NCBI GenBank assembly: GCA_963797055.1
Contig: CAWCOD010000002.1
Coordinates: 491,598 to 555,597, forward strand
Origin: an uncultured Holophagae bacterium
GTDB taxonomy: Bacteria; Acidobacteriota; Thermoanaerobaculia; Thermoanaerobaculales; Sulfomarinibacteraceae
Direction: 5' to 3'
Length of the DNA: 64,000 nt
In this document: positions 1 through 64,000 of the stretch, piece by piece
Layout of the letters: every line of letters begins with the position of its first letter
How positions within the stretch are numbered: the stretch's first letter is position 1
The notes under the pieces: generated by a model
Seen by the model: the letters and a program-made list of their open reading frames with translations, nothing else
What the model was told of the DNA's origin: nothing
The model's database searches: none
Made by a program: the position numbers and the translations under genes

Positions 1-207
1 CTTCACCTTCCCTCACTCTCACCTCTCGAGGACTGGCAGGACACGCCCCGCCGCAGGGCGGGTGAACCCGAATCAGGCCGCGTCGCGGCGGCATTCTGGA
101 TCTGGCATCCGGTATCCGCGGTGGGGGTTCGACACGAACTCGAGATTCGGGAACGGGAGGAGTGGAACGATCCCGGGCTGCGCTATGTTGATCGGAGCGG
201 AGAAGAA

Positions 208-879
208 ATGACGACCGAGTATGTGATCCGGATGAAAGAGGCGAGCCGGTACTACCACCGCGGCGACGAGGTCGTGCGCGCCCTGGACGGCGTGACCCTC
301 GAGGTCGCGGCCGGCGAGTCGGTGGCTCTTGTGGGTGCCTCTGGGTCGGGCAAGTCGACTCTGCTCAACCTGGTGTCGGCGGTGGACCGGCCTACCGGGG
401 GCCGAGTCGAGGTCTGCGGCGTCGACCTCGCCGCGGCGTCGGAGGCCGAGATGCTCGACCTCCGTCGTCACAGCATCGGGCTGGTCTTTCAGGCATTTCA
501 CCTGGTGCCCCATTTAACGGTGACGGAGAATGTCGCGCTCCCGCTCGCCCTCGATGGGCGACGCGACGATGCGCGGGTGGCTTCGCTGCTGGATCGGGTC
601 GGTCTCGGCCACCGCAGCCGTCATTTCCCGTCGGAGCTGTCCGGCGGCGAACAACAGCGGACCGCGCTCGCGCGCGCCCTGGTCCACCGGCCACGGGTCC
701 TGGTGGCCGACGAGCCGACGGGCAATCTTGACTCGAAGACCGGTGCCGCAGTGCTCGAGCTGATCGACGAACTCAAGCGGGAGGAGGGGGCCGCCCTGAT
801 CCTCGCCACCCACGACGAGCACGTGGCCGCCTCGTTGGACCGAACCGTCCACCTCCACGACGGAAAGATCGTCGAATGA
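208..879 (+). CDS. ABC transporter ATP-binding protein (MacB/LolD type)
   Basis: ORF 121..879. Walker A GASGSGKST, ABC signature LSGGEQQR, Walker B VLVADEPT. ATG 208 follows GGAGCGGAG and gives a typical N-terminus, so it is preferred over GTG 121. Confidence 0.9.
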   Translation: MTTEYVIRMKEASRYYHRGDEVVRALDGVTLEVAAGESVALVGASGSGKSTLLNLVSAVDRPTGGRVEVCGVDLAAASEAEMLDLRRHSIGLVFQAFHLVPHLTVTENVALPLALDGRRDDARVASLLDRVGLGHRSRHFPSELSGGEQQRTALARALVHRPRVLVADEPTGNLDSKTGAAVLELIDELKREEGAALILATHDEHVAASLDRTVHLHDGKIVE

Positions 880-962
880 CCTCAGATTTCAGATTTCAAA
901 TTTCGAGTTGGCCGGGCCGCACGGGCACAGCCCTCGGTCGAGTGTTTTTGGAACCCCAAACG

Positions 963-1012
963 AATCTGCAATCTGCAATCTGCAATCTGCAATTGATGGG
1001 TGGGTGGCCGGG
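963..1012. repeat. Tandem 7-mer array (AATCTGC x4) plus G-tract box
   Basis: AATCTGC x4 at 963..990, then GATGGGTGGGTGGCCGGG. Lies between the ABC ATPase stop and the permease start. Confidence 0.9.
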
Positions 1013-3550
1013 ATGGTCCTGAAGACCCTCCTTTGGCGTCCTCTGAAGCGTCGGCCGTGGCGTTTCCTGGTGACGGTCGTGGGCGTTGCCGCCGGGGTCG
1101 CGGCGGTCGTGGCCACTGTGGCTGCGAGCCGGGCTGCGGTGCGCGCCTTTTCAGAGGGTGTGGACGAGGTGGCGGGACAGGCCCGGATCGAGATCGGCAG
1201 GCCCGGTGGTGTGCCGACCTCCGTGCTCGCCCAGCTCCGCCCGCTTTCGCGCGATGCAGTGATCGTGCCGGTGGTGGAGGAGGTGGCGCTGCTGGTGGAG
1301 CTTGGCGACGGCGTGCGGGTGCTGGGTGTCGATCTCCTGGTGGACTCCCAGGTCCGACCCATGCTCGAGGAGGCCGCTGGCGATAAAGTGGTCGAGCTGC
1401 TCACGGGCCGGGGCGTCGTGCTGCCTACCGTCCTGGCCTCGGAGCTGGGGGTCGAAGCGGGGGACGCGGTGACCCTGTCGGCTCGCGCCCGAGCCGAGCC
1501 ACTGACGGTGGTCGCCACCCTCGACGTGGACCGGTTGTCGGCGGTGTGGGAGAGAGTGGTGGTGATGGACGTGGCGCTGGCCATGGAGCTCTTCGGGCGG
1601 GGTGACGAAGTGGATCGCATCGAACTTGTACCGCGCCCGGGAGTTTCGGAGGCCGAGCTGCGCCAGGGACTCGAGGGCCGACTTCCGGACGACGTGAACG
1701 TTCAGCCACCGTCGCGCCGGCGCGAGACCGCAGAGCAGATGGTGGCCTCGCTGCGATTCAATCTGGTGGCACTGTCCGCGATCTCGGTGCTGGTGGGCGC
1801 CGTGCTGGTGGCCACCACCCTGGCCACATCGGTGGTGCAGCGCCGCTACACCGTGGCACTGCTGCGTTCCCTCGGGGCGTCGCGCGGCCAGATTGCCGGC
1901 GCAGTGCTCGCCGAGGCTGGAGCGATTGGGCTGCTCGGCGGCGTGCTCGGTACCGCTGCTGGCCTTCTGGGGGCCCGTGCGGCGCTGACCAGCGTTCGGT
2001 ATTCGGTGACCGCGTTGCTGCGCACAAGTCTCGCCACCGACATCGAGGCGGAGCTGTGGCTGGTAGCCCTCGGTGTCGGTCTAGCACTGGCGGTGTCATT
2101 GGCAGCTGCGGTACTGCCGTTGGAGGAGGCGCTGCGGACACCGCCGCTCCAGGGCCTGGTGGATGCCGCCCCTCGCCGGATGCGCCTGCTCTCGCTGGCC
2201 TTGCACGGCGCGCTGCTGGCGGCAATGGCCGCCGCGGCCCTCTGGCTCATCGGTCAACCGGCGTGGTGGGGTCTGCCGATCGCCGCCATGGTCGCCTGTC
2301 TGGGGGTGATGGCCATGTTGCTGGTCGGAGCGAGCCCGCTGCTGGACCTGCTGGCACGATTCGGCTCCCGGACGGTGGGTCGACTGACCGGCGTGTCGGT
2401 TCGGCTCGCGTCGGCGGCGATTTCGGCGAGCCGGCGCCGGGCGGCGTGGGCCGGTGGAGCGGTCTCGGTGTCGGTGGCTTTGGCAGTGGCCATTGTGACC
2501 ATGGTGGGTTCATTTCGTGGAACCGTCGAACGATGGTCCGAAGAGGGGATGCGGGCCGACGTCTGGATGCGACCGTTGGCCATGGAGCGCGGCGTGCCCA
2601 CCGGTCAACTGGATCCTGCCATCGTCGACCTGGCGGTCGATTTGTTTGGCGACGAGGCGGTGGATCCCTTTTACGCCATCGACATCAGCTACCGGGGTCG
2701 ACCGGTGTCGTTCGCGGGGGCGGCCTTCGATGTGGTGGCCCGCCATGGCAGCGTTCCCTTCCCGGGCCGCGACTCGAGCGAGGTCTTCGCGCAAGCCTGG
2801 ACCGAACGCGGCGCGGTGGTCAACGAGCCCTTCGCCAACCGATTCGGGGTCGTCGAGGGAGATCGGCTGGTTCTCGACCTGCCCGGCGGCCCCTTCGAGA
2901 CCCACGTGGTCGGCGTGTTCTCCGACTACTCGCGCTCGCACGGTCTGGTGGTGGTGGACCGTTCGCAGTTTCTCGAGAGATTTCCTGGCCGGGGGCCCCT
3001 GGATATGGCGCTGTTCCTCCCCGACGATGTCGATGCGTTGGCGGCCCGGGATCGGATGCTGGACGCGGTCAGAGGCCGGTTTCTCATCGAAGCGTTCTCC
3101 AACCGCGAGCTCAAGACCGAAGTGCTGGCGGCCTTCGAGAAGACTTTCGCCATCACCACGGCACTTTCCATCGTGGCGGCCGTGGTGGCGGTGGTGGCGG
3201 TGTTGACCGTGCTGCTCACCTTGGTGGGGGAGCGCCGACGTGAGCTGGCCACCGTGCGGGCTCTGGGCGCCTCCCGTCGCCAGATCGGCACCATGGTCGT
3301 GGCCGAGGCCGGTCTGCTCGCGGTGGCAGCCACCGTCGCCGGCGTTGCGGCGGGCCTGGTCGTGGGCGTGATCCTCGTGGAGGTGGTCAACCTGCAGAGC
3401 TTTGGCTGGTCGCTCGATCTCGATCTGCCGTGGTCCGAGGTCCTCCGCATCGCTGGCTGGGTGGCCGTCGCGTGCGTGGCGGCCGGACTGGTGCCGGCGC
3501 TGGCCGCGTTGAGGCTCGAGCCGTCGGAGGTGCTCCGTGAAGAGCGTTGA
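1013..3550 (+). CDS. ABC transporter permease with duplicated FtsX-like modules
   Basis: ORF 908..3550. The internal ATG at 1013 (MVLKTLLWRPLKRRPW) avoids translating the upstream tandem repeat. Two FtsX-type modules (LRSLGASRGQIAGAVLAEAG and VRALGASRRQIGTMVVAEAG), each followed by TM helices. Downstream of the ATPase on the same strand. Confidence 0.88.
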   Translation: MVLKTLLWRPLKRRPWRFLVTVVGVAAGVAAVVATVAASRAAVRAFSEGVDEVAGQARIEIGRPGGVPTSVLAQLRPLSRDAVIVPVVEEVALLVELGDGVRVLGVDLLVDSQVRPMLEEAAGDKVVELLTGRGVVLPTVLASELGVEAGDAVTLSARARAEPLTVVATLDVDRLSAVWERVVVMDVALAMELFGRGDEVDRIELVPRPGVSEAELRQGLEGRLPDDVNVQPPSRRRETAEQMVASLRFNLVALSAISVLVGAVLVATTLATSVVQRRYTVALLRSLGASRGQIAGAVLAEAGAIGLLGGVLGTAAGLLGARAALTSVRYSVTALLRTSLATDIEAELWLVALGVGLALAVSLAAAVLPLEEALRTPPLQGLVDAAPRRMRLLSLALHGALLAAMAAAALWLIGQPAWWGLPIAAMVACLGVMAMLLVGASPLLDLLARFGSRTVGRLTGVSVRLASAAISASRRRAAWAGGAVSVSVALAVAIVTMVGSFRGTVERWSEEGMRADVWMRPLAMERGVPTGQLDPAIVDLAVDLFGDEAVDPFYAIDISYRGRPVSFAGAAFDVVARHGSVPFPGRDSSEVFAQAWTERGAVVNEPFANRFGVVEGDRLVLDLPGGPFETHVVGVFSDYSRSHGLVVVDRSQFLERFPGRGPLDMALFLPDDVDALAARDRMLDAVRGRFLIEAFSNRELKTEVLAAFEKTFAITTALSIVAAVVAVVAVLTVLLTLVGERRRELATVRALGASRRQIGTMVVAEAGLLAVAATVAGVAAGLVVGVILVEVVNLQSFGWSLDLDLPWSEVLRIAGWVAVACVAAGLVPALAALRLEPSEVLREER

Positions 3551-3570
3551 GGGTTCCCACCCGTCCGCGA

Positions 3571-3605
3571 GGTGGGAAGGTGGGAAGGTGAGAAGGAGAG
3601 GTGGG
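3571..3605. repeat. Tandem 8-mer array (GGTGRGAA), left arm of an inverted pair
   Basis: GGTGGGAAGGTGGGAAGGTGAGAAGGAGAGGTGGG. Its partner is at 3741..3774. Confidence 0.85.
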
Positions 3606-3740
3606 CGCGAACGCGAGTCCCCTGCGTGTTCGGCCTTCGGGGGGCCGCGTCGTCACGAAAGGCGATCCAGTCGCAGTTTTCTGGAGGTCCGGTCAGGGAC
3701 GCGCTGTGAAAACCAAGACCTTCAATCCGATCGCGTCGCC

Positions 3741-3774
3741 CTTTCACCTTCTCACCCCCTCACCTTCTCACCTT
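3741..3774. repeat. Tandem 8-mer array (TTCTCACC), right arm of an inverted pair
   Basis: CTTTCACCTTCTCACCCCCTCACCTTCTCACCTTG; the reverse complement is about 80% identical to 3571..3605. Confidence 0.85.
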
Positions 3775-3832
3775 GTGTCTCGGAGAGACCTGGCGCGCCC
3801 GGTCAACGCGCCCTCTGCCGTACCGGGCGAGT

Positions 3833-3985
3833 GGGGGCGCGCTGGGCGGGCGTGCCGTCCGCACACGCGTCGCGAACGCGGGGACCGGTGCCAGGCACCG
3901 TCGAAATCGAATCGGAGCACGAGATCGACACATCTGTGGCGGTGCCTGGCACCGACATGGAGATCGCGAATGCGATGGTGGCGGT
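3833..3985 (+). repeat. Dispersed repeat family A, copy 1
   Basis: GGGCGGGCGTGCCGTCC module, then GGTGCCAGGCACC (3887..3899), a 41-nt conserved spacer and GGTGCCTGGCACC (3941..3953), then GACATGGAGATCG. Overlaps the attH-like start. Confidence 0.85.
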
Positions 3986-5088
3986 ACGTTGGCAGATCGA
4001 TGCTCGCCGTGCTGCTCACGGTCAGCTGCACTACGGCCGTGGCCACGGGTGCGGAGGGGGTCGATTGGGAACGGATCACCGGTCCTCCGGAGATCGATCT
4101 TCCACGGGATCACGGGGCGCACCCGGAAGTCCAGACCGAGTGGTGGTATCTCACGGCGAACCTCACGGGCACCGATGGCAACCGGTACGGCGTTCAGGTG
4201 ACGTTCTTTCGGAGCGGCCTCGACGCCTCGCCGCCGCAGCCGGACTCATCCCCGCTGCGGGCGCGTCAGGCGCTTGCGGCGCATCTGGCGGTGGTGGATG
4301 TGGAGCGGGGCGCGTTCCGCCACGCCGAGCGGGTCCGCCGCGCCGACGGCGGATTTGCCGGCTTCGCCACCGACGACCTGGGAGTCTGGCTGGGGGACTG
4401 GCAGCTCGAGCGGCGGGCCGACGACACCCTCGTGGCCGCGGCTTCCGACCGGGCGTCAGGAATCGGCGTGGAGCTCGAGTACCGGCCCGCCAAGCCGCTG
4501 GTCCGCCAGGGTGTCGACGGTTACTCGCAGAAGGGCTCCGACCCGGGCAACGCCTCGGCTTACCTGAGCTGGACGCGGCTCGAGGTGTCCGGGAGGCTCG
4601 TCCTCGACGGGCGCGAGGTGGAGGTCTCCGGTGCCGGCTGGTTCGATCACGAGTGGGGCACGTCCCAGCTCGGTGACGGCGTCGCCGGCTGGGACTGGTT
4701 CAGCCTCCGTCTCGACGACGGCTCGGAGCTGATGGTCTACCGGCTGCGCCGGGAGGACGGCTCCCCCGACCCCTATTCCTCCGGCACCCTTGTCCGAACC
4801 GACGGAACCACCCGCAGGTTGGCAGTGGACCAGGTGGTGCTGGAACCGACGGGATCATGGATCAGCCCGGAGACCGGTGGGTCGTACCCGTCGGGCTGGC
4901 GCATCGGAGTGCCGTCAGAAGGTCTCGACCTGACCGTCGAGCCGCTGCTGCCCTCGGCCGAGCTCGACGGCCGCGCCTCCACCGGGGTTGTCTACTGGGA
5001 GGGTCCGGTTGCGGTCACCGGGTCGCACACCGGGGAGGGCTACACCGAGCTCACCGGCTACGCGGGGAGCCTCGCCGGACGGTTCTGA
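3970..5088 (+). CDS. AttH-like lipocalin / CrtC (hydroxyneurosporene synthase) family protein, secreted
   Basis: ORF 3601..5088. Only the part from ATG 3970 looks coding (signal-like MLAVLLTVSCTTAVATGA). Family motif DHGAHPEVQTEWWYLTANLTGTDGNRYGVQVTFFR. The start is uncertain because 3833..3985 is a dispersed repeat copy; the alternative start is ATG 4000. Confidence 0.8.
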   Translation: MRWWRYVGRSMLAVLLTVSCTTAVATGAEGVDWERITGPPEIDLPRDHGAHPEVQTEWWYLTANLTGTDGNRYGVQVTFFRSGLDASPPQPDSSPLRARQALAAHLAVVDVERGAFRHAERVRRADGGFAGFATDDLGVWLGDWQLERRADDTLVAAASDRASGIGVELEYRPAKPLVRQGVDGYSQKGSDPGNASAYLSWTRLEVSGRLVLDGREVEVSGAGWFDHEWGTSQLGDGVAGWDWFSLRLDDGSELMVYRLRREDGSPDPYSSGTLVRTDGTTRRLAVDQVVLEPTGSWISPETGGSYPSGWRIGVPSEGLDLTVEPLLPSAELDGRASTGVVYWEGPVAVTGSHTGEGYTELTGYAGSLAGRF

Positions 5089-5089
5089 G

Positions 5090-5154
5090 CCCCGCCCACC
5101 CCCGCGCGATCGAAGATCGAAGAACAAAGATCGAAGATCCCGCGCCCACCCGGG
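5090..5154. repeat. C-tract box / 7-mer array (GAAGATC, GAACAAA) / C-tract box
   Basis: CCCCGCCCACCCCC, then GATCGAAGATCGAAGAACAAAGATCGAAGATCC, then CGCGCCCACCCGGG. Confidence 0.9.
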
Positions 5155-5156
5155 AT

Positions 5157-5210
5157 GGGGGCGCAATGGGCGGGCGTGCCGTTCTGGAGCGCATCGGATA
5201 CGCGCGGGCC
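5157..5210 (+). repeat. Family A, 5' module only (truncated copy)
   Basis: GGGCGCAATGGGCGGGCGTGCCGTTCTGGAGCGCATCGGATACGCGCGGGCC matches 5313..5364 and then breaks into a CCCGAG hexamer array. Confidence 0.8.
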
Positions 5211-5312
5211 CTATCCCGAGCCCGAGCCCGAGCCCGTTACCGGCTCCGTGCCCGGGCCGGATCAAAACGAAGAACAAAGAACAAAGATCCCCCACCCACC
5301 CGGATCTTGAAA

Positions 5313-5490
5313 GGGCGCGATGGGCGGGCGTGCCGTCCTGGAGCGCATCGGATACGCGCGGGCCGGTGCCAGGCACCGTCGAAATCGAATCGGAGCACGA
5401 GATCGACACATCTGCGGCGGTGCCTGGCACCGACATGAAGATCGGAATGCGAAGGGTGGCAACCTGCCGCCGGCAGCGGTTGTGGCCGTG
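5313..5490 (+). repeat. Dispersed repeat family A, copy 2 (most complete)
   Basis: All modules present. Perfect 13-bp arms at 5365..5377 and 5419..5431. Tail GGGTGGCAACCTGCCGCCGGCAGCGGTTGTGGCC is shared with 18252.. and 44700..44757. Confidence 0.9.
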
Positions 5491-5721
5491 GGCGGCGGTC
5501 AATTCGCAATTCGCAATTCGGATTGGTGTTGGCGGCCCGGGGGCCTGGTTGGTGCCAATTTGACAACTGCCGTTCCGAGCCCCACATTGATCTCAATAAC
5601 ATCTTCGAGATGAATGGGTAAATTTCAGAAGCGTTGATGGGTCTCGCGTCAGGGGTATGGCTGTGGGGTTGTTTCTGCGATTGATTCCTACAAACAAACG
5701 CGCGAGCGACATTGGAGAACG

Positions 5722-5835
5722 GCGCCTCCCTCGGAGGTGCCTGGCATCCCGATTCGCCGAGGTCGATGAGCGACCTGGCTCGTGGGGGCGAATCGGCGTG
5801 CCTGGCACCCTCACGGGAAGCGCGGCGGGAACATC
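5722..5835 (+). repeat. Dispersed repeat family B, copy 1
   Basis: GGAGGTGCCTGGCATCCCGATTCGCC, a variable loop, then GGCGAATCGGCGTGCCTGGCACCCTCACGGGAAGCG. Confidence 0.85.
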
Positions 5836-5951
5836 GGCGCGTCGAAAATGACACGTCCTGCCTGCTCCGTCGCGCCAGTTCTCCCTTCGCGCTCCCCGAG
5901 GTTACTCGCGGCCGGTGGCCGCGCCCACTGCCGCATCGGGTGGGTGGGCGG

Positions 5952-5984
5952 CAACTTTCAACTTTCGACTTTTCAACTTCCAAC
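5952..5984. repeat. 7-mer array (CAACTTT-like) after GGGTGGGTGGGCGG
   Basis: Box at 5938..5951. The array ends 15 nt before ATG 6000. Confidence 0.9.
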
Positions 5985-5999
5985 TCGAGAGGGGAGATC

Positions 6000-7667
6000 A
6001 TGAAAACGAAACACGTCGTGTTGTTGGCGGCGATTATTGTGTGCTGCTCAGGATTGGCGATGGCCCAGACCGAGTGGGTCGAATACCCGGACAACCCGGT
6101 CCTTGGGCCGGGTGATCCGGGGGCGTGGGACTCAGCTTACCGGGAGGTCCTCAACGTCGTGTCCGACGGCTCGATGTATCACCTGTACTTCTGGGGCACC
6201 GATGACGAGGACAACATCCCGGCCGCCATCGGCCATGCCACCTCATCAGACGGCGTGACGTGGACCATTGATCCCAACAACCCGGTATTGACCACGGGGG
6301 CCGAGGGGGAGTGGGACGAAGGCGGCATCGTTAATTTCGCAGTGATTTACGACAACGCCGAGTTCCACGTGTGGTACGCAGGGTGGATCGACGACTGGAA
6401 CTCTGGCGTCGGGTATGCCACCTCGCCCGACGGCAGCACGTGGACGAAGTACTCGGGGAACCCGGTCCTCGGCCACGGGTCTGCCGGGTCGTTCGATGAG
6501 AGCGGCGTTTTCCCTCGCAGCGTGATTTTCGACGGGGGAACCTACCGGATGTGGTACACGGGAGTGGACGTGCCCGATTTCTTCTTTACGATCGGTTACG
6601 CCGAATCCCCCGACGGGATCTCGTGGACAAAGCACCCGGGCCCGGTCCTCGGACCGGGATCGGGTTGGGACTCCTGGGACGTGTGGGGTCCGTCGGTCAT
6701 CTTTGACGGGTCGATCTACCACATGTGGTACACGGGATCCGAGCTTGTCGAGGGCTGGGTGTTCCCCGGGGGAATCGGCTACGCCGCCTCGGCGGACGGC
6801 ATCGAGTGGACGAAGTACCCGGACAATCCGGTGTTCGTTTTAGACGAGAGGCTAGTGAGTTATGGGAGTGTCGTGTTTGACGGCTCGGCCTACCGGATGT
6901 GGTATATGGATGGGGTCGTCGAGGGACCACCGGCGGAGATCGCGTACGCCACCTCCGACTGTTGCGCCCCCCCGATTTTCCGGCAGACCATCCCAGCGGC
7001 GGCGCTGGCATCGGGCGCTCAGGGATCCTTCTACCAGACCGATTTGGACCTCAACAACGCCGGTGACCAGCCGGTGGAGTACGAGTTCTGGTGGCTGCCC
7101 CGGGGCGAGACCAACACCGAGCCGACCAGGTCGGAGACCTTCAGCCTCGGTGCGGGCATGAGCGTGCGCTACGCCAATGTGCTGTCCGAGGTCTTCGGCC
7201 TTGAGCCCAACTCCTTCGGGGCGCTGTCGATTCTGTCGTCGAGCCCGGATCTGCTGGCCATGAGCCGGACCTACAACAACCCCGAGGGCGAGGACGCGGG
7301 CACCTTCGGCCAGGCCATTCCGGCGGTGCCACCGAGCGACTTCATCCAGACCGGCGAGCGACGGAGAATCCTCTTCGCCAGCGAGCACGAGGACCTGCGG
7401 TTCAACGTGGGCTGCCAGAGCGGCAGCGGCGAAGGGACCATGATCGTCAACCTCGAGCTCTTCGATGACGAGGGCACGTCGTTGGAGCAGACCATGATGA
7501 TCCTCAGGGCCTGGGGCAACGACCAGCTCAACCGGATCTTCCAGGACTACATGCCGGTGAACGGCTACGTCGATGTCTGGACCACCTTGCAGAACAAGAG
7601 CTTCTACTGCTACGGATCGGTGCTCGACAACGTGACCAGTGATCCGACGACGGTGCTGCCGCAGTGA
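6000..7667 (+). CDS. Secreted GH43/GH130-like beta-propeller protein with conserved C-terminal domain of unknown function (paralog 1)
   Basis: ORF 5712..7667. ATG 6000 follows RBS GAGAGGGGAG and gives signal peptide [23 protein letters not shown]. Five to six blade repeats (DG..YHMWY ... IGYA.S.DG..WTK...NPVL). The C-terminal ~230 aa ([24 protein letters not shown] ... [16 protein letters not shown]) is shared with 8048..9717 and 18796..20439. Confidence 0.85.
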
Positions 7668-7880
7668 GCCAGGGAGCAGGGCAGCGCTCCCATCGGAGGC
7701 GCGGCGGGCAGTCCCGAGCTCGACCGAGGCCGACCAACGACCTGTCATCGTCGGAGGAGCGAAATCGCGGCGTGCCTGGCACCCTCATGGGAAGCGCGGC
7801 GGGAACATCGGCGCGACGAAAATGACACGTCCTGCCTGCTCGCGTCGCTGCCCGTTCTCCCTTCGCGCTCTCCGAGGTTG

Positions 7881-7954
7881 CCAGGTACGCGCATTGTGCG
7901 GCCCCATCGACATCGCCCGGCCGTCGCCAGTTGTTCGCACAATGACGTACCTGG
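7881..7954. repeat. Hairpin element family E, copy 1
   Basis: CCAGGTACGCGCATTGTGCGGCC, about a 30-nt loop, then GTTCGCACAATGACGTACCTGG. It is inserted in the paralog-2 leader relative to the paralog-1 leader. Confidence 0.8.
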
Positions 7955-8000
7955 CACGCCCGATCATCGCGCCCACTGCCAGATCCAAGTGGGAGCGCGG

Positions 8001-8032
8001 CAACTTTCAACTGTCAACTTTCAACTTCCAAC
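8001..8032. repeat. 7-mer array (CAACTTT-like) in the paralog-2 leader
   Basis: CAACTTTCAACTGTCAACTTTCAACTTCCAAC; homologous to 5952..5984. Confidence 0.9.
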
Positions 8033-8047
8033 CCGAGAGGGGGAGTC

Positions 8048-9717
8048 ATGAACGCGACACGAGTGACGTTATTGGCGGTGATTCTGTGTGCTCATTGTCG
8101 CGGTGGCGTCGGCGCAGACCGAGTGGGTTGAAAATCCGGTCGATCCGGTGCTCGGGACGGGTGAGCCGGGGTCCTGGGACTACATCCGACTGCCGGCTGA
8201 GGTCGTCCTGGTTGACGGCACCTACCACCTCTTCTTCGGCGGTCAGCCGGAGGGTGACCGATCGCCTATTCGACGCTCTTCAGTTGGGGCACGCGACGTC
8301 GTCGGATGGTGTGACCTGGGAGATCGACCCGGCCAACCCGGTTCTGACTCTTGGAGGGGCGGGTGAATGGGACTCCGCGACCCTCCTGCCGGGAGCCATC
8401 GTCCACGATGGGAACGGATTTCACCTGTGGTACCACGGGAGCAACCCGACGGAGATACCTACCTCAGCGCGGTCGGTTATGCGACTTCGCCGGATGGCTC
8501 AAACTGGGTGAAACACGACGGCAACCCGATCATGGGCGAGGGACTGCCCGGGACCTACGACGACGGAGGTGTGCTGCCTCGCACGGTGATCGTCCGAGAC
8601 GGACTCTACCAGATGTGGTACACCGCGATTCATCGCTCGGACAACGAGTATGATTGGCGAATCGGCTACGCCGTCTCGGACGACGGTCTGGACTGGACCC
8701 GGCACCCTGTCCCGGTGCTGGAACCAGGTGTCGGGTGGGAGCAACTGATCGTCTTTGCTCCTCATGTGAGATTCGAGAGGTCGCAGTACCACATGTGGTA
8801 TAGCGGCTCCAATGGCGGGACCTTCAATATCGGATATGCTGTCTCGTCAGACGGCATCGAGTGGACCAGGTATTGGGACAACCCCGTCGTGTCCCGAGAC
8901 CCCTCGATTGCGGCCGAGCTCCCGTTGATTGTCCTCAACCCGGACACCCAGACATACGAGATGTGGTACCGAAACCTGGTCAATCTCAGCATCTACCGAG
9001 CCGTGTCGAACTGCTGTGCCACGGTGCATCTGTTGATCATTCCGGCCGCCGCAGTGGCCTCGGGCGCTCAAGGGTGCCTTCTACCAGACCGACGTGGACC
9101 TCAACAACGCCGGTGAGCAGCCGGTGGAGTACGAGTTTCTGTGGTTGCCCAGGGGCGAGACCAACACCGACCCGATGACCTCGGAGCCCTTCAGCCTCGG
9201 CGCTGGCATGAGCGTTCGGTACGCCAACGTGTTGTCCGAGGTCTTCGGTCTCGAGCCCAACGCCTTCGGTGCCGTCGGCATTCTTGTCCTCGAGCCCGGA
9301 TCTTCTGGCCATGAGCCGGACCTACAACATACCGAGGGTGACGGATCTGCCGGGACCTTCGGCCAGGCGATTCCGGCCATCCCACCGAGCGACTTCATCC
9401 AGACCGGAGAGCGGCGGCGGATCCTGTTCGCCAGCGAGAACGAGGATTTGCGGTTCAACGTGGGCTGTCAGAGCGGCGGTGACGGAACCATGGTGGTCAA
9501 CCTCGAGCTCTTCGACCACGAGGGCAGCTCGTTGGGGACAGAGATGATGATCCTCAGGGCCTGGGGCAACGACCAGATGAATCGGATCTTCCAGGACTAC
9601 ATGCCGGTGAACGGCTACGTGGACGTGTGGACCACAGACGCCGACAGAAGCTTCTACTGCTACGGCTCGGTGCTGGACAACGTGACCAGCGACCCGACGA
9701 CGATTTTGCCGCAGTGA
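8048..9717 (+). pseudogene. Frameshifted paralog 2 of the secreted beta-propeller / C-terminal-domain protein
   Basis: Homologous sequence is spread over ORFs 7639..8511, 8088..8366, 8367..9116 and 9094..9717. ATG 8048 follows the same leader and RBS as paralog 1. Frame changes near 8090, 8265, 8455 and 9080, plus a compensating pair near 9285 and 9335. Confidence 0.8.
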
Positions 9718-9737
9718 ACAAGGGAGCAGGGGGCAGG

Positions 9738-9925
9738 GCGCGTCCCTCGGAGGTGCCTGGCATCCCGATTCGCCGAGGTCGACAAGACCGATTCGTCCCG
9801 CTGGAGCGAATCGGCGTGCCTGGCATCCTCACGGGAAGCGCAGTCGGAGAATCGGCGCGTTGAAGTCGGTAGATCGAACCGAATGAGAGGAATTTGTGGT
9901 GCGGCCGTCTCGGCTGCAATCACAA
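9738..9925 (+). repeat. Dispersed repeat family B, copy 2 (long form)
   Basis: Same stem modules plus a 3' extension (GGAGAATCGGCGCGTTGAAGTCGG ... TTGTGGTGCGGCCGTCTCGGCTGCAAT). Confidence 0.9.
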
Positions 9926-9931
9926 CGGAAC

Positions 9932-9972
9932 CAAGATCGAAGAACAAAGATCGAAGATCCCCCACCCACCCA
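9932..9972. repeat. 7-mer array (GAAGATC/GAACAAA) plus CCCCCACCCACCC box
   Basis: Same array type as 5108..5140 and 5265..5303. Confidence 0.9.
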
Positions 9973-10005
9973 GGACCGACGAGAAGATTCGGGGTGGGCG
10001 GAGGA

Positions 10006-13000
10006 TCAGTTCTCGATCCGGACGGAAACCGCCTTGGACACCCCGGGCTCCTCCATGGTGATGCCGTAGAGCACATCGGCACGGGCCATGGTGCGCCGAT
10101 TGTGGGTGATCAGCACGAACTGGGTGTGGTCGGTCATGGCGGCGATCAGATCAGCTAGCCGCTCCACGTTGGCGTCGTCCAGCGGCGCGTCGACCTCGTC
10201 GAGGATGCAGAAGGGCGACGGCTTGATGCGGAATAGCGATATGAGCAGCGACAGCGCCGTCAGCGCCTTTTCTCCGCCGGACAGGAGTTGGACCGACTGG
10301 GTCTTTTTGCCGGGGGGCTGGGCGGTGATGTCGATGCCGGATTCCAGAGGATTGTCCTCGTCCACCAGTTGGAGGGTGGCGCTGCCACCGCCGAACAGGG
10401 TGTTGAAGGTCTCGTGGAAGACCGTGTTCACCTGCTCCAAAGTGGTGACGAAGCGCTCGGTGCAGTAGGCATCGATCTCGCGAATCGTGGCGTCGAGTTT
10501 ACGCAGCGCCTCGACAAGATCCTTGCGTTGAGTGGATAGGAACTCGGACCGTTGCGTGAGCTCGTCCACCTCCTGGAGGGCGAGCAGATTGACGGGTCCG
10601 ACCTTGTCGATCCTGAGCCGCAGGTCGTCGATTTTTTCTTGGAGCTGCTCCGGTTCGGCGCCGTCGTCGGGCTCGAGCTGGGCGAGGGCCTCCGGAGTGG
10701 TATCGAGATCCGCCGCCGCCGACTCCCTCAGGCGATTCCATTCGGCATCGAGGCGGGTGAGATCCATCTGGACCTCGTGCAACGACTCCCTCGCGCGATC
10801 GTGCTCCTCGCGGCGCTGTCGGACCTCCTTGTCGAACCGCTCCACCTGAGCCGCCACCTGGTCGATATTCTCACCAAGCCGCCGTTCCCGGTCGCGGGCC
10901 GATGCCAGCATGCCCTGTTCCTCGGCCAATCGGGTCCTCGACGTCACCACTTCCTGCTCGGTTCGGGTCAACTCGCCGGTGAGCCGTTCCACGTCGGCTT
11001 CGAGTTTGGCGATGCGCTCGTCCAGTCGTTGGCCTTCGCCCGCCAGCCGGTCGGTTTCGCTGCGGGCGGCCTCGGCTCGCTCTTCGGCCAGTCGTTCCTC
11101 GGCCCGCCAACGATCGAGTCGGCGCAGGGCCTCGGCGGTCTCATCGCGGTGCCCGTCGAGACTCGCCGTGGCGTCATCCACCGCCTGTTCGAGCTCGGCC
11201 GTTCGAGTTTCGAAAGCACTGACCTCCGACTGGAGAATCTCGCGCCGTTTGGATAGTTCGGCCTGCTGCGTCCTGCTGCGTTCGCTCTCGGCGGCCACCG
11301 ACTCGAACTCGTTCTTGAGTCGCGACACATCCTGGCCGAGGGATTGCTCGACGGCGGTGGCGCGGCCCCGATCCTGCTCGGCCTGGAGGAGAAGGTTGTC
11401 CAGCTCACCGAGTTCGCTGTTTACCTCCACGAGCTGTGATGCTAGCGAACGGTGGAGGGCGGATGCCGTGTTCTCCCGACCTTCCATGGCCGCGATTTCG
11501 GCCGCGAGGTGCTGGCGGTCATCGCGCAGGGCGAGCGCACCGTGGACGCGGGCTCCGGCGGTGGGTGGTTCCTGGGTGAGGCCTCGCCAGATGACACCAT
11601 CCGGCCCGACAAAGATTGCCTGCGGGTGCTGTTCTGCGAGGGATCGCGCGTTCGTCGGACTGGAGCAGATGAATGCCGGGGGAAGGATCCGCGTGATCCA
11701 GAGCAGATCCTCGGCCGTGATTCCGGCGTGGTCGAACAGGGACTCGGCGCCTTCTGGTGTCTTGAGGATCGGGGGAGAGGGCGCGTTCGACGTGACGGCC
11801 AGTCGGAGTCGCCCGTCGAGATCGGCCACCGCTTTCAGCTGCTTCGTGGACAGGCCCTCACACCGGATCACCGGAAGCTCGAGCCAGTCGGACCACACCC
11901 GGTCGAGCAACCCGGTCTGGTCCTTTCTGGGGCTCAGGTAGTCGCTCAGTTGTCCGTCGAGCATGTCCGAGGGAAGGCACTCGGTGAGCTGCTCGGACAG
12001 TGCGGAGTGGCGGGCCAGCTCACGTTCGACGCCAGCCAGGCGGTGGCGCAAATTCCACAGTTCCTGCCCCAGACTCTCGGCCTCGTTCCTGGAGGTCCTG
12101 GCCTCCTCTTGCAGACCCGTTCGGCGTTCCACGAGACCTCGCCGCCGCAGTTCGAGTTCCTCCACGGCCGCGGTGGCGTGCTGGCTGTCCTCGGCCGCAG
12201 CCCGGTATCTGGCGTCGGATTCGGCGAGGCGGCCGTCCAGCGTGGTGCTCTCGTGTTCCAGTTGCTCGAGGGAGTAGCTCAAACGATCCTGTTCACGCTC
12301 GAGCTCGCCAAGCAGATTGCGATTTGAAGTGAGCGACGAGATGGCCCGGAGCAGTTCCTGGCGCCGCTGAGTTGCCTGATTCTCGGTCTCCTGGAGCAGA
12401 CCGCGGGCCGTGGCCTCGGCTTCGGTCGCTTCCTCCACCGTCTTCCGGATGGTGGCCAGCGCCTCTTCCAGGGTCGATTGCCGTTCGGCAGCGTCGTCGA
12501 TGCGTTCGGAGAGCTCAGCCCGGTTCGAACTCAGCGTGGTGCCGTCGACTCGGGCCCTGGCGACCGACTCTCTGAGGTTGTCGATCAGATCGGCCGACCG
12601 CTCCAGGAACGCCTCCATGCGTTCTCGGGAGGTCATGAGGTCGGCGACCTCGGTGCGGGCTCCCTCCACCTCGGTGCGGGTGGTCTCGAGGTTGGCCCGG
12701 GCCTGGGTCAGATCCGCCTCGGAGCTGCCGAGGCTGGCGGCGGCAGCCACCACCTCGTTTTCGATCTGGGCTCGATGACGCGAACCCTCCCGACGGGATG
12801 TGTCGAGCTCGCGAGACGACAGGATCAGCAGAGTGCGGATGGTGTCCTTGAGCTCGTCCTGGAGGCGCTGGTGGCGCCTTGCCTGGCCGGCCTGCCGTTT
12901 CATCTGACGCAGCGACCGGTCCACCTCCGAGATCACATCGTCGAGCCTGATGAGGTTCTGGCGTGTGTGCTCGAGCTTGAGTTCGGCATCGTGCTTGCGC

Positions 13001-13524
13001 CTCTTGTAGCGTGTGATTCCGGCTGCTTCTTCGATCAGCGCTCGGCGGTCGGTGGGACGAGCCGACAGCACTTGACCCACTCGTCCCTGCTCGATGATCG
13101 AGTAGTCGCGGGTGCCCAGCCCAACGGACAGGAGCTCGTCCCGGACGTCCGCCAACCGGGCCGTTCTGCCGTTGAGACGGTACTCCGATGGGCCGGATTT
13201 GTAGACACGGCGCCGTATCTCGAGCTCGCCGTCGGTCTCCTTCCAGTGGCCGTCGTCGGAATTGAGGGTGAGAACCACCTCGGCCGCTCCGGCGGGAGAC
13301 CGGCGCGTCGCGCCGGAAAAAACCACCTCGCCCATCTGTTTGAGGCGGAGAATGGTCGGGCTCTGTTCGCCGAGCACCCACAGGATGGCGTCCACCAGAT
13401 TGGACTTGCCGCAGCCGTTGGGTCCGATGATGGCCGACACGTCGCTGGGGAAGGCAAGGTCCACCTGATCCGGAAACGACTTGAATCCGGACAATCTGAG
13501 CGATTTGAGACGTACACGTGCCAT
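10006..13524 (-). CDS. smc: Chromosome segregation protein SMC
   Basis: 1172-aa ORF. N-terminal Walker A GPNGCGKSN, long coiled coils, C-terminal signature LSGGEKALTALSLL and Walker B FCILDEVDAPLD. Confidence 0.97.
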   Translation of the reverse strand: MARVRLKSLRLSGFKSFPDQVDLAFPSDVSAIIGPNGCGKSNLVDAILWVLGEQSPTILRLKQMGEVVFSGATRRSPAGAAEVVLTLNSDDGHWKETDGELEIRRRVYKSGPSEYRLNGRTARLADVRDELLSVGLGTRDYSIIEQGRVGQVLSARPTDRRALIEEAAGITRYKRRKHDAELKLEHTRQNLIRLDDVISEVDRSLRQMKRQAGQARRHQRLQDELKDTIRTLLILSSRELDTSRREGSRHRAQIENEVVAAAASLGSSEADLTQARANLETTRTEVEGARTEVADLMTSRERMEAFLERSADLIDNLRESVARARVDGTTLSSNRAELSERIDDAAERQSTLEEALATIRKTVEEATEAEATARGLLQETENQATQRRQELLRAISSLTSNRNLLGELEREQDRLSYSLEQLEHESTTLDGRLAESDARYRAAAEDSQHATAAVEELELRRRGLVERRTGLQEEARTSRNEAESLGQELWNLRHRLAGVERELARHSALSEQLTECLPSDMLDGQLSDYLSPRKDQTGLLDRVWSDWLELPVIRCEGLSTKQLKAVADLDGRLRLAVTSNAPSPPILKTPEGAESLFDHAGITAEDLLWITRILPPAFICSSPTNARSLAEQHPQAIFVGPDGVIWRGLTQEPPTAGARVHGALALRDDRQHLAAEIAAMEGRENTASALHRSLASQLVEVNSELGELDNLLLQAEQDRGRATAVEQSLGQDVSRLKNEFESVAAESERSRTQQAELSKRREILQSEVSAFETRTAELEQAVDDATASLDGHRDETAEALRRLDRWRAEERLAEERAEAARSETDRLAGEGQRLDERIAKLEADVERLTGELTRTEQEVVTSRTRLAEEQGMLASARDRERRLGENIDQVAAQVERFDKEVRQRREEHDRARESLHEVQMDLTRLDAEWNRLRESAAADLDTTPEALAQLEPDDGAEPEQLQEKIDDLRLRIDKVGPVNLLALQEVDELTQRSEFLSTQRKDLVEALRKLDATIREIDAYCTERFVTTLEQVNTVFHETFNTLFGGGSATLQLVDEDNPLESGIDITAQPPGKKTQSVQLLSGGEKALTALSLLISLFRIKPSPFCILDEVDAPLDDANVERLADLIAAMTDHTQFVLITHNRRTMARADVLYGITMEEPGVSKAVSVRIEN

Positions 13525-13655
13525 CCGTGCGACAAGGTATCAAAGCGAGACCTCGGTTGAAAGGCCAAAGTCCGGCGAATGTGACCGCGACCGCACGAAA
13601 CGGCGGATATGCACCCCGTGCGTGCTGAACTGGGGTAAAAAGTCGAAGGTCGAAC

Positions 13656-13706
13656 GTTAGCCCGCACTTCTCACCGAGTGTCTGCTGCGGGCGGCGATCG
13701 CGAATC
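13656..13706 (+). repeat. Dispersed repeat family C, copy 1
   Basis: CCCGCACTTCTCACCGAGTGTCTGCTGCGGGCGGCGATCGCG is the reverse complement of 45400..45441. Confidence 0.8.
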
Positions 13707-13844
13707 GTGCTCCTCAACGTAGTGCGACTACGCCTGCGTCGCCCGATCCGCTAAAAACCACATCTGACCACCCTCGCCGCCCCGTGACGAAACCCGGTGT
13801 GAAGTGCGGGTTAGAATGTTCCCCGCCCACCCGGAACGAAAAAG

Positions 13845-13990
13845 CGCAACAGGCGGGCGTGCCGTCCTCACGCGCGCCGCGAGCGCGCGGGCCGGTGCCA
13901 GGCACCGTCGAAATCGCATCGGAGCATGAGATCGATACATCTGCGGCGGTGCCTGGCACCGACATGGCGATCGGAATATGAGGTGGGCTC
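13845..13990 (+). repeat. Dispersed repeat family A, copy 3
   Basis: Arms at 13894..13906 and 13948..13960; same spacer with a few substitutions. Confidence 0.85.
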
Positions 13991-14082
13991 ACTCGGGGAG
14001 CGCCAGGGGGAGATGGGCGCGATGAAGTTCGGTCATCGATCTCATAGCGTTCGTCGCGCCCTGGCCGTCAGTGCGCTCCCCG

Positions 14083-14185
14083 TCGAGGATGCCAGGCACG
14101 CCGATTCGCCTGAAGTTCACGGGCACATCGACGCACGATGGCGAATCGGGATGCCAGGCACCTCCGAGGAACGCGCCCTCTTCCG
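14083..14185 (-). repeat. Dispersed repeat family B, copy 3 (inverted, short)
   Basis: Reverse complement of the core stems, with a different loop. Confidence 0.8.
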
Positions 14186-14258
14186 TTCCGGATGGGCAGG
14201 GGATAACGTTTCAACGTTGAACGTCTGCACCCTCCACTCTTTCCGCACCGTCCCCACC

Positions 14259-14284
14259 GGGCGGGCGGGCGGGCGGGTGGGTGG
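14259..14284 (+). other. Canonical G-quadruplex-forming tract in the PNP leader
   Basis: GGGCGGGCGGGCGGGCGGGTGGGTGG: six G3 tracts with 1-nt loops on the sense strand, ending about 22 nt before ATG 14307. Confidence 0.6.
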
Positions 14285-14306
14285 CGTCCTATGCTACATT
14301 TCGGCC

Positions 14307-15143
14307 ATGGGCACAGTCTTCGATCCCGATTCGCTGACGCAGATCGCCGCACTGTTCGGCGAGCGCTATCGTACGGGTACAGTCCGGGCGCTCATGGTGG
14401 CCGGTTCCGGACTCACCCTCGATGTCCCAGGCTGGGAGGCAACCGAGGAAGTCGAACTCGCGGATGTCTTCCCCTTCGAGATGCACGAACTCCTTGGTCA
14501 CCGTCAGACGGTCACCCTGTGGCGGCGGGGCTCGGAGACCATCCTCGCACTCAACGGGCGTTTCCACCTCTACCAGGGGTACACCCCGGAGCAGGTTGTG
14601 GCCCCGGTCAGACTCGCCGGATTGCTGGGCGCGGAGGTGATGATCGCCACCAACGCCACGGGCGCCCTCGATCCCGAGCTTCGGGCAGGGTCGCTGGTTG
14701 TGGTATCGGACCACATCAACCTGCAGGGGGCCAACCCGCTGGTGGGTGAGTGGGGGCTCGGATTTGGGCCGCAGTTTCCGGACATGAGTGAGTCCTATGA
14801 TCCCGAACTTCGTCGGCTGGCTGTCGCTGCGGCTGCGGAAAGCGGCTTCGAGGTTCGTGAGGGCGTGTACGCAGCCGTGCTCGGACCGTCCTTCGAGACA
14901 CCGGCCGAGGTCCGTATGCTCGGCCTCTTGGGTGGGACAGTGGTTGGCATGTCCACCGTGCCGGAGGTGATCGCCGCGAGGCAGATGGGGCTCAGGGTCT
15001 TGGTCATCTCACTGGCCACGAATCCGGGGGCGGGGCTGGTGGATAGGCCGTTGACCCACCTCGAGGTCATCGAAGCCGGTGAGGCTGCCAGGGAGAATCT
15101 CAAACACCTGCTCGGCCTCCTCGTTCAGAGAATCTTCGATTGA
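14307..15143 (+). CDS. Purine nucleoside phosphorylase (PNP/MTAP family)
   Basis: ORF 13926..15143. The 5' part is repeat sequence, and ATG 14307 gives MGTVFDPDSL. Motifs GRFHLYQGY, FPDMSESYD, GPSFETPAE and VGMSTVPEV. Confidence 0.9.
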   Translation: MGTVFDPDSLTQIAALFGERYRTGTVRALMVAGSGLTLDVPGWEATEEVELADVFPFEMHELLGHRQTVTLWRRGSETILALNGRFHLYQGYTPEQVVAPVRLAGLLGAEVMIATNATGALDPELRAGSLVVVSDHINLQGANPLVGEWGLGFGPQFPDMSESYDPELRRLAVAAAAESGFEVREGVYAAVLGPSFETPAEVRMLGLLGGTVVGMSTVPEVIAARQMGLRVLVISLATNPGAGLVDRPLTHLEVIEAGEAARENLKHLLGLLVQRIFD

Positions 15144-15246
15144 CGACGGGTTTTGCGTCGCGAGGGTCGAGTATCGAGTCGACCTCTTCTAAGCGAATCG
15201 GTCGAGTGGGGGAATGCACAACTCGTGATGTGTTATTAGGAGTAGG

Positions 15247-15900
15247 GTGGAGGTAGGGGTGTTTTTAGACGTTTTCCCAACCGGTCCGATTCAGGCCAAC
15301 TGCGTATTGATTGGTGACGAGAAGGCCGGGGTTCTGGCTGTCATCGACCCGGGCGAGGAGGCCGATCGGATCTGTGACCGCATCGCGGCCAGCGGGCTCG
15401 ACCCGGTCGTCGTACTCCACACCCACGGCCATGTGGATCATGCCGGCGGCACCGCCGAGTTGATGCGCCGACTGGGGGACGGAGTTCCCGTTGGCCTTCA
15501 TCCCGAGGAACTCGACCTGTACCGCGGGCTCGCCATGCAAGGGCGTCTCTTCGGTGTCGAGACTGAAACGCCGCCGCAGCCTACCAAGTGGTTGAAACAC
15601 GGCGACAGAATACCGGTGGGCGGGCTCGAGCTGGAGGTGCGGCACACCCCAGGTCACTCACCAGGTGGAGTGTCATTCGTGGTCCACGGGAACTCGCAAC
15701 CTATCGTGGTGGTGGGGGATCTGCTTTTCGCCGGGTCCATTGGCCGTACGGACCTGTTCGGCGGGTCGTATCACATTCTCGAGCGGTCAATCAGAGAGCA
15801 GATTTACGTGTTGCCGGACGACACCAGAGTGATCAGCGGTCACGGACCGGACACCACCGTCGGCCGCGAGAAGGCCGCAAATCCTTTTGTCAGGGGCTGA
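15247..15900 (+). CDS. MBL-fold metallo-hydrolase (glyoxalase II-like)
   Basis: 217-aa ORF with HTHGHVDHAGG (HxHxDH), then HTPGHSPGG and GDLLFAGSIGRTD. Confidence 0.9.
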   Translation: MEVGVFLDVFPTGPIQANCVLIGDEKAGVLAVIDPGEEADRICDRIAASGLDPVVVLHTHGHVDHAGGTAELMRRLGDGVPVGLHPEELDLYRGLAMQGRLFGVETETPPQPTKWLKHGDRIPVGGLELEVRHTPGHSPGGVSFVVHGNSQPIVVVGDLLFAGSIGRTDLFGGSYHILERSIREQIYVLPDDTRVISGHGPDTTVGREKAANPFVRG

Positions 15901-15903
15901 TCG

Positions 15904-15936
15904 GTCAAAAAACAGAGGAGTTTGCAGTTTTTTGAC
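15904..15936. terminator. AT-rich perfect hairpin after the MBL hydrolase gene (weak terminator candidate)
   Basis: GTCAAAAAAC, a 13-nt loop, then GTTTTTTGAC: a perfect 10-bp inverted repeat 4 nt after the stop at 15900. It lacks a GC-rich stem. Confidence 0.3.
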
Positions 15937-16067
15937 GGTCGTCACATTGCATCACGGTCGCAGTCTGGCAGAATGGCTGCGACCGCAGCGGCGAACCGCC
16001 GAATCGGCGAACTATCCACAGGACATTCCATTGACCGGGTGGTGCTCGGACGAAGGGAATCCGTCAA

Positions 16068-18134
16068 ATGTCAGTCAATAAAACATTTCGCATGGCAATT
16101 GCCGCAATTATGATCGTCGGCGGATTTTCCGGTGGGGACCTCCTCGCAGCGTCCCCGGCCGAGCGAATCTGGTCCCAGGCGCCGGCTTCATCCCTCGATC
16201 CCACAGCTGACAGGGCGATCATCCCGTTGAGATTTCAACCGGTCATCCTGGACCGTGCCGCCTTGGATGCCGAGTTGCGTCGAGCGCCAAACGAGATGGC
16301 TGAGAATGCCCAGGCCCTTGCCGTGGTGGTGCCTCTGCCCACCCCCGATGGTGGAATCGCGTACTTCAGGGTGGTGTCGTCGCCGATCATGGAGCCCGAG
16401 TTGGCCGCCCGGTATCCCCAGATTCAGACCTTCCGCGGCCAGGGGATCGACGATCCCAGCGCCACGGTGAGGATGGACCGCACCCTTCACGGATTCCACG
16501 CCATGGTGATGTCCTCCTCCGGGAGCTATTTTGTAGACCCCTACGCCAGGGGAGATGTGGACACCCACATCGTCTACTCCAGGTCCGATCTGGTGAATCC
16601 CCACGCAGGGGTCTTCAGCTGCGGCGTACCCTCTGACCAGGAGGGTGGCGGTGGCGAGGGAACCACTGAGGGCATGGAACTCTCAGGCGCATCGCTGAGG
16701 AGCTACCGGCTTGCCGTGGCGGCCACCGGGGAGTACACCGCCTTCCATGGTGGGACCGTTCCGGACGGCATGGCGGCCATCGTGACCGCGATCAACCGGG
16801 TCAACCAGATCTACGAGCGCGAAGTGGCGATTCGCATGATGTTGGTGGCCAACAATGACCTCGTGGTCTATACCAACGGTGCGAGCGATCCCTACTCCAA
16901 CTCCAACGGATACGCCATGCTCGGCCAGAATCAGAGCAATCTGGACGCCGTCATCGGCTCCGCCAACTACGACATGGGCCACGTCTTCTCCACCGGTGGT
17001 GGTGGCATCGCAAATCTTCGCGCGGTCTGCAACAACAGCTACAAGGCGCAGGGAGTCACCGGATTGCCGAGCCCCGTCGGCGATCCCTTCTACGTGGATT
17101 ATGTAGCCCACGAGATGGGCCACCAGTGGGGCGCCAACCACACCTTCAATGGTAATGAAGGCGGCGTGTGGTGGCGGCAACCGCAACCCGTCCACGGCCT
17201 ACGAGCCGGGCAGCGGATCAACCATCATGGCCTATGCCGGCCTCTGCGGCATCCCACAACACCCAGTACTTCAGCGACGACTATTTCCACGGAGCCAGTT
17301 TCTCGGAAATCGTCTCCTACAGTACGCGCGGGCGTCGGCAACAGCTGCGCTGCGGAGACAGCCACCGGCAACTCGCCGCCGCTCGTTGAGGCGGGTGACG
17401 CATTCACCATCCCGGTGTCGACCCCATTCGCGCTCTGCGGTTCGGCGGTGGACCCAGATGCCGATGTCCTGACCTACGGCTGGGAGGAGTTTGATCTCGG
17501 GCCCGCGGGTCATCCCAACACGCCGAGCGGAAACGCGCCGATCTTCAGGAGCTTCGACCCGGTGAACTCGCCAGAGCGGCTCTTTCCGAAGGCGTCCGAC
17601 ATCGTCAACAACGTGCAGACAAAGGGTGAAATCCTGCCGAGCTATGCCCGGAACCTGAACTTCCGATTGACCGCGCGGGACAACTTGTCGGGTGGCGGTG
17701 GGGTCGACTTCGACACCACCAGTCTCGCGGTCTCCGATGCCGGCGGCCCGTTCGTGGTGACCTCGCCGGACAGCGCCGTGACCTGGACCGGCGGCACCAC
17801 CCAAGTCGTGAGTTGGGACGTGGCCGGCACCGACCTGGCGCCCATCAGCTGTGACAGCGTGGATATCGCCCTGTCGCTGGACGGCGGCTGGAACTTCCCG
17901 CTGGTCCTGCTCAGCGACACTCCGAATGACGGCTCTCAGGCGGTGATGATGCCCGACCTCCAATCCGCCACGAGTCGCGTCCGGGTGAGCTGCCACGGCA
18001 ATGTCTTCTTCGATATCTCCAATACCAACTTCACGTTGACCGGCTCGGGCGCCATGTTTTTTCCGAGGGCACCGATGGCTGCGGCGGCGGCTGGGGGGCG
18101 TGGACCTCGGTCGTTCAGTAGGGCAAGGCAGTAG
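16068..18134 (+). CDS. Secreted reprolysin-like (M12B-type) zinc metalloprotease with an internally frame-scrambled segment
   Basis: Signal-like N-terminus [19 protein letters not shown]. Zinc motif [13 protein letters not shown]. Between about 17160 and 17335 the family-like sequence moves through the other two frames ([28 protein letters not shown] in ORF 17149; [21 protein letters not shown] in ORF 17168) and then returns. A further possible shift lies at the T6 run near 18055. Confidence 0.8.
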
Positions 18135-18196
18135 GCAGGAGCCCCCGCCCACAAGGGGCGGGGCCGCGACGGGCGGGCGTGCCACTTCTGACACCT

Positions 18197-18247
18197 TTAA
18201 GTTGAAAGTTGAACGTTAAACGTTGAACGTTCCCACCCTCCCTCCCG
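18197..18247. repeat. 7-mer array (GTTGAAC/GTTAAAC) plus CCCACCCTCCCTCCCGG
   Basis: TTAAGTTGAAAGTTGAACGTTAAACGTTGAACGTT followed by the C-tract box. Confidence 0.85.
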
Positions 18248-18251
18248 GATC

Positions 18252-18425
18252 GTGAGAGGGGGCAACCTGCCGGCGGCAGCGATTGTGGCCTGGGCCGGGA
18301 GGGATGTGGCGGGAGTTGATCCGGCCACTGGCCACTCGCTGGTGACGGCTGGTCACCGCGGCCGGCTTGTCACGGCGAAGCCCGAAGGGCGGAGCCGGAA
18401 GGCCGCGAGTAACCTCGGGGAGCGC
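18252..18425 (+). repeat. Dispersed repeat family F, copy 1
   Basis: GGGGGCAACCTGCCGGCGGCAGCGATTGTGGCC ... CTGGTGACGGCTGGTCACCGCGGCC ... GGCCGCGAGTAACCTCGGGGAGCGC. Confidence 0.8.
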
Positions 18426-18435
18426 GGTTGGGAGA

Positions 18436-18640
18436 AGGCGCGTCCCTCGGAGGTGCCTGGCATCCCGATTCGCCAACGTCGACAAACCGACTCGTCCCGT
18501 TGGAGCGAATCGGCGTGCCTGGCATCCTCACGGGAAGCGTGGCTGGAGAATCGGCGCGTTGAAATCGGCACCTGAAACCGAACGAGAGGGGCATTGTGGC
18601 GGAGCCGTCCCGGCTGGGATTCTGGCCGCGATTGAGCGCG
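18436..18640 (+). repeat. Dispersed repeat family B, copy 4
   Basis: About 107 nt identical to 24744..24850. Confidence 0.9.
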
Positions 18641-18795
18641 CGATGAGATTCCGCTGATGCTGTCATCCTGAGCGAGCGAAGCGACGGAGGATGTGAGTTG
18701 GAGGATCGATCCGCAGGAAAACCGCAGCCTAACCTCAGGCAACTCGGCTTCCGGGGCGCCACCTTTTAGACGAGAGAGTCCAAAAGGAGGAAGTC

Positions 18796-20439
18796 ATGGG
18801 TGGAAGACGAGTTGTGGTGGTGTTGGCGATTGGGGTGTGCTGTGCGGGAATCGCAATGGGGCAAACGGACTGGGTCGACAACCCGGACAATCCGGTCATC
18901 GAGTCGGGTGAGTCCGGATCGTGGAATGCAGGCGGGAACTGGGGCACGGCCGCCTTCTTTGACGGATCGACCTACCACATGTGGTTCACCGGGGAGGACC
19001 AAAACGGGTATTGGTCCGGCGTCGGCCACGCCACCTCACCCGATGGCGTCGAATGGACCATGGATCCGGCCAACCCCGTAGTTTCCGCCGGCGAATCCGG
19101 GGAGTGGGACGACTCCTACGTTATTTCGGGGGCGGTGATCCACGACGGGACCCAGTTCCACATGTGGTACTCGGGCTCCGGCGGTGCCGAGGAATCGCTC
19201 GGCTACGCCACTTCGCCCGACGGCAGTATGTGGACCAAACACGACGGCAATCCTGTCATGGATGCTGGGGCGTCCGGCACGTGGGACGACTTATGGGTCG
19301 GGCCCTCCTCGGTCATTGCAGACGGCGAGAACCTCCAGATGTGGTATTGGGGCTCCAACGGGTCTGTCGGGAGTATCGGGTATGCCGAATCGCCGGACGG
19401 GATCGATTGGACCAAGCGCCAGGAGCCGGTCCTCGAACCGCAGGAAATCCCCGGGGGGGCCTGGGACGCGCAGACTCTCTACGGCCCGCTCGTCATTTTC
19501 AACCCACTCAACCCACCCATGTACCAGATGTGGTACGGAGGGCACGATTCGGACAACCCCCTTGTCGGCTATGCCTTCTCGAGCGACGGCATCGAGTGGA
19601 CGCGACACCGTGACAATCCGGTCATCGAAGCCGGCCATCCCGTTGTTCTCTTTGACGGGTCCGACTATCACATGTGGTACGCCTACAAAGATGGTGGCTG
19701 GCAAATGTCCTACGCCACCTCTGACTGCTGCCCCGGTGTGGCTGGTCTGACGCACATGCAGACCATCCCGGCTGCGGCGGTGGCCTCGGGCGCCGAGGGG
19801 GCCTTCTACCAGACCGACGTAGACCTCAACAACCCCGGTGAGCAGCCGACGGAGTACAAGTTCATGTGGCTTCCCCGCGGTGAAACCAACTCCGACCCCA
19901 TGGCGTCGGAGTCCTTCAGTCTCGGCGCCGGCATGAGCGTGCGCTATGCCAATGTGCTGTCCGAGGTCTTCGGGCTCGAGCCCAACTCCCTCGGGGCGTT
20001 GTCCATTCTGTCATCGAGCCCCGATCTGCTGGCCATGAGCAGGACCTACAACAGTCCCGAGGGCGAGGAGGCGGGCACCTTTGGCCAGGCCATTCCAGCG
20101 GTTGCGCCCGTTGATTTCATTACAACCGATGAGAGGCGGAGGATTCTCTTCGCCAGCGAAAACGATGATCTGCGTTTCAACGTGGGCTGCCAAAACGGCG
20201 GAGATCTCAGCATGGTGGTCAACCTCGAGCTCTTCGACTCCGAGGGCTCGTCGTTGGAAAGCACAATCATGCTCCTTAGGGCTTGGAGCAACGATCAGTT
20301 CAACCGTGTGTTTGGTGATTACCAGCCGGTCAACGGCTATGTCGATGTGTGGACCACAAACGCTGGCAAGAGCTTCTATTGCTACGGATCGGTGCTGGAC
20401 AACGTGACCAGCGACCCGACGACGATTTTGCCGCAATGA
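18796..20439 (+). CDS. Secreted GH43/GH130-like beta-propeller protein with conserved C-terminal domain (paralog 3)
   Basis: 547-aa ORF after RBS AAAGGAGGAAG. Signal peptide MGGRRVVVVLAIGVCCAGIAMGQ. Same blade motif (STYHMWFTG, VGHATSPDGVEWT). The C-terminal domain is nearly identical in parts to paralog 1 ([39 protein letters not shown]). Confidence 0.9.
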   Translation: MGGRRVVVVLAIGVCCAGIAMGQTDWVDNPDNPVIESGESGSWNAGGNWGTAAFFDGSTYHMWFTGEDQNGYWSGVGHATSPDGVEWTMDPANPVVSAGESGEWDDSYVISGAVIHDGTQFHMWYSGSGGAEESLGYATSPDGSMWTKHDGNPVMDAGASGTWDDLWVGPSSVIADGENLQMWYWGSNGSVGSIGYAESPDGIDWTKRQEPVLEPQEIPGGAWDAQTLYGPLVIFNPLNPPMYQMWYGGHDSDNPLVGYAFSSDGIEWTRHRDNPVIEAGHPVVLFDGSDYHMWYAYKDGGWQMSYATSDCCPGVAGLTHMQTIPAAAVASGAEGAFYQTDVDLNNPGEQPTEYKFMWLPRGETNSDPMASESFSLGAGMSVRYANVLSEVFGLEPNSLGALSILSSSPDLLAMSRTYNSPEGEEAGTFGQAIPAVAPVDFITTDERRRILFASENDDLRFNVGCQNGGDLSMVVNLELFDSEGSSLESTIMLLRAWSNDQFNRVFGDYQPVNGYVDVWTTNAGKSFYCYGSVLDNVTSDPTTILPQ

Positions 20440-20610
20440 TAGCGAGCGAGCAGGGAGCAGGAGGCAGGGAACAGCGCTCACAAACCCGGTGAGATATGCG
20501 GGCTAGAGGGCCGACCCCGGGAGATAAACCCTCGGGCCGAATCGAGCCTTCGGAAAGCGGCCGTGACGGCGGCACTCTAACGCCGCGCCTGGTAGGTGGC
20601 TGGAGGTCCC

Positions 20611-23600
20611 ATGGCCAGCGTGATCCAATTCCGCACACGACGTTCGCAGGTCGGCGTGGCAACAACGCGCCGGGTTGTGGGTCGTGCGGCGACGCCATAC
20701 AATGATCCCAGAGTGTCCGTTCAACTTGCGACGATCATCCAGAACGGTGAGCCGTTTCTCATCGGAGAATGGCTTTTGGAGCCGATGCTCAACCGGCTGA
20801 CGCGGGGCGAGACCACGGTCCAGCTCGAGCTCAAGGCCATGGACGTGCTGCTTTGCCTCGCCGAGCATGCCGGGGAGGTGATGGGCAAGCACGATCTCCT
20901 CGATGAGGTGTGGCAGACCGAGTTCGTCTCCGACAACACCCTGCAGCGGAGGATCGCTGAGCTGAGAGAGGCTTTCGGCGACAACGCCTCAAGGCCCTGC
21001 TACATCGAGACCATTCGCAAGCGCGGCTACCGCCTGATTGCCGAGGTGGTTGCGGTGACCACGGCCGGCGAGATCGCGATGGCGATCCCCGAGACACCCG
21101 TCCCTCCTGACGAGGAGCGCAACCCGTACCCGGGTCTGGCTGCCTTCACCGAGATCGACGCCGACCGATTCTTCGGCCGGACCATCGAGGTCGCGGCTCT
21201 GTGGCGCAAAATCACCTCTCGGCGCCTGCTGGCCGTGATCGGTCCTTCGGGCATCGGCAAGAGCTCACTGCTGCGCGCCGGAGTCGCCTCCCGAGCCCCG
21301 CCCGGCTGGCGGGTGGTGGTCTTCACCCCGGGCGAAGTGCCGGTGCTGTCGCTGGCACGGGCTTTAGCTCCCGACCACTCCGGCGATCCGGACGCTGTGG
21401 CGCGACTGGTGGGTTTCACCGATCCGGACACCGCTTTGGCCGTAATCTCCAGGTGGCGGGGGAACTTCCAGCAAGCGGTTCTCGTGGTCGACCAGTTCGA
21501 GGAGCTATTCACTCTCAGCACGCCCGAAGTGCAGACGGGCTTCATCGAACTGCTGCGACGGCTGGTGGACGCTGCCGACGTGCACGTTGTGCTGGTTATG
21601 CGGGACGACTTCGTCTATCAATGCCAGCCGTTCTCGCAGATCACACCGATTTTCAAAGACCTGACACCGCTGGGCCCACCCAGCGGCGAGGCTTTGCGGC
21701 GGGCCCTCAGGGAGCCGGCGGCGCGGCAGCTCTACCGGTTCGAAAGCGAACGCCTGGTGGACAGAATGGTCGCAGAAGTCGAGGACGAGCGGGGTGCCCT
21801 GCCCATGCTCGCCTTTGCCGTGCATCGACTGTGGGAGGAGCGGGATTGCGAGCAGCGGGTCCTCACGGAGGAGGCGTACAACCGCATCGGCGGTGTGTCC
21901 GGCGCCCTGGCCCTTCATGCCGAATCGACCCTTGACCGGATCGGCGCGGAGCGGTTGCCCATCGTACGCGAGGTCTTCCGCAATCTGGTCACCGCAGAGG
22001 GTACCCGGGCGGTCCGCGTGGTGGGCGAACTTCTGTCCGTCTTCGATGTGGGTGACCGTGAATCCGCCGCCGAGACCCTGGGTGAACTCATCGACGCCCG
22101 TCTCTTGACCTCCTTTGAGGGGGAAACGGATGAGATTGTTGACGTTCGGCAGAGCAACCGGGTCGAGATCATCCACGAATCGCTGTTGCGTGCATGGCCG
22201 AGACTGGTGCGCTGGCAAACCCGGGACGCAGACGCCGCGCAGCTCCGGGACCAACTTCGCCAGGCGGCGCGTGTATGGCACGAACACGGACGCCACGAAG
22301 ACAGGTTGTGGATCGGAACCGCGTTTCGAGAGTTCCAGCTGTGGAGGGAGAGCTACCCGGGTGGTTTGACCGAGACCGAAGAAGGCTTTTCCGAAGCGAT
22401 GAAATTACACGCGAACCGCCGCAGACGCAGACGCCGACTCGCGGCCACGGCGTCATTCGCCATTCTACTGGTTGTTCTCGCTGTCGTCGGCCTGTCCCGT
22501 CAGCGGGCGGTCACCGAGGCCAGACGTGCGGAAGCGGCCAAGCTGTTGGCGATTGGCCAGAGCGAGATCGACATCTATCCGACCGCCGCCCTGGCGTGGG
22601 CCATGGCCAGTCTCGGGCTGGCTGACACCCAGGAGGGGCGATTGCTGGCGATGCGCGCCATACAAAAAGGTCCTCCGGTATCGGTGTGTCCTCGAGATTC
22701 AATTCGGTTGTTGGGTATCGTAGATCTCGCCATCAGCCCGAACGGCACGTGGATCGTCGGCAGCGGAGATCGCCTGGAACTCAGACGCCGTGACGGCAGT
22801 GAGCCGATCCTTGTGTCCCACCCAGAAGAGGCGATGGAGTCTGGCCGGACGTACGATGAGGTTCTGGCGGGATTCATTTCCGACGCGGTCTTGCTTACCG
22901 AAAAACGAGGGGAACACTACTGGTGGGCGATACCTCAGGTGGAGCGACCCATGCAGCTCCGTCGCGATAGGGGATCACTTGGCGAGGTACAGAGCGACGG
23001 GTACTTCAGTTTCTCGAAAGCCGGTGATCAGGTCTCAATCCATCGGTGGCCTTCGGACGGGGGCCCCGGGCGATTGGTGGGGTCCATGGATCCATGGGGT
23101 CCAAGTGATATTGACGACACAGGGTCAATGATGGCGTACGCCAGAGAAAATCTCCTTTTCGTGCGGTCACTGGAAGATTGGGACCGTCCGCCGCTGCGGA
23201 TCGGGGAGCACGAACACTCCGTGCAGTTCGTGGCTTTTCATCCTGACGGAGACAACCTGGCTGTCGCGGACAATTCAGGCGCGGTGAGGCTTTGGTCCAT
23301 ATCCAGCGGCCCGCCACAGCTGTTGCGCTCGATCACTCTCGGTGGTGTCCCTCACGGAACACTCGTTTACAGCCCCACGGGAAGGTGGCTCGCCGGGGCA
23401 GACAACGAAAACGGAACACAGCTGTTCGACCTGGCGGCACCCAATGGATCAGCCCCTCTGATGTTGAGAAGGTCGGACGAATCGGCGGTGGTGTCTCTCG
23501 ACTTTCACCCCGATGAGAACTGGTTGGTCACCGCGAATTTCAACAGTTTTGGGTTCTGGCCTTTAACTCACAGATTCGCCACGGTTCTGGACCAAGCCGG

Positions 23601-24684
23601 TGGCCGCGTGCAGGACGTGAAGTTCACGCCGAATGGCGAGTGGCTGGTGACGGTGACTGCGGAGAGCCGAGGATCACGACGAGCCGGCCAGCTTTGGGTC
23701 TGGCCGATGAAGGAACACAACAACCGGAAACCCAGGGTACTGTTTGAATCTCCCTCGCTCTACGGAGCCGATCTCGGCATCGACCCCATCGGCAGGTACG
23801 TCGCGATAGCGACCCAAGAGGGATCGGTGTATCTCGTTCCGCTCGACGGGGGTCCAGCGCGTGAATTTCGCGGGCCCGGGTGGGCGGTAGGAAATCACCT
23901 CCTGGCGTTCAGCCCTGATGGTCGGCGGTTCGCTGCCGTGGGCAGGCGTTTTGGCGGTAAGTTCACCATTTGGGTATGGGATGTGGATTCCGACGAGGGG
24001 CGGGCTGTTGGCACCGTCGAGGGCTCGTCGGCTTCACTCAGTTTTGTGGATGACAACCGGATCCGCTGGACCGGAAACAGCATTGAAACCGAGGGCAGAG
24101 GCGGGGGCGAAAAGATCTTCGATATCGAGAAAGGCCATGTCGAGGTCGTTGCGGAGGGGGGAACCGAACTCAGGCGCGCCGTGAGTTCGGCAGGCGATTT
24201 TGTCGTCACGACTGACTGGGTGAGCGGGACCTTCGGCCGGCCAAAGAACGAGATCAACTGGAAGAACCTCGTGAGCGGTGAAACGCGTCGGATCCGATCA
24301 CATGGCGAAAGTCCCTACGCGATCGCGCTCGATCCGACTGATCGATTGATCGTCTCGGGGAGTTTCGACGACGATCTGATACGGGTTGGTCCGGTGTCCG
24401 GCGGCGCACCCCATTTGCTATTTGGCCACGACGACCGGGTCCTGTCAGTGGCAGTCTCCCCGGATGGGCGGTGGATTGCATCGGCCAGCAACGACTCTAC
24501 GGTTCGACTCTGGCCGATGCCCGACATGTCGAAACCGCCGCTCCACACCCTCCCCCTTAACGAACTCATCACAACGCTGAAGGCGCTCACCAATCTCCGC
24601 GTTGTCCGGGACGAAGAAACCTCCACCGGCTGGAAACTCGACGTCGGACCTTTCCCCGGCTGGGAGACGGTTCCGGAGTGGTAG
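20611..24684 (+). CDS. Membrane-anchored wHTH (OmpR/CadC-type) / P-loop STAND-like NTPase / WD40 beta-propeller regulator
   Basis: ORF 20596..24684; ATG 20611 follows GGAGG. Winged helix (VQLELKAMDVLLCLAEHAGEVMGKHDLLDEVW ... YIETIRKRGYRLI). Walker A VIGPSGIGKSSLLRAG and Walker B VLVVDQFEE. One TM helix after an RRRRRR run (FAILLVVLAVVGL). C-terminal WD40 repeats (HDDRVLSVAVSPDGRWIASASNDSTVRLW). Confidence 0.9.
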   Translation: MASVIQFRTRRSQVGVATTRRVVGRAATPYNDPRVSVQLATIIQNGEPFLIGEWLLEPMLNRLTRGETTVQLELKAMDVLLCLAEHAGEVMGKHDLLDEVWQTEFVSDNTLQRRIAELREAFGDNASRPCYIETIRKRGYRLIAEVVAVTTAGEIAMAIPETPVPPDEERNPYPGLAAFTEIDADRFFGRTIEVAALWRKITSRRLLAVIGPSGIGKSSLLRAGVASRAPPGWRVVVFTPGEVPVLSLARALAPDHSGDPDAVARLVGFTDPDTALAVISRWRGNFQQAVLVVDQFEELFTLSTPEVQTGFIELLRRLVDAADVHVVLVMRDDFVYQCQPFSQITPIFKDLTPLGPPSGEALRRALREPAARQLYRFESERLVDRMVAEVEDERGALPMLAFAVHRLWEERDCEQRVLTEEAYNRIGGVSGALALHAESTLDRIGAERLPIVREVFRNLVTAEGTRAVRVVGELLSVFDVGDRESAAETLGELIDARLLTSFEGETDEIVDVRQSNRVEIIHESLLRAWPRLVRWQTRDADAAQLRDQLRQAARVWHEHGRHEDRLWIGTAFREFQLWRESYPGGLTETEEGFSEAMKLHANRRRRRRRLAATASFAILLVVLAVVGLSRQRAVTEARRAEAAKLLAIGQSEIDIYPTAALAWAMASLGLADTQEGRLLAMRAIQKGPPVSVCPRDSIRLLGIVDLAISPNGTWIVGSGDRLELRRRDGSEPILVSHPEEAMESGRTYDEVLAGFISDAVLLTEKRGEHYWWAIPQVERPMQLRRDRGSLGEVQSDGYFSFSKAGDQVSIHRWPSDGGPGRLVGSMDPWGPSDIDDTGSMMAYARENLLFVRSLEDWDRPPLRIGEHEHSVQFVAFHPDGDNLAVADNSGAVRLWSISSGPPQLLRSITLGGVPHGTLVYSPTGRWLAGADNENGTQLFDLAAPNGSAPLMLRRSDESAVVSLDFHPDENWLVTANFNSFGFWPLTHRFATVLDQAGGRVQDVKFTPNGEWLVTVTAESRGSRRAGQLWVWPMKEHNNRKPRVLFESPSLYGADLGIDPIGRYVAIATQEGSVYLVPLDGGPAREFRGPGWAVGNHLLAFSPDGRRFAAVGRRFGGKFTIWVWDVDSDEGRAVGTVEGSSASLSFVDDNRIRWTGNSIETEGRGGGEKIFDIEKGHVEVVAEGGTELRRAVSSAGDFVVTTDWVSGTFGRPKNEINWKNLVSGETRRIRSHGESPYAIALDPTDRLIVSGSFDDDLIRVGPVSGGAPHLLFGHDDRVLSVAVSPDGRWIASASNDSTVRLWPMPDMSKPPLHTLPLNELITTLKALTNLRVVRDEETSTGWKLDVGPFPGWETVPEW

Positions 24685-24743
24685 CCGTCTGCCGGCCCAA
24701 AGCGAAGTGCGGAATCCTCATCCCCCACCCATCCGCGAGGGGA

Positions 24744-24985
24744 GAAGGCGCGTCCCTCGGAGGTGCCTGGCATCCCGATTCGCCAACGTCGACAAACCGA
24801 CTCGTCCCGTTGGAGCGAATCGGCGTGCCTGGCATCCTCACGGGAAGCCCGCTCGGAGAATCTGCGCGTTGAAGTCGGCAGATTGAACCCAACGAGGTGG
24901 ATTTTGTGGCGCAGGCCTCTGGCCTGCATTCACTCAATCAATCAACGCCAGAATTGCAGGCGGGACGCCTGCGCTACAAAGGCGT
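24744..24985 (+). repeat. Dispersed repeat family B, copy 5
   Basis: Identical core to copy 4; the 3' extension diverges. Confidence 0.9.
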
Positions 24986-25000
24986 TCCGGATGGGCGGTT

Positions 25001-25053
25001 CTGAACCCTGAACCCTGATCCTAAACTCGGGCTCGGGCTCGGGCTCGGGCTCG
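25001..25053. repeat. 7-mer (CTGAACC) and 6-mer (GGGCTC x5) arrays
   Basis: CTGAACCCTGAACCCTGATCC, then TCGGGCTCGGGCTCGGGCTCGGGCTCG. The complementary CCCGAG array is at 5215..5235. Confidence 0.85.
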
Positions 25054-25124
25054 CCAGTCCCCCCCTCCACACACTCCACACCGGGGCGGGCAGCCGGGCG
25101 GGTCCACACTCTCCACACTTCGAC

Positions 25125-25153
25125 AAAAAAACCGGGGCGCCGAAACGCCCCGG
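25125..25153 (-). terminator. Rho-independent terminator downstream of the DHOD-like gene
   Basis: On the minus strand, an 8-bp GC stem (CCGGGGCG..CGCCCCGG) is followed by T7-T8, about 30 nt after the stop at 25182. Confidence 0.7.
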
Positions 25154-25181
25154 TTCGATGAGTACTCTTTGTGACCCGGAA

Positions 25182-26174
25182 CTACATCTCCCAGCTGTCG
25201 AGCATCCGCATGTAGTTGGCCCGTGAGAAGGCCTTGGGGTTGGGGGTGCGGGCCAGGTTCATGGAACCCTGCATCTGGCGGATCGACTCGTAGTCGTGTT
25301 CCTTCATCCAGAATTCGATGGCTTCCAGGGTCCGCGCAATGTGCTCCGGCCCGTGGATCAGGAGGGCGGAGACCATCTGGACGGCGTTGGCGCCGGTCAT
25401 GACGGCTTTGATGACATCCACCGCGTTGTGGGCACCACCGGTGGCGCCCAGCGACAGGTCGAGCTGGCTCGACAGGATGGCCAACCAGCGCAGCCGGAGC
25501 CTCAATTCGTCGGCGGTGGACAACCGGAGGTTGGGAACCACGTCCAGGTCCTCGATGTCGATGTCCGGTTGGTAGAACCGGTTGAAGATCACGAGCCCGT
25601 CCGCTCCCGCGTCCTGAAGCTTCTTGCCCAGGTTGGGGATTGAGGAGAAGAAGGTGGACAGCTTGACGGCCACCGGGATCTTCACGTCGGCCTTTACCGA
25701 ACCGACGATATCGATGGTCCGTTGTTCGACCTCGTCGCCCGTCTCGACGGTCTCGATGGGCATGTAATAGACGTTGAGCTCGAGGCCATCGGCGCCCGCG
25801 TCTTCCATTTTCTTGGCATAGGAGGTCCAGCCGCCCGGAGTGGTGCCGTTCAACGACCCGAAGACCGGAATGTCGACGGCGGCTTTGACCGCCTCGAGGT
25901 GACCGAGGTACTGGTCCGGGCCCACGTGGTAGCCCTCGGGGTTGGGAAGGTAGGACGAGGCTTCGGCGAAGCCGGCTCCCGCCGACTCGATCTCCATCTG
26001 GGTCTGCACCGCGGCCAGAATTTCTTCTTCAAAAAGTGACGGCAGCACGATGGCAGAGGCTCCCGCCTCCGCCAGTTCGCGCACCGTATCCACGTTTGTT
26101 CCCAGTGGACAGGCACCGACCATGATCGGGTTGGCGAGCTCGAATCCGAGGTAGCTACTTTTGAGATCCATCAT
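25182..26174 (-). CDS. Dihydroorotate dehydrogenase-like TIM-barrel protein
   Basis: 330-aa ORF with class-1 DHOD/DHPD-like sequence (NPIMVGACPLG, GADGLELNVY, GADGLVIFNR). Lies 19 nt downstream of nifJ on the same strand. Confidence 0.85.
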   Translation of the reverse strand: MMDLKSSYLGFELANPIMVGACPLGTNVDTVRELAEAGASAIVLPSLFEEEILAAVQTQMEIESAGAGFAEASSYLPNPEGYHVGPDQYLGHLEAVKAAVDIPVFGSLNGTTPGGWTSYAKKMEDAGADGLELNVYYMPIETVETGDEVEQRTIDIVGSVKADVKIPVAVKLSTFFSSIPNLGKKLQDAGADGLVIFNRFYQPDIDIEDLDVVPNLRLSTADELRLRLRWLAILSSQLDLSLGATGGAHNAVDVIKAVMTGANAVQMVSALLIHGPEHIARTLEAIEFWMKEHDYESIRQMQGSMNLARTPNPKAFSRANYMRMLDSWEM

Positions 26175-26192
26175 GGGCTCCTTTCCGCCCGA

Positions 26193-27896
26193 TCAGTTGG
26201 CATCGCCGGAAGTGTCATCCGACCCGAACTGAAGTCCGGCCAGCTGCTTGTAGTAGTCGAATCGGCTCAACGCGGCCTTCTGCGCCTGGGCCAGAAGTTC
26301 CTTCGATCGCTCCGGATTGACCTTTTGCAACATCCTGAAGCGGGTTTCGGAGAGCGCGAAGTCCGTGAACGGGACCTTTGGTGCCTTCGAATCCATTTTC
26401 AGTGGATTCTCGCCCACCGCCGTACGCCGCGGATCGAAGCGGTAGAGCGGCCAGAAGCCGCACTCCACGGCCGTCTTCTGGTGTTCGAGGCCGTCGCCAA
26501 GGTTGAAGCCGTGGGCGATGCAGTGCGAGTAGGCGATGATGATCGACGGGCCGGGGTAGGAGTCGGCCTCGAGAAAGGCTCGAACGGTCTGGTTGTCCTT
26601 GTAGCCGAAGGCCACCTGGGCCACGTAGACGTGGCCGTAGGCCATGGCCATCATGCCCAGGTCCTTTCGCTGCACGTCCTTGCCGCCCATGGCGAATTTG
26701 GCGGTGGCTCCGAGCGGTGTTGCCTTGGAGGCCTGACCGCCGGTGTTGGAGTAGACGCCGGTGTCGAGTACCAGCAGGTTGACGTCCCGTTTCATGGCGA
26801 GCACGTGGTCGAGGCCGCCGTAGCCGATGTCGTACGCCCAGCCGTCACCGCCGACGGCCCACACGCTCTTTCGGACCAGGTAGTCGGCCAGGTGGTCGAG
26901 CTCGCGGGCCTCCGGTCGGTCGATTCCGGCCAGCTTGGTGCGCATGGCGGCCACCCGTTCGCGCTGGGTCGCCACACCGGCCTCGTCGTTCTGATCGGCG
27001 GTGAGCAGCTCGTCGAGGAACTGGTCGCCGAGCTCGGATGACAGTTGTTTGAGGACGTTCACGGCGCGCTCGCGGGTCTGGTCCACCGCCAGCCGGAAGC
27101 CGAGGGAGAACTCGGCGGTGTCTTCGAAGAGGGAGTTGTTCCATGCCGGTCCCCGCCCGTCGGCGTTGACGGCGTAGGGGGTGGTGGGCAGGTTGCCGCC
27201 GTAGATCGATGAGCAGCCCGTGGCGTTGCCGATCAGGGTGCGGTCGCCGAAGAGCTGGGTGAGGAGCTTGACGTACGGGGTCTCGCCGCAGCCCTCGCAG
27301 GCCCCAGAGTACTCGAAGAGGGGCTGGAAGAACTGCGATCCCTTGACGTCGATCTTGAGCTTGGTGCGATCTACCTCGGGCAACCCGAGGAAGAAGTCGT
27401 AATTGACGGCCTCCGGCTCTCTGAGCGGCATCTGAAGGGTCATGTCCAAGGCCTTGTGTTTGGGGTTGGACTTGTCGCGCGCCGGGCAGACCTTGACGCA
27501 GAGAGTGCAGCCGGTGCAGTCCTCCGGAGCCACCTGGATGGTGTACTTCGAGCCGACAAAGTCCTTGGCCTTGTAGTCCACCGACTTGAACGTGGGCGGA
27601 GCGTCAGCCAGGAGTGACGGATCGTAGACCTTGGCGCGGATCGCGGCGTGGGGGCAGACCAGCGCGCACTTGTTGCACTGGATGCAGAGTTCCTCGTCCC
27701 ACACCGGGATGTCGATGGCGATGTTGCGCTTCTCCCACTGAGTGGTGGCGGTGGGCCACGTGCCGTCCGGTGGGAAGGCGCTGACCGGCAGCAGATCGCC
27801 CTTGCCGGCAATCATCAAGGCCGTGACCTTCTTGACCAGATCGGGGGCCTCGTCCGACACGATGGGCGGTCTGACCTTTGGTGGCGGTGACCGCAT
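26193..27896 (-). CDS. nifJ: Pyruvate:ferredoxin (flavodoxin) oxidoreductase NifJ, C-terminal part (split by frameshift)
   Basis: Ferredoxin-type clusters CIQCNKCALVCPHAAI and CTGCTLCVKVCP. TPP-binding region GGDGWAYDIGYGGLDH. Joins the upstream fragment near 27870. Confidence 0.9.
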   Translation of the reverse strand: MRSPPPKVRPPIVSDEAPDLVKKVTALMIAGKGDLLPVSAFPPDGTWPTATTQWEKRNIAIDIPVWDEELCIQCNKCALVCPHAAIRAKVYDPSLLADAPPTFKSVDYKAKDFVGSKYTIQVAPEDCTGCTLCVKVCPARDKSNPKHKALDMTLQMPLREPEAVNYDFFLGLPEVDRTKLKIDVKGSQFFQPLFEYSGACEGCGETPYVKLLTQLFGDRTLIGNATGCSSIYGGNLPTTPYAVNADGRGPAWNNSLFEDTAEFSLGFRLAVDQTRERAVNVLKQLSSELGDQFLDELLTADQNDEAGVATQRERVAAMRTKLAGIDRPEARELDHLADYLVRKSVWAVGGDGWAYDIGYGGLDHVLAMKRDVNLLVLDTGVYSNTGGQASKATPLGATAKFAMGGKDVQRKDLGMMAMAYGHVYVAQVAFGYKDNQTVRAFLEADSYPGPSIIIAYSHCIAHGFNLGDGLEHQKTAVECGFWPLYRFDPRRTAVGENPLKMDSKAPKVPFTDFALSETRFRMLQKVNPERSKELLAQAQKAALSRFDYYKQLAGLQFGSDDTSGDAN

Positions 27897-29775
27897 CGGG
27901 GATCGTTACCTCGTGGAGGTTGGCCAACGTGCCGTCCACGGCGTTGAAGTTGAGCTGGACGATCTCGTCGCCCTTCATGCCGTAGGTCTTCTTAATGGCG
28001 TCCTTGATCTTGGCGATCGCCTCGTCCCGCGGCAGGATGCCGGAGATGGCGAAGAAACAGGTCTGCATGATGGTGTTGGTCCGCCGACCCATGCCCGTGT
28101 CGCGGGCGACCTGAGTGGCGTCGATGCAGTAGACCTTGAGTCCCTTCTCGATGATCGACTCCTGGACTTCGCGCGGAAACTCGTCCCAGATGGCGTCGGG
28201 GCCGTAGGGAGAGTTCACCAGGAAGGTCGCGCCGGGTTGGGCGAACTCGAGCATGTCGAGCTTCTCGACAAAGACCCACTGGTGGCACGCGACGAACTTC
28301 GCCTTCCGGATCAGGTAGGTGGAGCGGATCACGTCCGGCCCGAACCGGAGATGCGAAATGGTCACCGCGCCGGCCTTTTTTGAGTCGTAGACGAAGTAAC
28401 CCTGAGCAAAGTTGTCGGTCTCCTCGCCGATGATCTTGATGGAGTTCTTGTTGGCGCCCACCGTGCCGTCGGCGCCGAGTCCGAAGAACACACCGCGGAA
28501 AACGTCGTCCGAGGCGATGGTGAAATCGTCGTCCATCTCCAGCGACAGGTGGCTGACGTCGTCGACGATACCCACCGTGAAGTGGTTTTGGGGACGGTCA
28601 GCGGCCAAATTGTCGAAGATGGCCTTGATCATGCAGTCGTTGAACTCCTTGGACGACAGGCCGTAGCGACCGCCCACCACCACCGGGTCCGCCGCGAACG
28701 GGCTCGAGCCGTCGGCTCTGGCCTCGACCAGGGCCGTGACCACGTCCATGTAGAGGGGTTCGCCGATGGAACCGGGCTCCTTGGTACGGTCCATGACCGC
28801 GATCTTCTTGGTGGTCTTTGGCAGGGCGTCGATGAAGTGTTTGATCGAAAACGGCCGGTAGAGCCGGACCTTGAGCACTCCCACCTTCTCGCCGTGGGCG
28901 TTCATCCAATCGACCATCTCGTGGACGGCCTCGGCGCCCGAACCCATGATGATGACCACGTTCTCGGCCTCGGGGTCGCCCACGTAGTCGAAGAGCCTGT
29001 ACTGGCGGCCGACATGGGCGGCGAAGGCGTCCATAGCGTCGATGACGTGACCGGGGCAGGCGTCGTAGAAGCCGTTGATGGCCTCGCGCGCCTGGAAAAA
29101 GGTGTCGGGATTCTGAGCCGTGCCGCGGATCACCGGATGATCCGGAGATAGGGCGCGTTCACGGTGGGCGCGGACCAGATCGTCGTCGATCAGGTGCCGA
29201 AGGTCGTCATCCTCGAGGTACTCGATCTTGGACACCTCATGGGAGGTCCTGAAACCGTCGAAGAAGTGCAGGAAGGGGATTCGGCTGCTCAAACTCGCCA
29301 TTTGGGCGATGCAGGCGAGGTCGTGGGCCTCCTGCACCGAATTGGACGACAGCAGGGCCCAGCCGGTCTGACGGCAGGCGTTGATGTCCGAATGGTCGCC
29401 GAAAATGGACAGGGCGTGAGTCGCCAGAGTGCGAGCCGAAACGTGGAACACCGCGGAGGTGAGTTCGCCCGCGATCTTGTACATATTCGGGATCATGAGC
29501 AGCAGACCCTGCGACGCGGTGAAGGTCGTGGTCAAAGCTCCGGCCTGCAACGAGCCGTGCACCGCACCGGCGGCGCCTGCCTCCGATTGCATCTCGATCA
29601 CATCGGGGACCGTTCCCCATATGTTGGTTCTCCCCTGAGCGGACCACTCGTCGGCGAACTCACCCATATTTGACGACGGAGTGATGGGGTAGATTGCGCA
29701 GACATCATTTATCCGATGAGCGACGGACGAGGTGGCCTCGTTGCCGTCGATCATGACCATTCGTCTTTGTGCCAT
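27604..29775 (-). CDS. nifJ: Pyruvate:ferredoxin (flavodoxin) oxidoreductase NifJ, N-terminal part (split by frameshift)
   Basis: MAQRRMVMIDGNEATSSVAHRINDVCAIYPITPSS is a typical PFOR N-terminus. Homology ends near VTATKGQT (about 27875), and the rest of this ORF down to 27604 is out of frame. The two parts sum to about 1190 aa, the normal NifJ length. Confidence 0.9.
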   Translation of the reverse strand: MAQRRMVMIDGNEATSSVAHRINDVCAIYPITPSSNMGEFADEWSAQGRTNIWGTVPDVIEMQSEAGAAGAVHGSLQAGALTTTFTASQGLLLMIPNMYKIAGELTSAVFHVSARTLATHALSIFGDHSDINACRQTGWALLSSNSVQEAHDLACIAQMASLSSRIPFLHFFDGFRTSHEVSKIEYLEDDDLRHLIDDDLVRAHRERALSPDHPVIRGTAQNPDTFFQAREAINGFYDACPGHVIDAMDAFAAHVGRQYRLFDYVGDPEAENVVIIMGSGAEAVHEMVDWMNAHGEKVGVLKVRLYRPFSIKHFIDALPKTTKKIAVMDRTKEPGSIGEPLYMDVVTALVEARADGSSPFAADPVVVGGRYGLSSKEFNDCMIKAIFDNLAADRPQNHFTVGIVDDVSHLSLEMDDDFTIASDDVFRGVFFGLGADGTVGANKNSIKIIGEETDNFAQGYFVYDSKKAGAVTISHLRFGPDVIRSTYLIRKAKFVACHQWVFVEKLDMLEFAQPGATFLVNSPYGPDAIWDEFPREVQESIIEKGLKVYCIDATQVARDTGMGRRTNTIMQTCFFAISGILPRDEAIAKIKDAIKKTYGMKGDEIVQLNFNAVDGTLANLHEVTIPDAVTATKGQTAHRVGRGPRSGQEGHGLDDCRQGRSAAGQRLPTGRHVAHRHHSVGEAQHRHRHPGVGRGTLHPVQQVRAGLPPRRDPRQGLRSVTPG

Positions 29776-29811
29776 GAAAAACCTCCGGGGCGTGCATTCA
29801 CATGGGGACCC

Positions 29812-29830
29812 ACGTGAACGAATTCACAAC
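29812..29830. promoter_or_regulatory. Candidate Rex-type operator upstream of nifJ
   Basis: The palindrome GTGAA-CGAA-TTCACAA lies about 40-55 nt upstream of the nifJ start. It resembles the Rex consensus TTGTGAA-N4-TTCACAA. Confidence 0.3.
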
Positions 29831-29961
29831 GGGTAGCATACTCGCCGTGGAGGGACCTTGCAAGGAGGGTTTGGGCGAGATCCGATCTCGGACCAAGCGC
29901 CATTGTGCGGGTGATTCTCGGCTCTTGGGATATCGTGTTACGGACTCCGATTGCCGGGGTC

Positions 29962-30456
29962 CTATTTGTTGTCGAGTTCTTTCTCGGCTCGGCGCCGGCC
30001 AAGCCAGATGTTGATCGGATTGTCCCGCGAAAAGAACGAAACCACGGGTGGCCGGCGACGGCCGATATCGTTCAATATGCGGTGGATCCGACGGTTCTTC
30101 GGTTGGATCCTGAGGCCGGCCTTGAGGTGTTCGATGGCGCTGCCCCGGTCATTCCGCTCCAGATAGACCAACGCCAGGTTGGTGTGGTGGTTTGGATCCA
30201 TGAATTGGCTCTTGAGCGAAATGTTGCAGTACTTGGCGGCCTCGGCGTACCGCCTCTTGACCACGGCGACGCACACTCCGTAGTAGGACGAGGACTTGCT
30301 GAGCACCGGTTTATCGCTCACGTCATGGCTTGACAGCTGGGGCAGGCACTCCTCGAAGATCTCCATGGCTTCGGCGAAGCGGTCGTCCTTGGTCAATTCG
30401 ACCGCTTGGGCGACCTGCTCGTGGAGAAGGTACTTGTTTTCGGAGCTCTCAGTCAT
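29962..30456 (-). CDS. TPR-like helical repeat protein
   Basis: ORF 29962..30546; ATG 30456 (MTESSENKYLL) follows GGTGGAAAC. Helical repeat sequence (FAEAMEIFEECL, YAEAAKYCNISL, GSAIEHLKAGLRIQP). Locally lower GC. Confidence 0.6.
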   Translation of the reverse strand: MTESSENKYLLHEQVAQAVELTKDDRFAEAMEIFEECLPQLSSHDVSDKPVLSKSSSYYGVCVAVVKRRYAEAAKYCNISLKSQFMDPNHHTNLALVYLERNDRGSAIEHLKAGLRIQPKNRRIHRILNDIGRRRPPVVSFFSRDNPINIWLGRRRAEKELDNK

Positions 30457-30620
30457 GTTTCCACCAGTGTGGCCAGATTGTACCAGCGACATAGAATTCC
30501 TCCAACAGCTTGCTGTCGTGGCGGACCCTGCGCCCTGATCTGTCACTCATAAGGTGGTCTTCCAGGCGGAATTGGATACACCGCCTCAGCAGAGGAGGCT
30601 CTTTGGGGCCTTCGGCGGAT

Positions 30621-31445
30621 TCAGTTCGCGGCTTCCTTCCACGCCCGGCTATGGCGCTGTACGATCTCGAGAAGACCTCGCCTCACTCCGTCCGAACCGC
30701 TCAGCACGTTGCCCGTGGCGAGGTAATCGTCTCCCCCGTCCATATCGGAGATTGAGCCTCCGGCCTCTTCCACCAACACAGCACCCGCGGCAATGTCCCA
30801 CGGCGAAAGCTGAAACTCGAAGAAACCGTCGACGATGCCGCAGGCGGTGTAGGCCAGATCGAGGGCGGCCGCGCCAGGTCGTCGGATGGCCTTGCAGTCG
30901 AGGAACACGTCGCGGAAAATGGCCAGGTAGGGGTCGAGCATGCCATGCGCCTTGAATGGGAAACCGGTGGCGACCATCGCGCCCGAAAGAGATTCCCGGC
31001 TCGAGACGCGGCAGCGGACGCCGTTCCACCACGCGCCGATCCCCCGAGCCGCGCGAAACACGTCGCCCTTGACCGGATCAATGATCACCCCTGCTTGGAT
31101 CCGGTCCTCGGCGGTCACCGCCACCGAAACTGCGAAGTGGGGCATCCCATGAACGAAATTGGTCGTTCCGTCGAGAGGGTCCACGATCCAGGTGGGGTCG
31201 GAGCTGGTTCGGGCCGACCACCCGGTCTCTTCGGAGAGGATGTTGTGGCTGGGGAATCGGTGGCCGATGGCGGCCAGAATCGCCGACTCTGACGCCCGGT
31301 CCGCGACCGTCACAAGATCGTTGCGGGCCTTTTCCGAGACCTGATCTGAAGTCAGCCTGCGGAAATGGGGCATCAGCTGGTCGGCCCCAGCCTGGGCCAC
31401 CGCTTCCACCGCGACGAGCAACTCAGGAGTGGGATGGAATTCCAA
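30621..31445 (-). CDS. suhB: Inositol monophosphatase family protein (SuhB-like)
   Basis: 274-aa ORF with LSEETG, WIVDPLDGTTNFVHG and WDIAAG motifs. Confidence 0.9.
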   Translation of the reverse strand: MEFHPTPELLVAVEAVAQAGADQLMPHFRRLTSDQVSEKARNDLVTVADRASESAILAAIGHRFPSHNILSEETGWSARTSSDPTWIVDPLDGTTNFVHGMPHFAVSVAVTAEDRIQAGVIIDPVKGDVFRAARGIGAWWNGVRCRVSSRESLSGAMVATGFPFKAHGMLDPYLAIFRDVFLDCKAIRRPGAAALDLAYTACGIVDGFFEFQLSPWDIAAGAVLVEEAGGSISDMDGGDDYLATGNVLSGSDGVRRGLLEIVQRHSRAWKEAAN

Positions 31446-31485
31446 TATTCACCTCAATGTTCATCCTGTTGGAAGGAGCGGGTTT

Positions 31486-31749
31486 ATGGTGCGAATTTTT
31501 GACACCGCGGTTGCGGGATTCGACGAGCGATGCGTGCTCATGCTTGATGTCACCTGTCAGACCCTGCAATCTGATCCCGACCTCCGACTGTGTGAGGGAC
31601 TCCGACTGATCGAGGCCACCCGGACTGCGGTGGCACGACTCGCACCGGCGTCATTGGACGCCTTTGAGGAACAGGTTCTGCCGCAAATGCGGATGATCCT
31701 CCTGGAGAGATTCGGAGTCACCGAGCTGCCGGCCCAACCGATCAACTAG
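31486..31749 (+). CDS. Hypothetical small protein
   Basis: ORF 31429..31749; ATG 31486 lies 8 nt after GGAAGGAG. No recognisable domain. Confidence 0.5.
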   Translation: MVRIFDTAVAGFDERCVLMLDVTCQTLQSDPDLRLCEGLRLIEATRTAVARLAPASLDAFEEQVLPQMRMILLERFGVTELPAQPIN

Positions 31750-32191
31750 CCTCTGCCACCTCGGACCACTCGGGCAGCGAGTGCAGATCCTCCGGTGTCA
31801 GGTTCGCCTCCAACTCCACGATGACCTCATCGCCCTCCACCAGGACATATCCGGGGATGAGCGCGGTGCGGCGTTCCCCAACACCCGGTTGGACGCCTTG
31901 GAGATCGAGAGTTGCCCGTCGGGAAAGTTTTTCCATCCCGTCGGCACCCCGGACGACGACCAGCACGGTGAGCTGATTCAGCGGTTCCGTCCCCTGGTTC
32001 GCCACCTGGACGTCCACGATCAGCGTGGGATCTCCGGCGCCATCGATGCGGCTGGTGGCACCGGCGGGGAAGATCTCGTGCCGCGAACGAAGATAGGCGA
32101 GTCGCTGTTCGGGCGTCTCCTCTTCTCCGCAGGAGATCAAGAGGGGCGCCAGCATTCCGACCAGGACGAGGAGCATCGCGAGCCGTTTCAT
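31742..32191 (-). CDS. Lipoprotein of unknown function
   Basis: ORF 31742..32497. The upstream part is repeat sequence. ATG 32191 gives MKRLAMLLVLVGMLAPLLISCG, a signal peptide with a lipobox. Confidence 0.7.
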   Translation of the reverse strand: MKRLAMLLVLVGMLAPLLISCGEEETPEQRLAYLRSRHEIFPAGATSRIDGAGDPTLIVDVQVANQGTEPLNQLTVLVVVRGADGMEKLSRRATLDLQGVQPGVGERRTALIPGYVLVEGDEVIVELEANLTPEDLHSLPEWSEVAEAS

Positions 32192-32265
32192 AATTGCCTC
32201 CAGAGGGGGGAAGTGTAGCACCGTGGGGATCAGGGAGCAGGGGTCGGCCCCCTCCCTTTGCCCCC

Positions 32266-32307
32266 AAATTCGGAATTCGAAATTCGGAATTCGGCCCACC
32301 CGCCCGG
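32266..32307. repeat. 7-mer array (AATTCGG/AATTCGA) plus CCCACCCGCCCGG box
   Basis: AAATTCGGAATTCGAAATTCGGAATTCGG followed by CCCACCCGCCCGG. Confidence 0.9.
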
Positions 32308-32373
32308 ATTCTTCGACTCGCGGCCGCGCCGCTCGCTCAGAATGACAGGGGGTGGGATGAATCCAAATCGTGT

Positions 32374-33267
32374 ATGTTGCGGATCGTGTCAAGGACCACC
32401 CGACTCCTGCTGCTCGCGGCCTGTTTGCTGTGGGCGGTGTCGTTTGTTGCCACCAAGGTGGCCTTGGAGGTGGTTCCTCCGCTGACCGTCGTCTCACTCA
32501 GGCTGCTGATCGCCGCGACCTGTTTCCTGCCGCTGCTGCTGACCGGCGATCGCAGAAGGCAGCTGGCCAACCCTGTGATTCTGAAACAGCTCTTCGCGCT
32601 GAGCCTTTTCGGCGCAGGCCTCCACTACGCCATTCAGACCGTTGGTCTTCAGCTCACCACCGCCTCCAACGCGTCGCTCTACGTGGTTACCGGTCCCATC
32701 TCGATCCTCGTTCTGTCGGTTGTGATGCTGGGCGAGCGGCTCACCGTTCGAAAGGTGCTCGGTGTGGGCATCGCCATCGTGGGTGTATTGGTTGTCATGG
32801 GCATCGGGACCGTCACCGGTTTCGAACTTCGCGAACATGTCCTCGGCGATCTGATGGTGCTCACCAGTGTGGTCCTGTGGGGTTGTTTCACGGTCTTCGG
32901 CAAGAAGCTCACGGATCGACTCGGGGCATTGACGGTGATCGCCTCTGTGACCGTCATCGGAGCGATGTGGATGGCTCCGATCGGCTGGTTGGAGATGCGT
33001 TGGAAAGGATTCAACCTGGCGGCGGTTCATGACGAGGGTTGGATCGCGATCGGATTTCTCGGTGCCGGTTGCACCTTCTTCGCGACCCTCCTGTACTTCA
33101 TGGCTCTCGAGCGCACCGAATCCCAGAAAGTGGGTGTCTACCTGTATACGATCCCACCGATGACGGCTGTCTTCGCAGCGCTCATGCTCGGTGAACGCAT
33201 CACGATGAATCTGGTGTTGGGGTCGGTGCTTGTAGTGGCGGGCGTTTTTCTCACGGAACGCGGCTGA
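32374..33267 (+). CDS. EamA/DMT family transporter
   Basis: ORF 32194..33267; ATG 32374 (MLRIVSRTTRLLLLAACLLWAVSFVATK). About ten TM helices arranged as two EamA-like halves. Confidence 0.85.
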   Translation: MLRIVSRTTRLLLLAACLLWAVSFVATKVALEVVPPLTVVSLRLLIAATCFLPLLLTGDRRRQLANPVILKQLFALSLFGAGLHYAIQTVGLQLTTASNASLYVVTGPISILVLSVVMLGERLTVRKVLGVGIAIVGVLVVMGIGTVTGFELREHVLGDLMVLTSVVLWGCFTVFGKKLTDRLGALTVIASVTVIGAMWMAPIGWLEMRWKGFNLAAVHDEGWIAIGFLGAGCTFFATLLYFMALERTESQKVGVYLYTIPPMTAVFAALMLGERITMNLVLGSVLVVAGVFLTERG

Positions 33268-33329
33268 TCGAACCCCACGCTGTTCGGGTGCCGGCGGGAT
33301 TTTCAAATTTCCAATTTCGAATTCTCGTC

Positions 33330-33995
33330 CTACCCGTCAGCCGGACAAAATCTCTTCAGGATCCGACTGACGTAGTCCTGGGTCTCGCGATAGGGTGGAA
33401 TTCCGTCGTATCGTTCCACAGCCGCCGCGCCGGCGTTGTAGGCGGCCAGCGCGAGGGGCAGAGACTCGAAGCGGTCGAGCATGAGCCTGAGGTGGCTCGC
33501 GCCGCCCCGGAGATTCTCCGTGGGATCGAAGACATCTCGCACCCGGTGATCGGCCGCGGCGGAGGGCATCAGCTGGGTGAGGCCCATTGCTCCTGCGCGA
33601 GACACCGCGTTTGGATCGAAGGCCGATTCGGCTTGGACCAGGGTCGCCAGTAGCCACGGGTGGAGGTTGGCGGTCTTTGCGGCGTCTTCGATGGGCTCCT
33701 GGAACGGTACCCACTCGGGAAGCGGTTCGTCCGACCACCTCGGCGAACAATGGACCGACGGCACGGGTTCCGGAGGCGAGGCGACCTCGTCGGCGACGAC
33801 CCGGTCGATGCGGATGGCCGGAACGACCATCGTACCTCCGTCAACCAGGCGGAGTACGATACGGTCCTCGTCGAGAAAGGCGTCCTCCACTTTGAGGATG
33901 CGGCCGTCCACGAAGACCGCGATTTTCGCATCGGCCGAAAGAGCGGTGGACAATCCGATGACCAGGACGACGACAGTGATGAACAGGAATTTCAT
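33330..33995 (-). CDS. Lytic transglycosylase (SLT domain), secreted
   Basis: ORF 33330..34109; ATG 33995 gives signal peptide MKFLFITVVVLVIGLSTALSADA. SLT motif ESAFDPNAVSRAGAMGLTQLMPSAA. Confidence 0.88.
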   Translation of the reverse strand: MKFLFITVVVLVIGLSTALSADAKIAVFVDGRILKVEDAFLDEDRIVLRLVDGGTMVVPAIRIDRVVADEVASPPEPVPSVHCSPRWSDEPLPEWVPFQEPIEDAAKTANLHPWLLATLVQAESAFDPNAVSRAGAMGLTQLMPSAAADHRVRDVFDPTENLRGGASHLRLMLDRFESLPLALAAYNAGAAAVERYDGIPPYRETQDYVSRILKRFCPADG

Positions 33996-34067
33996 CGAGC
34001 GGGCAGCGGGCAGGAAGCAGGGGGCAGTCGGGGTTGGAGGTGCGGTCGGATTGAACCACCCTCTCCG

Positions 34068-34096
34068 CTCCCTGCTCCCTGCTCCCTGCTCCCTGG
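34068..34096. repeat. 7-mer array (CTCCCTG x4)
   Basis: GCTCCCTGCTCCCTGCTCCCTGCTCCCTGG, between the xerD stop and the SLT gene start. Its complement GGGAGCAGG recurs at 7670, 9720, 20450 and 32230. Confidence 0.85.
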
Positions 34097-34118
34097 CGAC
34101 ATCAAACATACCGTCCTC

Positions 34119-35012
34119 TCAAGCCCTGGGGTGTTTTTCATCGTACAGCCGCCGCAGGCGCTCGCGGGCGACGTGGGTGTAGATCTCAGTCGTCGTCAAC
34201 GAGGAATGACCCAACATCATCTGTACGGACCGTAGGTCGGCTCCGTGCTCCACCAGATGGGTCGCAAAGCTGTGCCGTACCACATGGGGACTCAACTGGG
34301 ACTGGATTCCGGCGGCCAACCCGTGGTTGCGGAGGATTTTCCAAAATCCTTGGCGAGTCAGCCTTTTGCCTCGGTGGTTGAGAAAGAGTTCCGGCACCCG
34401 GTGTCGATCCAACTCTGGACGCGCTCCCGCCAGGTATTTCTCGATCCAGGCCACGGCGCCACCGCCCAGAGGAACAAGCCGTTCCTTGCTGCCCTTGCCC
34501 AGCACTCTGACGAATCCCGGATCGAGGCGCACCCGGTCGATGGTCAGCCCCACCAGCTCCGAGACCCTGAGACCGGTGGCGTACAGGGTTTCCAACATGG
34601 CCCGGTCTCTCATGCCCAGCGGCGTGTCGGTGTCGGGTGCGGCGAGCAGGCTGTCGATCTCGTCGGGCGTGAGGGCGTGGGGAACGGTGCGCCACAAGCT
34701 CGGCGACGAAAGATCGCTGGTGGGGTCGATGGCCAGGACTCCGGTGCGTACCAGGTACTTGTGGAAGCCCCGGATGGAGGACAGGGCGCGGGCCGATGAC
34801 CGGGCCGACAGACCTGCGTCACGCCGCGATCCGAGATAGCCACGAAGGGCCGCTCGGTCCACGGAATCGACGGCGAGTTTTTCGTCGGCCAGCCAAGCTG
34901 TGTATTGACGAATATCCCGGGCGTAGGATTCAACGGTCCTCGGACTCAAGTTCCGCTCCAACGCCAAGTGGGCGATGTAGTCCGCGAGGTGGTCGTCGAT
35001 GGTGGGTGCCAC
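34119..35012 (-). CDS. xerD: Site-specific tyrosine recombinase XerD
   Basis: ORF 34119..35129; GTG 35012 avoids the repeat-derived 5' part. MLETLYATGLRVSELVGL, GKGSKERLVPLG, HVVRHSFATHL and LGHSSLTTTEIYTHVARERLRRLYDEKHPRA match XerD closely. Confidence 0.9.
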   Translation of the reverse strand: MAPTIDDHLADYIAHLALERNLSPRTVESYARDIRQYTAWLADEKLAVDSVDRAALRGYLGSRRDAGLSARSSARALSSIRGFHKYLVRTGVLAIDPTSDLSSPSLWRTVPHALTPDEIDSLLAAPDTDTPLGMRDRAMLETLYATGLRVSELVGLTIDRVRLDPGFVRVLGKGSKERLVPLGGGAVAWIEKYLAGARPELDRHRVPELFLNHRGKRLTRQGFWKILRNHGLAAGIQSQLSPHVVRHSFATHLVEHGADLRSVQMMLGHSSLTTTEIYTHVARERLRRLYDEKHPRA

Positions 35013-35043
35013 GGGTCTATGGTAACCGCCGCCCGCCCGGTGT

Positions 35044-35137
35044 GGAACGGTTGAACGTTCAACGTTCTCCTCCGCCCACCCGCCCAATTGCAGATTGCAG
35101 ATTGAAAATTGCAGATTCCGTCCCCCCACCCGCCCGG
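35044..35137. repeat. Composite: GAACGTT array / CCGCCCACCCGCCC / ATTGCAG array / CCCCCCACCCGCCCGG
   Basis: Two different 7-mer arrays, each followed by a C-tract box, immediately upstream of xerD. Confidence 0.9.
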
Positions 35138-35242
35138 AGGGAGAGGTCGCGATGATCGGACGTGCCGTCCTCGAGAGTCAAAAGTCGAAATTCGAAAGTC
35201 CCCGCCCTCCCACCCGAGGAGTGGGCGCAACGGGCGGGCGTG

Positions 35243-35317
35243 CCGGGTATAACGTTGTGCGGCCAAATGCCCTCGAGCGGTCATCAATCGTCAGGGCCGC
35301 ACAACGTTAATACCGGG
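35243..35317. repeat. Hairpin element family E, copy 2
   Basis: CCGGGTATAACGTTGTGCGGCC, about a 30-nt loop, then GGCCGCACAACGTTAATACCGGG. Same architecture as copy 1, with both arms changed together. Confidence 0.8.
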
Positions 35318-35369
35318 CAACCTCGGGGAGCGCGCTGGGAGAATCGGCGCGATCAATCGAGGCAAAAAG

Positions 35370-35545
35370 GCAGCCGAGACGGTTGCTCCACAATGTTCTC
35401 TTCGTTGGGTTCGATATACCGATTTCACCGCGCCGATTCTCCGGCCGCGCTTCCCGTGAGGATGCCAGGCACGCCGATTCGCTCCAGCGGGCCGAATCGG
35501 TTTGTCGACCTCGGCGAATCGGGATGCCAGGCACCTCCGAGGAAT
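35370..35545 (-). repeat. Dispersed repeat family B, copy 6 (inverted, long form)
   Basis: Reverse complement of the 9738..9925 architecture, including the extension. Confidence 0.85.
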
Positions 35546-35781
35546 GACTTTCTCCCAACGCGCTCCTCGGGGGGGCGGGTGAGTTTCGAAACTCGAAATT
35601 CGAAATCAACACCTGGGTCCGTAAAAGCGTATAGCTTATAGCCCGGGTGGGTGAGGAAGCGAGTCCGAGCCCCGAATCCCGAGCCCCGATCGGAGTATCA
35701 GCGGACGGAAGAGTCGGAACCCATTGTCCGGGCGGAAGCATCGCCCCCTGAATTTGGTTTGCCCAGGAGGGAGAGCAACGA

Positions 35782-37875
35782 GTGAATCCGGTCACACCCA
35801 CGGTTCTGTCACGGTTGGAGCGGCTCCACGAGTCCATTGTGCGGGTAATCCGCGGCAAGTCGGAACTGGTGGACTCGCTGATGGCGGCTCTGATCGCCCG
35901 GGGCCACGTTCTGCTCGAAGACGTGCCCGGAGTGGGCAAGACGACCCTCGCCCAGGCCCTCGCGCGTTCGCTGGACCTCGATTTTCATCGCATCCAGTTC
36001 ACATCCGACACCCTGCCCTCAGACATCATCGGGATCTCGGTCTACCGTCAGAACAGGGGTGACTTCGAGTTCATGCCCGGACCGCTGTTCGCCAACGTGG
36101 TACTGGCCGACGAGATCAACCGAGCGGCCCCACGGACCCAATCGGCGTTATTGGAGGCCATGAGCGAGAAGGCCGTGACCGTTGACAAGACCCGTCACGA
36201 GCTTGCCGTGCCGTTCCTGGTTGTGGCGACCCAGAATCCTATCGAATCAACCGGCACCTATCCTCTGCCCGAGAGTCAGTTGGACCGATTCCTGATGAGG
36301 CTCTCCATGGGTTACCCCGGCCGAGGGGAGGAGCTCGAGTTGCTTCGTACCGGAGGCACCGAGCCGGAGCTCGAGCAGTTGCAGCCTGTGCTCACGGCTG
36401 GCGAGGTGTTGGAGCTGCAGCACGAGGTGTCCGACGTCCACGTCAGCGACGAGTTGCGCCGCTACCTGATGGACGTTGTGGAACGAACACGATCGCACGA
36501 GGCGCTGGCGTTGGGGGTTTCCACTCGAGGGACTCTCGCGTGGCAGCGATGCGCCCAGGCGCTTGCCCTCGTCAAGGGACGACCGTTCGTGATTCCGGAT
36601 GACCTGCAGGAGACCTCCGAGGCGGTGTTGGCCCATCGCGTTCTGTTGGCCGATCCCCTTGTGGACGACGGATGGGAGCGGAGTCGACGGGAGCGGGCGG
36701 TGATTCGCTCGATTCTGGAGAGCGTTGTCCCGGTGCCCACGGTGATGAAAGCAGCGGGAGTTCGGGAGTCGGGAGCCCGGACTCGGATGGTCTCGAGGAC
36801 CGTGGTTCGACGGCCCAATGTGCCGAGTCCCGGCTCCCGAGCTCCCGAATCCCGCCTTCCAGAAGACCGCCATGAGCTCGGCTCGACGCCTTCCGAGGGT
36901 TTCAGACTCAAGTTGACACGTTGGGGTGGGCTCTTCCTCCTTTCGATGCTTATCCTCGGGTTTGCCGCCGTCAACACAGGCAACAACGCACTGATGGCTC
37001 TCTTCGGCCTCGCTCTGGCCAGCTACGCCGTGTCCGGCGTCTGGTCACGGCAGGTCCTGGGCGGAATCGAGGTCCGGGCCGCCGCACCAAGAGAGATTTT
37101 TGCGGGCCGCCCGGCAATGGTGGATGTGGAGCTGCGCAACGGATGCCGGCTGTTGCCCGCTTATGGGATCGTGCTGCGTGATCGGTTGGGACGGGTCCTG
37201 CTGACCGAAGGGCTTCTGACGGCCTCTGGCGTGAGCCAACACAGCATCGAGCTTCAATTTGCGGACCGGGGTTGGACTGCGATCGGCCCGTGGACGCTCG
37301 AGGTCGTTTTGCCGCTCGGTTTTTTTGTCAAGTCGAAGGTCGTGATGGACCGGCGCGAGGTGCTGGTGTACCCAAGGTTGTTGCCGAAGACTGCAATGAC
37401 ATCCGAGGGTCGTGACCGTGGCCGGTACACAGAGAACTTCGATGACCGCGGTCGGGAGGGCGAGGTGGTTCAACTCCGCACCTTCCGCGAGGGCGACGAC
37501 ACCCGACAGATGCACTGGAAGCAGACCGCGCGGCAACAACAGCCGATCGTGACCGACCGCCAGCGGCGTGCTTCCGATCCTGTCTTCTTTGTCGTCGATC
37601 CGCGGCTGAGCGACGTCGCCGACCCGGTTCTCAGGGACCGGTTCGAGACCATGCTGTCGGAGGTGGCCACAGGCGTTGTCCGCCGTCTGGAGAGAGGTGC
37701 CGAGGTGGGTCTCGTGGTGGGAGATGAAGTATTTCCGCCCGAACGATCGACGCAGCGCGCGGCCCGCCTGCTCCGTCCACTCGCCGAGGTCGAGCCGCGC
37801 CGGCCCGATGCTCCTCCGCCGCGCAGGGTGACCGCTCGGTTGTCTCGCCACCACAGCGTCGGGGGTGGAGCGTGA
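35782..37875 (+). CDS. MoxR-type AAA+ ATPase and DUF58 protein in one uninterrupted ORF
   Basis: 697-aa ORF. Residues 1-320 are MoxR-like (PGVGKTT, VLADEINRAAPRTQSALLEAM). Residues from about 370 are DUF58-like (LFLLSMLILGFAAVNTGNNALMALFGLALA, FREGDDTRQMHWKQTAR). There is no stop between the parts. A possible internal DUF58 start is ATG 36745, in the context CGGTGATGAAA. Confidence 0.8.
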   Translation: MNPVTPTVLSRLERLHESIVRVIRGKSELVDSLMAALIARGHVLLEDVPGVGKTTLAQALARSLDLDFHRIQFTSDTLPSDIIGISVYRQNRGDFEFMPGPLFANVVLADEINRAAPRTQSALLEAMSEKAVTVDKTRHELAVPFLVVATQNPIESTGTYPLPESQLDRFLMRLSMGYPGRGEELELLRTGGTEPELEQLQPVLTAGEVLELQHEVSDVHVSDELRRYLMDVVERTRSHEALALGVSTRGTLAWQRCAQALALVKGRPFVIPDDLQETSEAVLAHRVLLADPLVDDGWERSRRERAVIRSILESVVPVPTVMKAAGVRESGARTRMVSRTVVRRPNVPSPGSRAPESRLPEDRHELGSTPSEGFRLKLTRWGGLFLLSMLILGFAAVNTGNNALMALFGLALASYAVSGVWSRQVLGGIEVRAAAPREIFAGRPAMVDVELRNGCRLLPAYGIVLRDRLGRVLLTEGLLTASGVSQHSIELQFADRGWTAIGPWTLEVVLPLGFFVKSKVVMDRREVLVYPRLLPKTAMTSEGRDRGRYTENFDDRGREGEVVQLRTFREGDDTRQMHWKQTARQQQPIVTDRQRRASDPVFFVVDPRLSDVADPVLRDRFETMLSEVATGVVRRLERGAEVGLVVGDEVFPPERSTQRAARLLRPLAEVEPRRPDAPPPRRVTARLSRHHSVGGGA

Positions 37876-39860
37876 CGGCCGGTGCCTTCTATCGGAGGCT
37901 GGCGGGGCTGCTCCTGCTGTGGTCCCTTCTCCCTCTGCCTTTCCTGTACATCGTGATGCCACCGTTTTGGATTACGGCCGGGATTGTCGCTCTGGCGTTG
38001 ATCTTGGTCCCGTCGTGGTCGCCGAAGCTGGAGCCGTGGGCCCTCAATCTGATTGCGGTTCTGATCGTGATCGGGGTTGTGGCCGCGGGCGGGATTCGAG
38101 TCGGGCCTCTCCGCCCCCTCGGTCATCTACTGCTCCTGCTGACCGCGGTTCGGGTGAGCCAGATCATCGACCGACGCTCGTTCCTCAAGGCCCTGCCGGC
38201 GATCTTCCTGGTGTGGGTTGTTTCCCTGACGTCGTCGACCCACGTGACGGCCCTTGTCTACTTTGCGGTGTCGGCCGTGGTCTGGTGGTGGACGGGCATG
38301 GAAATCCAATTGGCCGCAGTGGCGGTGGACGATGGCGTTCCCGCGGCTTCCGTCCGACCGAGGCACGCGCTGGTGGCCGCCGTCGTGGCCCTTGCGCTGG
38401 CGGTGCCGGTGTTCGTTTCGGTGCCCAGGCTGCGCTCGCCGTGGCTCGCCGGGAGCGGAGGCGTGCGGAGCGTGACGGGTTTCTCGAGTCGTGTGGAGCT
38501 TTCCGGAATCGGCACCATTCAGGAGTCTCAGGAGCGCGTGCTGGTGGTGCGATCGGTCAACGGTGAGCCCATCAGACCGGAATGGATGAGGCTGCGGGCA
38601 ACCGCCTTCGAGAGGATGACGGTGGAATCCTGGGCGCCGCGGCCTCCGGACCGTTCCGTTCGGCCGCGAAGCGGACTGATATGGCTGACGGAAGGAGACG
38701 AGGACATGGGCGACGCCGCCCAGTTGGAGATCGAACTCGACCGGCCGGACGAGTTCCTCTTCCTGCCCGGCGGTGCGATCGCCGTCGATGTTCCCGAGCC
38801 CGTTCGAATCGATCCGGCGGGGGGAGTCGTCCTCGTGTCGCCGGGGACCGGACCGCTTCATTACACCGTGTGGGTCTCTCGGACAGCTGTCCAACAACGT
38901 CTTGTCCCGCCCCCGAACGGCGGATTGGAGTTCGAGCCGGCCCCGGAGGTGCGCGCCCTGGCCATTCGGATCGCCGCCGGAGCCGCCACCGCCGAAGCCC
39001 GCGCTGCGGCCGTGGAAGCGTACCTCCAAAACGAGTACACCTACTCCATGACAGGGTTGGGGAGGATCGGTCCGGATCCGGTGAGTTGGTTCCTTCTCCG
39101 ATCCAGATCAGGCCACTGCGAGTACTTCGCCGGTGGGATGGCGGTGATGATGGGCGCGCTCGGCGATCCGGCACGAATGGTCGGAGGATACAGCGGTGGC
39201 GATCTGTCTCAGACCGGTGATGAGGTGGTGGTTCGCCAGGCCAATGCACATGCCTGGGTTGAGGTCTGGCTGGGACCGCGGCTGGGCTGGGGAGTCTTCG
39301 ATCCAACTCCGGCCGTCAACCTCCCGCGGCTCAATAAGGTGAATTTGGGAGACCGGTTGCGTTTTGCCTGGGAGAACATCCAGGCGGGTTGGGATAAGTA
39401 TGTCCTGACCTTCGGTGTTGCGGAGCAGATGCAGTTGCTGACCGCTGCTGGCGATCGTCTGGCGGCGGCGCTGAGTTCGTGGCGCCGGCGGGATACGGCG
39501 ATCGTTGTCGGAGCGCTGGCCCTGCTCTGGTTGACGTGGCGGGCGGTGAGGTGGTTTTTGCGCCGTACAAGCGGCGGGCGATCCGCGGGCCCCGCGTCTC
39601 CGGCATCACGGTCGATACGGCGACTGGTGCGTCGTCTTGAACGTTCAGGCGTCACGGTTCCTGTGGGAGCGACGGTCCGTTGGATCGGCCAGGCCGCGAC
39701 TCGCCGGTGGCCGTCGGCGTCCCAGCCGGCTGCCGACCTGGTGTGGCTGGCGGAGCGAGAGCTCTACTCAGAAGACGGGTCGGTCTACGGCCCGGTCGAG
39801 GTCCGCCGGGTCTGGTCCGACCTGCGCCACGCCATTCGCGACTCTCGCCGAGATTTTTGA
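37872..39860 (+). CDS. Transglutaminase-like membrane protein
   Basis: GTGA start/stop overlap with the upstream ORF. N-terminal TM helices. Catalytic core SGHCEYFAGGMAVMMGALGDPARMVGGY ... NAHAWVEVWL ... GVFDPTP. Confidence 0.9.
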   Translation: MTAGAFYRRLAGLLLLWSLLPLPFLYIVMPPFWITAGIVALALILVPSWSPKLEPWALNLIAVLIVIGVVAAGGIRVGPLRPLGHLLLLLTAVRVSQIIDRRSFLKALPAIFLVWVVSLTSSTHVTALVYFAVSAVVWWWTGMEIQLAAVAVDDGVPAASVRPRHALVAAVVALALAVPVFVSVPRLRSPWLAGSGGVRSVTGFSSRVELSGIGTIQESQERVLVVRSVNGEPIRPEWMRLRATAFERMTVESWAPRPPDRSVRPRSGLIWLTEGDEDMGDAAQLEIELDRPDEFLFLPGGAIAVDVPEPVRIDPAGGVVLVSPGTGPLHYTVWVSRTAVQQRLVPPPNGGLEFEPAPEVRALAIRIAAGAATAEARAAAVEAYLQNEYTYSMTGLGRIGPDPVSWFLLRSRSGHCEYFAGGMAVMMGALGDPARMVGGYSGGDLSQTGDEVVVRQANAHAWVEVWLGPRLGWGVFDPTPAVNLPRLNKVNLGDRLRFAWENIQAGWDKYVLTFGVAEQMQLLTAAGDRLAAALSSWRRRDTAIVVGALALLWLTWRAVRWFLRRTSGGRSAGPASPASRSIRRLVRRLERSGVTVPVGATVRWIGQAATRRWPSASQPAADLVWLAERELYSEDGSVYGPVEVRRVWSDLRHAIRDSRRDF

Positions 39861-39955
39861 ATTTTGAATTTTGAATGCTACGACCTTCCAGCCCGACGAC
39901 CCCCCCCGGGCGGGTGGGGGCATTCAAAATTCAGAATTGAGAATTGAGAATTCAG
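39852..39955. repeat. Composite: TTGAATT array / CCCCCCCGGGCGGGTGGGGG / inverted GAATTGA array
   Basis: The left array overlaps the transglutaminase stop codon. The right array is partly its reverse complement. Confidence 0.9.
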
Positions 39956-40063
39956 TTCCGGGGATTCAATTTCAGAAATATCGGGTCGTGTTGTACGTAT
40001 CTCTTGAGTGAGGCCCGCGTTGCGGGAACGGGCTGCTGCTTGTTCGTCGTTGGGAGGCACTCT

Positions 40064-41383
40064 ATGATGGTGGCCATGCAACCCCTTGTCCGATTTGCTG
40101 TGGTGTCGATTTGCCTCTGTGCGCTGGTGCCGGTTGCCAGTGCTGGCGACGTTCTCCACATTCGAGTCGAGGACACCATTCAACCGGCCTCTCAGAACTT
40201 CATCGAACGAGCCCTTGCAGAGGCCGAGGCGGCGGACGCGGAGCTCGTCGTCATGGAGCTGGACACGCCGGGCGGGCTGCTGGACTCGACCCGCGAAATT
40301 ACCAGCGCCATCACCTCGAGCATCGTACCGGTGGTGGTCTTCGTGACTCCGGCGGGAGCGCGGGCCGCATCGGCGGGGTTCTTTATTCTGCTGTCCGCCG
40401 ATATCGCGGCCATGTCTCCCGGGACCAACACCGGAGCCGCTCACCCGGTGGGAGGTCAAGGCGAGAACCTGCCGGATGATGTTCGGGAAAAGGTGACCAG
40501 CGACGCCTCGGCCATGATCAAGTCATTTGCGGAACAGCGGGGCCGAAATGTGGACCTCGCCATCGAGGCGGTGGAAGAGAGTTCCTCGTTCACCGCGGAG
40601 CAGGCACTGGAGGATGGGCTCATCGATCTCGTCGCCCACAATGTGGAGGATTTGCTCGATCAGCTGAAAAGTGGTGAGGTCACCCGATTCGACGGAACGA
40701 CCGAGGTCATGGACCTGGAATCTCCGGTCATCCGGAGGATCGAGCCGACCTTCGCCGACCGGTTGTTCTCGGTGCTGGCCAACCCCAACGTGGCTTACCT
40801 CCTGATGGCGCTGGGCGCGCTGGGCTTGTACGTCGAGATCACCCACCCGGGAGGGATTCTCCCGGGGGTCATAGGGGTGGTATTTCTGCTGCTCGGTTTG
40901 TACTCGATCTCGGTGCTGCCGATCAGCTGGGCGGGGGTTGCTCTGATCTTCGTCGCCCTTGTCCTGTTTCTGTTGGAGGTCAAGGTCGCCAGTTACGGGC
41001 TGCTGACCATCGGCGGACTCATCTGCTTTGTTCTGGGGTCTCTCATGTTGTTTGATTCGCCAATTCCGGACATGCGCGTGTCACTCGGTGTGATCCTGCC
41101 AACGGCCATCGTGTTGGCAGCGGTGACGAGTTTTCTGCTGAGCCGCGTCCTGGTGACCCACAGGATGCAACCCATGACCGGGGTCGAGGGCATGGTCGGC
41201 AAGATCGGGACCGTACTTGCAGACATCGATCCCATTGGCAAGGTGCTCGTGAACGGTGAGTACTGGGACGCCCGGACCTCCGGTGTGGTGATTCCTGCCG
41301 GCGACTCGGTGCGGGTCGTGGCGGTCGGTGACAAACAGATTGATGTCGAGCCCGCGGCTGAAGCGGGTGAAGGGAGCTCATGA
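40064..41383 (+). CDS. NfeD family membrane-bound ClpP-class serine protease
   Basis: ORF 39944..41383; ATG 40064 gives a signal sequence. ClpP-like domain ([48 protein letters not shown]), TM block and C-terminal NfeD OB-fold region. Confidence 0.88.
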
Positions 41384-42144
41384 TGGGATTTATCGGATCG
41401 GGTCTCGGGCTTGCGGTCTTCTTCCTGGTCTTCGTGTTCTTCAAGTGGATCAACATCCTCAACGAGTACGAACGCGGCGTGATCTTCCGACTTGGGCGGG
41501 TGCTCAAGGAGGCGAAGGGGCCGGGCCTCGTGATCGTCATGTGGCCCATCGATCGCATGGTCAAGGTGAGCCTGCGGACGGTCGTCCACGACATTCCGCC
41601 GCAGGACGTGATCACCCGCGACAATGTCTCGGTCAAAGTCAACGCGGTGGTCTATTTTCGGGTCATGAACCCGATCAAGACAGTGGTGGAGGTAGAGAAT
41701 TATGTCTACGCCACATCTCAGCTCGCCCAGACCACCCTTCGTTCGGTGCTCGGTGAGGTGGAGTTGGACGATCTCCTGACCAAACGTGAGGAACTCAACG
41801 TCCGCCTGCAGGAGATCATCGATCAGCACTCCGACCCTTGGGGCGTCAAGGTTTCCATGGTGGAGGTCAAGCACGTCGACCTGCCGCCGGACATGCAGCG
41901 GGCGATGGCCAAACAGGCCGAGGCCGAGCGTGAGAAACGCGCCAAGATCATCCACGCCGAAGGTGAATTCGTGGCGTCCCAGAAGCTGGCGGACGCGGCC
42001 GACGTCATGGTGGACCACCCGATCGCGCTCCAGTTGCGATATCTCCAGACACTGACCGAGATCTCCACCGAGAACGCATCCACCATCGTCTTCCCCGTGC
42101 CGCCAACCATGCTCACGGGACTGTTCGGCACGGGCGACAAGTGA
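41380..42144 (+). CDS. SPFH/band 7 (stomatin-like) protein
   Basis: ATGA overlap with nfeD. N-terminal TM helix. [11 protein letters not shown] ... [20 protein letters not shown] ... [17 protein letters not shown]. Confidence 0.92.
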
Positions 42145-42190
42145 GGGGACCGGTGGTTGGAACACGGCGCCGTTCTCTGAGGGAGGATTG

Positions 42191-42754
42191 ATGGCTCCCT
42201 CCTACTACGTGATCGAGCTGACGGCGCGCTGGTTGACCATACTGCTGGTGGCGCTGGCTCTGGTCATGGTGCTCGCCTTCGCCTTTGGCTACGGCGCGGC
42301 CTGGTCGGTGCTGGCCGCGCGGGAGGCGGGGCCTCGGGAAGCTGCCGTGGTGGCGGCCACCCCCACCCCGACCCCGGTGGAGGTGGTGATCGAGAGCCCG
42401 GCCGAGGAACCCACCCCTCGGGCCGTGCCCACCAAACCGCCCACCGCGACCCCGGTGCCCCCCAAGGCCACGCCGAAACCCAAGCCCACCCAGCCGCCCA
42501 AGGAGAAGCTGGACGACTTTTGGGTTCAGGTTCTGGCCTCCGGCAACCAGACCTCGGTGGAGAAGGCGCGCGCGAGATTGGCCGAGTCGGGATTCACCAG
42601 GGACCGTCAGCGGGTGGTGACCGCCGCGGGGCCCGGAGGAAATGAGCTCTACAAGCTGCGCGTTGGACCTTTCCCGGATCGTTCATCCGCCGAGCGCGTG
42701 GCGGAGCGGATGAAGTCCTCCGAATTTCCAGACGCGTGGGTGGTGGCTCCGTGA
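42191..42754 (+). CDS. SPOR domain protein
   Basis: N-terminal TM helix, Pro/Thr-rich linker and C-terminal SPOR-like FWVQVLASGNQTSVEKARARLAESGF ... YKLRVGPFPDRSSAERVAERMK. Confidence 0.8.
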   Translation: MAPSYYVIELTARWLTILLVALALVMVLAFAFGYGAAWSVLAAREAGPREAAVVAATPTPTPVEVVIESPAEEPTPRAVPTKPPTATPVPPKATPKPKPTQPPKEKLDDFWVQVLASGNQTSVEKARARLAESGFTRDRQRVVTAAGPGGNELYKLRVGPFPDRSSAERVAERMKSSEFPDAWVVAP

Positions 42755-43632
42755 GTTTTGGCGGTCAGGTCGGACGATCACAACTTCCAGAGTGGATCCG
42801 TGGCCGCAAGATGCGGCTCGGCGAGCTCCACGAGATCAAGCGCCGGATGCGCTCCGGTGGGCTTCACACGGTGTGCGAGGAGGCGCGCTGTCCAAACCGG
42901 ACGGAGTGCTTCGCCCACGGAACCGCCACATTTTTGATCAACGGCAGAGTCTGCACGCGGAACTGCTCCTACTGCTCCATCGCCCACGGTCGGCCTCAGG
43001 CGGTCGACCCGGATGAACCCAGGCAGCTGCTCGAGGCAGTGATCGCCATGGACCTCGACCACGTCGTGATCACCGCGGTGGACCGTGACGATCTGCCCGA
43101 TGGCGGAGCGGCTGGGTTTGTAGAGTGCATCAACAGGCTCAAGGGCCTCGACCGGCCGCCGAAAATCGAGGTTCTGACGCCCGACTTCAGGGGCGACTTG
43201 AACGCCGTTGACCGCATCATCGACTCGGTGCCCGATGTCTACAACCACAACGTGGAAACCGTTCCCAGCCAGTACCGTCGGGTCCGCCGTTCGGGCCGCT
43301 ACCAATGGGCGTTGGAGGTGCTTCGCCGGGTGACCGAGCGATCCCCTGAGATGCTTCGGAAATCGGGGCTGATGGTCGGACTGGGAGAGACCGAAGACGA
43401 GGTGGTTGGTGTGCTGGCGGACCTTGCCGCGGCCGGATGCCAGTTGGTGACCATTGGGCAGTACCTCCAACCGACACCGGAGCAGGTTCCGGTGGAACGG
43501 TACTGGCACCCCGATGAGTTCAGCGAGCTCGAGGCCGCCGGTCGGGACCTTGGGCTCGAGGTCTTTGCAGGGCCCTTTGTGCGCTCCTCCTATCGTGCCG
43601 AGGAGGCCTTCCTCCGAGTCGTGGGATCGTGA
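42751..43632 (+). CDS. lipA: Lipoyl synthase
   Basis: ORF 42736..43632; GTG 42751 overlaps the upstream stop (GTGA). CEEARCPNRTEC auxiliary-cluster motif and CTRNCSYC radical SAM motif. Confidence 0.93.
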   Translation: MSFGGQVGRSQLPEWIRGRKMRLGELHEIKRRMRSGGLHTVCEEARCPNRTECFAHGTATFLINGRVCTRNCSYCSIAHGRPQAVDPDEPRQLLEAVIAMDLDHVVITAVDRDDLPDGGAAGFVECINRLKGLDRPPKIEVLTPDFRGDLNAVDRIIDSVPDVYNHNVETVPSQYRRVRRSGRYQWALEVLRRVTERSPEMLRKSGLMVGLGETEDEVVGVLADLAAAGCQLVTIGQYLQPTPEQVPVERYWHPDEFSELEAAGRDLGLEVFAGPFVRSSYRAEEAFLRVVGS

Positions 43633-43695
43633 GGTCGGGTCCACCGACAGCTCAAAATCGAGCCTGTCGCTTGTCGGTTCACCAAGGGAGAGCAA

Positions 43696-44292
43696 GTGAA
43701 ACGGCTTCTCAGCAAACTCGGGTTGAAATCTGCGGGATTCCGGCGTCGTCACTTTCAACGCCGTGAGGTGTTCAGGTCGGATTACCAGATCCTGTCTTCC
43801 AGCCTGCTGCGCCGGCTCGATTTCGAATCCGTCATCGACATCGGTTGCGCCAATGGGTTTCTGGTACTGGCATTTCACGAAGCGGGGAAATCGGTGACGG
43901 GAATCGAGCGGTCAGGCGATGTCGTAGAGGTCCTGCCGCCGGCCCTGCTTCCTCTGGTGCAGATCGGTGATTTCAGCGATGCCCAAACCGTTTCCGATCT
44001 CGTGTGCTGTGTCGAGGTGGCCGAGCACATCCCGCCGGAGAGGAGTCAGGAGCTGGTACGCAAGGTCTCAGACCTGGCCAGGCAATGGATTTTCTTCACC
44101 GCGGCGCCGCCGGGACAGGGAGGGCGCGGACACATCAACTGCCGAGACCACAGCGAGTGGCTCCATTGGTTTGATGGCAGGGGCTGGGTGCTCGAGGAGG
44201 AACTGACCACGGCGGTGCGGAGCGATCTGGAACAGGTTGAAAACGCACCCTGGCTGCGGACCAATTGCATGGTCCTTGGCCGTAAGGCGTAA
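43696..44292 (+). CDS. Class I SAM-dependent methyltransferase
   Basis: 198-aa ORF, GTG start after GGGAGAG. Motif I VIDIGCANGFLVLAF. Confidence 0.75.
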   Translation: MKRLLSKLGLKSAGFRRRHFQRREVFRSDYQILSSSLLRRLDFESVIDIGCANGFLVLAFHEAGKSVTGIERSGDVVEVLPPALLPLVQIGDFSDAQTVSDLVCCVEVAEHIPPERSQELVRKVSDLARQWIFFTAAPPGQGGRGHINCRDHSEWLHWFDGRGWVLEEELTTAVRSDLEQVENAPWLRTNCMVLGRKA

Positions 44293-44384
44293 GCCGTTTC
44301 CCCGCCCGACCCATAACAGTTCCGGGTTCCGGGTTGACCGCCGCCCGCCCAGAGTTGAGAGTTCAGGCCCTCCCGCCCGGAGCG

Positions 44385-44545
44385 GCTTTGTGGTGCGGCC
44401 GTCTCGGCTGTAATTCTGGCCTTGACTGAATGGGCGAATGCAGGCCGGAGGCCTGCTCCACAATGGCTCTTCTCGTTGGGTTCAATCTACCGACTTCAAC
44501 GCGCCGATTCTCCGACTGCGCTTCCCGTCGATCCGATTTTGACGG
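44385..44545 (-). repeat. Family B 3'-extension module fused to a family A arm
   Basis: TTGTGGTGCGGCCGTCTCGGCTGTAAT ... GCGCCGATTCTCCGACTGCGCTTCCCG, then GACGGTGCCTGGCACCGG. Confidence 0.75.
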
Positions 44546-44589
44546 TGCCTGGCACCGGCCCGGGGGTATGGAAAGACCCTCTTGATTTC

Positions 44590-44757
44590 AGCGCGCCCCT
44601 CTCCCCGCAGCGCTCCCCGAGGTTACTCGCGGCCGGTGGCCGCGGTGACCAGCCGTCACCAGCGGGTGGCCGTAAGGCCTCTGATCCTGCGTACAGGATC
44701 GGACATGGCCGCCGCACACGGCCACGGCCACAACCGCTGCCGCCGGCAGGTTGCCCC
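44590..44757 (-). repeat. Dispersed repeat family F, copy 2 (inverted)
   Basis: Reverse complement shares the same three modules with 18252..18425. Fragments also occur at 5450..5490 and 5893..5930. Confidence 0.8.
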
Positions 44758-44850
44758 CTTAGACATTATTGGGACCTCACGGGATGAATTTGCCAGCACC
44801 TTGGTTCCCAACAATGTCAAAGACGGCACGCCCGCCAGACGCGCCCTCCT
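44755..44850 (+). repeat. Dispersed repeat family D, copy 1
   Basis: CCCCCTTAGACATTATTGGGACCTCACGGGATGAATTTGCCAGCACCTTGGTTCCCAACAATGTCAAAGACGGCACGCCCG is the reverse complement of 54890..54990. Confidence 0.8.
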
Positions 44851-44854
44851 CCCT

Positions 44855-44934
44855 CCGGGTGGGCGGGGGAATCTTTAATCTTTAGTCTGCAATCTGCAAT
44901 CTGGATGCAATTCGCAATTCGCAATCCGTAATGG
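44855..44934. repeat. CCGGGTGGGCGGGGG box plus mixed 7-mer arrays (AATCTTT, CAATCTG, CAATTCG)
   Basis: Box at 44855..44869, then about 65 nt of 7-mer repeats. Confidence 0.9.
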
Positions 44935-45072
44935 ACGGGAGGGGGGTTTCCAGAGCCCCCCCACCCTTCGGGCGGGTGGGGGTGTTCAATGCTCCTTGTT
45001 CCTTGCTCTTTTTCCGAGGGTGTGTGGGCGGAGAATGCGATACCATGGAAGGTACCCCTCTCGAGGGAAACG

Positions 45073-45396
45073 ATGATGATGGCCGAAGATCGCGTCGCGT
45101 GTCAGAACCCGGATCCGGAAAAGCAAGGAACCCGGATTCTACGCTGGAAGTACGAACTGGTGACCGACGCCATCTTCAGCGCTCTGGCCAAACGGCCTGG
45201 AGGATTCCCGTTCCGGGATCTCCCGACCTACGTGCGATCCTGCCTCACCCGTGAAGACGCGGAGAGTCTCGGCTCGGTGTCCTGGTACACAACCGTGGTC
45301 AAGCTGGACCTGGAAGCGCGGGGCAGGATCGAACGCATACCCGACTCGAAATTGCAGCTGTTACGGGTGGCTGGTGACCAGGGGTTCGCCAGTTAG
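45073..45396 (+). CDS. Hypothetical small protein
   Basis: ORF 44989..45396; ATG 45073 (MMMAEDRVACQNPDPEK). The composition looks coding. No domain I can name with confidence. Confidence 0.55.
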   Translation: MMMAEDRVACQNPDPEKQGTRILRWKYELVTDAIFSALAKRPGGFPFRDLPTYVRSCLTREDAESLGSVSWYTTVVKLDLEARGRIERIPDSKLQLLRVAGDQGFAS

Positions 45397-45447
45397 CCCG
45401 CGATTCGCCGCCCGCAGCAGACACTCGGTGAGAAGTGCGGGTTAGGG
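45392..45447 (-). repeat. Dispersed repeat family C, copy 2
   Basis: CGCGATTCGCCGCCCGCAGCAGACACTCGGTGAGAAGTGCGGG; inverted relative to copy 1. Confidence 0.8.
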
Positions 45448-45484
45448 TCCATCATGCGGAGCCAGATGTCCTCGTCTGAAGATG

Positions 45485-46822
45485 TCAGTTCAAGTACCCA
45501 AGTGACTCGAGCTGTTCCCGCGTTCCGGGATCGAGTCCCACCGACGGTGAGGTCATGGGATCGAGCCGTGGCCGGGTTTCGCGCCACGTTGCGAGTTCCT
45601 CTGCCAAGGCCTCGACGGTGGCCGGATGATCCCGTACGACATTATGTTTTTCACCGCTGTCATTCTCGAGGTCGAAGAGCTTGAAATTTGTCCATTTCCC
45701 GTTGGCGATCAACTTCCACCGCCGGGAGCGGACGCTGTAGATCTGGGTTCCGTACTGGGAGAAGACCCGCTGGTGCTGATCTTCCTCCGGCGGTTTGAGA
45801 AGATCTCGCCCCTCCATGATTCGAGGCGTATCGAGGCCGGCCCAAGCCAAAATCGTCGGAGCGATATCGACCGTACTGACGAGCGCCGGGTCGACCGTGC
45901 CGGCGGGCACGTTGGTTCCCCAGATGATGAGCGGGACGTGGATCAGCTCTTCAAATAGCGACCCACGGTGAAGCAGTCCTCCGTGGTCTCCGAATTCCTC
46001 GCCGTGGTCGGCGGTGATGATGACCAGAGCGTTATCCAAAAAACCGATGTCGGCGAGATCCTGAAAGAGGAGTCTCAAGGCGTCGTCCGTGTGTCGGATG
46101 CCTCGATCGTAGAGCGAAGCGAGACACTCGAAATCCTCGGGGGAGAGCTGGTCTCCGGCGTTGGCCTGGATGGGGACCATTGTTTCGGCAACCGGCTCGA
46201 TGGAGCACGTGTCAGGGCCGTAAAGGCCATCGTAGGAATCAGGGCTTTCGTAGGGGGAATGGACCTCATAGGTGTGGAACAGGGCAAATACGGGGCACTG
46301 TCCGGACATCAACTGCTGAAGGGTCCCGACGAGAGTCTCGGTGCCCTGTTCGACGGTCCTGGGTTGGTCCTCGAAGACGTCGAATCCCCTGGAAAACCCG
46401 AACTCGTCACCCATGTAACCACCCCCGGTCACGGCCGCCGTGGCCCATCCGTTGCGGCCGAGGATGTCCTGGAGAGTTTCCACTTCCGCCGGCAACCGGA
46501 GGTCCGGGGAGTGGCTGGTTTCGTCTGAAATGCCCACTCGATGGGTTTCCTGGTGGAGAGACGTCAACATTGTGGTGTGGGATGGCGGCGTTCCGTGCGT
46601 ATTGACGAAGGCGAGAGGGTACCTGGTCCCCTGTGACGCCAATTCGTCCAGAAATGGCGACGTGTCTCGCCCGTATTTCCAGGAACCGAGGTGGTCAGCT
46701 CGGAGGGCGTCGATCGAGATGAGCAGGACATTGCGGGGAGAGGGGGGTGTGGATTGCCCATCACAGCCTGCGGAAGCGATGACTGTGGCAAGCGCAATTG
46801 CTATCACGGTGATGCGTTGCAC
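45485..46822 (-). CDS. Sulfatase-like (alkaline phosphatase superfamily) lipoprotein
   Basis: ORF 45485..47119; GTG 46822 follows GGAGGG and gives VQRITVIAIALATVIASAGC (lipobox). NVLLISIDALRADHLG metal-binding motif. THGTPPSHTTMLTS occupies the position of the CxPSR sulfatase motif. Confidence 0.8.
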   Translation of the reverse strand: MQRITVIAIALATVIASAGCDGQSTPPSPRNVLLISIDALRADHLGSWKYGRDTSPFLDELASQGTRYPLAFVNTHGTPPSHTTMLTSLHQETHRVGISDETSHSPDLRLPAEVETLQDILGRNGWATAAVTGGGYMGDEFGFSRGFDVFEDQPRTVEQGTETLVGTLQQLMSGQCPVFALFHTYEVHSPYESPDSYDGLYGPDTCSIEPVAETMVPIQANAGDQLSPEDFECLASLYDRGIRHTDDALRLLFQDLADIGFLDNALVIITADHGEEFGDHGGLLHRGSLFEELIHVPLIIWGTNVPAGTVDPALVSTVDIAPTILAWAGLDTPRIMEGRDLLKPPEEDQHQRVFSQYGTQIYSVRSRRWKLIANGKWTNFKLFDLENDSGEKHNVVRDHPATVEALAEELATWRETRPRLDPMTSPSVGLDPGTREQLESLGYLN

Positions 46823-46953
46823 AGACACCCTCCAATCGGACTCAGGTAGTTTACCCGATAGCCCTGAAAGGCGGAGTTCGTGACTCGGGGCTCGGATTGG
46901 CAGGCGGACTCGTGCACGGGCACGGGCGCGGAGACGGGTCCACGCCGTCCGCA

Positions 46954-47049
46954 CCCGGGCGGGTGGAATCCGCAATTCACAATTCGCAATTCGCAATTCG
47001 CAATTCGAAATACGTATTACGTAATACGAAATGGTCGGGTGGGCGGGGG
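46954..47049. repeat. CCCGGGCGGGTGG / CAATTCG x5 and TACGTAA arrays / GGTCGGGTGGGCGGGGG
   Basis: Lies between the sulfatase-like gene and tmk, with a G-tract box on each side. Confidence 0.9.
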
Positions 47050-47063
47050 TTATACTCCCCCCC

Positions 47064-47699
47064 ATGCCACGTGGATGGTTCATCACATTCGAGGGCGGTG
47101 AGGGCACCGGAAAGAGCACTCAGATCGAACGGCTGGCAGGTCAACTGCGAAGCGCCGGGCGAGAGGTGGTGGTCACCCGGGAGCCGGGTGGGACTCCCAT
47201 TGCCGAAGCGGTGCGAGTCATACTGCTCGATCCTCGGTTCCAACCGGACGGCGTGGTGGAGGCCTTTCTCTATCAGGCGGCCCGGCGCGACCACGTGGAG
47301 ACCGTCGTGCGGCCGGCGGTGGAGCGCGGTGCGGTGGTGCTGAGCGATCGATTCGCCGACTCTTCGCTGGTCTACCAGGGACTGGCGCGGGGGGTGGGCT
47401 GGGATGAGGTGGAGCGCCTCAACATTCTGGCCACCGGGGGCCTGCAACCGGACCTTACAGTCGTTTTCGATCTCGACCCGCGGATCGGACTGGATCGGGC
47501 CCGGGGTCGGAACCTGGGCGGGAGCGGGAGTGAGAGTCGGCTCGACGAGGAGCCTCTGGCCTTCCACGAGCTGGTGCGGGCCGGGTTTCTCGAGCTCGCA
47601 GGCCGGTTTCCGGAGCGGGTGCGAGTCATCGACGCCGGCGGTGGTCCGGATGATGTCTTTGGTCGGCTGCTGGCTGCCCTGCCGGAGGGTTTGGCGTGA
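47064..47699 (+). CDS. tmk: Thymidylate kinase
   Basis: ORF 47031..47699; ATG 47064. P-loop FITFEGGEGTGKST, and DRFADSSLVYQG. Confidence 0.93.
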   Translation: MPRGWFITFEGGEGTGKSTQIERLAGQLRSAGREVVVTREPGGTPIAEAVRVILLDPRFQPDGVVEAFLYQAARRDHVETVVRPAVERGAVVLSDRFADSSLVYQGLARGVGWDEVERLNILATGGLQPDLTVVFDLDPRIGLDRARGRNLGGSGSESRLDEEPLAFHELVRAGFLELAGRFPERVRVIDAGGGPDDVFGRLLAALPEGLA

Positions 47700-48604
47700 G
47701 CTGGTGGCCGCCCGAGGTGATGGATCGTGAGCGATGGGGCCCATCGGTGGACGACGTCCTCGACCGGGTTGCGCGAGCTCGGCGCAAGGGGCGATTCCCG
47801 CAAGCGTTGCTCTTCGCCGGTCCTGCCGGCATGGGTCGTGAGCTGGCCGCCGTGGAGACCGCTGTGATGCTTGCCTGCGCGGACACCGATGCCCCGTGGA
47901 GCGAGGGCTCGTGCGCCGACAGGGTTCGGGCCGGTCACCACCCCGATGTCATGGCCGTTCTGCCGCAGGGTGCCGCCAAAAAGATCAAGATTGAACAGAT
48001 TCGGGAGGTTGTGGACAGCGCCCCGTCACGGCCGTACGAAGGGCGGCGGCGGGTCTGGATTCTTGATGGTGTGGAGACCGGCGGCCTGATTCCGGCCGCG
48101 GCGAATGCCTTCCTGAAGGTTCTCGAAGAGCCTCCGGAGCATGTGCGATTCTTGCTCTTGGCGGCCAACCCGACCGCCGTTCTGCCGACGATTCGGTCCC
48201 GCTGCCAACAGCTCTCCCTGCCGGGAACGGCGGCCGTCGCCCGCGGACTGGGTTTCGATGTGGCGCCGGGATTGGCCGGACCGGTCCTGGCCGGGCTCGA
48301 CCTGGACCGCTCCGTGGTCGATGCAAGGCGCGCCCTGCGCGAGGCTTTGGCCGGCGAGGTGCGGGGGCTGGTGCGGCTTCCGCAGCTGGTGCCGGAAGGT
48401 ATTGCGGGCACCGAGTTCGTCGCCGCGGTGGCCCTCGAGGAGGCGGGAAACGGCACCGATGTGGAGGACGGTTACGAGTTCTCCCGGTTGGCGGCGGATC
48501 TCCTGACGGCGGAACGAAGGGTTTTGGCGGTCGGGCTCAACCGCGACCGCCAGCTGCTGGCCACGCTCATGCGGTGGTTCCGCGAGCTTCCCCCGCGCGC
48601 ATAG
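47696..48604 (+). CDS. holB: DNA polymerase III delta-prime subunit
   Basis: Start/stop overlap with tmk. FAGPAGMGRELAA, AANAFLKVLEEPPEHVRFLLLA and LPTIRSRCQ. Confidence 0.85.
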   Translation: MSWWPPEVMDRERWGPSVDDVLDRVARARRKGRFPQALLFAGPAGMGRELAAVETAVMLACADTDAPWSEGSCADRVRAGHHPDVMAVLPQGAAKKIKIEQIREVVDSAPSRPYEGRRRVWILDGVETGGLIPAAANAFLKVLEEPPEHVRFLLLAANPTAVLPTIRSRCQQLSLPGTAAVARGLGFDVAPGLAGPVLAGLDLDRSVVDARRALREALAGEVRGLVRLPQLVPEGIAGTEFVAAVALEEAGNGTDVEDGYEFSRLAADLLTAERRVLAVGLNRDRQLLATLMRWFRELPPRA

Positions 48605-49218
48605 GCCGTCTCGATTTCTGCGATTGACTGACCCGGCCGGCGGCGGCTCGCTTCCAGCTTCGCGCTCGGCCCTTCGCCGTGACAGATCGCTCGCCCCGGG
48701 AGTTTCCCCGGCGGCGGCGAGCTGTGCTCGCCCCCCGCTCTCGGTGACCCCACCCCTCCGAACACGAGTGTTCGTCGGTGTGGGATCACCTCGATCGGGC
48801 GCGGACTGCGTCCGCGCCGCCGAGCATGGTGTGGTGAGTAGCCCCTTCACTCTTTGTTGGGTTTCATCGCGCCAAGCGCCGCCCCTCTCGCCGCGTGTAT
48901 CACCCGCGCCTGCGTCGGGATGACCAGACGGTCTATCCCTCCTTGTCGCGGGCTCACACTGCACCGAGAGGGACACCTTTGGCGCGATACGCTGTGCTGG
49001 GCACATCGGGGCCCAGGTGCTTCCGAGGGGAGGGAGTCGGCCCGTGCTCAGCCAATGACGGCTTCGCACTGAGGCTCGAGTTCGCTTACGGGCTTCTGCT
49101 GCGGCCCGCGATGGAGGGCCATCTGGGCCGCATTCGCGAACCATCTGGCCATCCCTCGCGGCCCTCGCGACGAAGCCCTTCGCTCGTCGAGCCGCCGACC
49201 ATGCTCGATCGTTTTGCC

Positions 49219-49307
49219 GGTGCCAGGGCCGACACTTTTGGCACTCTTGTCATGTCATGACATAGATCCACGTGACTCAAGCGGTCGTAAGTGTCGGCCC
49301 TGGCACC
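49219..49307. repeat. 19-bp perfect inverted repeat hairpin built on the split GGTGCCAGG/CCTGGCACC core
   Basis: GGTGCCAGGGCCGACACTT, a 51-nt lower-GC loop containing TGTCATGTCATGACA, then AAGTGTCGGCCCTGGCACC. Confidence 0.85.
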
Positions 49308-49339
49308 GGGACCTGGCACGGGACCCGACGCGCCCATCT

Positions 49340-49530
49340 CCCAACCGCGCTCCCCGCGGTTGCCACCCTCGCATTCCGATCTCCATGTCGGTGCCAGGCA
49401 CCGCCGCAGATGTAGCGACCTCGTACTCCGATTCGATTTCGACGGTGCCTGGCACCGGCCCGCGCGTATTGGATGCGCTCCAGAACAGCACGCCCGCCCA
49501 TCGCGCCCCTCACTCCTGGTGGGTGGGGGA
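49340..49530 (-). repeat. Dispersed repeat family A, copy 4 (inverted)
   Basis: Reverse complement of the 5313..5490 consensus. Arms at 49390..49402 and 49444..49456. Confidence 0.85.
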
Positions 49531-49624
49531 TCTTCGTCCTCCATTCGGTAACGGCAACGATAACGGGCTCGGGCTCGGAGACGGAGTCGGGGTTGGGCCG
49601 TATACACTTTCAACACCATCTACA

Positions 49625-49737
49625 GCGGGCGGGCGGGGAATCTGCAATCTGCAATCTGCAATCTGTAATCTATCGCAATTCGAAATGGGCGGGTGGGGGT
49701 TCTCAAAGCCCTATAGCCCGGGCGGGTGGGTGGCGGC
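49625..49737. repeat. GCGGGCGGGCGGGG / AATCTGC x4 array / GGGCGGGTGGGGG / CCCGGGCGGGTGGGTGGCGG
   Basis: Three G-tract boxes and one array, ending 30 nt before the SSS transporter start. Confidence 0.9.
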
Positions 49738-49768
49738 TACAATAGCGCCGCACCTGGAGGGCACCCCA

Positions 49769-51250
49769 ATGGGAGAGACATTCGTACCCTGGCTCCTGTT
49801 CCTCGTCTACGTCCTGACGATCATCGGCCTGACCTGGTGGAATCGCCGCAAGTCGTCGACGATGAGTGATTTTGCCGTCGGCAGTCGGAGCGTTCCGCCG
49901 TTTTTTGTCGGCCTGTCCCTGGCGGCCAATATGACGTCCGTGGCCACCTTCGTGATCAACCCGGGGTTGGTGCACGCGTATGGTTGGGCCGGTGTCATGG
50001 GTTATGGGGTTGCGGCGCCGCTGGGGATCTTTCTGGGCCTGATCGTGATGACCAAGAAGTTCCGCCGAGTTGGCGAACAGGTCACCGCTCTGACGATCCC
50101 CCAATGGATTGGCGACCGTTACGGCGACCGAAGGCTGACGGTCTTTTTTGCCGTTGTGAGTCTGCTCCAGGTCACCTTCCTGGTGCTCATCGTCACCGCG
50201 GTCTCGTTGGTTCTGATGGCGGTGCTCGAACTCCCCATGTTGATCGCTCTCACCATCGTGATCGGATTCACCTTTGCGTACATCTTCTTTGGTGGGGCGA
50301 GCGTCCACGTATGGTCCAACAGCGTCCAGGCCATCACCATGGTGGTCGTGGCCGGTCTATTGGTCGCCTCAGGATCCGAGTTCTTCGCCGACGGCGTCGG
50401 CGGCTTTTTCGAACGACTGGCAGCGGTGGGGCCGTACTATGCCGATGTCACAAATCCGGACAGCCTCCTGTTCCGTGATCTGTTCGAAGTCCTGGTGGCC
50501 AACTTCATTATTGGCATCGCGATCATCATGCAGCCCCACATCATGTCGAAGGCGCTGTATCTGAGGTCGGAACGGGACGTCAATCGCTACCTGATCACGG
50601 CCATGGTGGCCGGCACGATCTTCACCTCGGTCTTGCTCGTCGGTCTTTTCGCCCAACTGACCCTCGGTGGCGATATCGCACCCGACCATGTGGTGGCGAC
50701 CTACATCGCCACCGACTTCGCCCCCGGTTTGCGGGCCCTGATCATGCTGGGTGTCTTGGCGGCGGGCTTCTCGACCCTCGAAGGGGTGATTCTCGCGCTG
50801 TCGACCATCTTCGCCAATGATCTCTACGCCCCGTTGGCCGGCTTCGCCGGAGTTGATATCGATCGAATCACCGCCCGTCTTCTGCCGGTGGGTCGGATCT
50901 TTCTGGTGGCCCTGGCGCCGATCACCTTCGTGCTGGCCAGGGATCAGATCCTGGATCCTTCTCTGTCGGTGGCGATTTTCGCGCAGAACGGCATATATGG
51001 GCTCTTTGCGGCCACCTTCGCCCCGGTGCTGTTCGGCATGTTCAGCCAGCGGGCGACCAAGGGCCTGGCGTTGACCGCCGCGGTGGCGGCGCTGGTGATC
51101 CATTTCGGCATGTACTACGGCAAGATCACCATGTACCACAACAACCCGGCGGTACCCGCCGCCACGGCGCTCGTGGTGTCCACGTTGATCATGGCAGTCG
51201 GCGTCGCGTTTGCCAGGCCCGCTCAGGCTGAGGAGGGCGTTACACGTTAA
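49769..51250 (+). CDS. Sodium:solute symporter (SSS) family transporter
   Basis: ORF 49214..51250. The 5' 555 nt is repeat sequence. ATG 49769 gives MGETFVPWLLFLVYVLTIIGLTWWNRRK. About 13 TM helices. Confidence 0.85.
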   Translation: MGETFVPWLLFLVYVLTIIGLTWWNRRKSSTMSDFAVGSRSVPPFFVGLSLAANMTSVATFVINPGLVHAYGWAGVMGYGVAAPLGIFLGLIVMTKKFRRVGEQVTALTIPQWIGDRYGDRRLTVFFAVVSLLQVTFLVLIVTAVSLVLMAVLELPMLIALTIVIGFTFAYIFFGGASVHVWSNSVQAITMVVVAGLLVASGSEFFADGVGGFFERLAAVGPYYADVTNPDSLLFRDLFEVLVANFIIGIAIIMQPHIMSKALYLRSERDVNRYLITAMVAGTIFTSVLLVGLFAQLTLGGDIAPDHVVATYIATDFAPGLRALIMLGVLAAGFSTLEGVILALSTIFANDLYAPLAGFAGVDIDRITARLLPVGRIFLVALAPITFVLARDQILDPSLSVAIFAQNGIYGLFAATFAPVLFGMFSQRATKGLALTAAVAALVIHFGMYYGKITMYHNNPAVPAATALVVSTLIMAVGVAFARPAQAEEGVTR

Positions 51251-51318
51251 ACGTTAAAAGTCAGACGTTTAAAGCCGAACGCTCAACGCAGGCTCTCTCG
51301 AAGATTCCCTTCGCGAAT

Positions 51319-51365
51319 CCGGGTGGGCGGGCGGAACGTTGAACGTGCAACGTTCAACGTGTAAC
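51319..51365. repeat. CCGGGTGGGCGGGCGG plus GAACGTT/CAACGTG array
   Basis: Box, then AACGTTGAACGTGCAACGTTCAACGTGTAAC. A related ACGTTAA array is at 51243..51290. Confidence 0.9.
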
Positions 51366-51373
51366 TCAGGACC

Positions 51374-53119
51374 CTACCGTCGTCGGATCAATCCATACCG
51401 CGTGGCGCAGTCGATCCGGACCTCCAGCGGAGTCGGTACGCGTACGTGGCGTATGTGGCGGCTCTCCCAGATCGAAGGCTGTTGGTCGAGCCAATCCCAA
51501 TCGATTCGGCCCGAGCCGTCGTGCTCCACGGACATGTAGAGCACCCGGTTGCTGAGCAGGCGATGAAAGAAATGAGTGCCGTGACTGAGCATGGTCGGGG
51601 CATCCGGCAGCGTTGCCTCGACGATCACCCGGGCCGCCGAGATCTGGCCCCACGCCACGGGCACGCCGAATCGGTCATCGGTGGTCCCCCATCGACCGAG
51701 GCCGATAAAGATCCCTCGTCGGTTCTCCTCCACAAGCCCCCGGTTGACGGCGTCGAGCTCCGACACCATCGCCCGCGTGGAACCCCGATCGAAATTCTGA
51801 GGGCGTGTGTAGACGATGTCGGTGAGGTCATCGCGTGACCCGTGACCGAGGCAGTTGTCCGACGCCACAACGATGTCGGAACCCTCGAGATCGACCTCCT
51901 CCACCGGTGATCGCTCTCCGGGTGTGAGCATGGGTCGAACCTGAAGGAAGGCCACCTCCATGGGCAGGGCCCGCTTGGGATCGAGATTGACTGCAACCTC
52001 GATTTCTGCTTCGCCGTTGAGCGCGTTGCACGAGAGTTCGAGGAGGTTCTCCATCAGTGGGGTGAACGGTATGGACCGAGATTCGAGCAGGGGAGCGAAG
52101 GTCAGGACGCGGGGACCCCGACCGCTGATCCCGGACCGAAGCTGGTCGGACGACGCGTCATAGGTCGAGGCGAGGTGGGTCAGGGTGCCGTCGGCCTCGG
52201 CGTCGGACAGGCTCTGCCGGAGCAGGCAGGCCGACTCCCGCATCGGGTCAGGTGGCGGTGGATCGCCCACATTGACCGCCCAGAACCTGGTCTGCGTGTA
52301 CTTGAGCAGGTCGGCGTTGCTCTTGAATGGAGGCGGGGCGAGCGGCCGGTGGGGGCAGTAGCTCCAGATGTGTTCGCCGTCGGAGATGGTCTTTCCGAGA
52401 CCGAGGGCGAGCGACACGACGCCGTCCTCGCGTTTGTTTCCCGGCACCGGATAGTGATTGTAGGATCTGGCGAGGGCCGACAGGGTCGGATAAAAGCGCT
52501 TTCCATATTGGCGGCCCGTGATCTCTTGGAGGACAACGGCCATCTTCTCGTCGTCGTCGCCGAATCCTGCCGCCCTCCGCGACACGACGGCGCTGCTGAA
52601 AAACGCCGAGGCCCAGGCGAGCTTGATCGCCCCCGAAAGACGACGGTACCGGGCATCATCGCTTTGCTCGGTATTCGGGATCATCTTCGAGGTGTAGACG
52701 CAGGCGAACGCTCGCTGGTGGACTTCCTCGAGATAGCTCGAAGGGCGAACCGCAAGCGGGTTTCGCAGGACGGTGAGCACGCTTCGGAGTTTCTGCCGAA
52801 TTTCTTCTGACTGATTCGCCCGCTGGAACTCCTTGGCGATCTGATTATCCGAGAGCCCTTCGTGCACCGTGTTCCAGAGGTGGTTTCGGTCCATGAACTC
52901 CAGAAAGACATCGACGGCGACCACAACCGCCCGCGGTACCAGCACCGTCACGCCCTCGAACTGGTCTGGATCGAAACGGGAGAGGATCTCCCTTTCGATC
53001 TGTAGCAGACCCAAGGCCTTGCCGCCGAGACTTCCGCTTCCCAGCCGAGCGATGGTGTGGTCGGTGCCGAAGGTCTCGGCGTCGAATTCGGGCGTGTCTG
53101 AATCCACGGTTGTGTTCAT
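51374..53119 (-). CDS. PEP/pyruvate-binding (PPDK_N-like ATP-grasp) domain protein
   Basis: ORF 51374..53149; ATG 53119. IARLGSGSLGGKALGL is typical of the PPDK/PpsA N-terminal domain. No phosphohistidine swivel domain or PEP-utilising C-terminal domain is recognisable. Confidence 0.75.
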   Translation of the reverse strand: MNTTVDSDTPEFDAETFGTDHTIARLGSGSLGGKALGLLQIEREILSRFDPDQFEGVTVLVPRAVVVAVDVFLEFMDRNHLWNTVHEGLSDNQIAKEFQRANQSEEIRQKLRSVLTVLRNPLAVRPSSYLEEVHQRAFACVYTSKMIPNTEQSDDARYRRLSGAIKLAWASAFFSSAVVSRRAAGFGDDDEKMAVVLQEITGRQYGKRFYPTLSALARSYNHYPVPGNKREDGVVSLALGLGKTISDGEHIWSYCPHRPLAPPPFKSNADLLKYTQTRFWAVNVGDPPPPDPMRESACLLRQSLSDAEADGTLTHLASTYDASSDQLRSGISGRGPRVLTFAPLLESRSIPFTPLMENLLELSCNALNGEAEIEVAVNLDPKRALPMEVAFLQVRPMLTPGERSPVEEVDLEGSDIVVASDNCLGHGSRDDLTDIVYTRPQNFDRGSTRAMVSELDAVNRGLVEENRRGIFIGLGRWGTTDDRFGVPVAWGQISAARVIVEATLPDAPTMLSHGTHFFHRLLSNRVLYMSVEHDGSGRIDWDWLDQQPSIWESRHIRHVRVPTPLEVRIDCATRYGLIRRR

Positions 53120-53178
53120 GGATGCAGCCTCGCGCTGCCGGCGCGCCATGTCAATACTCAGTTCATGAAATTCAGGGC

Positions 53179-53207
53179 TTGACGTGGTCTTCGGGGTGGA
53201 ATAAATT
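53179..53207 (+). promoter_or_regulatory. Sigma70-like promoter candidate for the radical SAM gene
   Basis: TTGACG, a 17-nt spacer, then TAAATT. It sits in a locally AT-richer divergent intergenic region about 90 nt upstream of ATG 53299. Confidence 0.35.
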
Positions 53208-53298
53208 GAGAAACAGTTGCATTTTCGGGGTAGCGACGATGCGAGACTGTGGATCGTGCCGCGTTCATCGCGGGGGCGGCAGCCGCCCAGGGGTTAGG

Positions 53299-54733
53299 AT
53301 GAAATCGATACGAGTTCTGTTCGTCAATGCGGTCAACCCGTATGTGGAGGCCCAGAATCGCTATCCGGCGCTGGGTCTGGGATATCTCATCGCCACCCTC
53401 CGGCGGGAGTTCGGTGATCGGGTCCAGATGCAGCTCATCGAGGACGATGTCGAGGAAACCTTGCGCGACATGGCGGCCCGACCTGCTCGCCATTTCATCG
53501 GTTTCGCAGAACTTCAACCTCGCCAAGGCCTATGCGTGTTTGGGGCGCGCCGCGGGTGTTCCTGTCGTCGTTGGCGGGTACCACGTCACCGAGCTTCCCA
53601 ATTCCCTCACCGCTGAAATGGACGTCGGAGTCATTGGTGAAGGCGAGCACGCCATCTGCGAGCTGGTCCAGCTCTTCCTCGACGAGGGCGGACTGCCACA
53701 GGACAAGCTGGCGGAGATCGCAGGACTGGTGTTCCGAACCAACGGAGAGACTGTCCTCACTCCGCCGCGAGAGGTCATTGGGAAAAACGGCAAGACCCTC
53801 GACGAGCTGCCCATGCCGGACCGATCCATGATGAGGGTCCGACCCCACTCCAACATGCTGACCTCGCGGGGCTGTCCCTACAACTGCACCTTCTGCGCAT
53901 CGACTCGTTTCTGGCCCAACATCCGCTATTTCTCTCCCGAGGCCATGATCGAGGAGGTCAAACACCTGCGCGACAACTACGGTGTCCGCTACATCACGTT
54001 TCACGATGATCTCTTCATCGCCAACGTCAAGCGGCTCGAGGGATTTCACGAGCTGGTGTTGCGCGAGGGTCTGCCCAAACAGGGATTCCGCTTCTCGTGC
54101 GCCTCTTCGGCCACCAGGATCACCGATGACATGGCACGGATGCTCAAGGAGATGAACTTCGTGTCGGTCTCCATGGGCCTGGAGTCCGGCAATCAAGAGG
54201 TGCTGACCAGACTCAAGGGCCGGGCCTTCAAGGTGGACACCAACGAGAACGCCGTTCGGACCCTCCATTCGCACGGCATCCACCCCCACGCCTCCTTCAT
54301 CATCGGTGAACCCCAGGAGACCCTGGAACAGATGGAGGAGACCTACCAGTTCATCAAGCGCAACCCGTTGTCGCTGGTGAACATCTACGTGTTGACTCCT
54401 CTCCCCGGGACGCCGGTCTGGCACGACGCCAAGGCCAAGGGTCTGGTTTCGGACGATATGGACTGGGACCTCCTCAACATTTCCTTCGAGTTGGATTGGC
54501 AGCGGGTCATCCTGGTCTCTGACGTCGTTGACCGTCAGGACCTTCACGGCATGTATCAGCGATTGCGCCGGCTCCGGCTGGTCAAGTACGGCAAGGCGCT
54601 GGCCACCCACCCGTTCCAGATGGATCTCGCCGAGTACGGCAGGGCCAAGGCCGTGGAGTGGGCCTACCGGCTGAAGACCGCCGTGACCGCAAGGGGCGGA
54701 CCCATCAACTCCGGGTTGAAGAAGGTGTCGTAG
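53299..54733 (+). CDS. B12-binding domain radical SAM protein (frameshift near 53475)
   Basis: The N-terminus MKSIRVLFVNAVNPYVEAQNRYPALGLGYLIATLRREFG lies in the frame of ORF 53110. It continues as RPDLLAISSVSQNF ... VVVGGYHVT in ORF 53327..54733. Radical SAM motif CPYNCTFC. Confidence 0.85.
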
Positions 54734-54800
54734 CCCCCCCGCCCGCCCGACCAATTGCAGATTGCAGATTGCGAATTGCGGATTCCGCCCACCCGCCCGG
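54734..54800. repeat. CCCCCCCGCCCGCCCG / ATTGCAG array / CCGCCCACCCGCCCGG
   Basis: Same array type and box arrangement as 35072..35137. Starts at the stop codon of the radical SAM gene. Confidence 0.9.
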
Positions 54801-54889
54801 ATCGTGAGAGGTTGTGATGGGCGGGCGTGCCGTCCAAGGGAGTTGAAAGTCCAAAGTCAACAGTTGAATGTCCCCACCCGCCCAACCGA

Positions 54890-54990
54890 AGCGAAAGGGC
54901 GCATTGGTCGGGCGTGCCGTCTTTGACATTGTTGGGAACCAAGGTGCTGGCAAACTCATCCCGTGGGGTCCCAACAATGTCTAAGGGGGC
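54890..54990 (-). repeat. Dispersed repeat family D, copy 2
   Basis: Inverted copy of 44755..44850. Confidence 0.8.
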
Positions 54991-55210
54991 TCCCTCGGGG
55001 AGCGCCTCGGGGAGATGGGCGCGACGAAGGAACTGAAATCCATGATTGAACTCGGATTCCTGTCGCGCCCATACGCTCCAGGGAGATTGGCGCGCGGAAA
55101 CCGACGAACCGAACCGAACGCGCGGGAGTTGTGGTGCGGCCGTCTCGGCTGCATTTTTGGTTTGATTGACCGCACGAAAGCAGGCCAGAAGCCCGCTCCA
55201 CAGCGATGAA

Positions 55211-56192
55211 TCAACGCCCTCCCGGCTTCGCACCGACGATGAGCCATTTGTGGCGGCTGAGATCGGTTCGGGTGAGGTCGGTCAAGCCGGCGTCGCTCAT
55301 CCATGAGCGGATCGTGGACTCTGTGTAGGTGTCTCCGAAGGAGCGCATGTTGATAGCAAAAAGAGTGCCGAAGAGGTTCTCGCGTTGCTGCTCGTCGATC
55401 CGGAAGTCCACAACCGCGAGCCGACCGCCCGGGGCGAGCGCTTCGGCCGAACGCCGAACCATCTCGGCCGCCCGGAGGTGGCCTCTCCTGGTGCAACACG
55501 TTGGCGATCAACACCAGGTCGTAACCGTTGCCGTAGTCGGTGGTCAGGTAGTCGCCCCCGAGAAAGGAGATCCTGCTCCTCGAAGGCCGACCCCTCGAGT
55601 TCGAGCGCGGCCAAGGCGGGTGACGGCCGGGGTGTCGAGCACCGTGGCGTGAAGTCGAGGGTTTTCTGACGCACAGGGCTATGGAGTACTGGCCGAACCC
55701 GCCGCCCACATCGAGCATGGAGGACACTCCAGTGGTGTCGATGGCTGATGCCGTCCGCCTGGCAATCTCTGCGCCGATGGCTCGCATGGCGGCTCCGAAA
55801 CGGCGCGCGCTTTCGGGGTCCCTCGCCCCCGACTGCCACGGTTCGCCGTGCAGCCACGGCTCGAGGTTCCGACCCCAGCCGTCGTACATGTCGTGGGAAT
55901 GCTCGAAAAACGGCGTGATGTCGTTTGGTCCTGCGGTGAAGTGGGGCGCGAGTCCGCCCACGACGCTGTAGGTGTCGCCGTCCGCGGTGAGGAGCCCCAT
56001 GGCGTGAAGGGATCGGATCAGTTTTCCGGTCGCGTAGGGGTCGAGCTTCAGGTCATCTGCCACCCGATCAGGTGTCGTGGCGGATTCGGCGAGCCGGCGC
56101 AGAATGCCCACCCGGCCGGCCACCGTCACCACGCGGTGTTGCGCAAAGGTCCACAAGAGGTCCTGAAGATCTTCGACGGTCATTTCCGCCAT
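55211..56192 (-). pseudogene. O-methyltransferase (class I SAM-dependent), multiply frameshifted
   Basis: The N-terminal dimerisation/wHTH region and motif I LDVGGGFGQYS are in ORF 54981..56192. ENPRLHATVLDTPAV reads in a second frame. ISFLGGDYL ... LVLIANVLHQE is back in the first frame. The C-terminus (RLAVVDFRIDEQ ... KWLIVGAKPGGR) is in ORF 55211..55462. Confidence 0.75.
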
Positions 56193-56284
56193 CGCTTTTA
56201 CCTCCGTCCGGTCATATGGTTCACACTACCATCGACCGGTTCGGCGAGCTTTTTCCGCCGGAGCGCCATGTGATGGCGCGATGA

Positions 56285-56400
56285 TCGGAGGTGCCTGGCA
56301 TCCCGATTCGCCAAGGTCGAAAATAGTACCTTCTCGTTGAGCCGAATCGGCGTGCCTGGCAGCCTCACGGGGAGTCCGCTGAGAATTGGGGCGCGACGAA
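56285..56400 (+). repeat. Dispersed repeat family B, copy 8
   Basis: Core stems with a unique AT-richer loop (AAGGTCGAAAATAGTACCTTCTCGTTGAGCC). Confidence 0.85.
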
Positions 56401-56435
56401 GCCGCCAAGGCGTCAATGACCGAACATCCGTCCCC

Positions 56436-56645
56436 TCAGCGCGCCCCTCTCCCCGCAGCGCTCCCCGAGGTTGCCACCCTCGCATTCCGATCTCCATGTC
56501 GGTGCCAGGCACCGCCGCAGATGTAGCGACCTCGTGCTCCGATTCGATTTCGACGGTGCCTGGCACCGGCCCGCGCGTATTGGATGCGCTCCAGAACAGC
56601 ACGCCCGCCCATCGCGCCCTCCTCCGATCCGGGTGGGCGGGGGAA
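56436..56645 (-). repeat. Dispersed repeat family A, copy 5 (inverted)
   Basis: Near-identical to 49340..49530 over about 190 nt. Arms at 56501..56513 and 56555..56567. Confidence 0.9.
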
Positions 56646-56712
56646 TCTGCAATCTGCAATCTGCAATCTGCAATCTGCAATCTGCAATTCGCAATTCGCA
56701 ATTCGTAATTCG
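56629..56712. repeat. CCGGGTGGGCGGGGG plus the longest array (AATCTGC x5, then AATTCGC/AATTCGT x4)
   Basis: Box at 56629..56643; about 68 nt of 7-mer repeats, ending about 18 nt from the stop of the EAL gene. Confidence 0.92.
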
Positions 56713-56729
56713 TGTGTGGGTGAGAGGGG

Positions 56730-58916
56730 TTACGCCAACCCGGCGTCCTGGAGCGAACGGTGCATGGACGCGACGCGGTCGTGGAGCTGGCGGTAGAGCA
56801 TCATCACCGACGGGTACTCCCGCTCGCCGAGAAAGAACGCGAGGCTGTCTCCATCGGCGTGGAGACATCGGTAGGCGTCAATGATGGAGGTGGCTGAGTC
56901 CTTGGGTAGGAGGGGCACGATCCTCTCACTGAGCCACTCGACGGCGTCGTCCACCGCCGCCGAGGGCCGAGGAGCGTCATCGTGGTGGTCGAGCCGCACC
57001 GCCTCCACCAGCCCCCGGACCCAGTCCAGTGAGGGCGCCCTGGCGGTGTTGAGTGCCGCGCACACGCGGTCCAGTGTCGCGCCGAGATCCAGCTCCTCCT
57101 CGGCGACGACGCCGTCGAGATAGCCTCGAGCGAGGAGGTTTCGGAGCTGTTTGAAGAACAGTGAGCTGCGAAAGACGAGTTCGTTCTTGTCGCCGACCTG
57201 GGAGAGCACCGCCAGGAGTTCCTCGTTGAGGATTTCCGCACCCTTCATGAAGCTCGGAAACGGCACGCCGATGGTGTGGTGGAAGTGACCGAGTGCGATG
57301 TATCGCTCCCGCAACTGGTCCTCGTCGTCGGACATGGACTCGATGAAGCTGGCGCGCTGGCGCTCCACGAGGTTGCGGATCTGCTCTGAATCCCGAAAGA
57401 AGGAGCGGAAGTGGTCGTTGGAGAGTATGCGGTCGTAAAAGGCGTTGAATGCCTTGTCCAGATAGGGGGTGATCTGTTCCAGTGCAGGTCGATTGAAGGC
57501 TGGTGTAGGCAGGGTCTGGGGACGCTCCCGGTACCCCTCCACCAGCCCGGGCAGCGACAGCGGCATATCAAAAAGCCGGCCCTGACCGAGGTCGACGCCG
57601 ATGGTCCGGAGTCGCTCCAGTACCCCCTCTGATTCCACGTGCTCGGCAACAACTTTGAGGTCCAGACTCTTCGCGAGGTTCGCGATCGCCAATACGACCT
57701 TGTACGCCTCAGGGGAGTGCTCGATCTCTCGGACCAGCGAGCCATCGAGCTTGAGGTGCGAAATCACCTTTGACACCGCCAAATCGGACACCGTCTTGAG
57801 GGATGAATACCCGGTGCCGAAGTCGTCCACAGCAAACTTTATGTCGTGTTGGGTGTGGAGCTCCTGGATGATGTCGAGGTGTTCGACGATCGCCTGCTCG
57901 GTCAACTCGAGAACCACGACCATGCCGAGACCCTCGCCGCGCAGCCGGTTCATCGTCGTACTCATGAGATCACGAAAATCAGCCGACAGCAGGGACACAG
58001 GAGAGACGTTGATGAAGAGGTGGCCGGTGACCCCAACGACCTCCTGGGCGGCATCGTTCAATCGGGCGAAGACCTGCGAATCCAGCTCGACGATCTCGCC
58101 GAGTTGATAGACCGAATCGATGAATTCGGTGGCCGTCATCAGTCCGTCGTCGGTTCGGATCCTGGCGAGGACCTCGACGTTGTACAGATTGCGGGTCGCC
58201 AGCTCGATGACCGGTTGGAAATGGACCTCCACAGCGCCTCGGCGCAGGGCATCCATGATCCGACCCGCCTTGGCTTCGCGCTGACGCACCGAGGTGCGCC
58301 ACTGCCGGTGGTCCATGTCCCCGCGCAGAATGACCGGCTCCAGATGGGACGGGCGAGTCCTGAGCTGGGAGTATCCGAGGATCTTGAGCACCTCGGTGGC
58401 GTCGAGGTCGTCATCCCCGGGCACCTCCAGCGAGACCATGGCCACCCGGGGGGCCACCGATCTGCGGTGACGGTTGAGGGCCACCGAGTTGCAGGCTCGT
58501 TGCAGGCGGTGGACGATCTCGGACATGGTCTGGGAGTCCGAACTGCCGTGAAGGATGACGAACTGTGCTCCCGCGATCTGGGCGATCCGTGCGTCGGGAT
58601 CCAACCCCCGGAGCACGACCTCGGTTGTGGCCTGGATCAACTCCTGGAGCACGTCGCCGATGTCGAATCCGTAGATCTGGTTCACCACGGCCAGGTTGGT
58701 CAGAATGCCGGCGGTTACCGTGAGACCCTCGGTGCCGATCCGTCGGTCGAGGGAATCCATCAGCTCGGCCTTCCCGGTCACCATCCGATGACCCTCGGAA
58801 CCGAGCTTCCTGAGGTTTTGAGGGCTCGCGAAACCCTTCTCCACGAGCTCGAGCAGCGCGAGCCGAACCGGCTCGCTCAGACCCGTCCTCGGCATCGAAG
58901 AATGGGCTTCAGTCAT
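56730..58916 (-). CDS. Degenerate GGDEF / EAL phosphodiesterase with C-terminal globin-coupled-sensor-like domain
   Basis: ORF 56730..59402; ATG 58916 (MTEAHSSMPR). The GGDEF position reads GAQFV. EAL domain motifs: EVLARI, DDFGTGYSSLK, KLDGSLV, GQGRLF. Then a protoglobin-like segment (FYDRILSNDHFRSFF ... RYIALGHFHHTIGVPF). Confidence 0.8.
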   Translation of the reverse strand: MTEAHSSMPRTGLSEPVRLALLELVEKGFASPQNLRKLGSEGHRMVTGKAELMDSLDRRIGTEGLTVTAGILTNLAVVNQIYGFDIGDVLQELIQATTEVVLRGLDPDARIAQIAGAQFVILHGSSDSQTMSEIVHRLQRACNSVALNRHRRSVAPRVAMVSLEVPGDDDLDATEVLKILGYSQLRTRPSHLEPVILRGDMDHRQWRTSVRQREAKAGRIMDALRRGAVEVHFQPVIELATRNLYNVEVLARIRTDDGLMTATEFIDSVYQLGEIVELDSQVFARLNDAAQEVVGVTGHLFINVSPVSLLSADFRDLMSTTMNRLRGEGLGMVVVLELTEQAIVEHLDIIQELHTQHDIKFAVDDFGTGYSSLKTVSDLAVSKVISHLKLDGSLVREIEHSPEAYKVVLAIANLAKSLDLKVVAEHVESEGVLERLRTIGVDLGQGRLFDMPLSLPGLVEGYRERPQTLPTPAFNRPALEQITPYLDKAFNAFYDRILSNDHFRSFFRDSEQIRNLVERQRASFIESMSDDEDQLRERYIALGHFHHTIGVPFPSFMKGAEILNEELLAVLSQVGDKNELVFRSSLFFKQLRNLLARGYLDGVVAEEELDLGATLDRVCAALNTARAPSLDWVRGLVEAVRLDHHDDAPRPSAAVDDAVEWLSERIVPLLPKDSATSIIDAYRCLHADGDSLAFFLGEREYPSVMMLYRQLHDRVASMHRSLQDAGLA

Positions 58917-59006
58917 GACATATTCAATGTACCCGACGGGCTGGAAAACGATGGCGCCGCCGTGTGGCGGGCCATACACGAGGGTGTTTTCTTGGGGTCG
59001 AACGTG

Positions 59007-59330
59007 ATGGTCGGTACAATTCGTGCCATGCAGCGGGCCGGAACACGACGGGAGCAGATCACCACGCGATTGCGAGAGTCGGTGGTCGACTTCCAACAGC
59101 TTCGGCTTGATTTCGAGCTGACGGTCAGCGCCTTGGAGGAAGACCTGCGCCACGTGGAGCGGAGCGTGCGGCCCCGCGGCGAAAGGCTCGAGATCGAACC
59201 CGCGCGGTGCATCGCCTGCGATTTCCGGTTCACCAAACGCGCGCTGCACCCGCCGGGCCGTTGTCCTCAGTGCCGCGAGCACCGCAGTTGCCGGGCCCTG
59301 GTTTCGTGTCCGGTGAGCTTCGCACTCTGA
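59007..59330 (+). CDS. Hypothetical coiled-coil / zinc-ribbon protein
   Basis: The terminal 107 codons of ORF 57846..59330 lie outside the antisense EAL gene. CIAC-X13-CPQC zinc-ribbon pattern after a helical segment. The start is uncertain (ATG 59007 or 59028). Confidence 0.4.
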   Translation: MVGTIRAMQRAGTRREQITTRLRESVVDFQQLRLDFELTVSALEEDLRHVERSVRPRGERLEIEPARCIACDFRFTKRALHPPGRCPQCREHRSCRALVSCPVSFAL

Positions 59331-59829
59331 GGCGAGGCCACGTCCATCGTGAGTCGTTTCCCATATACCTGGAGGAAGGACTGGTGCGGGCGGGAGTGTC
59401 AATGGGGGAGGAGGAGCTGGGGGCTCGGATGGAAAAGTCGAGATGCGAAATTCGAATTCTCCCGCTCGGGCCGTTGGGGAGAGTGTGGCCTCGTGTCAGG
59501 TCCAGGAACGAAGATCGAAGAATGAAGACCTCGGGCTCCTGAATCGAAACGAGAAAACCCACTCGACCATATCGACCGCCAATTTCTCATTTCCCATTTC
59601 CCCGTGCGGCCTGCCCAACCGGAGTGGCCGTGTGGTGCCGAAATGCGGGAATTCGCGTGGCACGCTCGGGTTGTTTATTAGGGAGTCCCGACCCGAATAC
59701 GTGATCGAGAGCATCGAGTCTGAAGAAATCGACGACTGGACACTGGCGCGGCGACATCCGGCGAGTAAGAATCTCCCGGGTGCTTTATGTGGATGGGCGT
59801 GCGCCTGCGCCGCGCCTGGAGTTTGTCCC

Positions 59830-60696
59830 ATGAGCCTCGCCGCGGGAGCAACGATCGGCCAGTACACGATCGTTAGGTCGCTCGGCTCGGGCGGCATGGG
59901 CGAGGTCTTCCGAGCCCAGGACGGACGGCTCGACCGTGAGGTCGCACTCAAGGTCCTGCCGAGAGAGTTCGCCAGCGACGACGAGCGGATGAGCCGTTTC
60001 GTGCGCGAAGCGAAGTCGGCGTCGGCTCTCAACCACCCGAACATTCTGACGATCTACGAAATCGGTGAAGCGAGCGGGTACCACTATCTGGCGACCGAAC
60101 TCGTTGTCGGGCGAACGCTGCGCGAGGTCATCGGGTCCGGCCCGTTGCCGGTGGGAGATTGCGTTGAGATCGCGGCGCAGGTCGCCGCAGCCCTCGCCGC
60201 CGCCCACGACGCCGGCATTGTCCACCGCGACATCAAGCCCGAGAACCTCATGGTCCGGGACGACGGCCTGGTCAAGGTGCTCGACTTCGGTCTTGCCAAG
60301 TGGCGCGACCCCCAGGCGACCGATGTCTTCGATTCGGAGGGACTGACGCTCGACACGCCTCACACCCGACCCGGCATGCTGCTCGGCACGGTTGCCTACA
60401 TGTCACCCGAACAGTCGCGCGGCAAACCGGTCGACGGGCGTACCGATCTGTGGAGCCTGGGCGTCGTGCTGTACGAGATGCTGACCGGCCGCCAGCCGTT
60501 CGAGGGAGATTCGTCGATCGATGTGCTCGCCGACATCCTCCGCCGTGACCCGCCGCCGCTCACCCTTCGTCGCGAGGAGGCTCCAGCCGAGCTCGCCGCC
60601 TTGGTCGGCTGGCTGCTTGCCAAGCGCCCCGCCGATCGTCCGGCATCAGCGCGCGAGCTCCGCTTGCGGCTCGAGGAGGCCCGAGACACGACTTGA
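59830..60696 (+). CDS. Serine/threonine protein kinase (catalytic domain)
   Basis: ORF 59443..60696; ATG 59830. GSGGMGEVFRA, VALKVL, HRDIKPENLMV, DFGLAK and AYMSPEQ. Confidence 0.88.
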   Translation: MSLAAGATIGQYTIVRSLGSGGMGEVFRAQDGRLDREVALKVLPREFASDDERMSRFVREAKSASALNHPNILTIYEIGEASGYHYLATELVVGRTLREVIGSGPLPVGDCVEIAAQVAAALAAAHDAGIVHRDIKPENLMVRDDGLVKVLDFGLAKWRDPQATDVFDSEGLTLDTPHTRPGMLLGTVAYMSPEQSRGKPVDGRTDLWSLGVVLYEMLTGRQPFEGDSSIDVLADILRRDPPPLTLRREEAPAELAALVGWLLAKRPADRPASARELRLRLEEARDTT

Positions 60697-60745
60697 CATT
60701 CCGGCCGCGCTCGAGCGCCCGTTGTCCGCCGCCGGGTCCTTATCC

Positions 60746-62167
60746 GTGCCGCCGCTCCACTCGAGCAGCTCGCACTCGGGCGTCCGCCACGCGATCGCAG
60801 TGCTGCCGTTCCGAAACCTGAGTACGGACCCCGAAAATGAGTACTTCTGCGACGGACTGGCGGAGGAGCTGCTCAACGCGCTGGCGAAGGTTGACGGATT
60901 ACGGGTGGCGGCACGTACCTCCGCCTTCGCCTTCAAAGGCAAGGAGGACAGCCTCAGCGAGATCGGCCGCGCGCTCGGCGTCACGACGGTCCTCGAAGGG
61001 AGCGTCCGCACATCGGGCAACCGCATGCGCATCGCGGTCCAGCTCGCCAACGCCGCTGACGGTTTCCACGTTTGGTCGGAGCGCTACGACCGGGAGATGA
61101 CCGACATCTTCGACGTTCAGGATGAGATCACCCTGTCGGTGGTGGATGCGCTCAAGATCAGGCTATTCGGCGATGAGAGGGTGGCGGCGCTGAAGCGCGG
61201 CACCGAGGACGCCGAGGCCTACCAGCTCTACCTCAAGGGCAGATATAAATGGAACCAGCGAACCGCGGCGTCACTGCGTGAGGCGGTCGAATTCTACCGA
61301 CGGGCGATCGCGCAGGACCCCGGATACGCGCTCGCATACGCCGGCCTCGCTGAGGCCTACGTACTGTTCGGGTGGCTGAGCGTCGGGCCTCCGCGTGAGA
61401 GCATGCCGCTGGCGCGGGCGGCGGCCCTCAGGGCGCTCGAACTCGATGACACCCTGGCCGAGGCGCACGCGGCGCTCGGGGTCTACCTCTCGTTCTTCGC
61501 CTGGGACCAACCCGCCTCGGAACGCGCCCTCCGCCGTGCGATCGAGCTCGAGCGGAGCTTTGCGACGGCGCACCACTGGCTAGGAAACATCCCGCTGCTC
61601 GCCATGGGACGCTGGGACGAGTCGCTCACCTCGATTCGGAGGGCCGCGGAGCTCGATCCCCTGTCGCCGAGCATCGCCTCGGACCTCGGCGTCACGCTCC
61701 TGTTCGCGCGCCGCTATGACGCGGCGATCTCGCAGTTTGAGATCACCCTGGGTCTGGATCCCGAGTTCTACGTCGCTCGTTACCACCTCGGGCAGGCCCT
61801 GCACTCGAGCGGTCACCCCGAGCTGGCCGTCACCGAGTATGAATGTTGCCGCGACTCCACCACAGACCCCTGGGTCCAGGCCCTGCTCGGCCGTTCGCTC
61901 GCCGCCGCAGGCCATCGCGACGAGGCGGTCCGCCACCGCGACGAGTTGCTTAAGGATGCGACCCGGCGCTACGTCCCCAACGTCGCCCTGGCGATCGCCC
62001 ACGCCGGGTTGGGTGAAAAAGACGAAGCTTTCCACTGGCTCCAACAAGACCTCACCGAACGTTCTCTCTACCCGCCCTTCTACGCCGTCGACCCGGTCTT
62101 CGACGAGCTGCGCGACGACCCCCGTTTCGACGAGCTCGTGCGCCGCGTCGACCAGGCGAGGCTCTGA
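60746..62167 (+). CDS. TolB-N-like / TPR repeat protein, probably the detached C-terminal part of the kinase
   Basis: ORF 60521..62167. Domain sequence begins at IAVLPFRNLSTDPENEYFCDGLAEELLNAL, followed by TPR repeats. There is no convincing start or RBS; GTG 60746 is a guess. Confidence 0.7.
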   Translation: MPPLHSSSSHSGVRHAIAVLPFRNLSTDPENEYFCDGLAEELLNALAKVDGLRVAARTSAFAFKGKEDSLSEIGRALGVTTVLEGSVRTSGNRMRIAVQLANAADGFHVWSERYDREMTDIFDVQDEITLSVVDALKIRLFGDERVAALKRGTEDAEAYQLYLKGRYKWNQRTAASLREAVEFYRRAIAQDPGYALAYAGLAEAYVLFGWLSVGPPRESMPLARAAALRALELDDTLAEAHAALGVYLSFFAWDQPASERALRRAIELERSFATAHHWLGNIPLLAMGRWDESLTSIRRAAELDPLSPSIASDLGVTLLFARRYDAAISQFEITLGLDPEFYVARYHLGQALHSSGHPELAVTEYECCRDSTTDPWVQALLGRSLAAAGHRDEAVRHRDELLKDATRRYVPNVALAIAHAGLGEKDEAFHWLQQDLTERSLYPPFYAVDPVFDELRDDPRFDELVRRVDQARL

Positions 62168-62188
62168 TTGCCGGTGAAGGAGAGCCTG

Positions 62189-62311
62189 ATGATTCCCAAG
62201 AACCGCGTTCCGACACATCCTGGAGAGATCCTCCTCAAGGAGTTTTTGATCCCCTTGGGATTCTGCCACGTCAAGTTTGCCGCCCCCATGGGCAGGGGCT
62301 GGGTCGCTTAA
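62189..62311 (+). pseudogene. HigA-type antitoxin N-terminal remnant
   Basis: 40-codon ORF after a strong RBS (GAAGGAGAG). MIPKNRVPTHPGEILLKEFLIPLG matches the HigA/VapI N-terminus. It ends where a tandem AATTCGA repeat begins. No HigB is nearby. Confidence 0.4.
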
Positions 62312-62332
62312 TTCGAAATTCGAAACCCGGAA

Positions 62333-63811
62333 CTACTCGTCGTCGGGTCTCCACCGCACCTTGAGGTTGCGGGCGGCACGGACCTCGTCCACGCGCCGGA
62401 CCGGGGTGTCGTGGGGCGCGGTCTTGACCAGGGACGGCTGTTCCTGAGCTTCCCGGGCGATGGCCAGCATGGCGTCGCAGAAGGCCTCCACCTCCTCCGG
62501 CGGCACGCTCTCGGCGGGCTCGATCATGAGCGCGCCGTGGACGATCAGCGGGAACGACATGGTGGGCGGATGAAAGCCGTAATCCAACAATCGCTTGGCG
62601 ATGTCGGTGTTGTGGACCTCGTTTTGAACCTGGATCGAGTCGTCGAAGACCACCTCGTGCATCGAGGGCGACTGGTACTTGAGATGGTAGCTCTCGGCCA
62701 GTCGATGACGCACCAGGTTGGCGTAGAGCACGGCCACATCGGACATCTCGCGCAGACCGTCGGCACCGAGGCTCTTGATGTAGGTGAGGGCGCGGACCAG
62801 GATCAGGAAGCTGCCGGCGAAGCCGCGCATGGCGCCGATGGAGGCTTCGTCCTGCCACAGCATCCTGAATTGGTCGCCGTCCCTGATGACTCTCGGCACC
62901 GGGAGGTGCGGCAGGAGAGCCGGGGAGACCGCCACCGGCCCGGCACCGGGACCTCCGCCGCCGTGGGGGGTGGAGAAGGTCTTGTGGAGGTTGATGTGCA
63001 TGGCGTCGGCGCCCATCAGGCCGGGCAGGGCACGGCCCACGAATGCGTTGAGGTTGGCGCCGTCCAAGTAGATGAAGCCGCCGCGGCCGTGGACCAGCTC
63101 CGAGATTTCCAGGATTTTGTGCTCGAAGACTCCGAGCGTGTTGGGAACCGTCAGCATGACAGCCGCCACCTGATCGGTCATCAATCGATCGAGGGCCTCC
63201 ATATCCACGGTGCCGTCGTCGGCCGACGGGATTTCCACGGCGTCGTAGCCGGCAAAGGCAGCTGTGGCCGGGTTGGTGCCATGGGCCGAGTCGGGGGCCA
63301 GGACGATGCGGCGAGACTCTCCCCGCGCCTCGAGGGCTTTCCGGATCATCAGGATGCCGGTGAGTTCACCGTGGGCGCCGGCCGCGGGCTGCAGGGTGAC
63401 ACCGGCCATGCCCGTGATCGTCTTCAGCGCCTCTTCGAGCTCCCACAAAAGGCGCAGGGCGCCCTGAACTTGATCATCGGATTGGAGCGGGTGGATGTCC
63501 GCAAAGCCCGGAAAACGGGCGGTCCGTTCGTTGATCCTGGGGTTGTACTTCATGGTGCACGAGCCCAGCGGATAAAGCCCCTCGTCCACGGCGTAGTTGA
63601 GTTGGCTCAGCCGGTGGAAATGCTGCACCACTTCGAGCTCACCCAGGTCCGGGATGTCCTTGTCTGGCTGCCTGAGGAGCTCGGCGGGCAGAATGTCGGA
63701 CGGATCGACGTCGGGAACATCCATGACGGGAAGCAGATGTCCTTGACGTTTGGTCCGGCCCTGATTCCGCTCGAAGAACAAGGGCTCGTTGCGGAGGGCT
63801 CGGCGTCTCAT
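62333..63811 (-). CDS. gcvPB: Glycine dehydrogenase (aminomethyl-transferring) subunit 2
   Basis: 492-aa ORF. PLP-lysine region INLHKTFSTPHGGGGPGAGP, and the typical N-terminus EPLFFERNQGR. Confidence 0.95.
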   Translation of the reverse strand: MRRRALRNEPLFFERNQGRTKRQGHLLPVMDVPDVDPSDILPAELLRQPDKDIPDLGELEVVQHFHRLSQLNYAVDEGLYPLGSCTMKYNPRINERTARFPGFADIHPLQSDDQVQGALRLLWELEEALKTITGMAGVTLQPAAGAHGELTGILMIRKALEARGESRRIVLAPDSAHGTNPATAAFAGYDAVEIPSADDGTVDMEALDRLMTDQVAAVMLTVPNTLGVFEHKILEISELVHGRGGFIYLDGANLNAFVGRALPGLMGADAMHINLHKTFSTPHGGGGPGAGPVAVSPALLPHLPVPRVIRDGDQFRMLWQDEASIGAMRGFAGSFLILVRALTYIKSLGADGLREMSDVAVLYANLVRHRLAESYHLKYQSPSMHEVVFDDSIQVQNEVHNTDIAKRLLDYGFHPPTMSFPLIVHGALMIEPAESVPPEEVEAFCDAMLAIAREAQEQPSLVKTAPHDTPVRRVDEVRAARNLKVRWRPDDE

Positions 63812-64000
63812 GAGACCCTCCCGAGTGCATCGATCAGGGCGTCGATGTCGGCGGCGGAGTTGGTCTCGGTGACCGCGACCAGGATGCCGTCAGGCCAGGA
63901 TCCTCCCCAGGTGTGTGACGGTACCCCGGCCAGCACGCCATGGACGGCCAACTGCCTGATCGCTTCGGAGCCGTTCACCGGACCGAGGAGCAGAAATTCG
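63808..64000 (-). CDS. gcvPA: Glycine dehydrogenase subunit 1, C-terminal end (partial at window edge)
   Basis: The minus frame reads ... GILVAVTETNSAADIDALIDALGRVS, with its stop overlapping the gcvPB start (ATGA). Confidence 0.8.
   Translation of the reverse strand, partial: EFLLLGPVNGSEAIRQLAVHGVLAGVPSHTWGGSWPDGILVAVTETNSAADIDALIDALGRVS

Follow-up and report, generated by a model that had tools for sequence, protein, structure and literature searches.

The question raised by this locus is what kind of regulator is encoded by a long gene that joins a DNA-binding domain, a STAND NTPase and a WD40 array in one chain, and whether it governs the gene for a secreted propeller protein that lies next to it. 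Our best reading is a ToxR-like transmembrane regulator built on a STAND oligomerisation engine, rather than an immune STAND, and we assign a probability of about 0.6 to its being a ToxR/CadC-type membrane one-component activator in which an nSTAND1 NTPase lies between the DNA-binding head and the anchor. The nSTAND1 clade and wHTH domains of the CadC/ToxR type are already known, extracytoplasmic WD40 arrays on kinases have been predicted earlier, and in the literature searched we found no description of a CadC/ToxR-type DNA-binding head combined with a STAND ATPase.

Domain organisation and predicted membrane topology

The gene occupies positions 20611-24684 on the + strand of the window (the whole 64-kb stretch of DNA analysed), and is defined by its ORF, by profile matches and by its homologues. 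The reading frame runs uninterrupted from a GTG at 20596 or an ATG at 20611 to 24684, a GGAGG lies a few bases 5' of this ATG, and the product has the length of 1357 aa given in an earlier, sequence-only reading of this DNA. That reading had also proposed the domain order wHTH, NTPase, poly-Arg with TM helix and WD40, and the same order emerges from Pfam, hydropathy and AF2; the product is a large membrane-anchored protein. More than 3200 database proteins match its N-terminal 730 aa (E <= 1e-10), and consequently the architecture is not due to chance. These homologues come chiefly from Acidobacteriota, with many paralogues per genome, and the relatives are all uncultured MAGs. In a sister form, Pkinase-nSTAND1-TM-WD40, a Ser/Thr kinase replaces the wHTH, and in 13 loci an ECF-sigma-like gene lies directly upstream of the kinase-type gene, which suggests that both forms have an output to transcription.

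The winged helix spans aa 46-148 (20746-21054, + strand; Pfam, NCBIfam and PDB alignment), and includes a Trans_reg_C match at aa 68-142 (Pfam, E 1.4e-17) as well as a match to the NCBIfam CadC model (E 1.6e-22). Its top PDB sequence matches are CadC (5ju7, E 1.9e-21) and ToxR (E 8e-12), with the response regulators all behind, in agreement with the ToxR/CadC-style likeness suggested earlier for this domain. The recognition helix comprises S107-R119 (SDNTLQRRIAELR), and in the alignment to 5ju7 its R113 falls at Gln70 of CadC, one of only three residues making base-specific contacts in CadC, for which the PhoB-DNA complex served as reference structure (PMC5430869). We therefore predict that the wHTH binds DNA; no effector domain was detected by Pfam, consistent with the claim that the N-terminal module is DNA-binding and not a toxin-type effector.

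Behind the wHTH lies the NTPase module, at aa 172-563 (21124-22299, + strand), which matches PF20703 with an E of 4.9e-98 and 329.7 bits (curated cut-off 27.1), over positions 1-378 of the 379 in the profile. The expected P-loop NTPase of STAND type is thus present, and its clade according to Pfam is nSTAND1, not NACHT or NB-ARC. Degeneration of the NTPase motifs had been named as grounds for doubt, and both are intact: Walker A (GPSGIGKSS, aa 211-219, 21241-21267, + strand) and Walker B (VLVVDQFEE, aa 290-298, 21478-21504, + strand) contribute G211, S213, G214, G216, K217, S219, D294, E297 and E298 as invariant columns among 25 homologues. NTP would be expected to play a part in signalling by this protein.

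The membrane anchor consists of a poly-Arg stop-transfer (aa 603-609) and a single TM helix (aa 610-628), together encoded at 22417-22494 (+ strand). This is the one strong hydrophobic segment of the protein (LAATASFAILLVVLAVVGL, hydropathy 2.64 over 19 aa), directly behind RRRRRRR as the sequence-only reading had it, and hydropathy reveals no second segment in the 1357 aa able to return the chain to the cytoplasm. The module is kept in almost every homologue of sufficient length, and wHTH-type and kinase-type homologues have in common the poly-Arg, a hydrophobic helix of ~21 aa and a LWRRSVxETRRAEA motif. Applying the positive-inside rule to the TM flanks of 100 homologues, we find a mean K+R of 7.2 on the N-terminal versus 4.0 on the C-terminal side, and the N flank is the richer in 98 of the 100. 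This bias predicts an N-in orientation and favours the earlier placement of the WD40 part outside, such that the wHTH and NTPase would be cytoplasmic and the WD40 part extracytoplasmic. In the AF2 model the TM and juxtamembrane segments form one continuous helix of 52 residues, which is exposed and does not pack against the propellers.

The predicted extracytoplasmic part (22495-24681, + strand; AF2 and Foldseek) begins with a helical juxtamembrane stalk (aa ~629-686), continues with ~14 WD40 blades arranged as a tandem double propeller (aa ~691-1302) and closes, at the end of the protein, with a conserved alpha/beta subdomain of ~55 aa. WD40 and beta-propeller models in Pfam match aa ~860-1305 (WD40 E 3.6e-32), the AF2 model has a pLDDT of 88.2 and a pTM of 0.87, and its best Foldseek matches are the tandem WD40 proteins 2ymu, Pwp2, Apaf-1 and Aip1. 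The two propellers probably serve for external sensing. The ectodomain is only 26-45% identical to its homologues, as against 49-66% for the cytoplasmic region; such fast divergence of a sensor, like the large number of paralogues in each genome, is also compatible with an immune role.

The neighbouring secreted-protein gene and its predicted operator

The predicted target (18796-20439, + strand; translation, AF2/Foldseek and synteny) ends 171 nt 5' of the ATG at 20611, on the same strand, and encodes a 547-aa protein with a signal-peptide-like N-terminus. Its predicted fold comprises a five-bladed beta-propeller resembling GH32, GH43 and GH130 (aa ~25-318) and a conserved beta-sandwich C-terminal domain (CTD) of ~230 aa; the AF2 model (pLDDT 87) has Foldseek matches to GH32, GH43, GH130 and GH117, and there are weak GH130 and PDB sequence matches. 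We found more than 1755 homologues, some named by JGI as 'GH43/DUF377 family glycosyl hydrolase', and the CTD recurs, as a shuffled module, on a wide variety of secreted enzymes. The window holds two paralogues of this gene, at 6000-7667 and 8088-9717.

Synteny, whose absence had been named as grounds for doubt, is conserved and links this family to the wHTH form of the STAND gene. A propeller-family gene lies directly upstream on the same strand in 18 of 36 wHTH-type and in none of 37 kinase-type genes, while at other wHTH-type loci the upstream genes encode different secreted proteins, such as DUF1028, a small HExxH protein or an M14 peptidase. Several homologous cassettes have a terminator-like hairpin between the propeller gene and the STAND gene, and so the two do not form a simple operon.

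The adjacency to the third propeller paralogue, offered in the sequence-only reading as context, gains weight from the promoter of this gene, which contains direct CCGCAs repeats with 11-bp phasing; 13 homologous cassettes repeat this arrangement, always 83-88 nt from the propeller-gene ATG. Conservation, PWM and covariation define a predicted operator of three 11-bp-phased units at 18711-18743 (+ strand): CCGCAG at 18711-18716, CCGCAG at 18722-18727 and CCTCAG at 18733-18738, the last overlapping the -35 position. Units 1 and 2 are likely wHTH sites, and unit 3, which shows no covariation, may be the -35 element. A CCACcTT(g) box (18758-18767, + strand), recognised by promoter conservation, contains a -10-like CACCTT seventeen nt past the -35 position; the box sits at a constant offset in the cassette promoters, belongs to a small palindrome (CCCACnTTGTGGG) in several loci and may serve as the -10 element.

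In the 64-kb window, the operator at 18711-18743 (30.2 bits) is the sole PWM match of at least 12 bits on either strand. A scan of 2.6 Mb returned ~18 further sites of at least 25 bits from outside the PWM training set, all on the strand of the STAND gene and all in wHTH-type loci, with none in kinase-type loci. Among 43 tabulated PWM matches, 30 of the 34 downstream ORFs with a Shine-Dalgarno sequence begin with a signal-peptide-like segment, as judged by a crude test, and the motif also occurs 5' of genes of unrelated families and of genes lying several kb away from the STAND gene. The repeats covary with the recognition helix across 19 related loci: where the position equivalent to CadC Gln70 is Arg or Lys, both repeat units read GCA (9/9), and where it is G, S, N, T or V, none do so (0/10), with at least three independent switches on a tree built from the NOD alone. 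Another OmpR-family regulator could bind CCGCAs repeats.

The 1357-aa protein had been put forward as a candidate sensor-regulator of the secreted family as a whole. For the third paralogue this stands, given an operator that covaries with the wHTH; at the two other paralogues in the window the PWM scan found no operator, which argues against regulation of the whole propeller family there.

Proposed mechanism and competing explanations

According to our main reading, the TM helix would be prolonged as a rigid juxtamembrane helix that carries the external double propeller as sensor. The ligand, present in the periplasm or envelope and perhaps a polysaccharide fragment, or the secreted partner protein or its product, would bind or cluster the propellers, and clustering at the membrane would in turn let NTP-bound NOD modules oligomerise. 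Since the membrane lies between them, the sensor would be unable to clamp the NOD directly, unlike that of soluble STANDs. The arrayed wHTH domains would then bind head-to-tail to the 11-bp-phased repeats abutting the -35 position at 18711-18743, and the bound array would activate, as opposed to repress, the adjacent gene's weak promoter. In this way the protein probably switches on expression of the secreted sugar-hydrolase-like protein encoded next to it. Passage of a signal across the membrane to a STAND NOD would be unprecedented, and is a speculative element of the scheme.

A more far-reaching version, which we put forward only tentatively, is that of a true transmembrane STAND, with sensor and NOD on opposite sides of the membrane and clustering in place of the clamp. 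Ligand-driven clustering of WD40 domains outside would trigger NTP-dependent oligomerisation of the NOD inside, and the outputs would be swappable: a wHTH would read phased repeats directly, or a Ser/Thr kinase would address a neighbouring ECF sigma. Candidate ligands are the CTD conserved among the secreted partner proteins and their reaction product; either would close a feedback loop that reports the activity of the secreted enzymes. If true, this would represent a widespread and undescribed system of envelope signalling in Acidobacteriota.

Other explanations assign the sensor a different purpose. As an nSTAND1 conflict or immunity sensor, the protein would detect an invader or non-self at the envelope through its WD40 part and switch on a defensive or secreted-effector response through its wHTH, the secreted propeller/CTD proteins being effectors and not metabolic enzymes. 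The clade was indeed defined within predicted conflict systems directed against invaders (Kaur, Iyer, Burroughs and Aravind 2021, PMC8195603) and is present in DGR-diversified sensors (PMC10907252); the many paralogues per genome, the much faster divergence of the ectodomain and the shuffling of the partner CTD would likewise suit such a role. However, there is no PADLOC defence-system match, no toxin-type effector, EAD or Death-like adaptor domain among Pfam domains, and no sign of a mobile element or defence island among the immediate neighbours in the window. In addition, the outputs (a DNA-binding domain, or a kinase with ECF sigma) are typical of housekeeping signal transduction and the targets resemble glycoside hydrolases and peptidases, so that we regard an immune function as unlikely.

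We find it similarly improbable that the STAND gene is no more than a co-regulated neighbour of the secreted-protein genes, with the repeats bound by a different OmpR-family regulator, such as a response regulator encoded elsewhere, and with the wHTH-nSTAND1 protein having other targets or only regulating itself; synteny would then reflect duplication of a gene block. The distant and unrelated genes preceded by the operator, the terminator-like hairpins that separate the pair in part of the cassettes and the half of wHTH-type loci without a propeller gene are all in keeping with this, whereas the tracking of the repeats with the adjacent recognition helix through at least three switches, the restriction of strong matches to wHTH-type loci and to the STAND gene's strand, and the single match in the window, at the adjacent promoter, argue against it. 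A third possibility concerns the membrane: the hydrophobic segment might not span it, or the protein might be cut free by proteolysis. In either case the STAND regulator would be soluble and cytoplasmic, as MalT and AfsR are, and would act as the full-length chain or as its first 600 aa, with WD40 clamping the NOD directly in the unreleased form. Canonical STAND autoinhibition, as in MalT and Apaf-1, does require contact between sensor and NOD. Proteolytic cleavage has moreover been reported to activate CadC (PMC11484849). We nonetheless consider a soluble regulator very improbable, given an uncharged helix of ~21 residues with 7 flanking Arg and a steady charge asymmetry in ~100 homologues, the long exposed helix of the AF2 model and the lack of a second hydrophobic segment.

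Relation to described systems

Read as a membrane one-component activator, the protein resembles CadC and ToxR in its N-terminal, cytoplasmic OmpR-type wHTH, in its predicted single TM helix and C-terminal extracytoplasmic sensor, and in a predicted target promoter adjoining the regulator gene. It differs from them in that ~450 aa, including a complete nSTAND1 NTPase (~400 aa, with helical arm), separate the wHTH from the membrane in place of a short linker, in its ~700-aa tandem WD40 double propeller versus their small periplasmic domain, and in an operator of Pho-box-like 11-bp direct repeats. With MalT, AfsR/SARP-NB-ARC-TPR and GutR it shares a DNA-binding domain fused to a STAND NTPase, with a repeat sensor at the C-terminus, and presumably also NTP-dependent oligomerisation into an active assembly able to bind DNA at multiple sites. 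Those regulators are soluble and their sensor touches the NOD, whereas here the membrane would part the two, and the NTPase is nSTAND1, not NB-ARC or MalT-type. The AfsR/SARP likeness drawn in the sequence-only reading therefore stands as an analogy only: the wHTH is CadC-like and not SARP-like, BTAD, NB-ARC and TPR are absent among the listed Pfam matches, WD40 units make up the repeats, and the chain has a TM helix.

The nSTAND1 conflict proteins (PMC8195603, in the portion considered here) belong to the same clade (PF20703) and likewise combine an N-terminal output, a NOD and C-terminal repeats. Their outputs are EAD, Death-like adaptor, TIR, caspase or trypsin domains versus a wHTH here, and that portion does not describe a TM helix, an external sensor, or an operator and secreted-enzyme partner. 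Known anti-phage STANDs (Avs, bNACHT and others) were rejected as counterparts, PADLOC giving nothing beyond a 17-bit match of the P-loop to mad8 (E 8e-4). An extracytoplasmic propeller on a single-pass Ser/Thr kinase is found in PknD of M. tuberculosis. Periplasmic WD40 arrays on such kinases were predicted earlier in Planctomycetota, and these likewise have a cytoplasmic output joined through one TM helix to an array of beta-propellers on the outside (PMC11032199); a STAND module between kinase and membrane is apparently not discussed there, as the word NTPase is absent from the text. Unlike these kinases and PknD, the 1357-aa protein has direct DNA binding as its predicted output.

In the Pho box, direct repeats follow one another in tandem at 11-bp phasing, separated by an A/T-rich spacer, and lie at or replace the -35 region of a weak promoter. 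The predicted operator is similar in its 11-bp direct repeats, its A/T-rich spacer and its position at -35, as expected for head-to-tail binding by wHTH domains of the OmpR family, and differs in its CCGCAs core and in a regulator that is not a phosphorylated response regulator.

Architecture, membrane module and homologues of the STAND protein

The open reading frame at 20611-24684 on the forward strand is real, and both the observation of it in the sequence-only reading and its interpretation there are supported. It is stop-free from a GTG at 20596 or an ATG at 20611 through to 24684, and a GGAGG Shine-Dalgarno sequence precedes the ATG, from which a product of 1357 aa is encoded. By Pfam, the product carries a winged helix (wHTH) of the Trans_reg_C family (aa 68-142, E 1.4e-17), then nSTAND1 (PF20703, aa 172-563, E 4.9e-98), matched over profile positions 1-378 of 379 and hence complete, and finally WD40 and beta-propeller repeats from about aa 860 to 1305. 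The P-loop NTPase, earlier described as STAND-like, is thereby assigned to nSTAND1 by a full-length profile match, and its motifs are intact, with GPSGIGKSS (Walker A, K217) and VLVVDQFEE (Walker B, D294, E297, E298) forming invariant columns in an alignment of 25 sequences. The top NCBIfam match of the N-terminus is CadC (E 1.6e-22, far under the equivalog cut-off), while the PDB sequences nearest to the wHTH domain are CadC (5ju7, E 1.9e-21) and ToxR (E 8e-12), with all response regulators ranking lower.

The sole strongly hydrophobic segment of the protein (aa 610-628) directly follows seven arginines, and the same module, consisting of poly-Arg, an uncharged helix of ~21 residues and LWRRSVxETRRAEAAKLLALG, is found in almost all homologues that are long enough. 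Among 100 sequences, the 15-residue N-terminal flank of this helix carries a mean of 7.2 K+R and the C-terminal flank 4.0 K+R and 2.1 D+E; in 98 of them K+R is higher on the N-terminal side, which favours, as a prediction, the topology first proposed from sequence. Given a single hydrophobic segment, a wHTH domain that must reach DNA and an NTPase that needs nucleotide, the WD40 part is predicted to lie outside the cytoplasm. Extracytoplasmic WD40 arrays on single-pass kinases have previously been predicted in Planctomycetota (PMC11032199). An AlphaFold2 model of aa 600-1357, built on an alignment of 30 sequences (pLDDT 88.2, pTM 0.87), contains a continuous 52-residue helix (TM and juxtamembrane), two short helices, about 14 blades and a small conserved C-terminal alpha/beta subdomain. 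The top Foldseek matches of the ectodomain are tandem double WD40 propellers (2ymu, Pwp2, Apaf-1, Aip1).

At least 3237 proteins match the N-terminal 730 aa at E <= 1e-10 among 8000 scored candidates, and their names in the sources are purely domain-based (e.g. 'winged helix-turn-helix domain-containing protein/WD40 repeat protein'). With one genome scanned per species, 413 relatives were recovered, from Holophagae, Thermoanaerobaculia, Vicinamibacteria, Sulfomarinibacteraceae, Methylomirabilota, Gemmatimonadota and others, and a single Holophagae MAG accounts for at least 5 of the best 80 loci. The exact sequence of the protein has no record in the assemblies, and its nearest relatives belong to uncultured Holophagae (66-76% identity); identity to homologues is 49-66% over the cytoplasmic part and merely 26-45% over the ectodomain. 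Thousands of such large proteins, often several per genome, are distributed over Acidobacteriota and neighbouring phyla, dominant bacteria of soils and sediments whose regulation is almost unknown.

In a large sister group a Ser/Thr kinase replaces the wHTH domain (Pkinase-nSTAND1-TM-WD40, about 1500 aa). An ECF-sigma-like gene (PF07638 and Sigma70_r4_2) lies directly upstream of the kinase-type gene in 13 loci (L035, L040, L047, L050, L056, L058, L061, L064, L068, L069, L071, L074, L078), an arrangement suggestive of a variant of this sensor chassis in which a kinase acts on an ECF sigma factor. With a wHTH domain as the output of one version and a kinase plus ECF sigma factor as that of the other, both point to an output in transcription. 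Some of these ECF-sigma-paired genes are followed by a gene for a CarboxypepD_reg/OMP_b-brl_4 outer-membrane protein. A conserved tail of ~55 aa past the last WD40 blade (24517-24681, aa ~1303-1357) is common to wHTH-type and kinase-type proteins; it has the pattern PMPD..KPPLHTLP..EL...L..LTNLR.VRD..S.TGWK.E.GPFPGW..VP.W. and is modelled by AlphaFold2 as a helix and two strands.

Linkage to a secreted propeller gene and a predicted operator

The gene upstream of the STAND gene (18796-20439, forward strand; paralogue 3) encodes a signal-peptide protein with weak sequence matches to GH130 and GH32. Its AlphaFold2 model (pLDDT 87) shows a five-bladed propeller and a beta-sandwich, with GH32, GH43, GH130 and GH117 enzymes as Foldseek neighbours, and among its more than 1755 homologues the C-terminal domain (CTD) of ~230 aa is better conserved than the propeller. 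For this CTD (19750-20436, aa ~320-547), a beta-sandwich, there is no model in Pfam. Its identity is 53-79% among proteins with differing N-terminal domains (GH-like propeller, SGL/NHL propeller, FGE-sulfatase, LVIVD, PA, S9 peptidase/esterase), its invariant residues include C465, C529-Y-G-S, D535-N, T538 and D540-P-T-T, and it may serve these proteins as a common module for sorting, anchoring or recognition.

The proposed co-occurrence of this architecture with propeller/CTD genes is borne out as conserved synteny. Upstream sequence was sufficient for 36 wHTH-type nSTAND1 genes, and 18 of these have a propeller-family gene directly upstream on the same strand, at gaps of about 50-370 nt, whereas none of 37 kinase-type genes do. 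In three more wHTH-type loci the propeller gene lies just downstream instead, and elsewhere the upstream gene encodes a DUF1028 protein, a small HExxH protein, an M14 peptidase, a TonB-dependent-receptor-like outer membrane protein or an SGL/NHL propeller with the same CTD. Of the other genes around the STAND gene in the window (SMC, PNP_UDP, MBL, reprolysin, DHO_dh-like and PFOR), none is conserved beside it across 78 loci. According to work on CadC target search and transertion, membrane-anchored regulators often act on nearby genes, and the tight adjacency of the STAND and propeller genes fits such action near the regulator's own gene.

When the 300-nt regions preceding the propeller genes of 13 cassettes (each a STAND gene with its upstream secreted-protein gene) were aligned, three 11-bp-phased units with A/T-rich spacers emerged, CCGCAs-N5-CCGCAs-N5-CyTCAk. 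Downstream of them come a conserved CCACaTTg box and, after it, the Shine-Dalgarno sequence. This predicted operator has its units at 18711-18716, 18722-18727 and 18733-18738 of the window, and a -10-like CACCTT lies at 18760-18765, 17 nt past the -35 position. Pho-box-type sites of OmpR-family activators have a similar geometry. When 2.6 Mb (the window and 78 loci, both strands) were scanned with a 33-nt position weight matrix (PWM), the single window match of >=12 bits was at the predicted operator (30.2 bits). Outside the training set, about 18 sites reached >=25 bits, all of them in wHTH-type loci and on the strand of the STAND gene, and none in kinase-type loci. For 34 of the 43 tabulated matches, an ORF preceded by a Shine-Dalgarno match was identifiable downstream, mostly with 83-88 nt from motif to ATG, and by a crude test 30 of these 34 ORFs have a signal-peptide-like start. 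The genes concerned include propeller-family members with or without the CTD, the DUF1028 gene, small secreted proteins and an unrelated protein carrying the same CTD.

The correspondence between operator and protein extends to the recognition helix, SDNTL-Q-R-R-IAELR (aa 107-119). In a HMMER alignment, corrected for a shift of three residues between 5ju7 and the published CadC numbering, N109, Q112, R113 and R119 are equivalent to His66, Thr69, Gln70 and Arg76 of CadC. According to the CadC paper (PMC5430869), His66, Gln70 and Lys95 make the only base-specific contacts of CadC and differ among CadC, PhoB and PmrA. Over 19 cassettes, Arg or Lys at the R113 position is accompanied by GCA in repeat units 1 and 2 alike (9/9), whereas with G, S, N, T or V this is never the case (0/10) and the second unit reads GAA, GGG, GGA or TGA; at position 112, Q pairs with CCGCAG and T with CCGCAC. 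On a neighbour-joining tree of the NTPase module (NOD) alone, the states at the R113 position represent at least three separate switches, and the helix-operator correlation consequently reflects more than one inherited event. No covariation with the helix is seen for the third unit, which may be a -35 element rather than a wHTH site. Taken with the conserved operator, this covariation makes the suggested role of the STAND protein as sensor-regulator of the secreted gene stronger than before.

A different arrangement is seen in the HExxH-associated clade (L016, L020, L024, L026), which is without CCGCAs repeats. In this clade the recognition helix is TEKTLTRAVAELR or ADNTLTHAINEIR, and ahead of each wHTH-nSTAND1 gene lies one for a small secreted HExxH protein. 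A conserved sequence particular to these loci (...CGCCCTAACTTCTTTCC...GACCGTGTCGGCATGGGACAGGC) precedes the HExxH genes by about 100-200 nt (5500-5660 in L016), pointing to clade-specific operators.

Several further observations concern this region. A small palindrome, CCCACnTTGTGGG, overlaps the -10-like box (18758-18770), with equivalents in L007, L008, L014, L031 and L002, and could be a second protein-binding site or a leader-RNA hairpin. The intergenic stretch 20437-20615 is not more structured than shuffles (z +1.6), and a consensus scan of it gives neither a terminator nor a sigma-70 promoter; a hairpin and T-run do separate the propeller and STAND genes in several homologous cassettes. 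Paralogue 1 (6000-7667, forward strand), a further secreted propeller/CTD gene (59% identical), and paralogue 2 (8088-9717, forward strand), whose matches fall in two reading frames and which is thus frameshifted or an assembly error, both lack the CCGCAs operator and an adjacent STAND gene in the window. For paralogue 1 the motif is absent from its 300-nt upstream region, and for paralogue 2 this follows from the lack of a second PWM match in the window. A block of about 70 nt (GAATCGGCGTGCCTGGCA...) is common to the upstream regions of paralogues 1 and 3. The second gene upstream of the STAND gene (16068-18134, forward strand) encodes a secreted metallopeptidase of reprolysin-like (M12B) type; its translation is low-complexity and odd around aa 365-430, just past the HExxH region, and a local frameshift may be present.

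Proposed mechanism and relation to known systems

The best-supported reading of the STAND protein is that of a membrane-integrated one-component activator. The external WD40 propellers would sense a signal, the nSTAND1 module would provide NTP-dependent oligomerisation, and the wHTH domains so arrayed would occupy the phased repeats and switch on the weak promoter of the neighbouring gene. The evidence is computational throughout and concerns uncultured organisms: it shows the domain architecture with its intact motifs, the conserved TM module, the synteny, and the operator with its covariation, whereas topology, binding of DNA by this protein, direction of regulation, dependence on NTP and nature of the signal are inferred. 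In working thus, the protein would resemble CadC and ToxR, yet it departs from one of their defining features in having a whole NTPase between the wHTH domain and the membrane. Although its NTPase belongs to the nSTAND1 clade (PMC8195603), the effector or adaptor domains found in the predicted conflict systems are missing. No defence system was matched in PADLOC by the STAND protein or by the propeller and reprolysin-like proteins encoded upstream of it. The likeness to AfsR/SARP regulators drawn in the sequence-only reading holds, as does that to MalT, in logic only: the protein has no BTAD, NB-ARC or TPR and is not soluble, and AfsR/SARP membership is ruled out on this domain evidence. We found no description of the wHTH-nSTAND1-TM-WD40 architecture or of the operator in the literature searched; such proteins are abundant in databases and functionally undescribed.

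If a membrane-integrated activator is indeed what these proteins are, the ToxR/CadC paradigm gains an NTP-driven oligomerisation engine, and the coupling of an external cue to secreted-hydrolase production is explained. It would also mean that a STAND NTPase acts across a membrane, a surprising idea at odds with the usual picture of a sensor that clamps the NOD directly. The reading makes a falsifiable prediction, comprising a 33-bp operator, a specificity residue (R113, equivalent to CadC Gln70) and a defined target gene, that is testable in vitro without culturing the organism.

Intergenic repeats of the window

An Rfam scan of the whole window gave no match. Intergenic regions contain many period-7 tandem repeats of 3-6 copies (e.g. 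AATCTGC, CAACTTT, ATTGCAG, AATTCGC), among them those at 963-993, 5952-5985, 8001-8032, 18201-18231, 35087-35117, 46967-47011, 49639-49671, 54754-54784 and 56644-56712. A G-tract box, GGGTGGGTGGGCGG, frequently adjoins these repeats; it has 20 matches with <=2 mismatches where 2.2 are expected (including 5938-5951, 35072-35085, 51321-51334 and 54785-54798) and looks G-quadruplex-like. The composite of repeat and G-box also occurs in related Holophagae loci, and may be a genome-wide intergenic element.

Follow-up and report, generated by a model that had tools for sequence, protein, structure and literature searches.

A probable TIRYT/TIRtron-type repeat doublet in Holophagae-like Acidobacteriota, with units of the kind that flank Y1 HUH transposase genes

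The hairpin at 49217-49309 of the window (the whole stretch of 64,000 nucleotides that was analysed), extended to about 49325 by a partial duplication of one of its ends, is likely a non-autonomous, MITE/REPIN-like doublet that belongs to a TIRYT/"TIRtron" system and is copied in trans, with two further repeat families of the window, A and B, most likely related to it. On sequence grounds the system falls within TIRYT/"TIRtron", a published type (RAYT group 1, TnpA_REP subclass 2.1), and the hairpin repeat adds a fresh example to a class of bacterial repeat that is already known, if little studied; the system itself is of no new kind. The TIRYTs correspond to RAYT group 1 of Bertels et al. (2017). 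The hairpin element is probably mobile.

The hairpin is formed by a perfect 21-bp inverted repeat, CCGGTGCCAGGGCCGACACTT, with arms at 49217-49237 and 49289-49309. The initial annotation had described a perfect 19-bp stem with a 51-nt loop at 49219..49307; the place, the perfection and the 51-nt spacing were as it stated, and the stem is longer, at 21 bp. The palindrome it placed within the loop is present, in the exact form of the 12-nt ATGTCATGACAT rather than the 15-mer quoted. Past the right arm, beyond what was then described, lies a partial copy of the head, CCTGGCAC, and TRF reported a period of 12 at 49299-49325. The hairpin had also been taken for the palindrome of families A and B split open. 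Had an insertion split the palindrome and left a 5-bp direct duplication, CCAGG would stand on both sides; we observed it on one side only, with CCTGG at the opposite side, so that the hairpin is a true terminal inverted repeat and not a duplicated target, no duplications being found, and the split-palindrome reading was dropped. Features of the doublet, and of the A and B copies, are collected in Table 1.

Table 1. Coordinates of the hairpin doublet and of the family A and family B copies in the window.
Feature	Position	Strand	Core pair	Details
Left TIR-like unit	49219..49250	+		head GGTGCCAGG 49219-49227, linker GCC, box 1 GACACTTTT 49231-49239, box 2 GGCACTCTT 49240-49248
Between perfect arms, 51 nt	49238..49288	.		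inner boxes of both units and unique spacer with ATGTCATGACAT 49252-49263
Right TIR-like unit	49276..49309	-		head GGTGCCAGG 49307-49299, GCC, box 1 GACACTTAC, degenerate box 2 GACCGCTTG
Partial head duplication ("stutter")	49309..49325	-		tcccGTGCCAGG-tcccGGTGCCAGGG..., second CCTGGCAC at 49312-49319
Family A copy adjoining doublet	49329..49508	-	49391/49445	cores 49390-49402 GGTGCCAGGCACC and 49444-49456 GGTGCCTGGCACC, perfect heads facing outward; 97% identical to 56440-56619
Family A copy	3831..3970	+	3888/3942	cores 3887-3899, 3941-3953
Family A copy	5309..5448	+	5366/5420	cores 5365-5377, 5419-5431
Family A copy	13838..13977	+	13895/13949	cores 13894-13906, 13948-13960
Family A copy	56440..56619	-	56502/56556	cores 56501-56513, 56555-56567
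Partial (half) family A copy	44529..44569	-		one core 44544-44556
Family B copy	5731..5846	+	5737/5798	cores either side of hairpin CCGATTCGCC...GGCGAATCGG
Degenerate or half family B copy	7705..7820	+		core 7772; further single near-core 7947
Family B copy	9731..9917	+	9753/9816	
Family B copy, reverse orientation	14080..14200	-	14089/14151	
Family B copy	18430..18616	+	18453/18515	
Family B copy	24740..24926	+	24763/24825	
Family B copy, reverse orientation	35429..35572	-	35462/35524	
Family B copy	56285..56400	+	56291/56352	40 nt from family A copy at 56440

Each arm of the doublet is the outer part of a dispersed unit of about 30 nt, which has the invariant head GGTGCCAGG at its outer end, followed by a 3-nt linker and two tandem boxes of 8-9 nt. 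The consensus over 135 instances, GGTGCCAGGGCCGACACTTtkGacacTT, has a sharp 5' edge. The 19-mer of the arm was found in 53 stretches of the genome collection, 51 of them from 13 Acidobacteriota MAGs, mostly Holophagae; the unit is spread over at least 13 Acidobacteriota genomes. A planctomycete origin of the window, first suspected from G+C content and heptamer repeats, was abandoned once the genome scan gave Holophagae MAGs. Box variants include GACACTTTT and AACGATTT. The left arm in the window matched the repeat upstream of one transposase gene (locus L056) at 31 of 32 positions.

Where units lie next to one another they form heads-outward pairs (23) or tandem pairs (29), and tails-outward pairs were absent (0); a further 46 units were solo. 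Heads-outward doublets were 85-90 nt long in 18 of 23 cases, and the window doublet, heads outward, is 89 nt. Doublets with an identical interior recur at several sites within one genome with unrelated flanks; between doublets the spacers vary in sequence, not in length, and the spacer of the window doublet had no match in any fetched locus. A partial duplication, or "stutter", at the 5' edge of the head was seen for 46 of 329 heads, among them that of the right arm in the window. No insertion polymorphism of a unit or doublet was seen. The perfect 21-bp inverted repeat, the high copy number and the small size, fixed at 85-90 nt, would fit an ordinary MITE related to a DDE-type insertion sequence, with the hairpin arms as its terminal inverted repeats. 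We consider this origin very improbable, since no target-site duplication of at least 3 bp was present at 22 of the 23 doublets, solo and tandem units match doublets in frequency, and the sole gene found between such repeats encodes a Y1 HUH transposase. Two other kinds of repeat were considered and set aside. Integron attC sites (R''/R' boxes, RYYYAAC...GTTRRRY) came under consideration as gene 3' ends abut some units; the GTTRRRY ends were absent and the "genes" were C-terminal fragments of the transposase. The units did not form the regular repeat-spacer array of a CRISPR.

The gene bracketed by inverted units in related bacteria of soil and sediment and in metagenomes is of about 320 codons (a protein of ~320 aa), and both flanks carried a unit in 50 of the 56 loci readable on both sides. 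Over 84 transposase loci, 65 of 70 had a head at most 130 nt upstream of the gene and 64 of 68 had an inverted head no more than 150 nt downstream, against a chance expectation of about 0.04 heads per flank; the exact inverted stretches around the gene reached 36 nt. The gene of locus L022, flanked by inverted units, scored 89.4 bits (cut-off 80) with NCBIfam NF047646 (REP-associated tyrosine transposase) and 34.2 (threshold 23) with Pfam Y1_Tnp, and homologues adjoin units in L009, L053, L046 and L040. A profile of 51 sequences had its closest solved structure in TnpA_REP (PDB 4er8; E = 5.6e-7), and its C-terminal ~90 residues (227-317) matched DnaA domain IV (3pvp, 9.5e-5; 1j1v, 2.4e-3; 2hcb/1l8q, 0.012); this likeness is at the profile level only, Pfam Bac_DnaA_C giving 23.4 bits, under its gathering score of 31.5. 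Invariant in the alignment were H60 and H62 (NHYH), W98, Y119, N123 and P124 (YIHLNP), and Q99 was present in at least 90%; the relatives' genes thus carry the HuH, WQ and Y---NP motifs of class 2 TnpA_REP (PMC6006769), and no such gene lies in the window. In the product of the flanked gene, a TnpA_REP-like Y1 HUH transposase is joined to a helix-turn-helix domain that resembles DnaA domain IV. The initial annotation had suggested a RAYT or HUH transposase as the partner of the repeat, and was correct in kind, as GGTGCCAGG-headed repeats flank a Y1 HUH gene in the loci of relatives and metagenomes; within the window neither tblastn nor a six-frame search with the profile (best E = 0.5) found a transposase gene.

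These results bear on whether the units are classical REPs or REPINs, i.e., short palindromic hairpins with a 5' GTAG tag that are bound in hairpin form and cut by a RAYT of groups 2 and 3, which is short and has a single domain, the situation in E. coli and Pseudomonas fluorescens. The NCBIfam name of the flanked gene, E. coli TnpA_REP as the nearest solved structure, the REPIN-like arrangement of inverted doublets with long hairpins, and the short palindrome at the A/B core all speak for that assignment, which we nevertheless judge unlikely. The unit is not self-complementary (pairing with GTGCCA is possible just for those units whose box 2 has TGGCAC) and is without a GTAG or CGTC tag, as is the 13-nt palindrome of the A/B core; its tails are tandem direct boxes; and a protein of ~320 aa with an extra DnaA-IV-like domain is the signature of TIRYT, or subclass 2.1, for which REP-like structures were not found (PMC6006769). 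Compared with the published REP/REPIN-RAYT systems (TnpA_REP 4er8; REPINs of Pseudomonas fluorescens, PMC3116915), the present one shares the catalytic domain family, a gene bracketed by its own repeat in inverted orientation, with a separate variant for each gene, intergenic location, and inverted doublets that form long hairpins and would be replicated as units. It differs in that a classical REP is an imperfect palindrome of 20-40 nt, tagged at one end by GTAG (or CGTC), and its hairpin is recognised by a ~165-aa enzyme, whereas here a non-palindromic head and direct boxes go with an enzyme that has an extra DNA-binding domain. The doublet structure, two inverted units with a short spacer that form a hairpin, and the recurrence of whole doublets are those of REPINs, which also have a cognate RAYT in the same genome, a gene that is assumed here; the associated enzyme is of group 1, whereas published REPINs belong to group 2 or 3.

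TIRtrons, or TIRYTs, were described as RAYT-like genes flanked by terminal inverted repeats (TIRs), copies of which are dispersed as singles, dimers and groups, an Acidobacteria group included (Di Nocera et al. 2013; PMC3733652), and TnpA_REP subclass 2.1, the second-largest subclass of the relatives of Y1 transposases, was described with C-terminal helix-turn-helix domains related to Bac_DnaA_C, HTH_23 or HTH_28 (Quentin et al. 2018; PMC6006769). The likeness lies in the protein, a long Y1 HUH homologue of TnpA_REP that ends in a Bac_DnaA_C-related helix-turn-helix, in the bracketing of the gene by terminal inverted repeats, not REP hairpins, at distances that are short and vary little, and in the same dispersal of repeat copies in a phylum from which TIRYTs were reported. 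Three differences were noted. The end motif here is GGTGCCAGG, and the head GGTGCCAG(G) fits the published GGGGWSAS at 6 of 8 positions; that motif occurs in the majority of published TIRs and is lacking from others, and is therefore not a strict criterion of membership (PMC3733652). An invariant head with two protein-dependent tandem boxes of 8-9 nt is a design absent from PMC3733652 and PMC6006769. The hosts here are MAGs of Holophagae and Thermoanaerobaculia, together with sediment or wetland metagenomes, the likeness to the published Acidobacteria proteins being one of description.

Other repeat systems resemble the doublet in part. IS200/IS605 elements and their miniature, palindrome-associated derivatives (PATEs) share the Y1 HUH chemistry, the lack of a target-site duplication and single-strand hairpins at their ends; IS200/IS605, however, lack terminal inverted repeats and have differing subterminal hairpins at their ends, they insert 3' to a target of four or five nucleotides, and the transposases are short and multi-copy. 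BIMEs, BOX and Correia elements likewise cluster as several repeat modules in the same intergenic regions, but their sequences differ, Correia elements being DDE-type MITEs with TA duplications and BOX having no known transposase. From DDE-type MITEs in general, which share their TIRs with a DDE insertion sequence and carry direct target-site duplications, the doublets are set apart by TIRs in common with a Y1 gene and by the lack of duplications already given.

Could the repeats be operator or regulatory sites for a palindrome-binding regulator of the host, or nucleoid- or RNA-level elements (terminators, mRNA stabilisers), kept by selection and not by copying? The copies are intergenic (12 of 129 units fell in a coding mask that covered 56% of bases), the RNA fold of the hairpin is very stable (-62.8 kcal/mol, z = -7.1), and co-option of REPs for such roles is known (PMC3733652). 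A promoter-like TGnTAnnnT coincides in part with the unit that precedes the transposase gene, so that some regulatory use is plausible. Against a regulatory origin, the opposite strand folds equally well; copies occur in either orientation and may be upstream or downstream of genes or separate convergent or divergent ones; conservation covers the arm sequence and the doublet length and not the spacers; and the transposase gene is regularly flanked by units. At the hairpin we found no sigma-70 promoter, intrinsic terminator or T-run, and no Rfam family reached its gathering score, the sub-threshold matches to plant miRNA precursors being generic hairpins. Selection as the sole reason for the repeats is accordingly held to be quite improbable. 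A sigma-54 promoter with CTGGCAC as its -24 box (TGGCAC-N5-TTGC) was rejected, there being no TTGC at N5 in A, B or the hairpin; family B has a TTCGC one base out of register for this pattern.

The transposase-flanking repeats show which parts of the unit are kept, and speak for the TIRYT-type reading preferred here. Head identity across these repeats was 0.97 versus 0.43 for the tail, although the 97% is partly built in, as heads were located by regular expression. The head was unchanged across transposases with only 42-74% mutual identity, whereas the tail varied with the protein; tail identity tracked protein identity with a Mantel r of 0.64, which was reached by 0 of 2000 permutations. An internal period of 8-9 nt was present in the tails of 57 of 65 units, and TGnTAnnnT occurred 26-30 nt after the start of the head in 35 of 65 units versus 2.0 in shuffles.

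Families A and B outnumber the unit-type doublet in the window (five A and eight B copies versus one). This counts against the TIRYT-type reading, as do the absence of a transposase gene from the window, the imperfect fit of the head to GGGGWSAS and, from the results given below for families A and B, the tails of family A and the failure to find a gene flanked by the palindromic core. Their core GGTGCCWGGCAYC gave 29 strand matches versus 0.01 expected from shuffles, none of 100 shuffles reaching 29; palindromic sites being counted on both strands, these matches are 18 distinct sites. The relaxed 11-mer GTGCCWGGCAC, with at most one mismatch, gave 27 sites versus 1.5 expected. An earlier count of more than 25 occurrences therefore holds for strand matches or for the relaxed 11-mer, and is too high for distinct exact sites. 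Core positions bear out the description of two cores per full A copy and two per B copy, with lone cores at 7772, 7947 and 44545. As had been stated, no core lies in supported coding DNA: a rough mask of coding DNA built on GC3, which takes in 63% of the window, contained 1 of 27 cores (p = 1e-10), and that one (14156) lies upstream of the Pfam domain start in its ORF. Two outcomes named at the outset as contrary to a recognition motif, equal abundance within ORFs and a frequency explained by GC content and palindrome bias, both disagree with these numbers. That motif frequency and hairpin arose by chance from high G+C and palindrome bias has in our judgement a negligible probability: the genome is 61-68% G+C, and GGTGCC alone is mildly enriched (106 occurrences versus roughly 77 expected, our own estimate), but the shuffles and the recurrence of the arm 19-mer in 13 related genomes contradict it. 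In viral contigs the 15-mer occurred once per contig, which is the background level, the core was at chance frequency, and one distant relative of the transposase was detected. A literature search for the motif string returned unrelated matches only, e.g., papers on phage integrase att sites.

The palindrome of families A and B, GGTGCCWGGCACC, reads as two heads back to back. Repeat modules in the window (A+C, A+B, B+A) lie 7-300 nt apart, and the 8-9-nt boxes were not evident in family A tails. The A and B copies were confined to the window and the MAG MFD09964.bin.1.27, and among 134 genome and metagenome loci (L002-L135) no gene was flanked by the palindromic core; these loci held isolated GTGCCAGGCAC heads only, plus a GGTACCAGGCAC variant that flanks the transposase gene in L109. 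Families A and B most likely represent additional non-autonomous repeats that belong to this system or its lineage, a connection drawn only from the shared head and from clustering with hairpin-type units, and the weakest step of the argument. The proposal that one recognition motif had different elements built around it stands insofar as the motif is tied to a transposase, with GGTGCCAGG as the invariant outer end and a variable inner part; what is conserved is the head of 9 nt rather than the palindrome of 13 nt.

To our knowledge, nobody has established what DNA is recognised by TIRYT / RAYT group 1 enzymes, nor has mobility of TIRYT-associated repeats ever been demonstrated experimentally. 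In the scheme we favour, a transposase assumed to be encoded elsewhere in the source genome would copy doublets in trans via single-stranded DNA, in which the doublet would fold into the 21-bp hairpin; the catalytic domain would act at or beside the invariant head, and the helix-turn-helix domain would read the variable boxes, which would also overlap the gene's own promoter. A more speculative version, possible but rather doubtful, is that a two-domain enzyme has a two-part address, the HUH domain cutting and rejoining single-stranded DNA at GGTGCCAGG and the DnaA-IV-like domain reading duplex boxes. The tandem 8-9-nt boxes would then be DnaA-box-like and could give each transposase paralogue a private repeat family together with repression of its own promoter; the short tandem duplications across the 5' edge of the head could represent scars of nicking; and families A and B, keeping only back-to-back heads, might be parasites that need the catalytic site alone.

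If the two-part address is true, it would be the first mechanistic model for RAYT group 1 / TIRYT enzymes. The head is constant and the boxes are enzyme-specific, so that the assignment of domain to site is testable by binding and nicking assays, and nature has already set up the experiment, with dozens of enzyme variants that have one 9-nt head in common and each its own pair of 8-9-nt boxes. The head motif is usable as a marker for such systems in Acidobacteriota metagenomes. For this Holophagae-like genome, the finding would account for much of its unusually long, repeat-filled intergenic DNA, and as these intergenic repeats are linked to a transposase, their annotation as ORFs, terminators or small RNAs should be avoided.

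The core motif GGTGCCWGGCAYC gave 29 strand matches in the window against 0.01 expected from dinucleotide-preserving shuffles; because palindromic sites score on both strands, these represent 18 distinct sites. The relaxed 11-mer GTGCCWGGCAC, with up to one mismatch allowed, gave 27 sites (1.5 expected), so that the figure of more than 25 occurrences in the initial annotation is right for strand matches or relaxed sites and too high for distinct sites. Context extraction and repeat finding resolved two families within the window, A and B, each with two cores per copy. Family A has the layout CGGTGCCAGGCACCG, 39 nt, CGGTGCCTGGCACCG, and alignment placed this within a conserved element of about 150–180 nt; family B (GGAGGTGCCTGGCATCCCGATTCGCC ... 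GGCGAATCGGCGTGCCTGGCAYCCTCACGGGAAG) carries its two cores in tandem on either side of a separate hairpin. No core of the window lay in supported coding DNA, and 1 of 27 fell inside a crude, GC3-based coding mask spanning 63% of the window (p = 1e-10); this one was upstream of the Pfam domain start in its ORF, and where a long ORF overlaps an element, its domains all lie far downstream of that element. The shuffles, context extraction and coding mask are in agreement with the earlier observation of a repeated core, present twice per copy and placed in non-coding DNA. The core GGTGCCAGGCACC is a head (GGTGCCAGG, the outer end of the repeat unit) overlapping an inverted head. All full A copies have A in the left core and T in the right core on the + strand; the perfect heads of family A therefore point outward, as in the doublets formed by two inverted units.

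The hairpin previously placed at 49219–49307 with a 19-bp stem is present, and its stem is longer: a perfect 21-bp inverted repeat (49217–49237 and 49289–49309) with 51 nt between, folding at -62.8 kcal/mol (z = -7.1), with the opposite strand equally good. It lies in a 1.1-kb intergenic region running from holB (47696–48604) to a sodium:solute symporter, whose Pfam domain starts near 49870. The arms are a true inverted repeat and the shared element is the half-site head, so the hairpin is not a core palindrome split open, as had been suggested. The left arm of this doublet has the full unit design and is identical at 31 of 32 positions to the repeat upstream of a transposase gene in one fetched locus (L056); the second box of the right arm is degenerate. 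The centre of the spacer holds a perfect 12-nt palindrome, ATGTCATGACAT, for which we estimate a rough chance of 1% in a 51-nt stretch; it was missing from the spacers of the 22 other doublets and hence does not characterise the family. The same intergenic region contains another inverted repeat, whose 32-nt arms are 78% complementary and 2 nt apart; it shows no sequence relationship to the head motif, and nothing matched it except one plant miRNA-precursor model, with a score far short of threshold.

An exact scan for the arm GGTGCCAGGGCCGACACTT in one genome per species returned 53 stretches: 51 came from Acidobacteriota MAGs (13 in number, most of them Holophagae and many bearing MFD-prefixed isolate names), and two were singletons in Actinomycetota that look like chance matches. 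The window was not among the matches, so its genome is a relative outside the scanned set. Alignment of 135 instances anchored on the arm gave the consensus GGTGCCAGGGCCGACACTT-tkGacacTT, about 29 nt long, with a sharp 5' edge; it is not itself palindromic and has no GTAG or CGTC tag, and a classical REP was rejected on these grounds. Among 131 units from the Acidobacteriota loci and the window, 46 were solo, and adjacent pairs were tandem (29) or heads outward (23), never tails outward. Doublet length was 85–90 nt in 18 of the 23 (89 nt in the window), and spacer sequence differed between doublet families; whole doublets, interior included, were repeated at several sites with unrelated flanks inside one MAG. 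Target-site duplication was absent in 22/23 doublets, as expected of Y1 HUH chemistry and not of DDE-type MITEs, and a DDE MITE was likewise rejected. The units avoid coding DNA, with 12/129 inside a coding mask spanning 56% of bases.

Inverted units at 4171+ and 5231- of locus L022 bracket a 324-aa ORF that scored 89.4 bits on NCBIfam NF047646 "REP-associated tyrosine transposase" (cut-off 80) and 34.2 bits on Pfam Y1_Tnp. Its homologues adjoin units in L009, L053, L046 and L040, with fragments in five further loci; the gene flanks in L053 and L046 carry differing repeats, GTGCCAGGTCAGACGATTCAGACGAT and GGTGCCAGGTACGGGGGTATTGATG, both starting (G)GTGCCAGG. A metagenome scan using a four-protein alignment as query added 80 loci at 42–74% identity. 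At loci with sufficient flanking sequence, a head was found within 130 nt upstream of the gene at 65/70 loci, an inverted head within 150 nt downstream at 64/68, and heads on both sides at 50/56, compared with a chance expectation, by our own estimate, of about 0.04 heads per flank; the head started 43–82 nt before the start codon. The initial proposal of a transposase-linked motif common to several elements was right in spirit, and no cognate transposase gene was found within the 64-kb window itself. A 51-sequence protein profile matched E. coli TnpA_REP (4er8, E = 5.6e-7), and its last 90 positions matched four DnaA domain IV structures (3pvp, 9.5e-5; 1j1v, 2.4e-3; 2hcb and 1l8q, 0.012); Pfam Bac_DnaA_C matches to the transposases were below threshold. 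Residues H60, H62, W98, Y119, N123 and P124 were invariant in the profile and Q99 was kept in at least 90% of sequences; the HuH, WQ and Y---NP motifs that mark class 2 TnpA_REP (PMC6006769) are all present in these relatives' genes.

The 65 distinct upstream units shared one order: head GTGCCAGG, often with WTAG in front, then 3 nt, a tandem pair of boxes, TGnTAnnnT, about 25 nt, and the start codon. The tail, made up of the boxes, had its best self-shift at 8 or 9 nt in 57/65 units (7.2 of 12 positions matching vs 3.9 in shuffles), and TGnTAnnnT started 26–30 nt after the head start in 35/65 (shuffles 2.0, maximum 6). Since this -10-like motif stands at a fixed distance from the head, the two boxes coincide with the -35 position in the promoter of the transposase gene. 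Pairwise identity was 0.97 for the head, a value partly built in because heads were found by regular expression and for which the 65/70 recovery is the fairer measure, and 0.43 for the tail. Tail identity rose with protein identity (Mantel r = 0.64, reached in 0/2000 permutations). Upstream of the transposase genes of L055–L134 the -10-like motif was of extended type, reading TGnTAGGAT, TGnTAGAAT or TGnTATGAT.

A partial head preceded 46/329 heads at 8–19 nt (peak 11–13). Such stutters have the form X-GGTGCCA-X-GGTGCCAGG..., a tandem duplication of 9–19 nt made up of 4–7 nt of flank plus the first 5–9 nt of the head directly 5' of the unit, and in 28/46 at least 5 nt directly 5' of both copies were identical (e.g., attaccGGTGCCA-attaccGGTGCCAGGG). 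Each stutter is a local event, because the flank differs between sites. Stutters of this kind suggest that DNA is processed at the edge of the head, and they may be scars of nicking there.

Several other features were seen in the window. About 15 short tandem arrays of period 7 (3–6 copies; words AATCTGC, CAATTCG, CAACTTT, GATCGAA, GTTGAAC, AATTCGG, ATTGCAG and others) are all intergenic and AT-rich relative to the genome; they are often preceded by CCCGCCCACCCGG-like sequence, and several stand just upstream of genes, one ending 20 nt before the tmk start (47031). ARAGORN called a tRNA-Ser(CGA) inside ORF 35782–37875, between MoxR-type AAA and DUF58 domains, where Rfam gave no tRNA at gathering score; the alternatives are a spurious call, or two separate genes, with something in between, read as one ORF. 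A family B copy or half-copy stands beside each of three paralogous genes. These genes contain internal repeats of about 180 nt, with blade-like YGxSxDGxxW segments and weak GH130 and GH32N matches, and the middle gene seems to be split into several ORFs.

Positions of repeat features in the window and in fetched loci (L-numbers), with example box pairs
Feature	Position	Detail
Left arm, full design	head 49219–49227	head, GCC, GACACTTTT, GGCACTCTT
Stutter, window right arm	49299–49325	TRF period 12
Stutters elsewhere (examples)	L037 6064(-), L046 3698(-), L129 382(+)	
Spacer palindrome	49252–49263	
Second inverted repeat	48734–48799	
Recurring doublet, set 1	L052 1877, L052 3617, L053 5265	
Recurring doublet, set 2	L016 973, L016 2311, L023 3108	
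Example box pairs		GACACTTTT/GACACTTTT; AACGATTT/AACGATTT; CAGACGATT/CAGACGAT; CCAAGATC/CTAAGATC; TACACATT/TATACATT; ACGGAGTT/ACGTAGTT
Period-7 arrays	963–993, 5108–5139, 5500–5520, 5952–5985, 8001–8032, 9933–9959, 18201–18231, 32267–32294, 35087–35117, 39855–39876, 39922–39955, 46967–47011, 49639–49671, 54754–54784, 56644–56712	
tRNA-Ser(CGA) call	36762–36849	ARAGORN
Paralogous genes	5712–7667, about 7900–9717, 18796–20439	

Copies of families A and B and the hairpin-type units lie close together: the doublet lies 7 nt from an A copy, 4/5 full A copies are within about 300 nt of a B copy or the doublet, and in the related genome MAG MFD09964.bin.1.27 B lies 35–180 nt from unit clusters. Both families occur in that MAG (L012, L020, L025, L047) at about 77–93% identity to the window, and no A or B copies were found elsewhere in the fetched loci. 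Coding matches between the window and these loci were few, short and 66–74% identical, and may be paralogues. The A/B repeats may thus be better conserved than the genes, owing to recent copying, to transfer or to constraint. We infer from sequence that A and B are probably linked to the unit and transposase system; in the loci examined the palindromic form did not flank any transposase gene, and the 8–9-nt boxes are absent from family A tails.

The units were observed to flank the transposase gene and to be dispersed, the doublets are of fixed length, heads outward and without duplications, and whole doublets recur. By analogy with IS200/IS605 and TnpA_REP, copying would involve a single-stranded DNA stage, with the doublet folded as a hairpin, and strands would be cleaved and joined either at the invariant head or next to it. 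Monomers of DnaA domain IV bind 9-bp boxes (PDB 1j1v); from what is established for such enzymes, the DnaA-IV-like domain of the transposase would read the boxes. The transposase may also repress its own promoter, as is proposed because the boxes occupy the place of a -35 element.

TIRtrons are RAYT-like genes with long flanking TIRs, whose enzymes were named "TIRYT"; the TIRs also form dispersed families of singles, dimers or groups, and both a distinct Acidobacteria group and a frequent TIR motif, GGGGWSAS, were noted (Di Nocera et al. 2013, PMC3733652). TIRYTs correspond to subclass 2.1, equal to Bertels' RAYT group 1, with a Bac_DnaA_C-like C-terminus; no REP-like structures were found for it and its DNA target was left open (Quentin et al. 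2018, PMC6006769). The present system matches this description in its protein motifs, in its domain architecture, and in having flanking TIRs and dispersed copies, but its head fits the published GGGGWSAS at 6/8 positions, and the head-plus-boxes design is not described in either account, these two being the only papers on TIRYTs in the literature searched. The system is valuable mainly as a model, open to testing, of how TIRYT enzymes recognise their targets.

Follow-up and report, generated by a model that had tools for sequence, protein, structure and literature searches.

The G-rich box CCGGGTGGGCGGGGG (56629-56643) on a contig from an uncultured Holophagae bacterium directly adjoins a tandem array of 6.4 copies of the heptamer AATCTGC, which is followed by four copies of AATTCGC up to position 56712. 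The question raised by this locus is whether the box and the array belong to one element and, if so, what kind of element it is. The locus was analysed within a 64,000-nucleotide stretch of the contig, which is referred to as the window. The features of the focal locus and of other loci in the window are listed in Table 1. The order AATCTGC-then-AATTCGC is also found at 44870-44925 and 49639-49686; both unit types co-occur at 54754-54784, and only AATTCGC-type units are present at 46967-47032.

Table 1. Positions of the focal repeat mosaic, its neighbours and other box and array loci in the window
Feature	Position	Strand	Remarks
Focal G-box CCGGGTGGGCGGGGG	56629-56643	+	3' arm of module D; CM match 56600-56644, 65.2 bits
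Module D at focal locus	56599-56644	+	C-arm CACGCCCGCCCA, ~22-nt loop, G-arm TGGGCGGGGG; predicted 10-bp GC hairpin
Heptamer array (AATCTGC)x6.4	56644-56688	+	TRF score 90, 100% matches
Second sub-array (GCAATTC / AATTCGC)x4.1	56684-56712	+	TRF; compound microsatellite with preceding (AATCTGC) array
Degenerate second G-box GTGTGTGGGTGAGAGGGG	56713-56729	+	Between array and stop codon of EAL/protoglobin gene
EAL/protoglobin gene	56730-59402	-	Stop codon faces focal array
Rest of focal mosaic (modules A-C)	56275-56598	+	Self-BLAST copies elsewhere in window
Module A	56285-56371	+	GGTGCCTGGCATC...GTGCCTGGCA hairpin
Module B	~56440-56480	+	Part of focal mosaic
Module C	56499-56569	+	Palindromes GGTGCCAGGCACC / GGTGCCTGGCACC, 54 nt apart
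MacB upstream region	882-1007	+	Inverted pair (TCAGATT)3.3 ... (AATCTGC)4.4, then GGGTGGGTGG 5' of MacB start
Stop codon, C-box, 32-nt (GATCGAA/GAACAAA) array, C-box + module D	5091-5180	-	TRF, CM
(AACAAAG) array + C-box + module D	5266-5332	-	TRF, CM
Leader of GH gene 1: G-box GGGTGGGTGGGCGG, (CAACTTT)x4.7, Shine-Dalgarno, ATG	5918-5990	+	Paralogous copy 7955-8046
3' of SMC stop: 15-bp hairpin (CCUCCGCCCACCCC/GGGUGGGUGGGGG), then (GATCTTC) array	9928-10002	-	Fold -32.7 kcal/mol, z=-2.24
Mosaic element: C-box (13822) at one end, G-type at other end	13819-14281	-	AACGTT-type array 14203-14224; (CGGG)6 14258-14281
(GTTGAAC) array + C-box CCCACCCTCCCTCCC	18201-18246	-	
(AATTCGG)x4 array + C-box	32266-32307	-	
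Four C-type boxes with AACGTT, ATTGCAG, TCGAAAG arrays	35029-35215	-	
G-box + (TTCGAAA) array	35569-35606	+	Right side of intergenic region holding 35029-35215
Inverted array pair (TTTTGAA)3 ... (ATTCAAA)4.9 around CCCCCCCC-GGGCGGGTGGGGG	39855-39955	+	
G-box + compound array (AATCTTT, AATCTGC, GCAATTC), more G-boxes	44855-44982	+	Array included, 86% identical to 56596-56709
G-box, 66-nt AATTCGC-type array, G-box	46957-47049	+	
G-box, (AATCTGC)x4.7 array, two further G-boxes	49627-49732	+	
(CGTTAAA) array ... G-box + (AACGTTG) array	51238-51365	+	Between convergent genes
Stop codon, C-box, 31-nt (ATTGCAG) array, C-box + module D	54734-54916	-	Second module D copy with CAACTGTTGACTTTGGACTTTCAACTC array

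TRF reports 40 rows of period 7 in the window, as compared to 8 of period 6 and 5 of period 8, and period 7 is represented by a mean of only 1.85 rows in 20 first-order Markov shuffles. The motif GGGYGGGCGGG is present in 11 copies where 0.44 would be expected, and none of 100 shuffles reaches this number; the pattern G3-N-G3-N-G3 occurs 32 times. Thus, in the comparison with shuffled sequence that the initial annotation had proposed, both boxes and arrays are far above chance. All loci listed in that annotation are verified, including those with 8-mers (3570, 3740) and 6-mers (5215, 25026), and some of them are GC-rich arrays of another kind (GCTCCCT at 34067, CTCGGG at 25026). Intergenic sequence makes up 18% of the window. 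All AT-rich period-7 arrays are intergenic according to our gene map, at a density of approximately one array per intergenic region. The array at 963 is located within a mechanically listed ORF, yet it precedes the conserved coding region of MacB, and homology to the related assembly L001 begins at 995. The boxes had been proposed to lie exclusively outside coding regions. With a looser definition of the box, this is the case for 34 of 38 boxes, which are located in ~11.2 kb of intergenic sequence, but not for the other four, which are located inside genes (~52.8 kb of coding sequence).

The coupling of box and array is real. A box is located within 12 nt of 18 of the 27 AT-rich arrays, whereas only 1.75 arrays on average (at most 7 in 2000 trials) have an adjacent box when the boxes are placed at random in intergenic space; the remaining nine arrays are box-free. 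The orientation of the unit is also tied to the strand of the box, with 12 cases of box-then-array and three of the reverse. CRISPR, in which repeats of 23-50 nt alternate with unique spacers and usually accompany cas genes, had been excluded on the basis of the 7-nt units and the lack of spacers, in agreement with the absence of cas domains in Pfam scans.

The initial annotation is incomplete with respect to the box, which does not stand alone: it forms one arm of a ~45-nt repeat, termed module D, within a mosaic of larger interspersed repeats. These repeats occupy 7.2 kb (11%) of the window, and four modules, A to D, recur across it in varying combinations. At the focal locus, ~440 nt of repeat modules (56275-56713) are closed by module D. 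Self-BLAST detects copies of the rest of this mosaic (56275-56598) at 3835-3982, 5285-5465, 5731-5817, 9747-9835, 13821-14177, 18447-18534, 24757-24861, 35450-35540, 44529-44624 and 49329-49533. Module D is the commonest sub-family; its 3' arm consists of the G-box, and its C-rich arm is located ~20 nt upstream. A CM search (E<0.01) detects 14 copies of it in the window, five in L001 and two in L058, but none in L002 or L120-L122. Since L002 has arrays and boxes without modules A-D, the coupling either predates the module D family or extends beyond it. Similarity may span both box and array, as seen between 56596-56709 and 44823-44932 (86% match), and 9933-10001 of the window matches a non-orthologous site of L001 at 94%.

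For most copies of module D, a GC stem of 9-10 bp with a loop of ~20 nt is predicted, but in most cases dinucleotide shuffles fold with energies that are as good; at the focal locus the energy is -26.5 kcal/mol (z=-0.12). In the CM alignment, 84.5% of the cells pair, as compared to 84.8% after shuffling, and no covariation is detected for the hairpin. In a swap test of duplex energy, the boxes pair with their own upstream regions no better than with those of other loci. Because the swap test and the pair counts are null, no proven hairpin structure is claimed. The window contains no Rfam match at the gathering score, and matches at low threshold are hairpin-like miRNA noise (E>0.2). A Pfam scan of ~30 larger ORFs detects no transposase, and the sole recombinase is XerC/D-like. 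Neither a target-site duplication nor a clean pair of empty and filled sites is found. The possibility that the arrays are amplified target-site duplications is rejected, because the two ends of a single element bear arrays of different units.

The boxes are sorted within intergenic regions. On either strand, C-type boxes occupy the 5' side and G-type boxes the 3' side (p=6e-8), where this and the following statistics rest on gene boundaries called by us from GC3, Pfam and homolog alignments. The mean relative intergenic position is 0.30 for C-type and 0.82 for G-type boxes, and a C-type box precedes a G-type box in 24 ordered pairs and follows it in two. Sorting is perfect in seven of the eight intergenic regions with both types, and all four gene orientations are represented. 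When only boxes within 60 nt of a gene end are counted, the sense strand is G-type at starts and C-type at stops, each by 11:1. The same polarity is seen for arrays in other bacteria. Arrays of (AATCTGC)n from different phyla have an inverted partner upstream in 47 of 134 cases and downstream in none, and the pairs (GCAGATT)n...(AATCTGC)n with this 47:0 polarity span at least six phyla. In these other phyla, a crude ORF caller places 8 of 11 classifiable inverted arrays between convergent genes and 23 "inside an ORF", but no conclusion is drawn from this assignment, since the caller is confounded by arrays that lack stop codons in every frame of both strands. It is not demonstrable that AATCTGC is a special unit: a genome scan lists at least 117 loci of it, a lower bound that does not allow comparison with controls, and viral contigs contain 11 matches to it, as compared to 3, 15 and 0 matches to composition-matched controls.

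The arrays vary in length, as the initial annotation had supposed. The mosaic element at 13819-14281 shares with L001 (9473-9865) a 393-nt tract of 99.5% identity, whereas the flanking genes are ~83% identical. Within this tract, one array differs by an indel of 14 nt, which is exactly two units. The other length differences are a copy change of (CCCG)n, a single-base indel inside a G-box, and gain or loss of array and box at the edge of a G-box. The high identity is not taken as a sign of constraint or function, because a sliding identity profile reveals another tract of 98-100% identity (~950 nt, 15940-16890) that covers the start of an ordinary gene; recent recombination tracts are therefore the simpler reading. 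At orthologous junctions the architecture is kept, while the unit and the copy number are changed. The order of stop codon, C-box, array and C-box at the 3' end of the SMC gene is found at the orthologous site in four genomes despite turnover of the unit, and the array at this site differs between L001 and L154. The presence of a module varies among orthologous junctions, and none is present at the PNP-to-lactamase junction of the window. The leader consisting of G-box, array, Shine-Dalgarno sequence and ATG precedes five GH genes in three genomes (the window, L001 and two paralogs of L002) and is conserved among relatives down to 73% SMC identity. All units of a leader are changed together, being CAACTTT in the window and GACTTTY in L002. 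The conservation of this leader suggests that at least some of the copies are under selection.

The same architecture, which the initial annotation had suggested seeking in relatives, is present in the independent assemblies L001, L002, L058 and L154. The array density is 0.4-0.8/kb in the window, L001, L002 and L058. The window, L001 and L002 contain boxes at 0.5-0.7/kb, and the 8-kb locus of L058 contains them at 0.12/kb. L120-L122 contain 0-0.08 arrays and 0.09-0.21 boxes per kb. Dense arrays and boxes are thus confined to one sub-clade of the Thermoanaerobaculia, and relatives at 69% SMC identity or less are nearly without them. The lengths of the arrays are peaked rather than geometric, with 31 of 61 at 28-35 nt and only five above 35 nt. 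Such a peak is not predicted by pure neutral slippage, though the detection threshold shapes its lower side.

We consider it reasonably probable that the box and the array are one end of lineage-specific, non-coding, interspersed mosaic repeats of a REP/BIME- or MITE-like nature, in which a GC-rich inverted-repeat module bears an AT-rich heptanucleotide microsatellite on its outer side. The function of this repeat family is unproven, and neither its mobility nor its hairpin is demonstrated. The common order of box and array at different loci suggests that both would be copied together to new intergenic sites. The arrays are shown to change in length by whole units, for which slippage is a plausible cause, and would also change by the spread of mutated units within the array. 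The GC-rich boxes may represent the fixed limits of a slippage-prone AT-rich tract, and may also be replication pause sites that promote slippage. The observed polarity could be a matter of geometry, because a hairpin with a C-arm at the 5' side and a G-arm at the 3' side is unchanged by inversion. If the array-bearing arm faces the nearest gene, an intergenic region would read 5'-(purine-rich array)(C-boxes)...(G-boxes)(pyrimidine-rich array)-3' on both strands. For the most part, the copies are probably intergenic filler, either selfish or nearly neutral, while some, such as the G-box, array and Shine-Dalgarno leader of the GH genes, may have been recruited.

The family combines known kinds of repeats, heptamer SSRs and REP/BIME-like repeats. 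Heptanucleotide SSRs have been known since 2007 as the most abundant class of long SSRs (LSSRs) in many bacteria and are attributed to polymerase slippage (Mrazek et al. 2007, as summarized in PMC4679880 and PMC4692102). As described in these summaries, they resemble the present arrays in being tandem 7-nt units that are over-represented, intergenic, present in few copies per array and variable in copy number and sequence between relatives. Accordingly, head-to-tail 7-nt units above chance, a non-coding location, as befits repeats whose unit length is not divisible by three and which are therefore kept out of genes, and whole-unit changes between relatives are all found here. However, LSSRs have one or a few dominant units, whereas many AT-rich units are present here in a single GC-rich (64%) genome. 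Unlike LSSRs, the present arrays adjoin a GC-rich box in a fixed orientation, at about one array per intergenic region, in uncultured Thermoanaerobaculia. The STRR units of heterocystous cyanobacteria are CCCCAGT, TTGGTCA and CAACAGT. Identity with STRRs is rejected, because the units here are AATCTGC, AATTCGC, GATCGAA, CAACTTT, AACGTTG and others, and because the host is an acidobacterium. The GGGAATC and GGGGAYT repeats of Xanthomonas and Nostoc (PMC4692102) share the heptamer period, a preference for about four units, a location within ~50 bp of starts or stops and variation at the same locus between related species. In these repeats, every unit contains a G-tract and four units form a G4 (PMC4692102), whereas here the G-tracts, usually three, are in a separate box of period 4 and the units are AT-rich. 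The strand polarity relative to genes is also opposite to that reported for the Xanthomonas repeats (PMC4692102). The TAACTGA repeats of marine Beggiatoaceae, cyanobacteria and Bacteroidetes, for which a post-transcriptional role is suspected but unproven, are present in 2-6 copies just 5' of start codons (PMC4679880), like the (CAACTTT)n leaders with G-box and Shine-Dalgarno sequence. However, that system has a single unit genome-wide, no flanking GC-rich box and no modules at 3' ends (PMC4679880).

REP/BIME elements of Enterobacteria and Pseudomonas are abundant GC-rich intergenic palindromes, which are joined by variable linkers into mosaics and located at the ends of transcription units; their tandem copy number varies between strains, and the BIME-1 linker binds IHF (PMC3333891, PMC3733652). 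A mosaic of this kind is found here, in that modules A-D occur in varying combinations and intergenic regions are bracketed by sorted C- and G-type boxes in inverted orientation. The palindromes of REP/BIME are imperfect, 20-40 nt long and able to form a stem-loop. The loop of REP/BIME is 4-5 nt long, whereas it is ~20 nt here and the linker is a heptamer microsatellite. REP/BIME elements bear GTAG or CGTC at the 5' foot (PMC3333891, PMC3733652). In contrast, the module D consensus starts with (GACGG)CACGCCCGCCCA and lacks both tetranucleotides on the 5' side of the stem; the complement of CGTC, GACG, is present but on the wrong side. No RAYT (TnpA-REP) gene, which in REP/BIME is flanked by the repeats, is in view in the window, where the Pfam scan of ~30 larger ORFs detects no transposase. 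MITEs are similar to the 200-450-nt composites with an inverted C-box end and G-box end, which fill intergenic regions (13819-14204) and differ in presence between relatives. Unlike MITEs, these have no identified target-site duplication or cognate transposase, and their modules occur independently and in varied combinations. The initial statement that no such element is described is therefore too broad, because heptanucleotide SSRs and the REP/BIME theme are known. It holds for the specific coupling and its polarity, which are apparently undescribed: our literature search found no description of them and no report of heptamer arrays in the Thermoanaerobaculia clade.

A possible, though less probable, explanation is that box-array-box is a dyad-symmetric punctuation of transcription units with the array as a spacer of ~31 nt. 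Such dedicated elements could be bidirectional terminators or insulators, mRNA-stabilising hairpins at 3' ends, 5' leaders, or sites for nucleoid proteins, as with IHF at the L linker of E. coli BIME-1. The strict polarity relative to gene ends, the order of stop, C-box, array and C-box that recurs behind many terminal genes as well as at the 3' end of SMC in four genomes, the modal array length of 28-35 nt and the conserved leader of five GH genes in three genomes are consistent with it, and for REP/BIME elements, roles in transcription termination and mRNA stability as well as binding of IHF, gyrase and Pol I have been reported (PMC3333891). However, an intrinsic terminator combines a GC-rich, short-looped stem with a U-tract directly behind it, whereas no U-tract follows the hairpins here, and arrays 3' of the G-arm contain 2-4 U in every 7 nt. 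A consensus scan detects 14 terminator-like sites, as compared to 12.4 in shuffles, and only the module at 44852 matches, weakly; the initial view that the arrays are not simple terminators is thus borne out for canonical intrinsic ones. A canonical terminator is present after the gene at 25182-26174, so that this lineage needs no substitute. Moreover, geometry explains the polarity equally well without transcription, and presence at orthologous junctions is variable. Canonical sigma-70 promoters are not enriched and are likewise rejected. A wider and rather speculative proposal is that inverted heptamer arrays of fixed polarity (purine-richer arm 5', pyrimidine-richer arm 3', on either strand) might be a widespread functional punctuation of bacterial intergenic regions, acting as a strand-symmetric transcript-boundary, nucleoid-protein or replication-related element, and that this clade might have inserted C-box/G-box hairpins at the dyad centre, with slippage tuning the copy number. 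It is prompted by the 47:0 polarity across phyla, the same polarity in this lineage, the modal length of ~31 nt and the conserved GH leader.

It is very unlikely that the boxes are Rho utilisation (rut) sites, in which C-box, array and C-box after stops would provide bipartite C-rich loading of Rho and G on the sense strand near starts would avoid premature termination. Boxes within 60 nt after stops are indeed C-rich on the sense strand by 11:1, and, at ~65-80 nt, the total length may be comparable to the footprint of Rho on RNA. However, the 80 nt after stops have no net C>G skew (mean (C-G)/(C+G) of -0.001, C>G in 26 of 52 regions), the arrays in post-stop orientation are purine-rich with G>C, and the polarity extends to start-proximal boxes of divergent genes, both cases being covered by one geometric rule. 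The proposal that the boxes regulate nearby genes as G-quadruplexes or i-motifs, with the arrays tuning the spacing, was raised in the initial annotation and appears unlikely. In its favour, the boxes consist of G3 tracts separated by 1-nt loops, the window contains 20 four-tract quadruplex motifs as compared to 8.9 in shuffles, and G4 formation by G-rich heptamer repeats is documented in Xanthomonas and Nostoc (PMC4692102). The four G3 tracts with short loops on one strand that an intramolecular quadruplex requires are nevertheless present at only 4 of 26 box loci, the typical box GGGTGGGCGGGGG having three, so that a canonical structure is improbable for most boxes. In the main family, the complementary C-rich arm ~20 nt upstream allows duplex formation to compete with G4, and the Xanthomonas repeats are reported to have their G-rich strand as the sense strand 3' of stop codons (PMC4692102), which is the opposite polarity. 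Finally, the arrays could be independent neutral microsatellites beside unrelated G-rich motifs, or the regions an assembly artefact. Both features are confined to the intergenic 18% of the window, and a third of the arrays (9 of 27) are box-free. This explanation is very improbable and already largely refuted by the adjacency test, in which adjacency is approximately ten-fold above random intergenic placement; the 12:3 coupling of orientation and the box-and-array similarity common to different loci and genomes also argue against it. An artefact is ruled against by the same architecture in independent assemblies from different samples.

The repeats lack stop codons in all six phases, which results in ORFs being called spuriously or too long and in tRNAs being called falsely, and they are likely hotspots of assembly and annotation errors in MAGs of this group. 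This clade provides an unusually dense system for making the cause and role of heptanucleotide repeats testable. Its experimental handles are the fixed partner box, the mirror-image polarity independent of gene orientation and the near-isogenic tracts with gain or loss of units. That inverted (AATCTGC)n pairs show this polarity in many phyla as well could indicate a rule of a general kind, structural or mechanistic, and not a peculiarity of one lineage.

Within the window, TRF reports 40 period-7 rows against 1.85 expected from first-order Markov shuffles, together with 8 period-6 and 5 period-8 rows. GGGYGGGCGGG matches 11 times against 0.44 expected, a count reached in 0 of 100 shuffles, and G3-N-G3-N-G3 matches 32 times. 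The AT-rich arrays are all intergenic and have a GC content of 0.14-0.45 in a window of 63.5% GC. A box lies at most 12 nt from 18 of the 27 AT-rich arrays, compared with 1.75 by chance (maximum 7 in 2000 trials). This result indicates that the coupling of boxes and heptamer arrays described in the initial annotation is real and strong. The accompanying claim that all boxes lie outside coding regions holds for most of them (34 loosely defined boxes in about 11.2 kb of intergenic DNA) but not for the 4 found in about 52.8 kb of coding DNA. On the G-rich strand, the box precedes the array in 12 of the one-sided cases and follows it in 3, and three arrays each lie between two boxes that share one orientation. 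The orientation of the array unit is tied to the strand of the box; AATCTGC, for example, is always on the G strand.

The main new result is a polarity rule. Each gene end was paired with its closest box at up to 60 nt. Read on the sense strand, this box is G-rich 11:1 where it lies upstream of a start and C-rich 11:1 where it lies downstream of a stop (Fisher p=1e-4). Both findings follow from one geometric rule in which gene orientation plays no part: read on the plus strand, an intergenic region has its C-type boxes on the left (mean relative position 0.30, n=31) and its G-type boxes on the right (0.82, n=25; Mann-Whitney p=6e-8). C precedes G in 24 ordered box pairs and G precedes C in 2, and seven of the eight regions with both types show perfect sorting, whatever the gene pair (++, +-, -+ or --). 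The order 5'-C...G-3' is unchanged by reverse complementation, so that the polarity holds on both strands. The arrays share this symmetry, with more purines on the 5' side and more pyrimidines on the 3' side (p=0.04), and two arrays of the same family in one region are inverted copies. Inverted-repeat arms would give such a polarity, provided that the array-bearing arm faces the gene, while protein sites or quadruplex motifs, each oriented independently, would not.

Self-comparison assigns 7.2 kb (11%) of the window to interspersed repeats. A mosaic of about 440 nt (56275-56713) ends on the right with the focal locus, and its parts (modules A-D) recur independently elsewhere. The box described initially is not a free-standing motif but the 3' arm of module D, the consensus of which is CACGCCCGCCCA-TCGCGCCCT...GATCC-GGGTGGGCGGGGG. 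By a covariance model of this module, the window contains 14 copies (E<0.01); among the loci of relatives, L001 has 5, L058 has 2, and L002 and L120-L122 have none. A 9-10-bp GC stem is predicted for most copies. The folding energies of module D are mostly no better than those of shuffles, and a box finds no better pairing in its own upstream region than in the upstream regions of other loci. The stem shows no covariation, since 84.5% of its cells are paired, the same as in shuffles. A canonical quadruplex is unlikely for most boxes, because only 4 of the 26 box loci carry four G3 tracts; the suggested G4 or i-motif interpretation is only partly right. The 13-nt palindromes GGTGCCAGGCACC and GGTGCCTGGCACC of module C are always paired, exactly 54 nt apart, and module A is a related pair at eight sites; both resemble operator-type sites in pairs, or the feet of hairpins.

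The genes of the window are ordinary chromosomal ones (an ABC transporter with MacB, AttH/CrtC, SMC, PFOR, thymidylate kinase, holB and others). The SMC homologs belong to Acidobacteriota, class Thermoanaerobaculia, with named matches in Thermoanaerobaculales and Candidatus Sulfomarinibacteraceae. Period-7 arrays and boxes are as abundant in the syntenic relatives L001 (SMC 86% identical) and L002 (73%) as in the window, and the Sulfomarinibacteraceae MAG locus L058 has arrays and repeat modules in common with it and a box directly beside one array. The architecture is present in related genomes. In contrast, boxes are few in L120-L122 (SMC 69%, 60% and 57%), where 23.5 kb contain 2, 1 and 0 arrays, respectively. 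Since both are dense in the window, L001 and L002 and scarce in L120-L122, arrays and boxes expanded together in one sub-clade. L002 has repeat families of its own, without modules A-D.

The arrays appear to behave as microsatellites travelling with the box. The stretches 56596-56709 and 44823-44932 are 86% identical across box and array, the hairpin with its GATCTTC array at 9933-10001 has a 94% match at a non-orthologous site in L001, and the AATCTGC + AATTCGC compound array occurs again at 44870, 49639 and 54754. At orthologous junctions, such as that after the SMC stop, the architecture is kept and the units are changed. Array lengths do not follow a simple geometric decay: 31 of 61 are 28-35 nt long and only 5 exceed 35 nt.

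Nucleotide identity between the window and L001 is about 83% in flanking genes and 98-100% in two tracts. These tracts most plausibly stem from recent recombination between the two lineages, but they could also reflect cross-contamination or polishing effects between co-assembled relatives. The first differs by a couple of bases in 393 nt (99.5% identity) and by changes in length: a 14-nt (two-unit) indel in an AACGTT array, a (CCCG)n copy change and, at its G-box edge, an array and box that are present in L001 and absent from the window. These differences directly show that units are gained and lost; array length thus varies between relatives, as initially supposed. The window's (CGGG)6, just upstream of a PNP-family gene start, has about 3 copies in L001 (about 9400), and this difference sits at the edge of the first near-identical tract. 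The boxes, too, thus behave as microsatellites, with a period of 4.

A scan for (AATCTGC)x3 with one genome per species gives at least 117 loci, the matches listed being from Chloroflexota, several acidobacterial classes, Planctomycetota, Gemmatimonadota, Bacteroidota, Betaproteobacteria, Cyanobacteria and others. Among the matches listed, a G-box lies beside the array only at the Sulfomarinibacteraceae locus, indicating that the box coupling is lineage-specific. Among the same matches, an inverted (GCAGATT)n partner lies at most 70 nt upstream in 47 of 134 arrays and downstream in none, which is the polarity of the window. Viral contigs give 11 matches to AATCTGC, compared with 3, 15 and 0 for composition-matched controls.

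Coordinates of repeat modules, arrays and other features (window positions unless a locus is named)
Feature	Position	Description
Module A	56285-56371	hairpin built on GRTGCCWGGCAYC
Module B	about 56440-56480	short repeat
Module C	56499-56569	two GGTGCCWGGCACC palindromes, 54 nt apart
Module D	56599-56644	C-arm, loop, G-box
Focal stretch	56629-56712	CCGGGTGGGCGGGGG then directly (AATCTGC)x6.4, then (AATTCGC)x4
Module C palindrome pairs	3887/3941, 5365/5419, 13894/13948, 49390/49444, 56501/56555	
Inverted same-family arrays	882/963, 39855/39922, 51238/51335	
GH leaders	5918-5990, 7955-8046	paralogous
After SMC stop, window		hairpin + GATCTTC array
After SMC stop, L001		C-box + ATTTCGA/ATTGCGA array + C-box
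After SMC stop, L154 (metagenome)		C-box + (ATTTCGA)x3.4
After SMC stop, L002		C-box + 8-mer AGGTTTAA
AGGTTTAA arrays, L002	8090-8131, 13541-13576, 17843-17877	three sites
L002 repeat	21787-21995	110-nt unit x1.9
First near-identical tract	13830-14250; L001 9473-9865	mosaic element
Second near-identical tract	15940-16890; L001 about 6800-7760	ordinary gene start
(CGGG)6	14258-14281	
Inverted pairs in other loci, e.g.	L009 7698-7749, L045 253-300, L047 3578-3638, L088	5'-(GCAGATT)n-short spacer-(AATCTGC)n-3'
AGCAGGG/GGGAGCA-type arrays	7671-7690, 9721-9745, 20448-20474, 32230-32245, 34067-34095	G-rich, sense strand, directly after stop codons
Intrinsic terminator	25060-25181, minus-strand sense	ACCGGGGCG-TTTC-GGCGCCCCGG then TTTTTTT
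PFOR gene	26193-29775, minus	two overlapping ORFs through frameshift near 27860
Tyrosine recombinase	34119-35129, minus	XerC/XerD-like (Phage_integrase + SAM_1)
Inverted GC-rich heptamer arrays	36755-36854	CGGGAGT x4.4 / CCGAGTC x4.4
Ser/Thr kinase ORF	59443-60696	
TPR ORF	60521-62167	overlaps kinase ORF in a different frame
Heptamer arrays in kinase ORF	59506-59528, 59582-59602	within unsupported N-terminal extension

No Rfam family is matched, promoter and terminator consensus sites are not in excess, and the sequence after stops lacks the C>G skew expected of Rho loading sites. The DHO dehydrogenase gene is followed by a textbook intrinsic terminator, so canonical terminators are in use in this lineage. 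The leader of the GH genes has the layout G-box, (C/G)ACTTT(C/T)x4-5, about 5 nt, Shine-Dalgarno, ATG, which is kept in two window paralogs, L001 and two L002 paralogs, with the units all changed together from CAACTTT to GACTTTY. This leader copy is probably under selection, because its layout is kept at a divergence where the intergenic DNA around it can no longer be aligned. Turnover of the 3'-end modules is fast.

In L001 and L002, PFOR is encoded by one gene of 1193 aa; the split form in the window would be either a pseudogene or a sequencing error. The ARAGORN call of tRNA-Ser(cga) at the inverted GC-rich arrays probably reflects a long hairpin rather than a real tRNA; the ORF around them, fusing MoxR (AAA_3) and DUF58 domains, may be two genes. 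The overlapping kinase and TPR ORFs may be one frameshifted kinase-TPR gene. The tyrosine recombinase gene adjoins the most box-rich intergenic region (35021-35781).

STRR is one heptanucleotide SSR system, found in cyanobacteria. In the literature, heptanucleotide SSRs are the commonest long SSR in most SSR-rich genomes and polymerase slippage is proposed for them (Mrazek et al. 2007; PMC4679880, PMC4692102), and G4-forming GGGAATC/GGGGAYT repeats are described in Xanthomonas and Nostoc (PMC4692102). The AGCAGGG/GGGAGCA-type arrays, which qualify as quadruplex motifs when they have four units (e.g. 34070-34093), form a second array class similar to the Xanthomonas type. TAACTGA repeats precede start codons in Beggiatoaceae (PMC4679880). 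REP/BIME elements are GC-rich palindromes in mosaics with variable linkers, some of which bind IHF (PMC3333891, PMC3733652). The window elements work like heptanucleotide SSRs and REP/BIME combined, but lack the GTAG/CGTC tag and in this respect fall outside the REPs. The view that no relatives are known is thus only partly right: both components are known, but the literature search found no description of box-array coupling, of heptamer arrays in Thermoanaerobaculia or of AATCTGC arrays.

The observations best support a mosaic repeat family specific to this lineage, in which GC-rich inverted-repeat arms would carry hypervariable heptamer microsatellites and the mosaic modules are set between genes with mirror-image polarity. 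Enrichment, box-array coupling, joint expansion, unit indels and polarity are all observed. The box module may form a hairpin, the family may be mobile, the boxes might act as slippage boundaries, and some function of the box and array modules is conceivable. The interest of this family rests mainly on the polarity rule and on its apparent cross-phylum counterpart.
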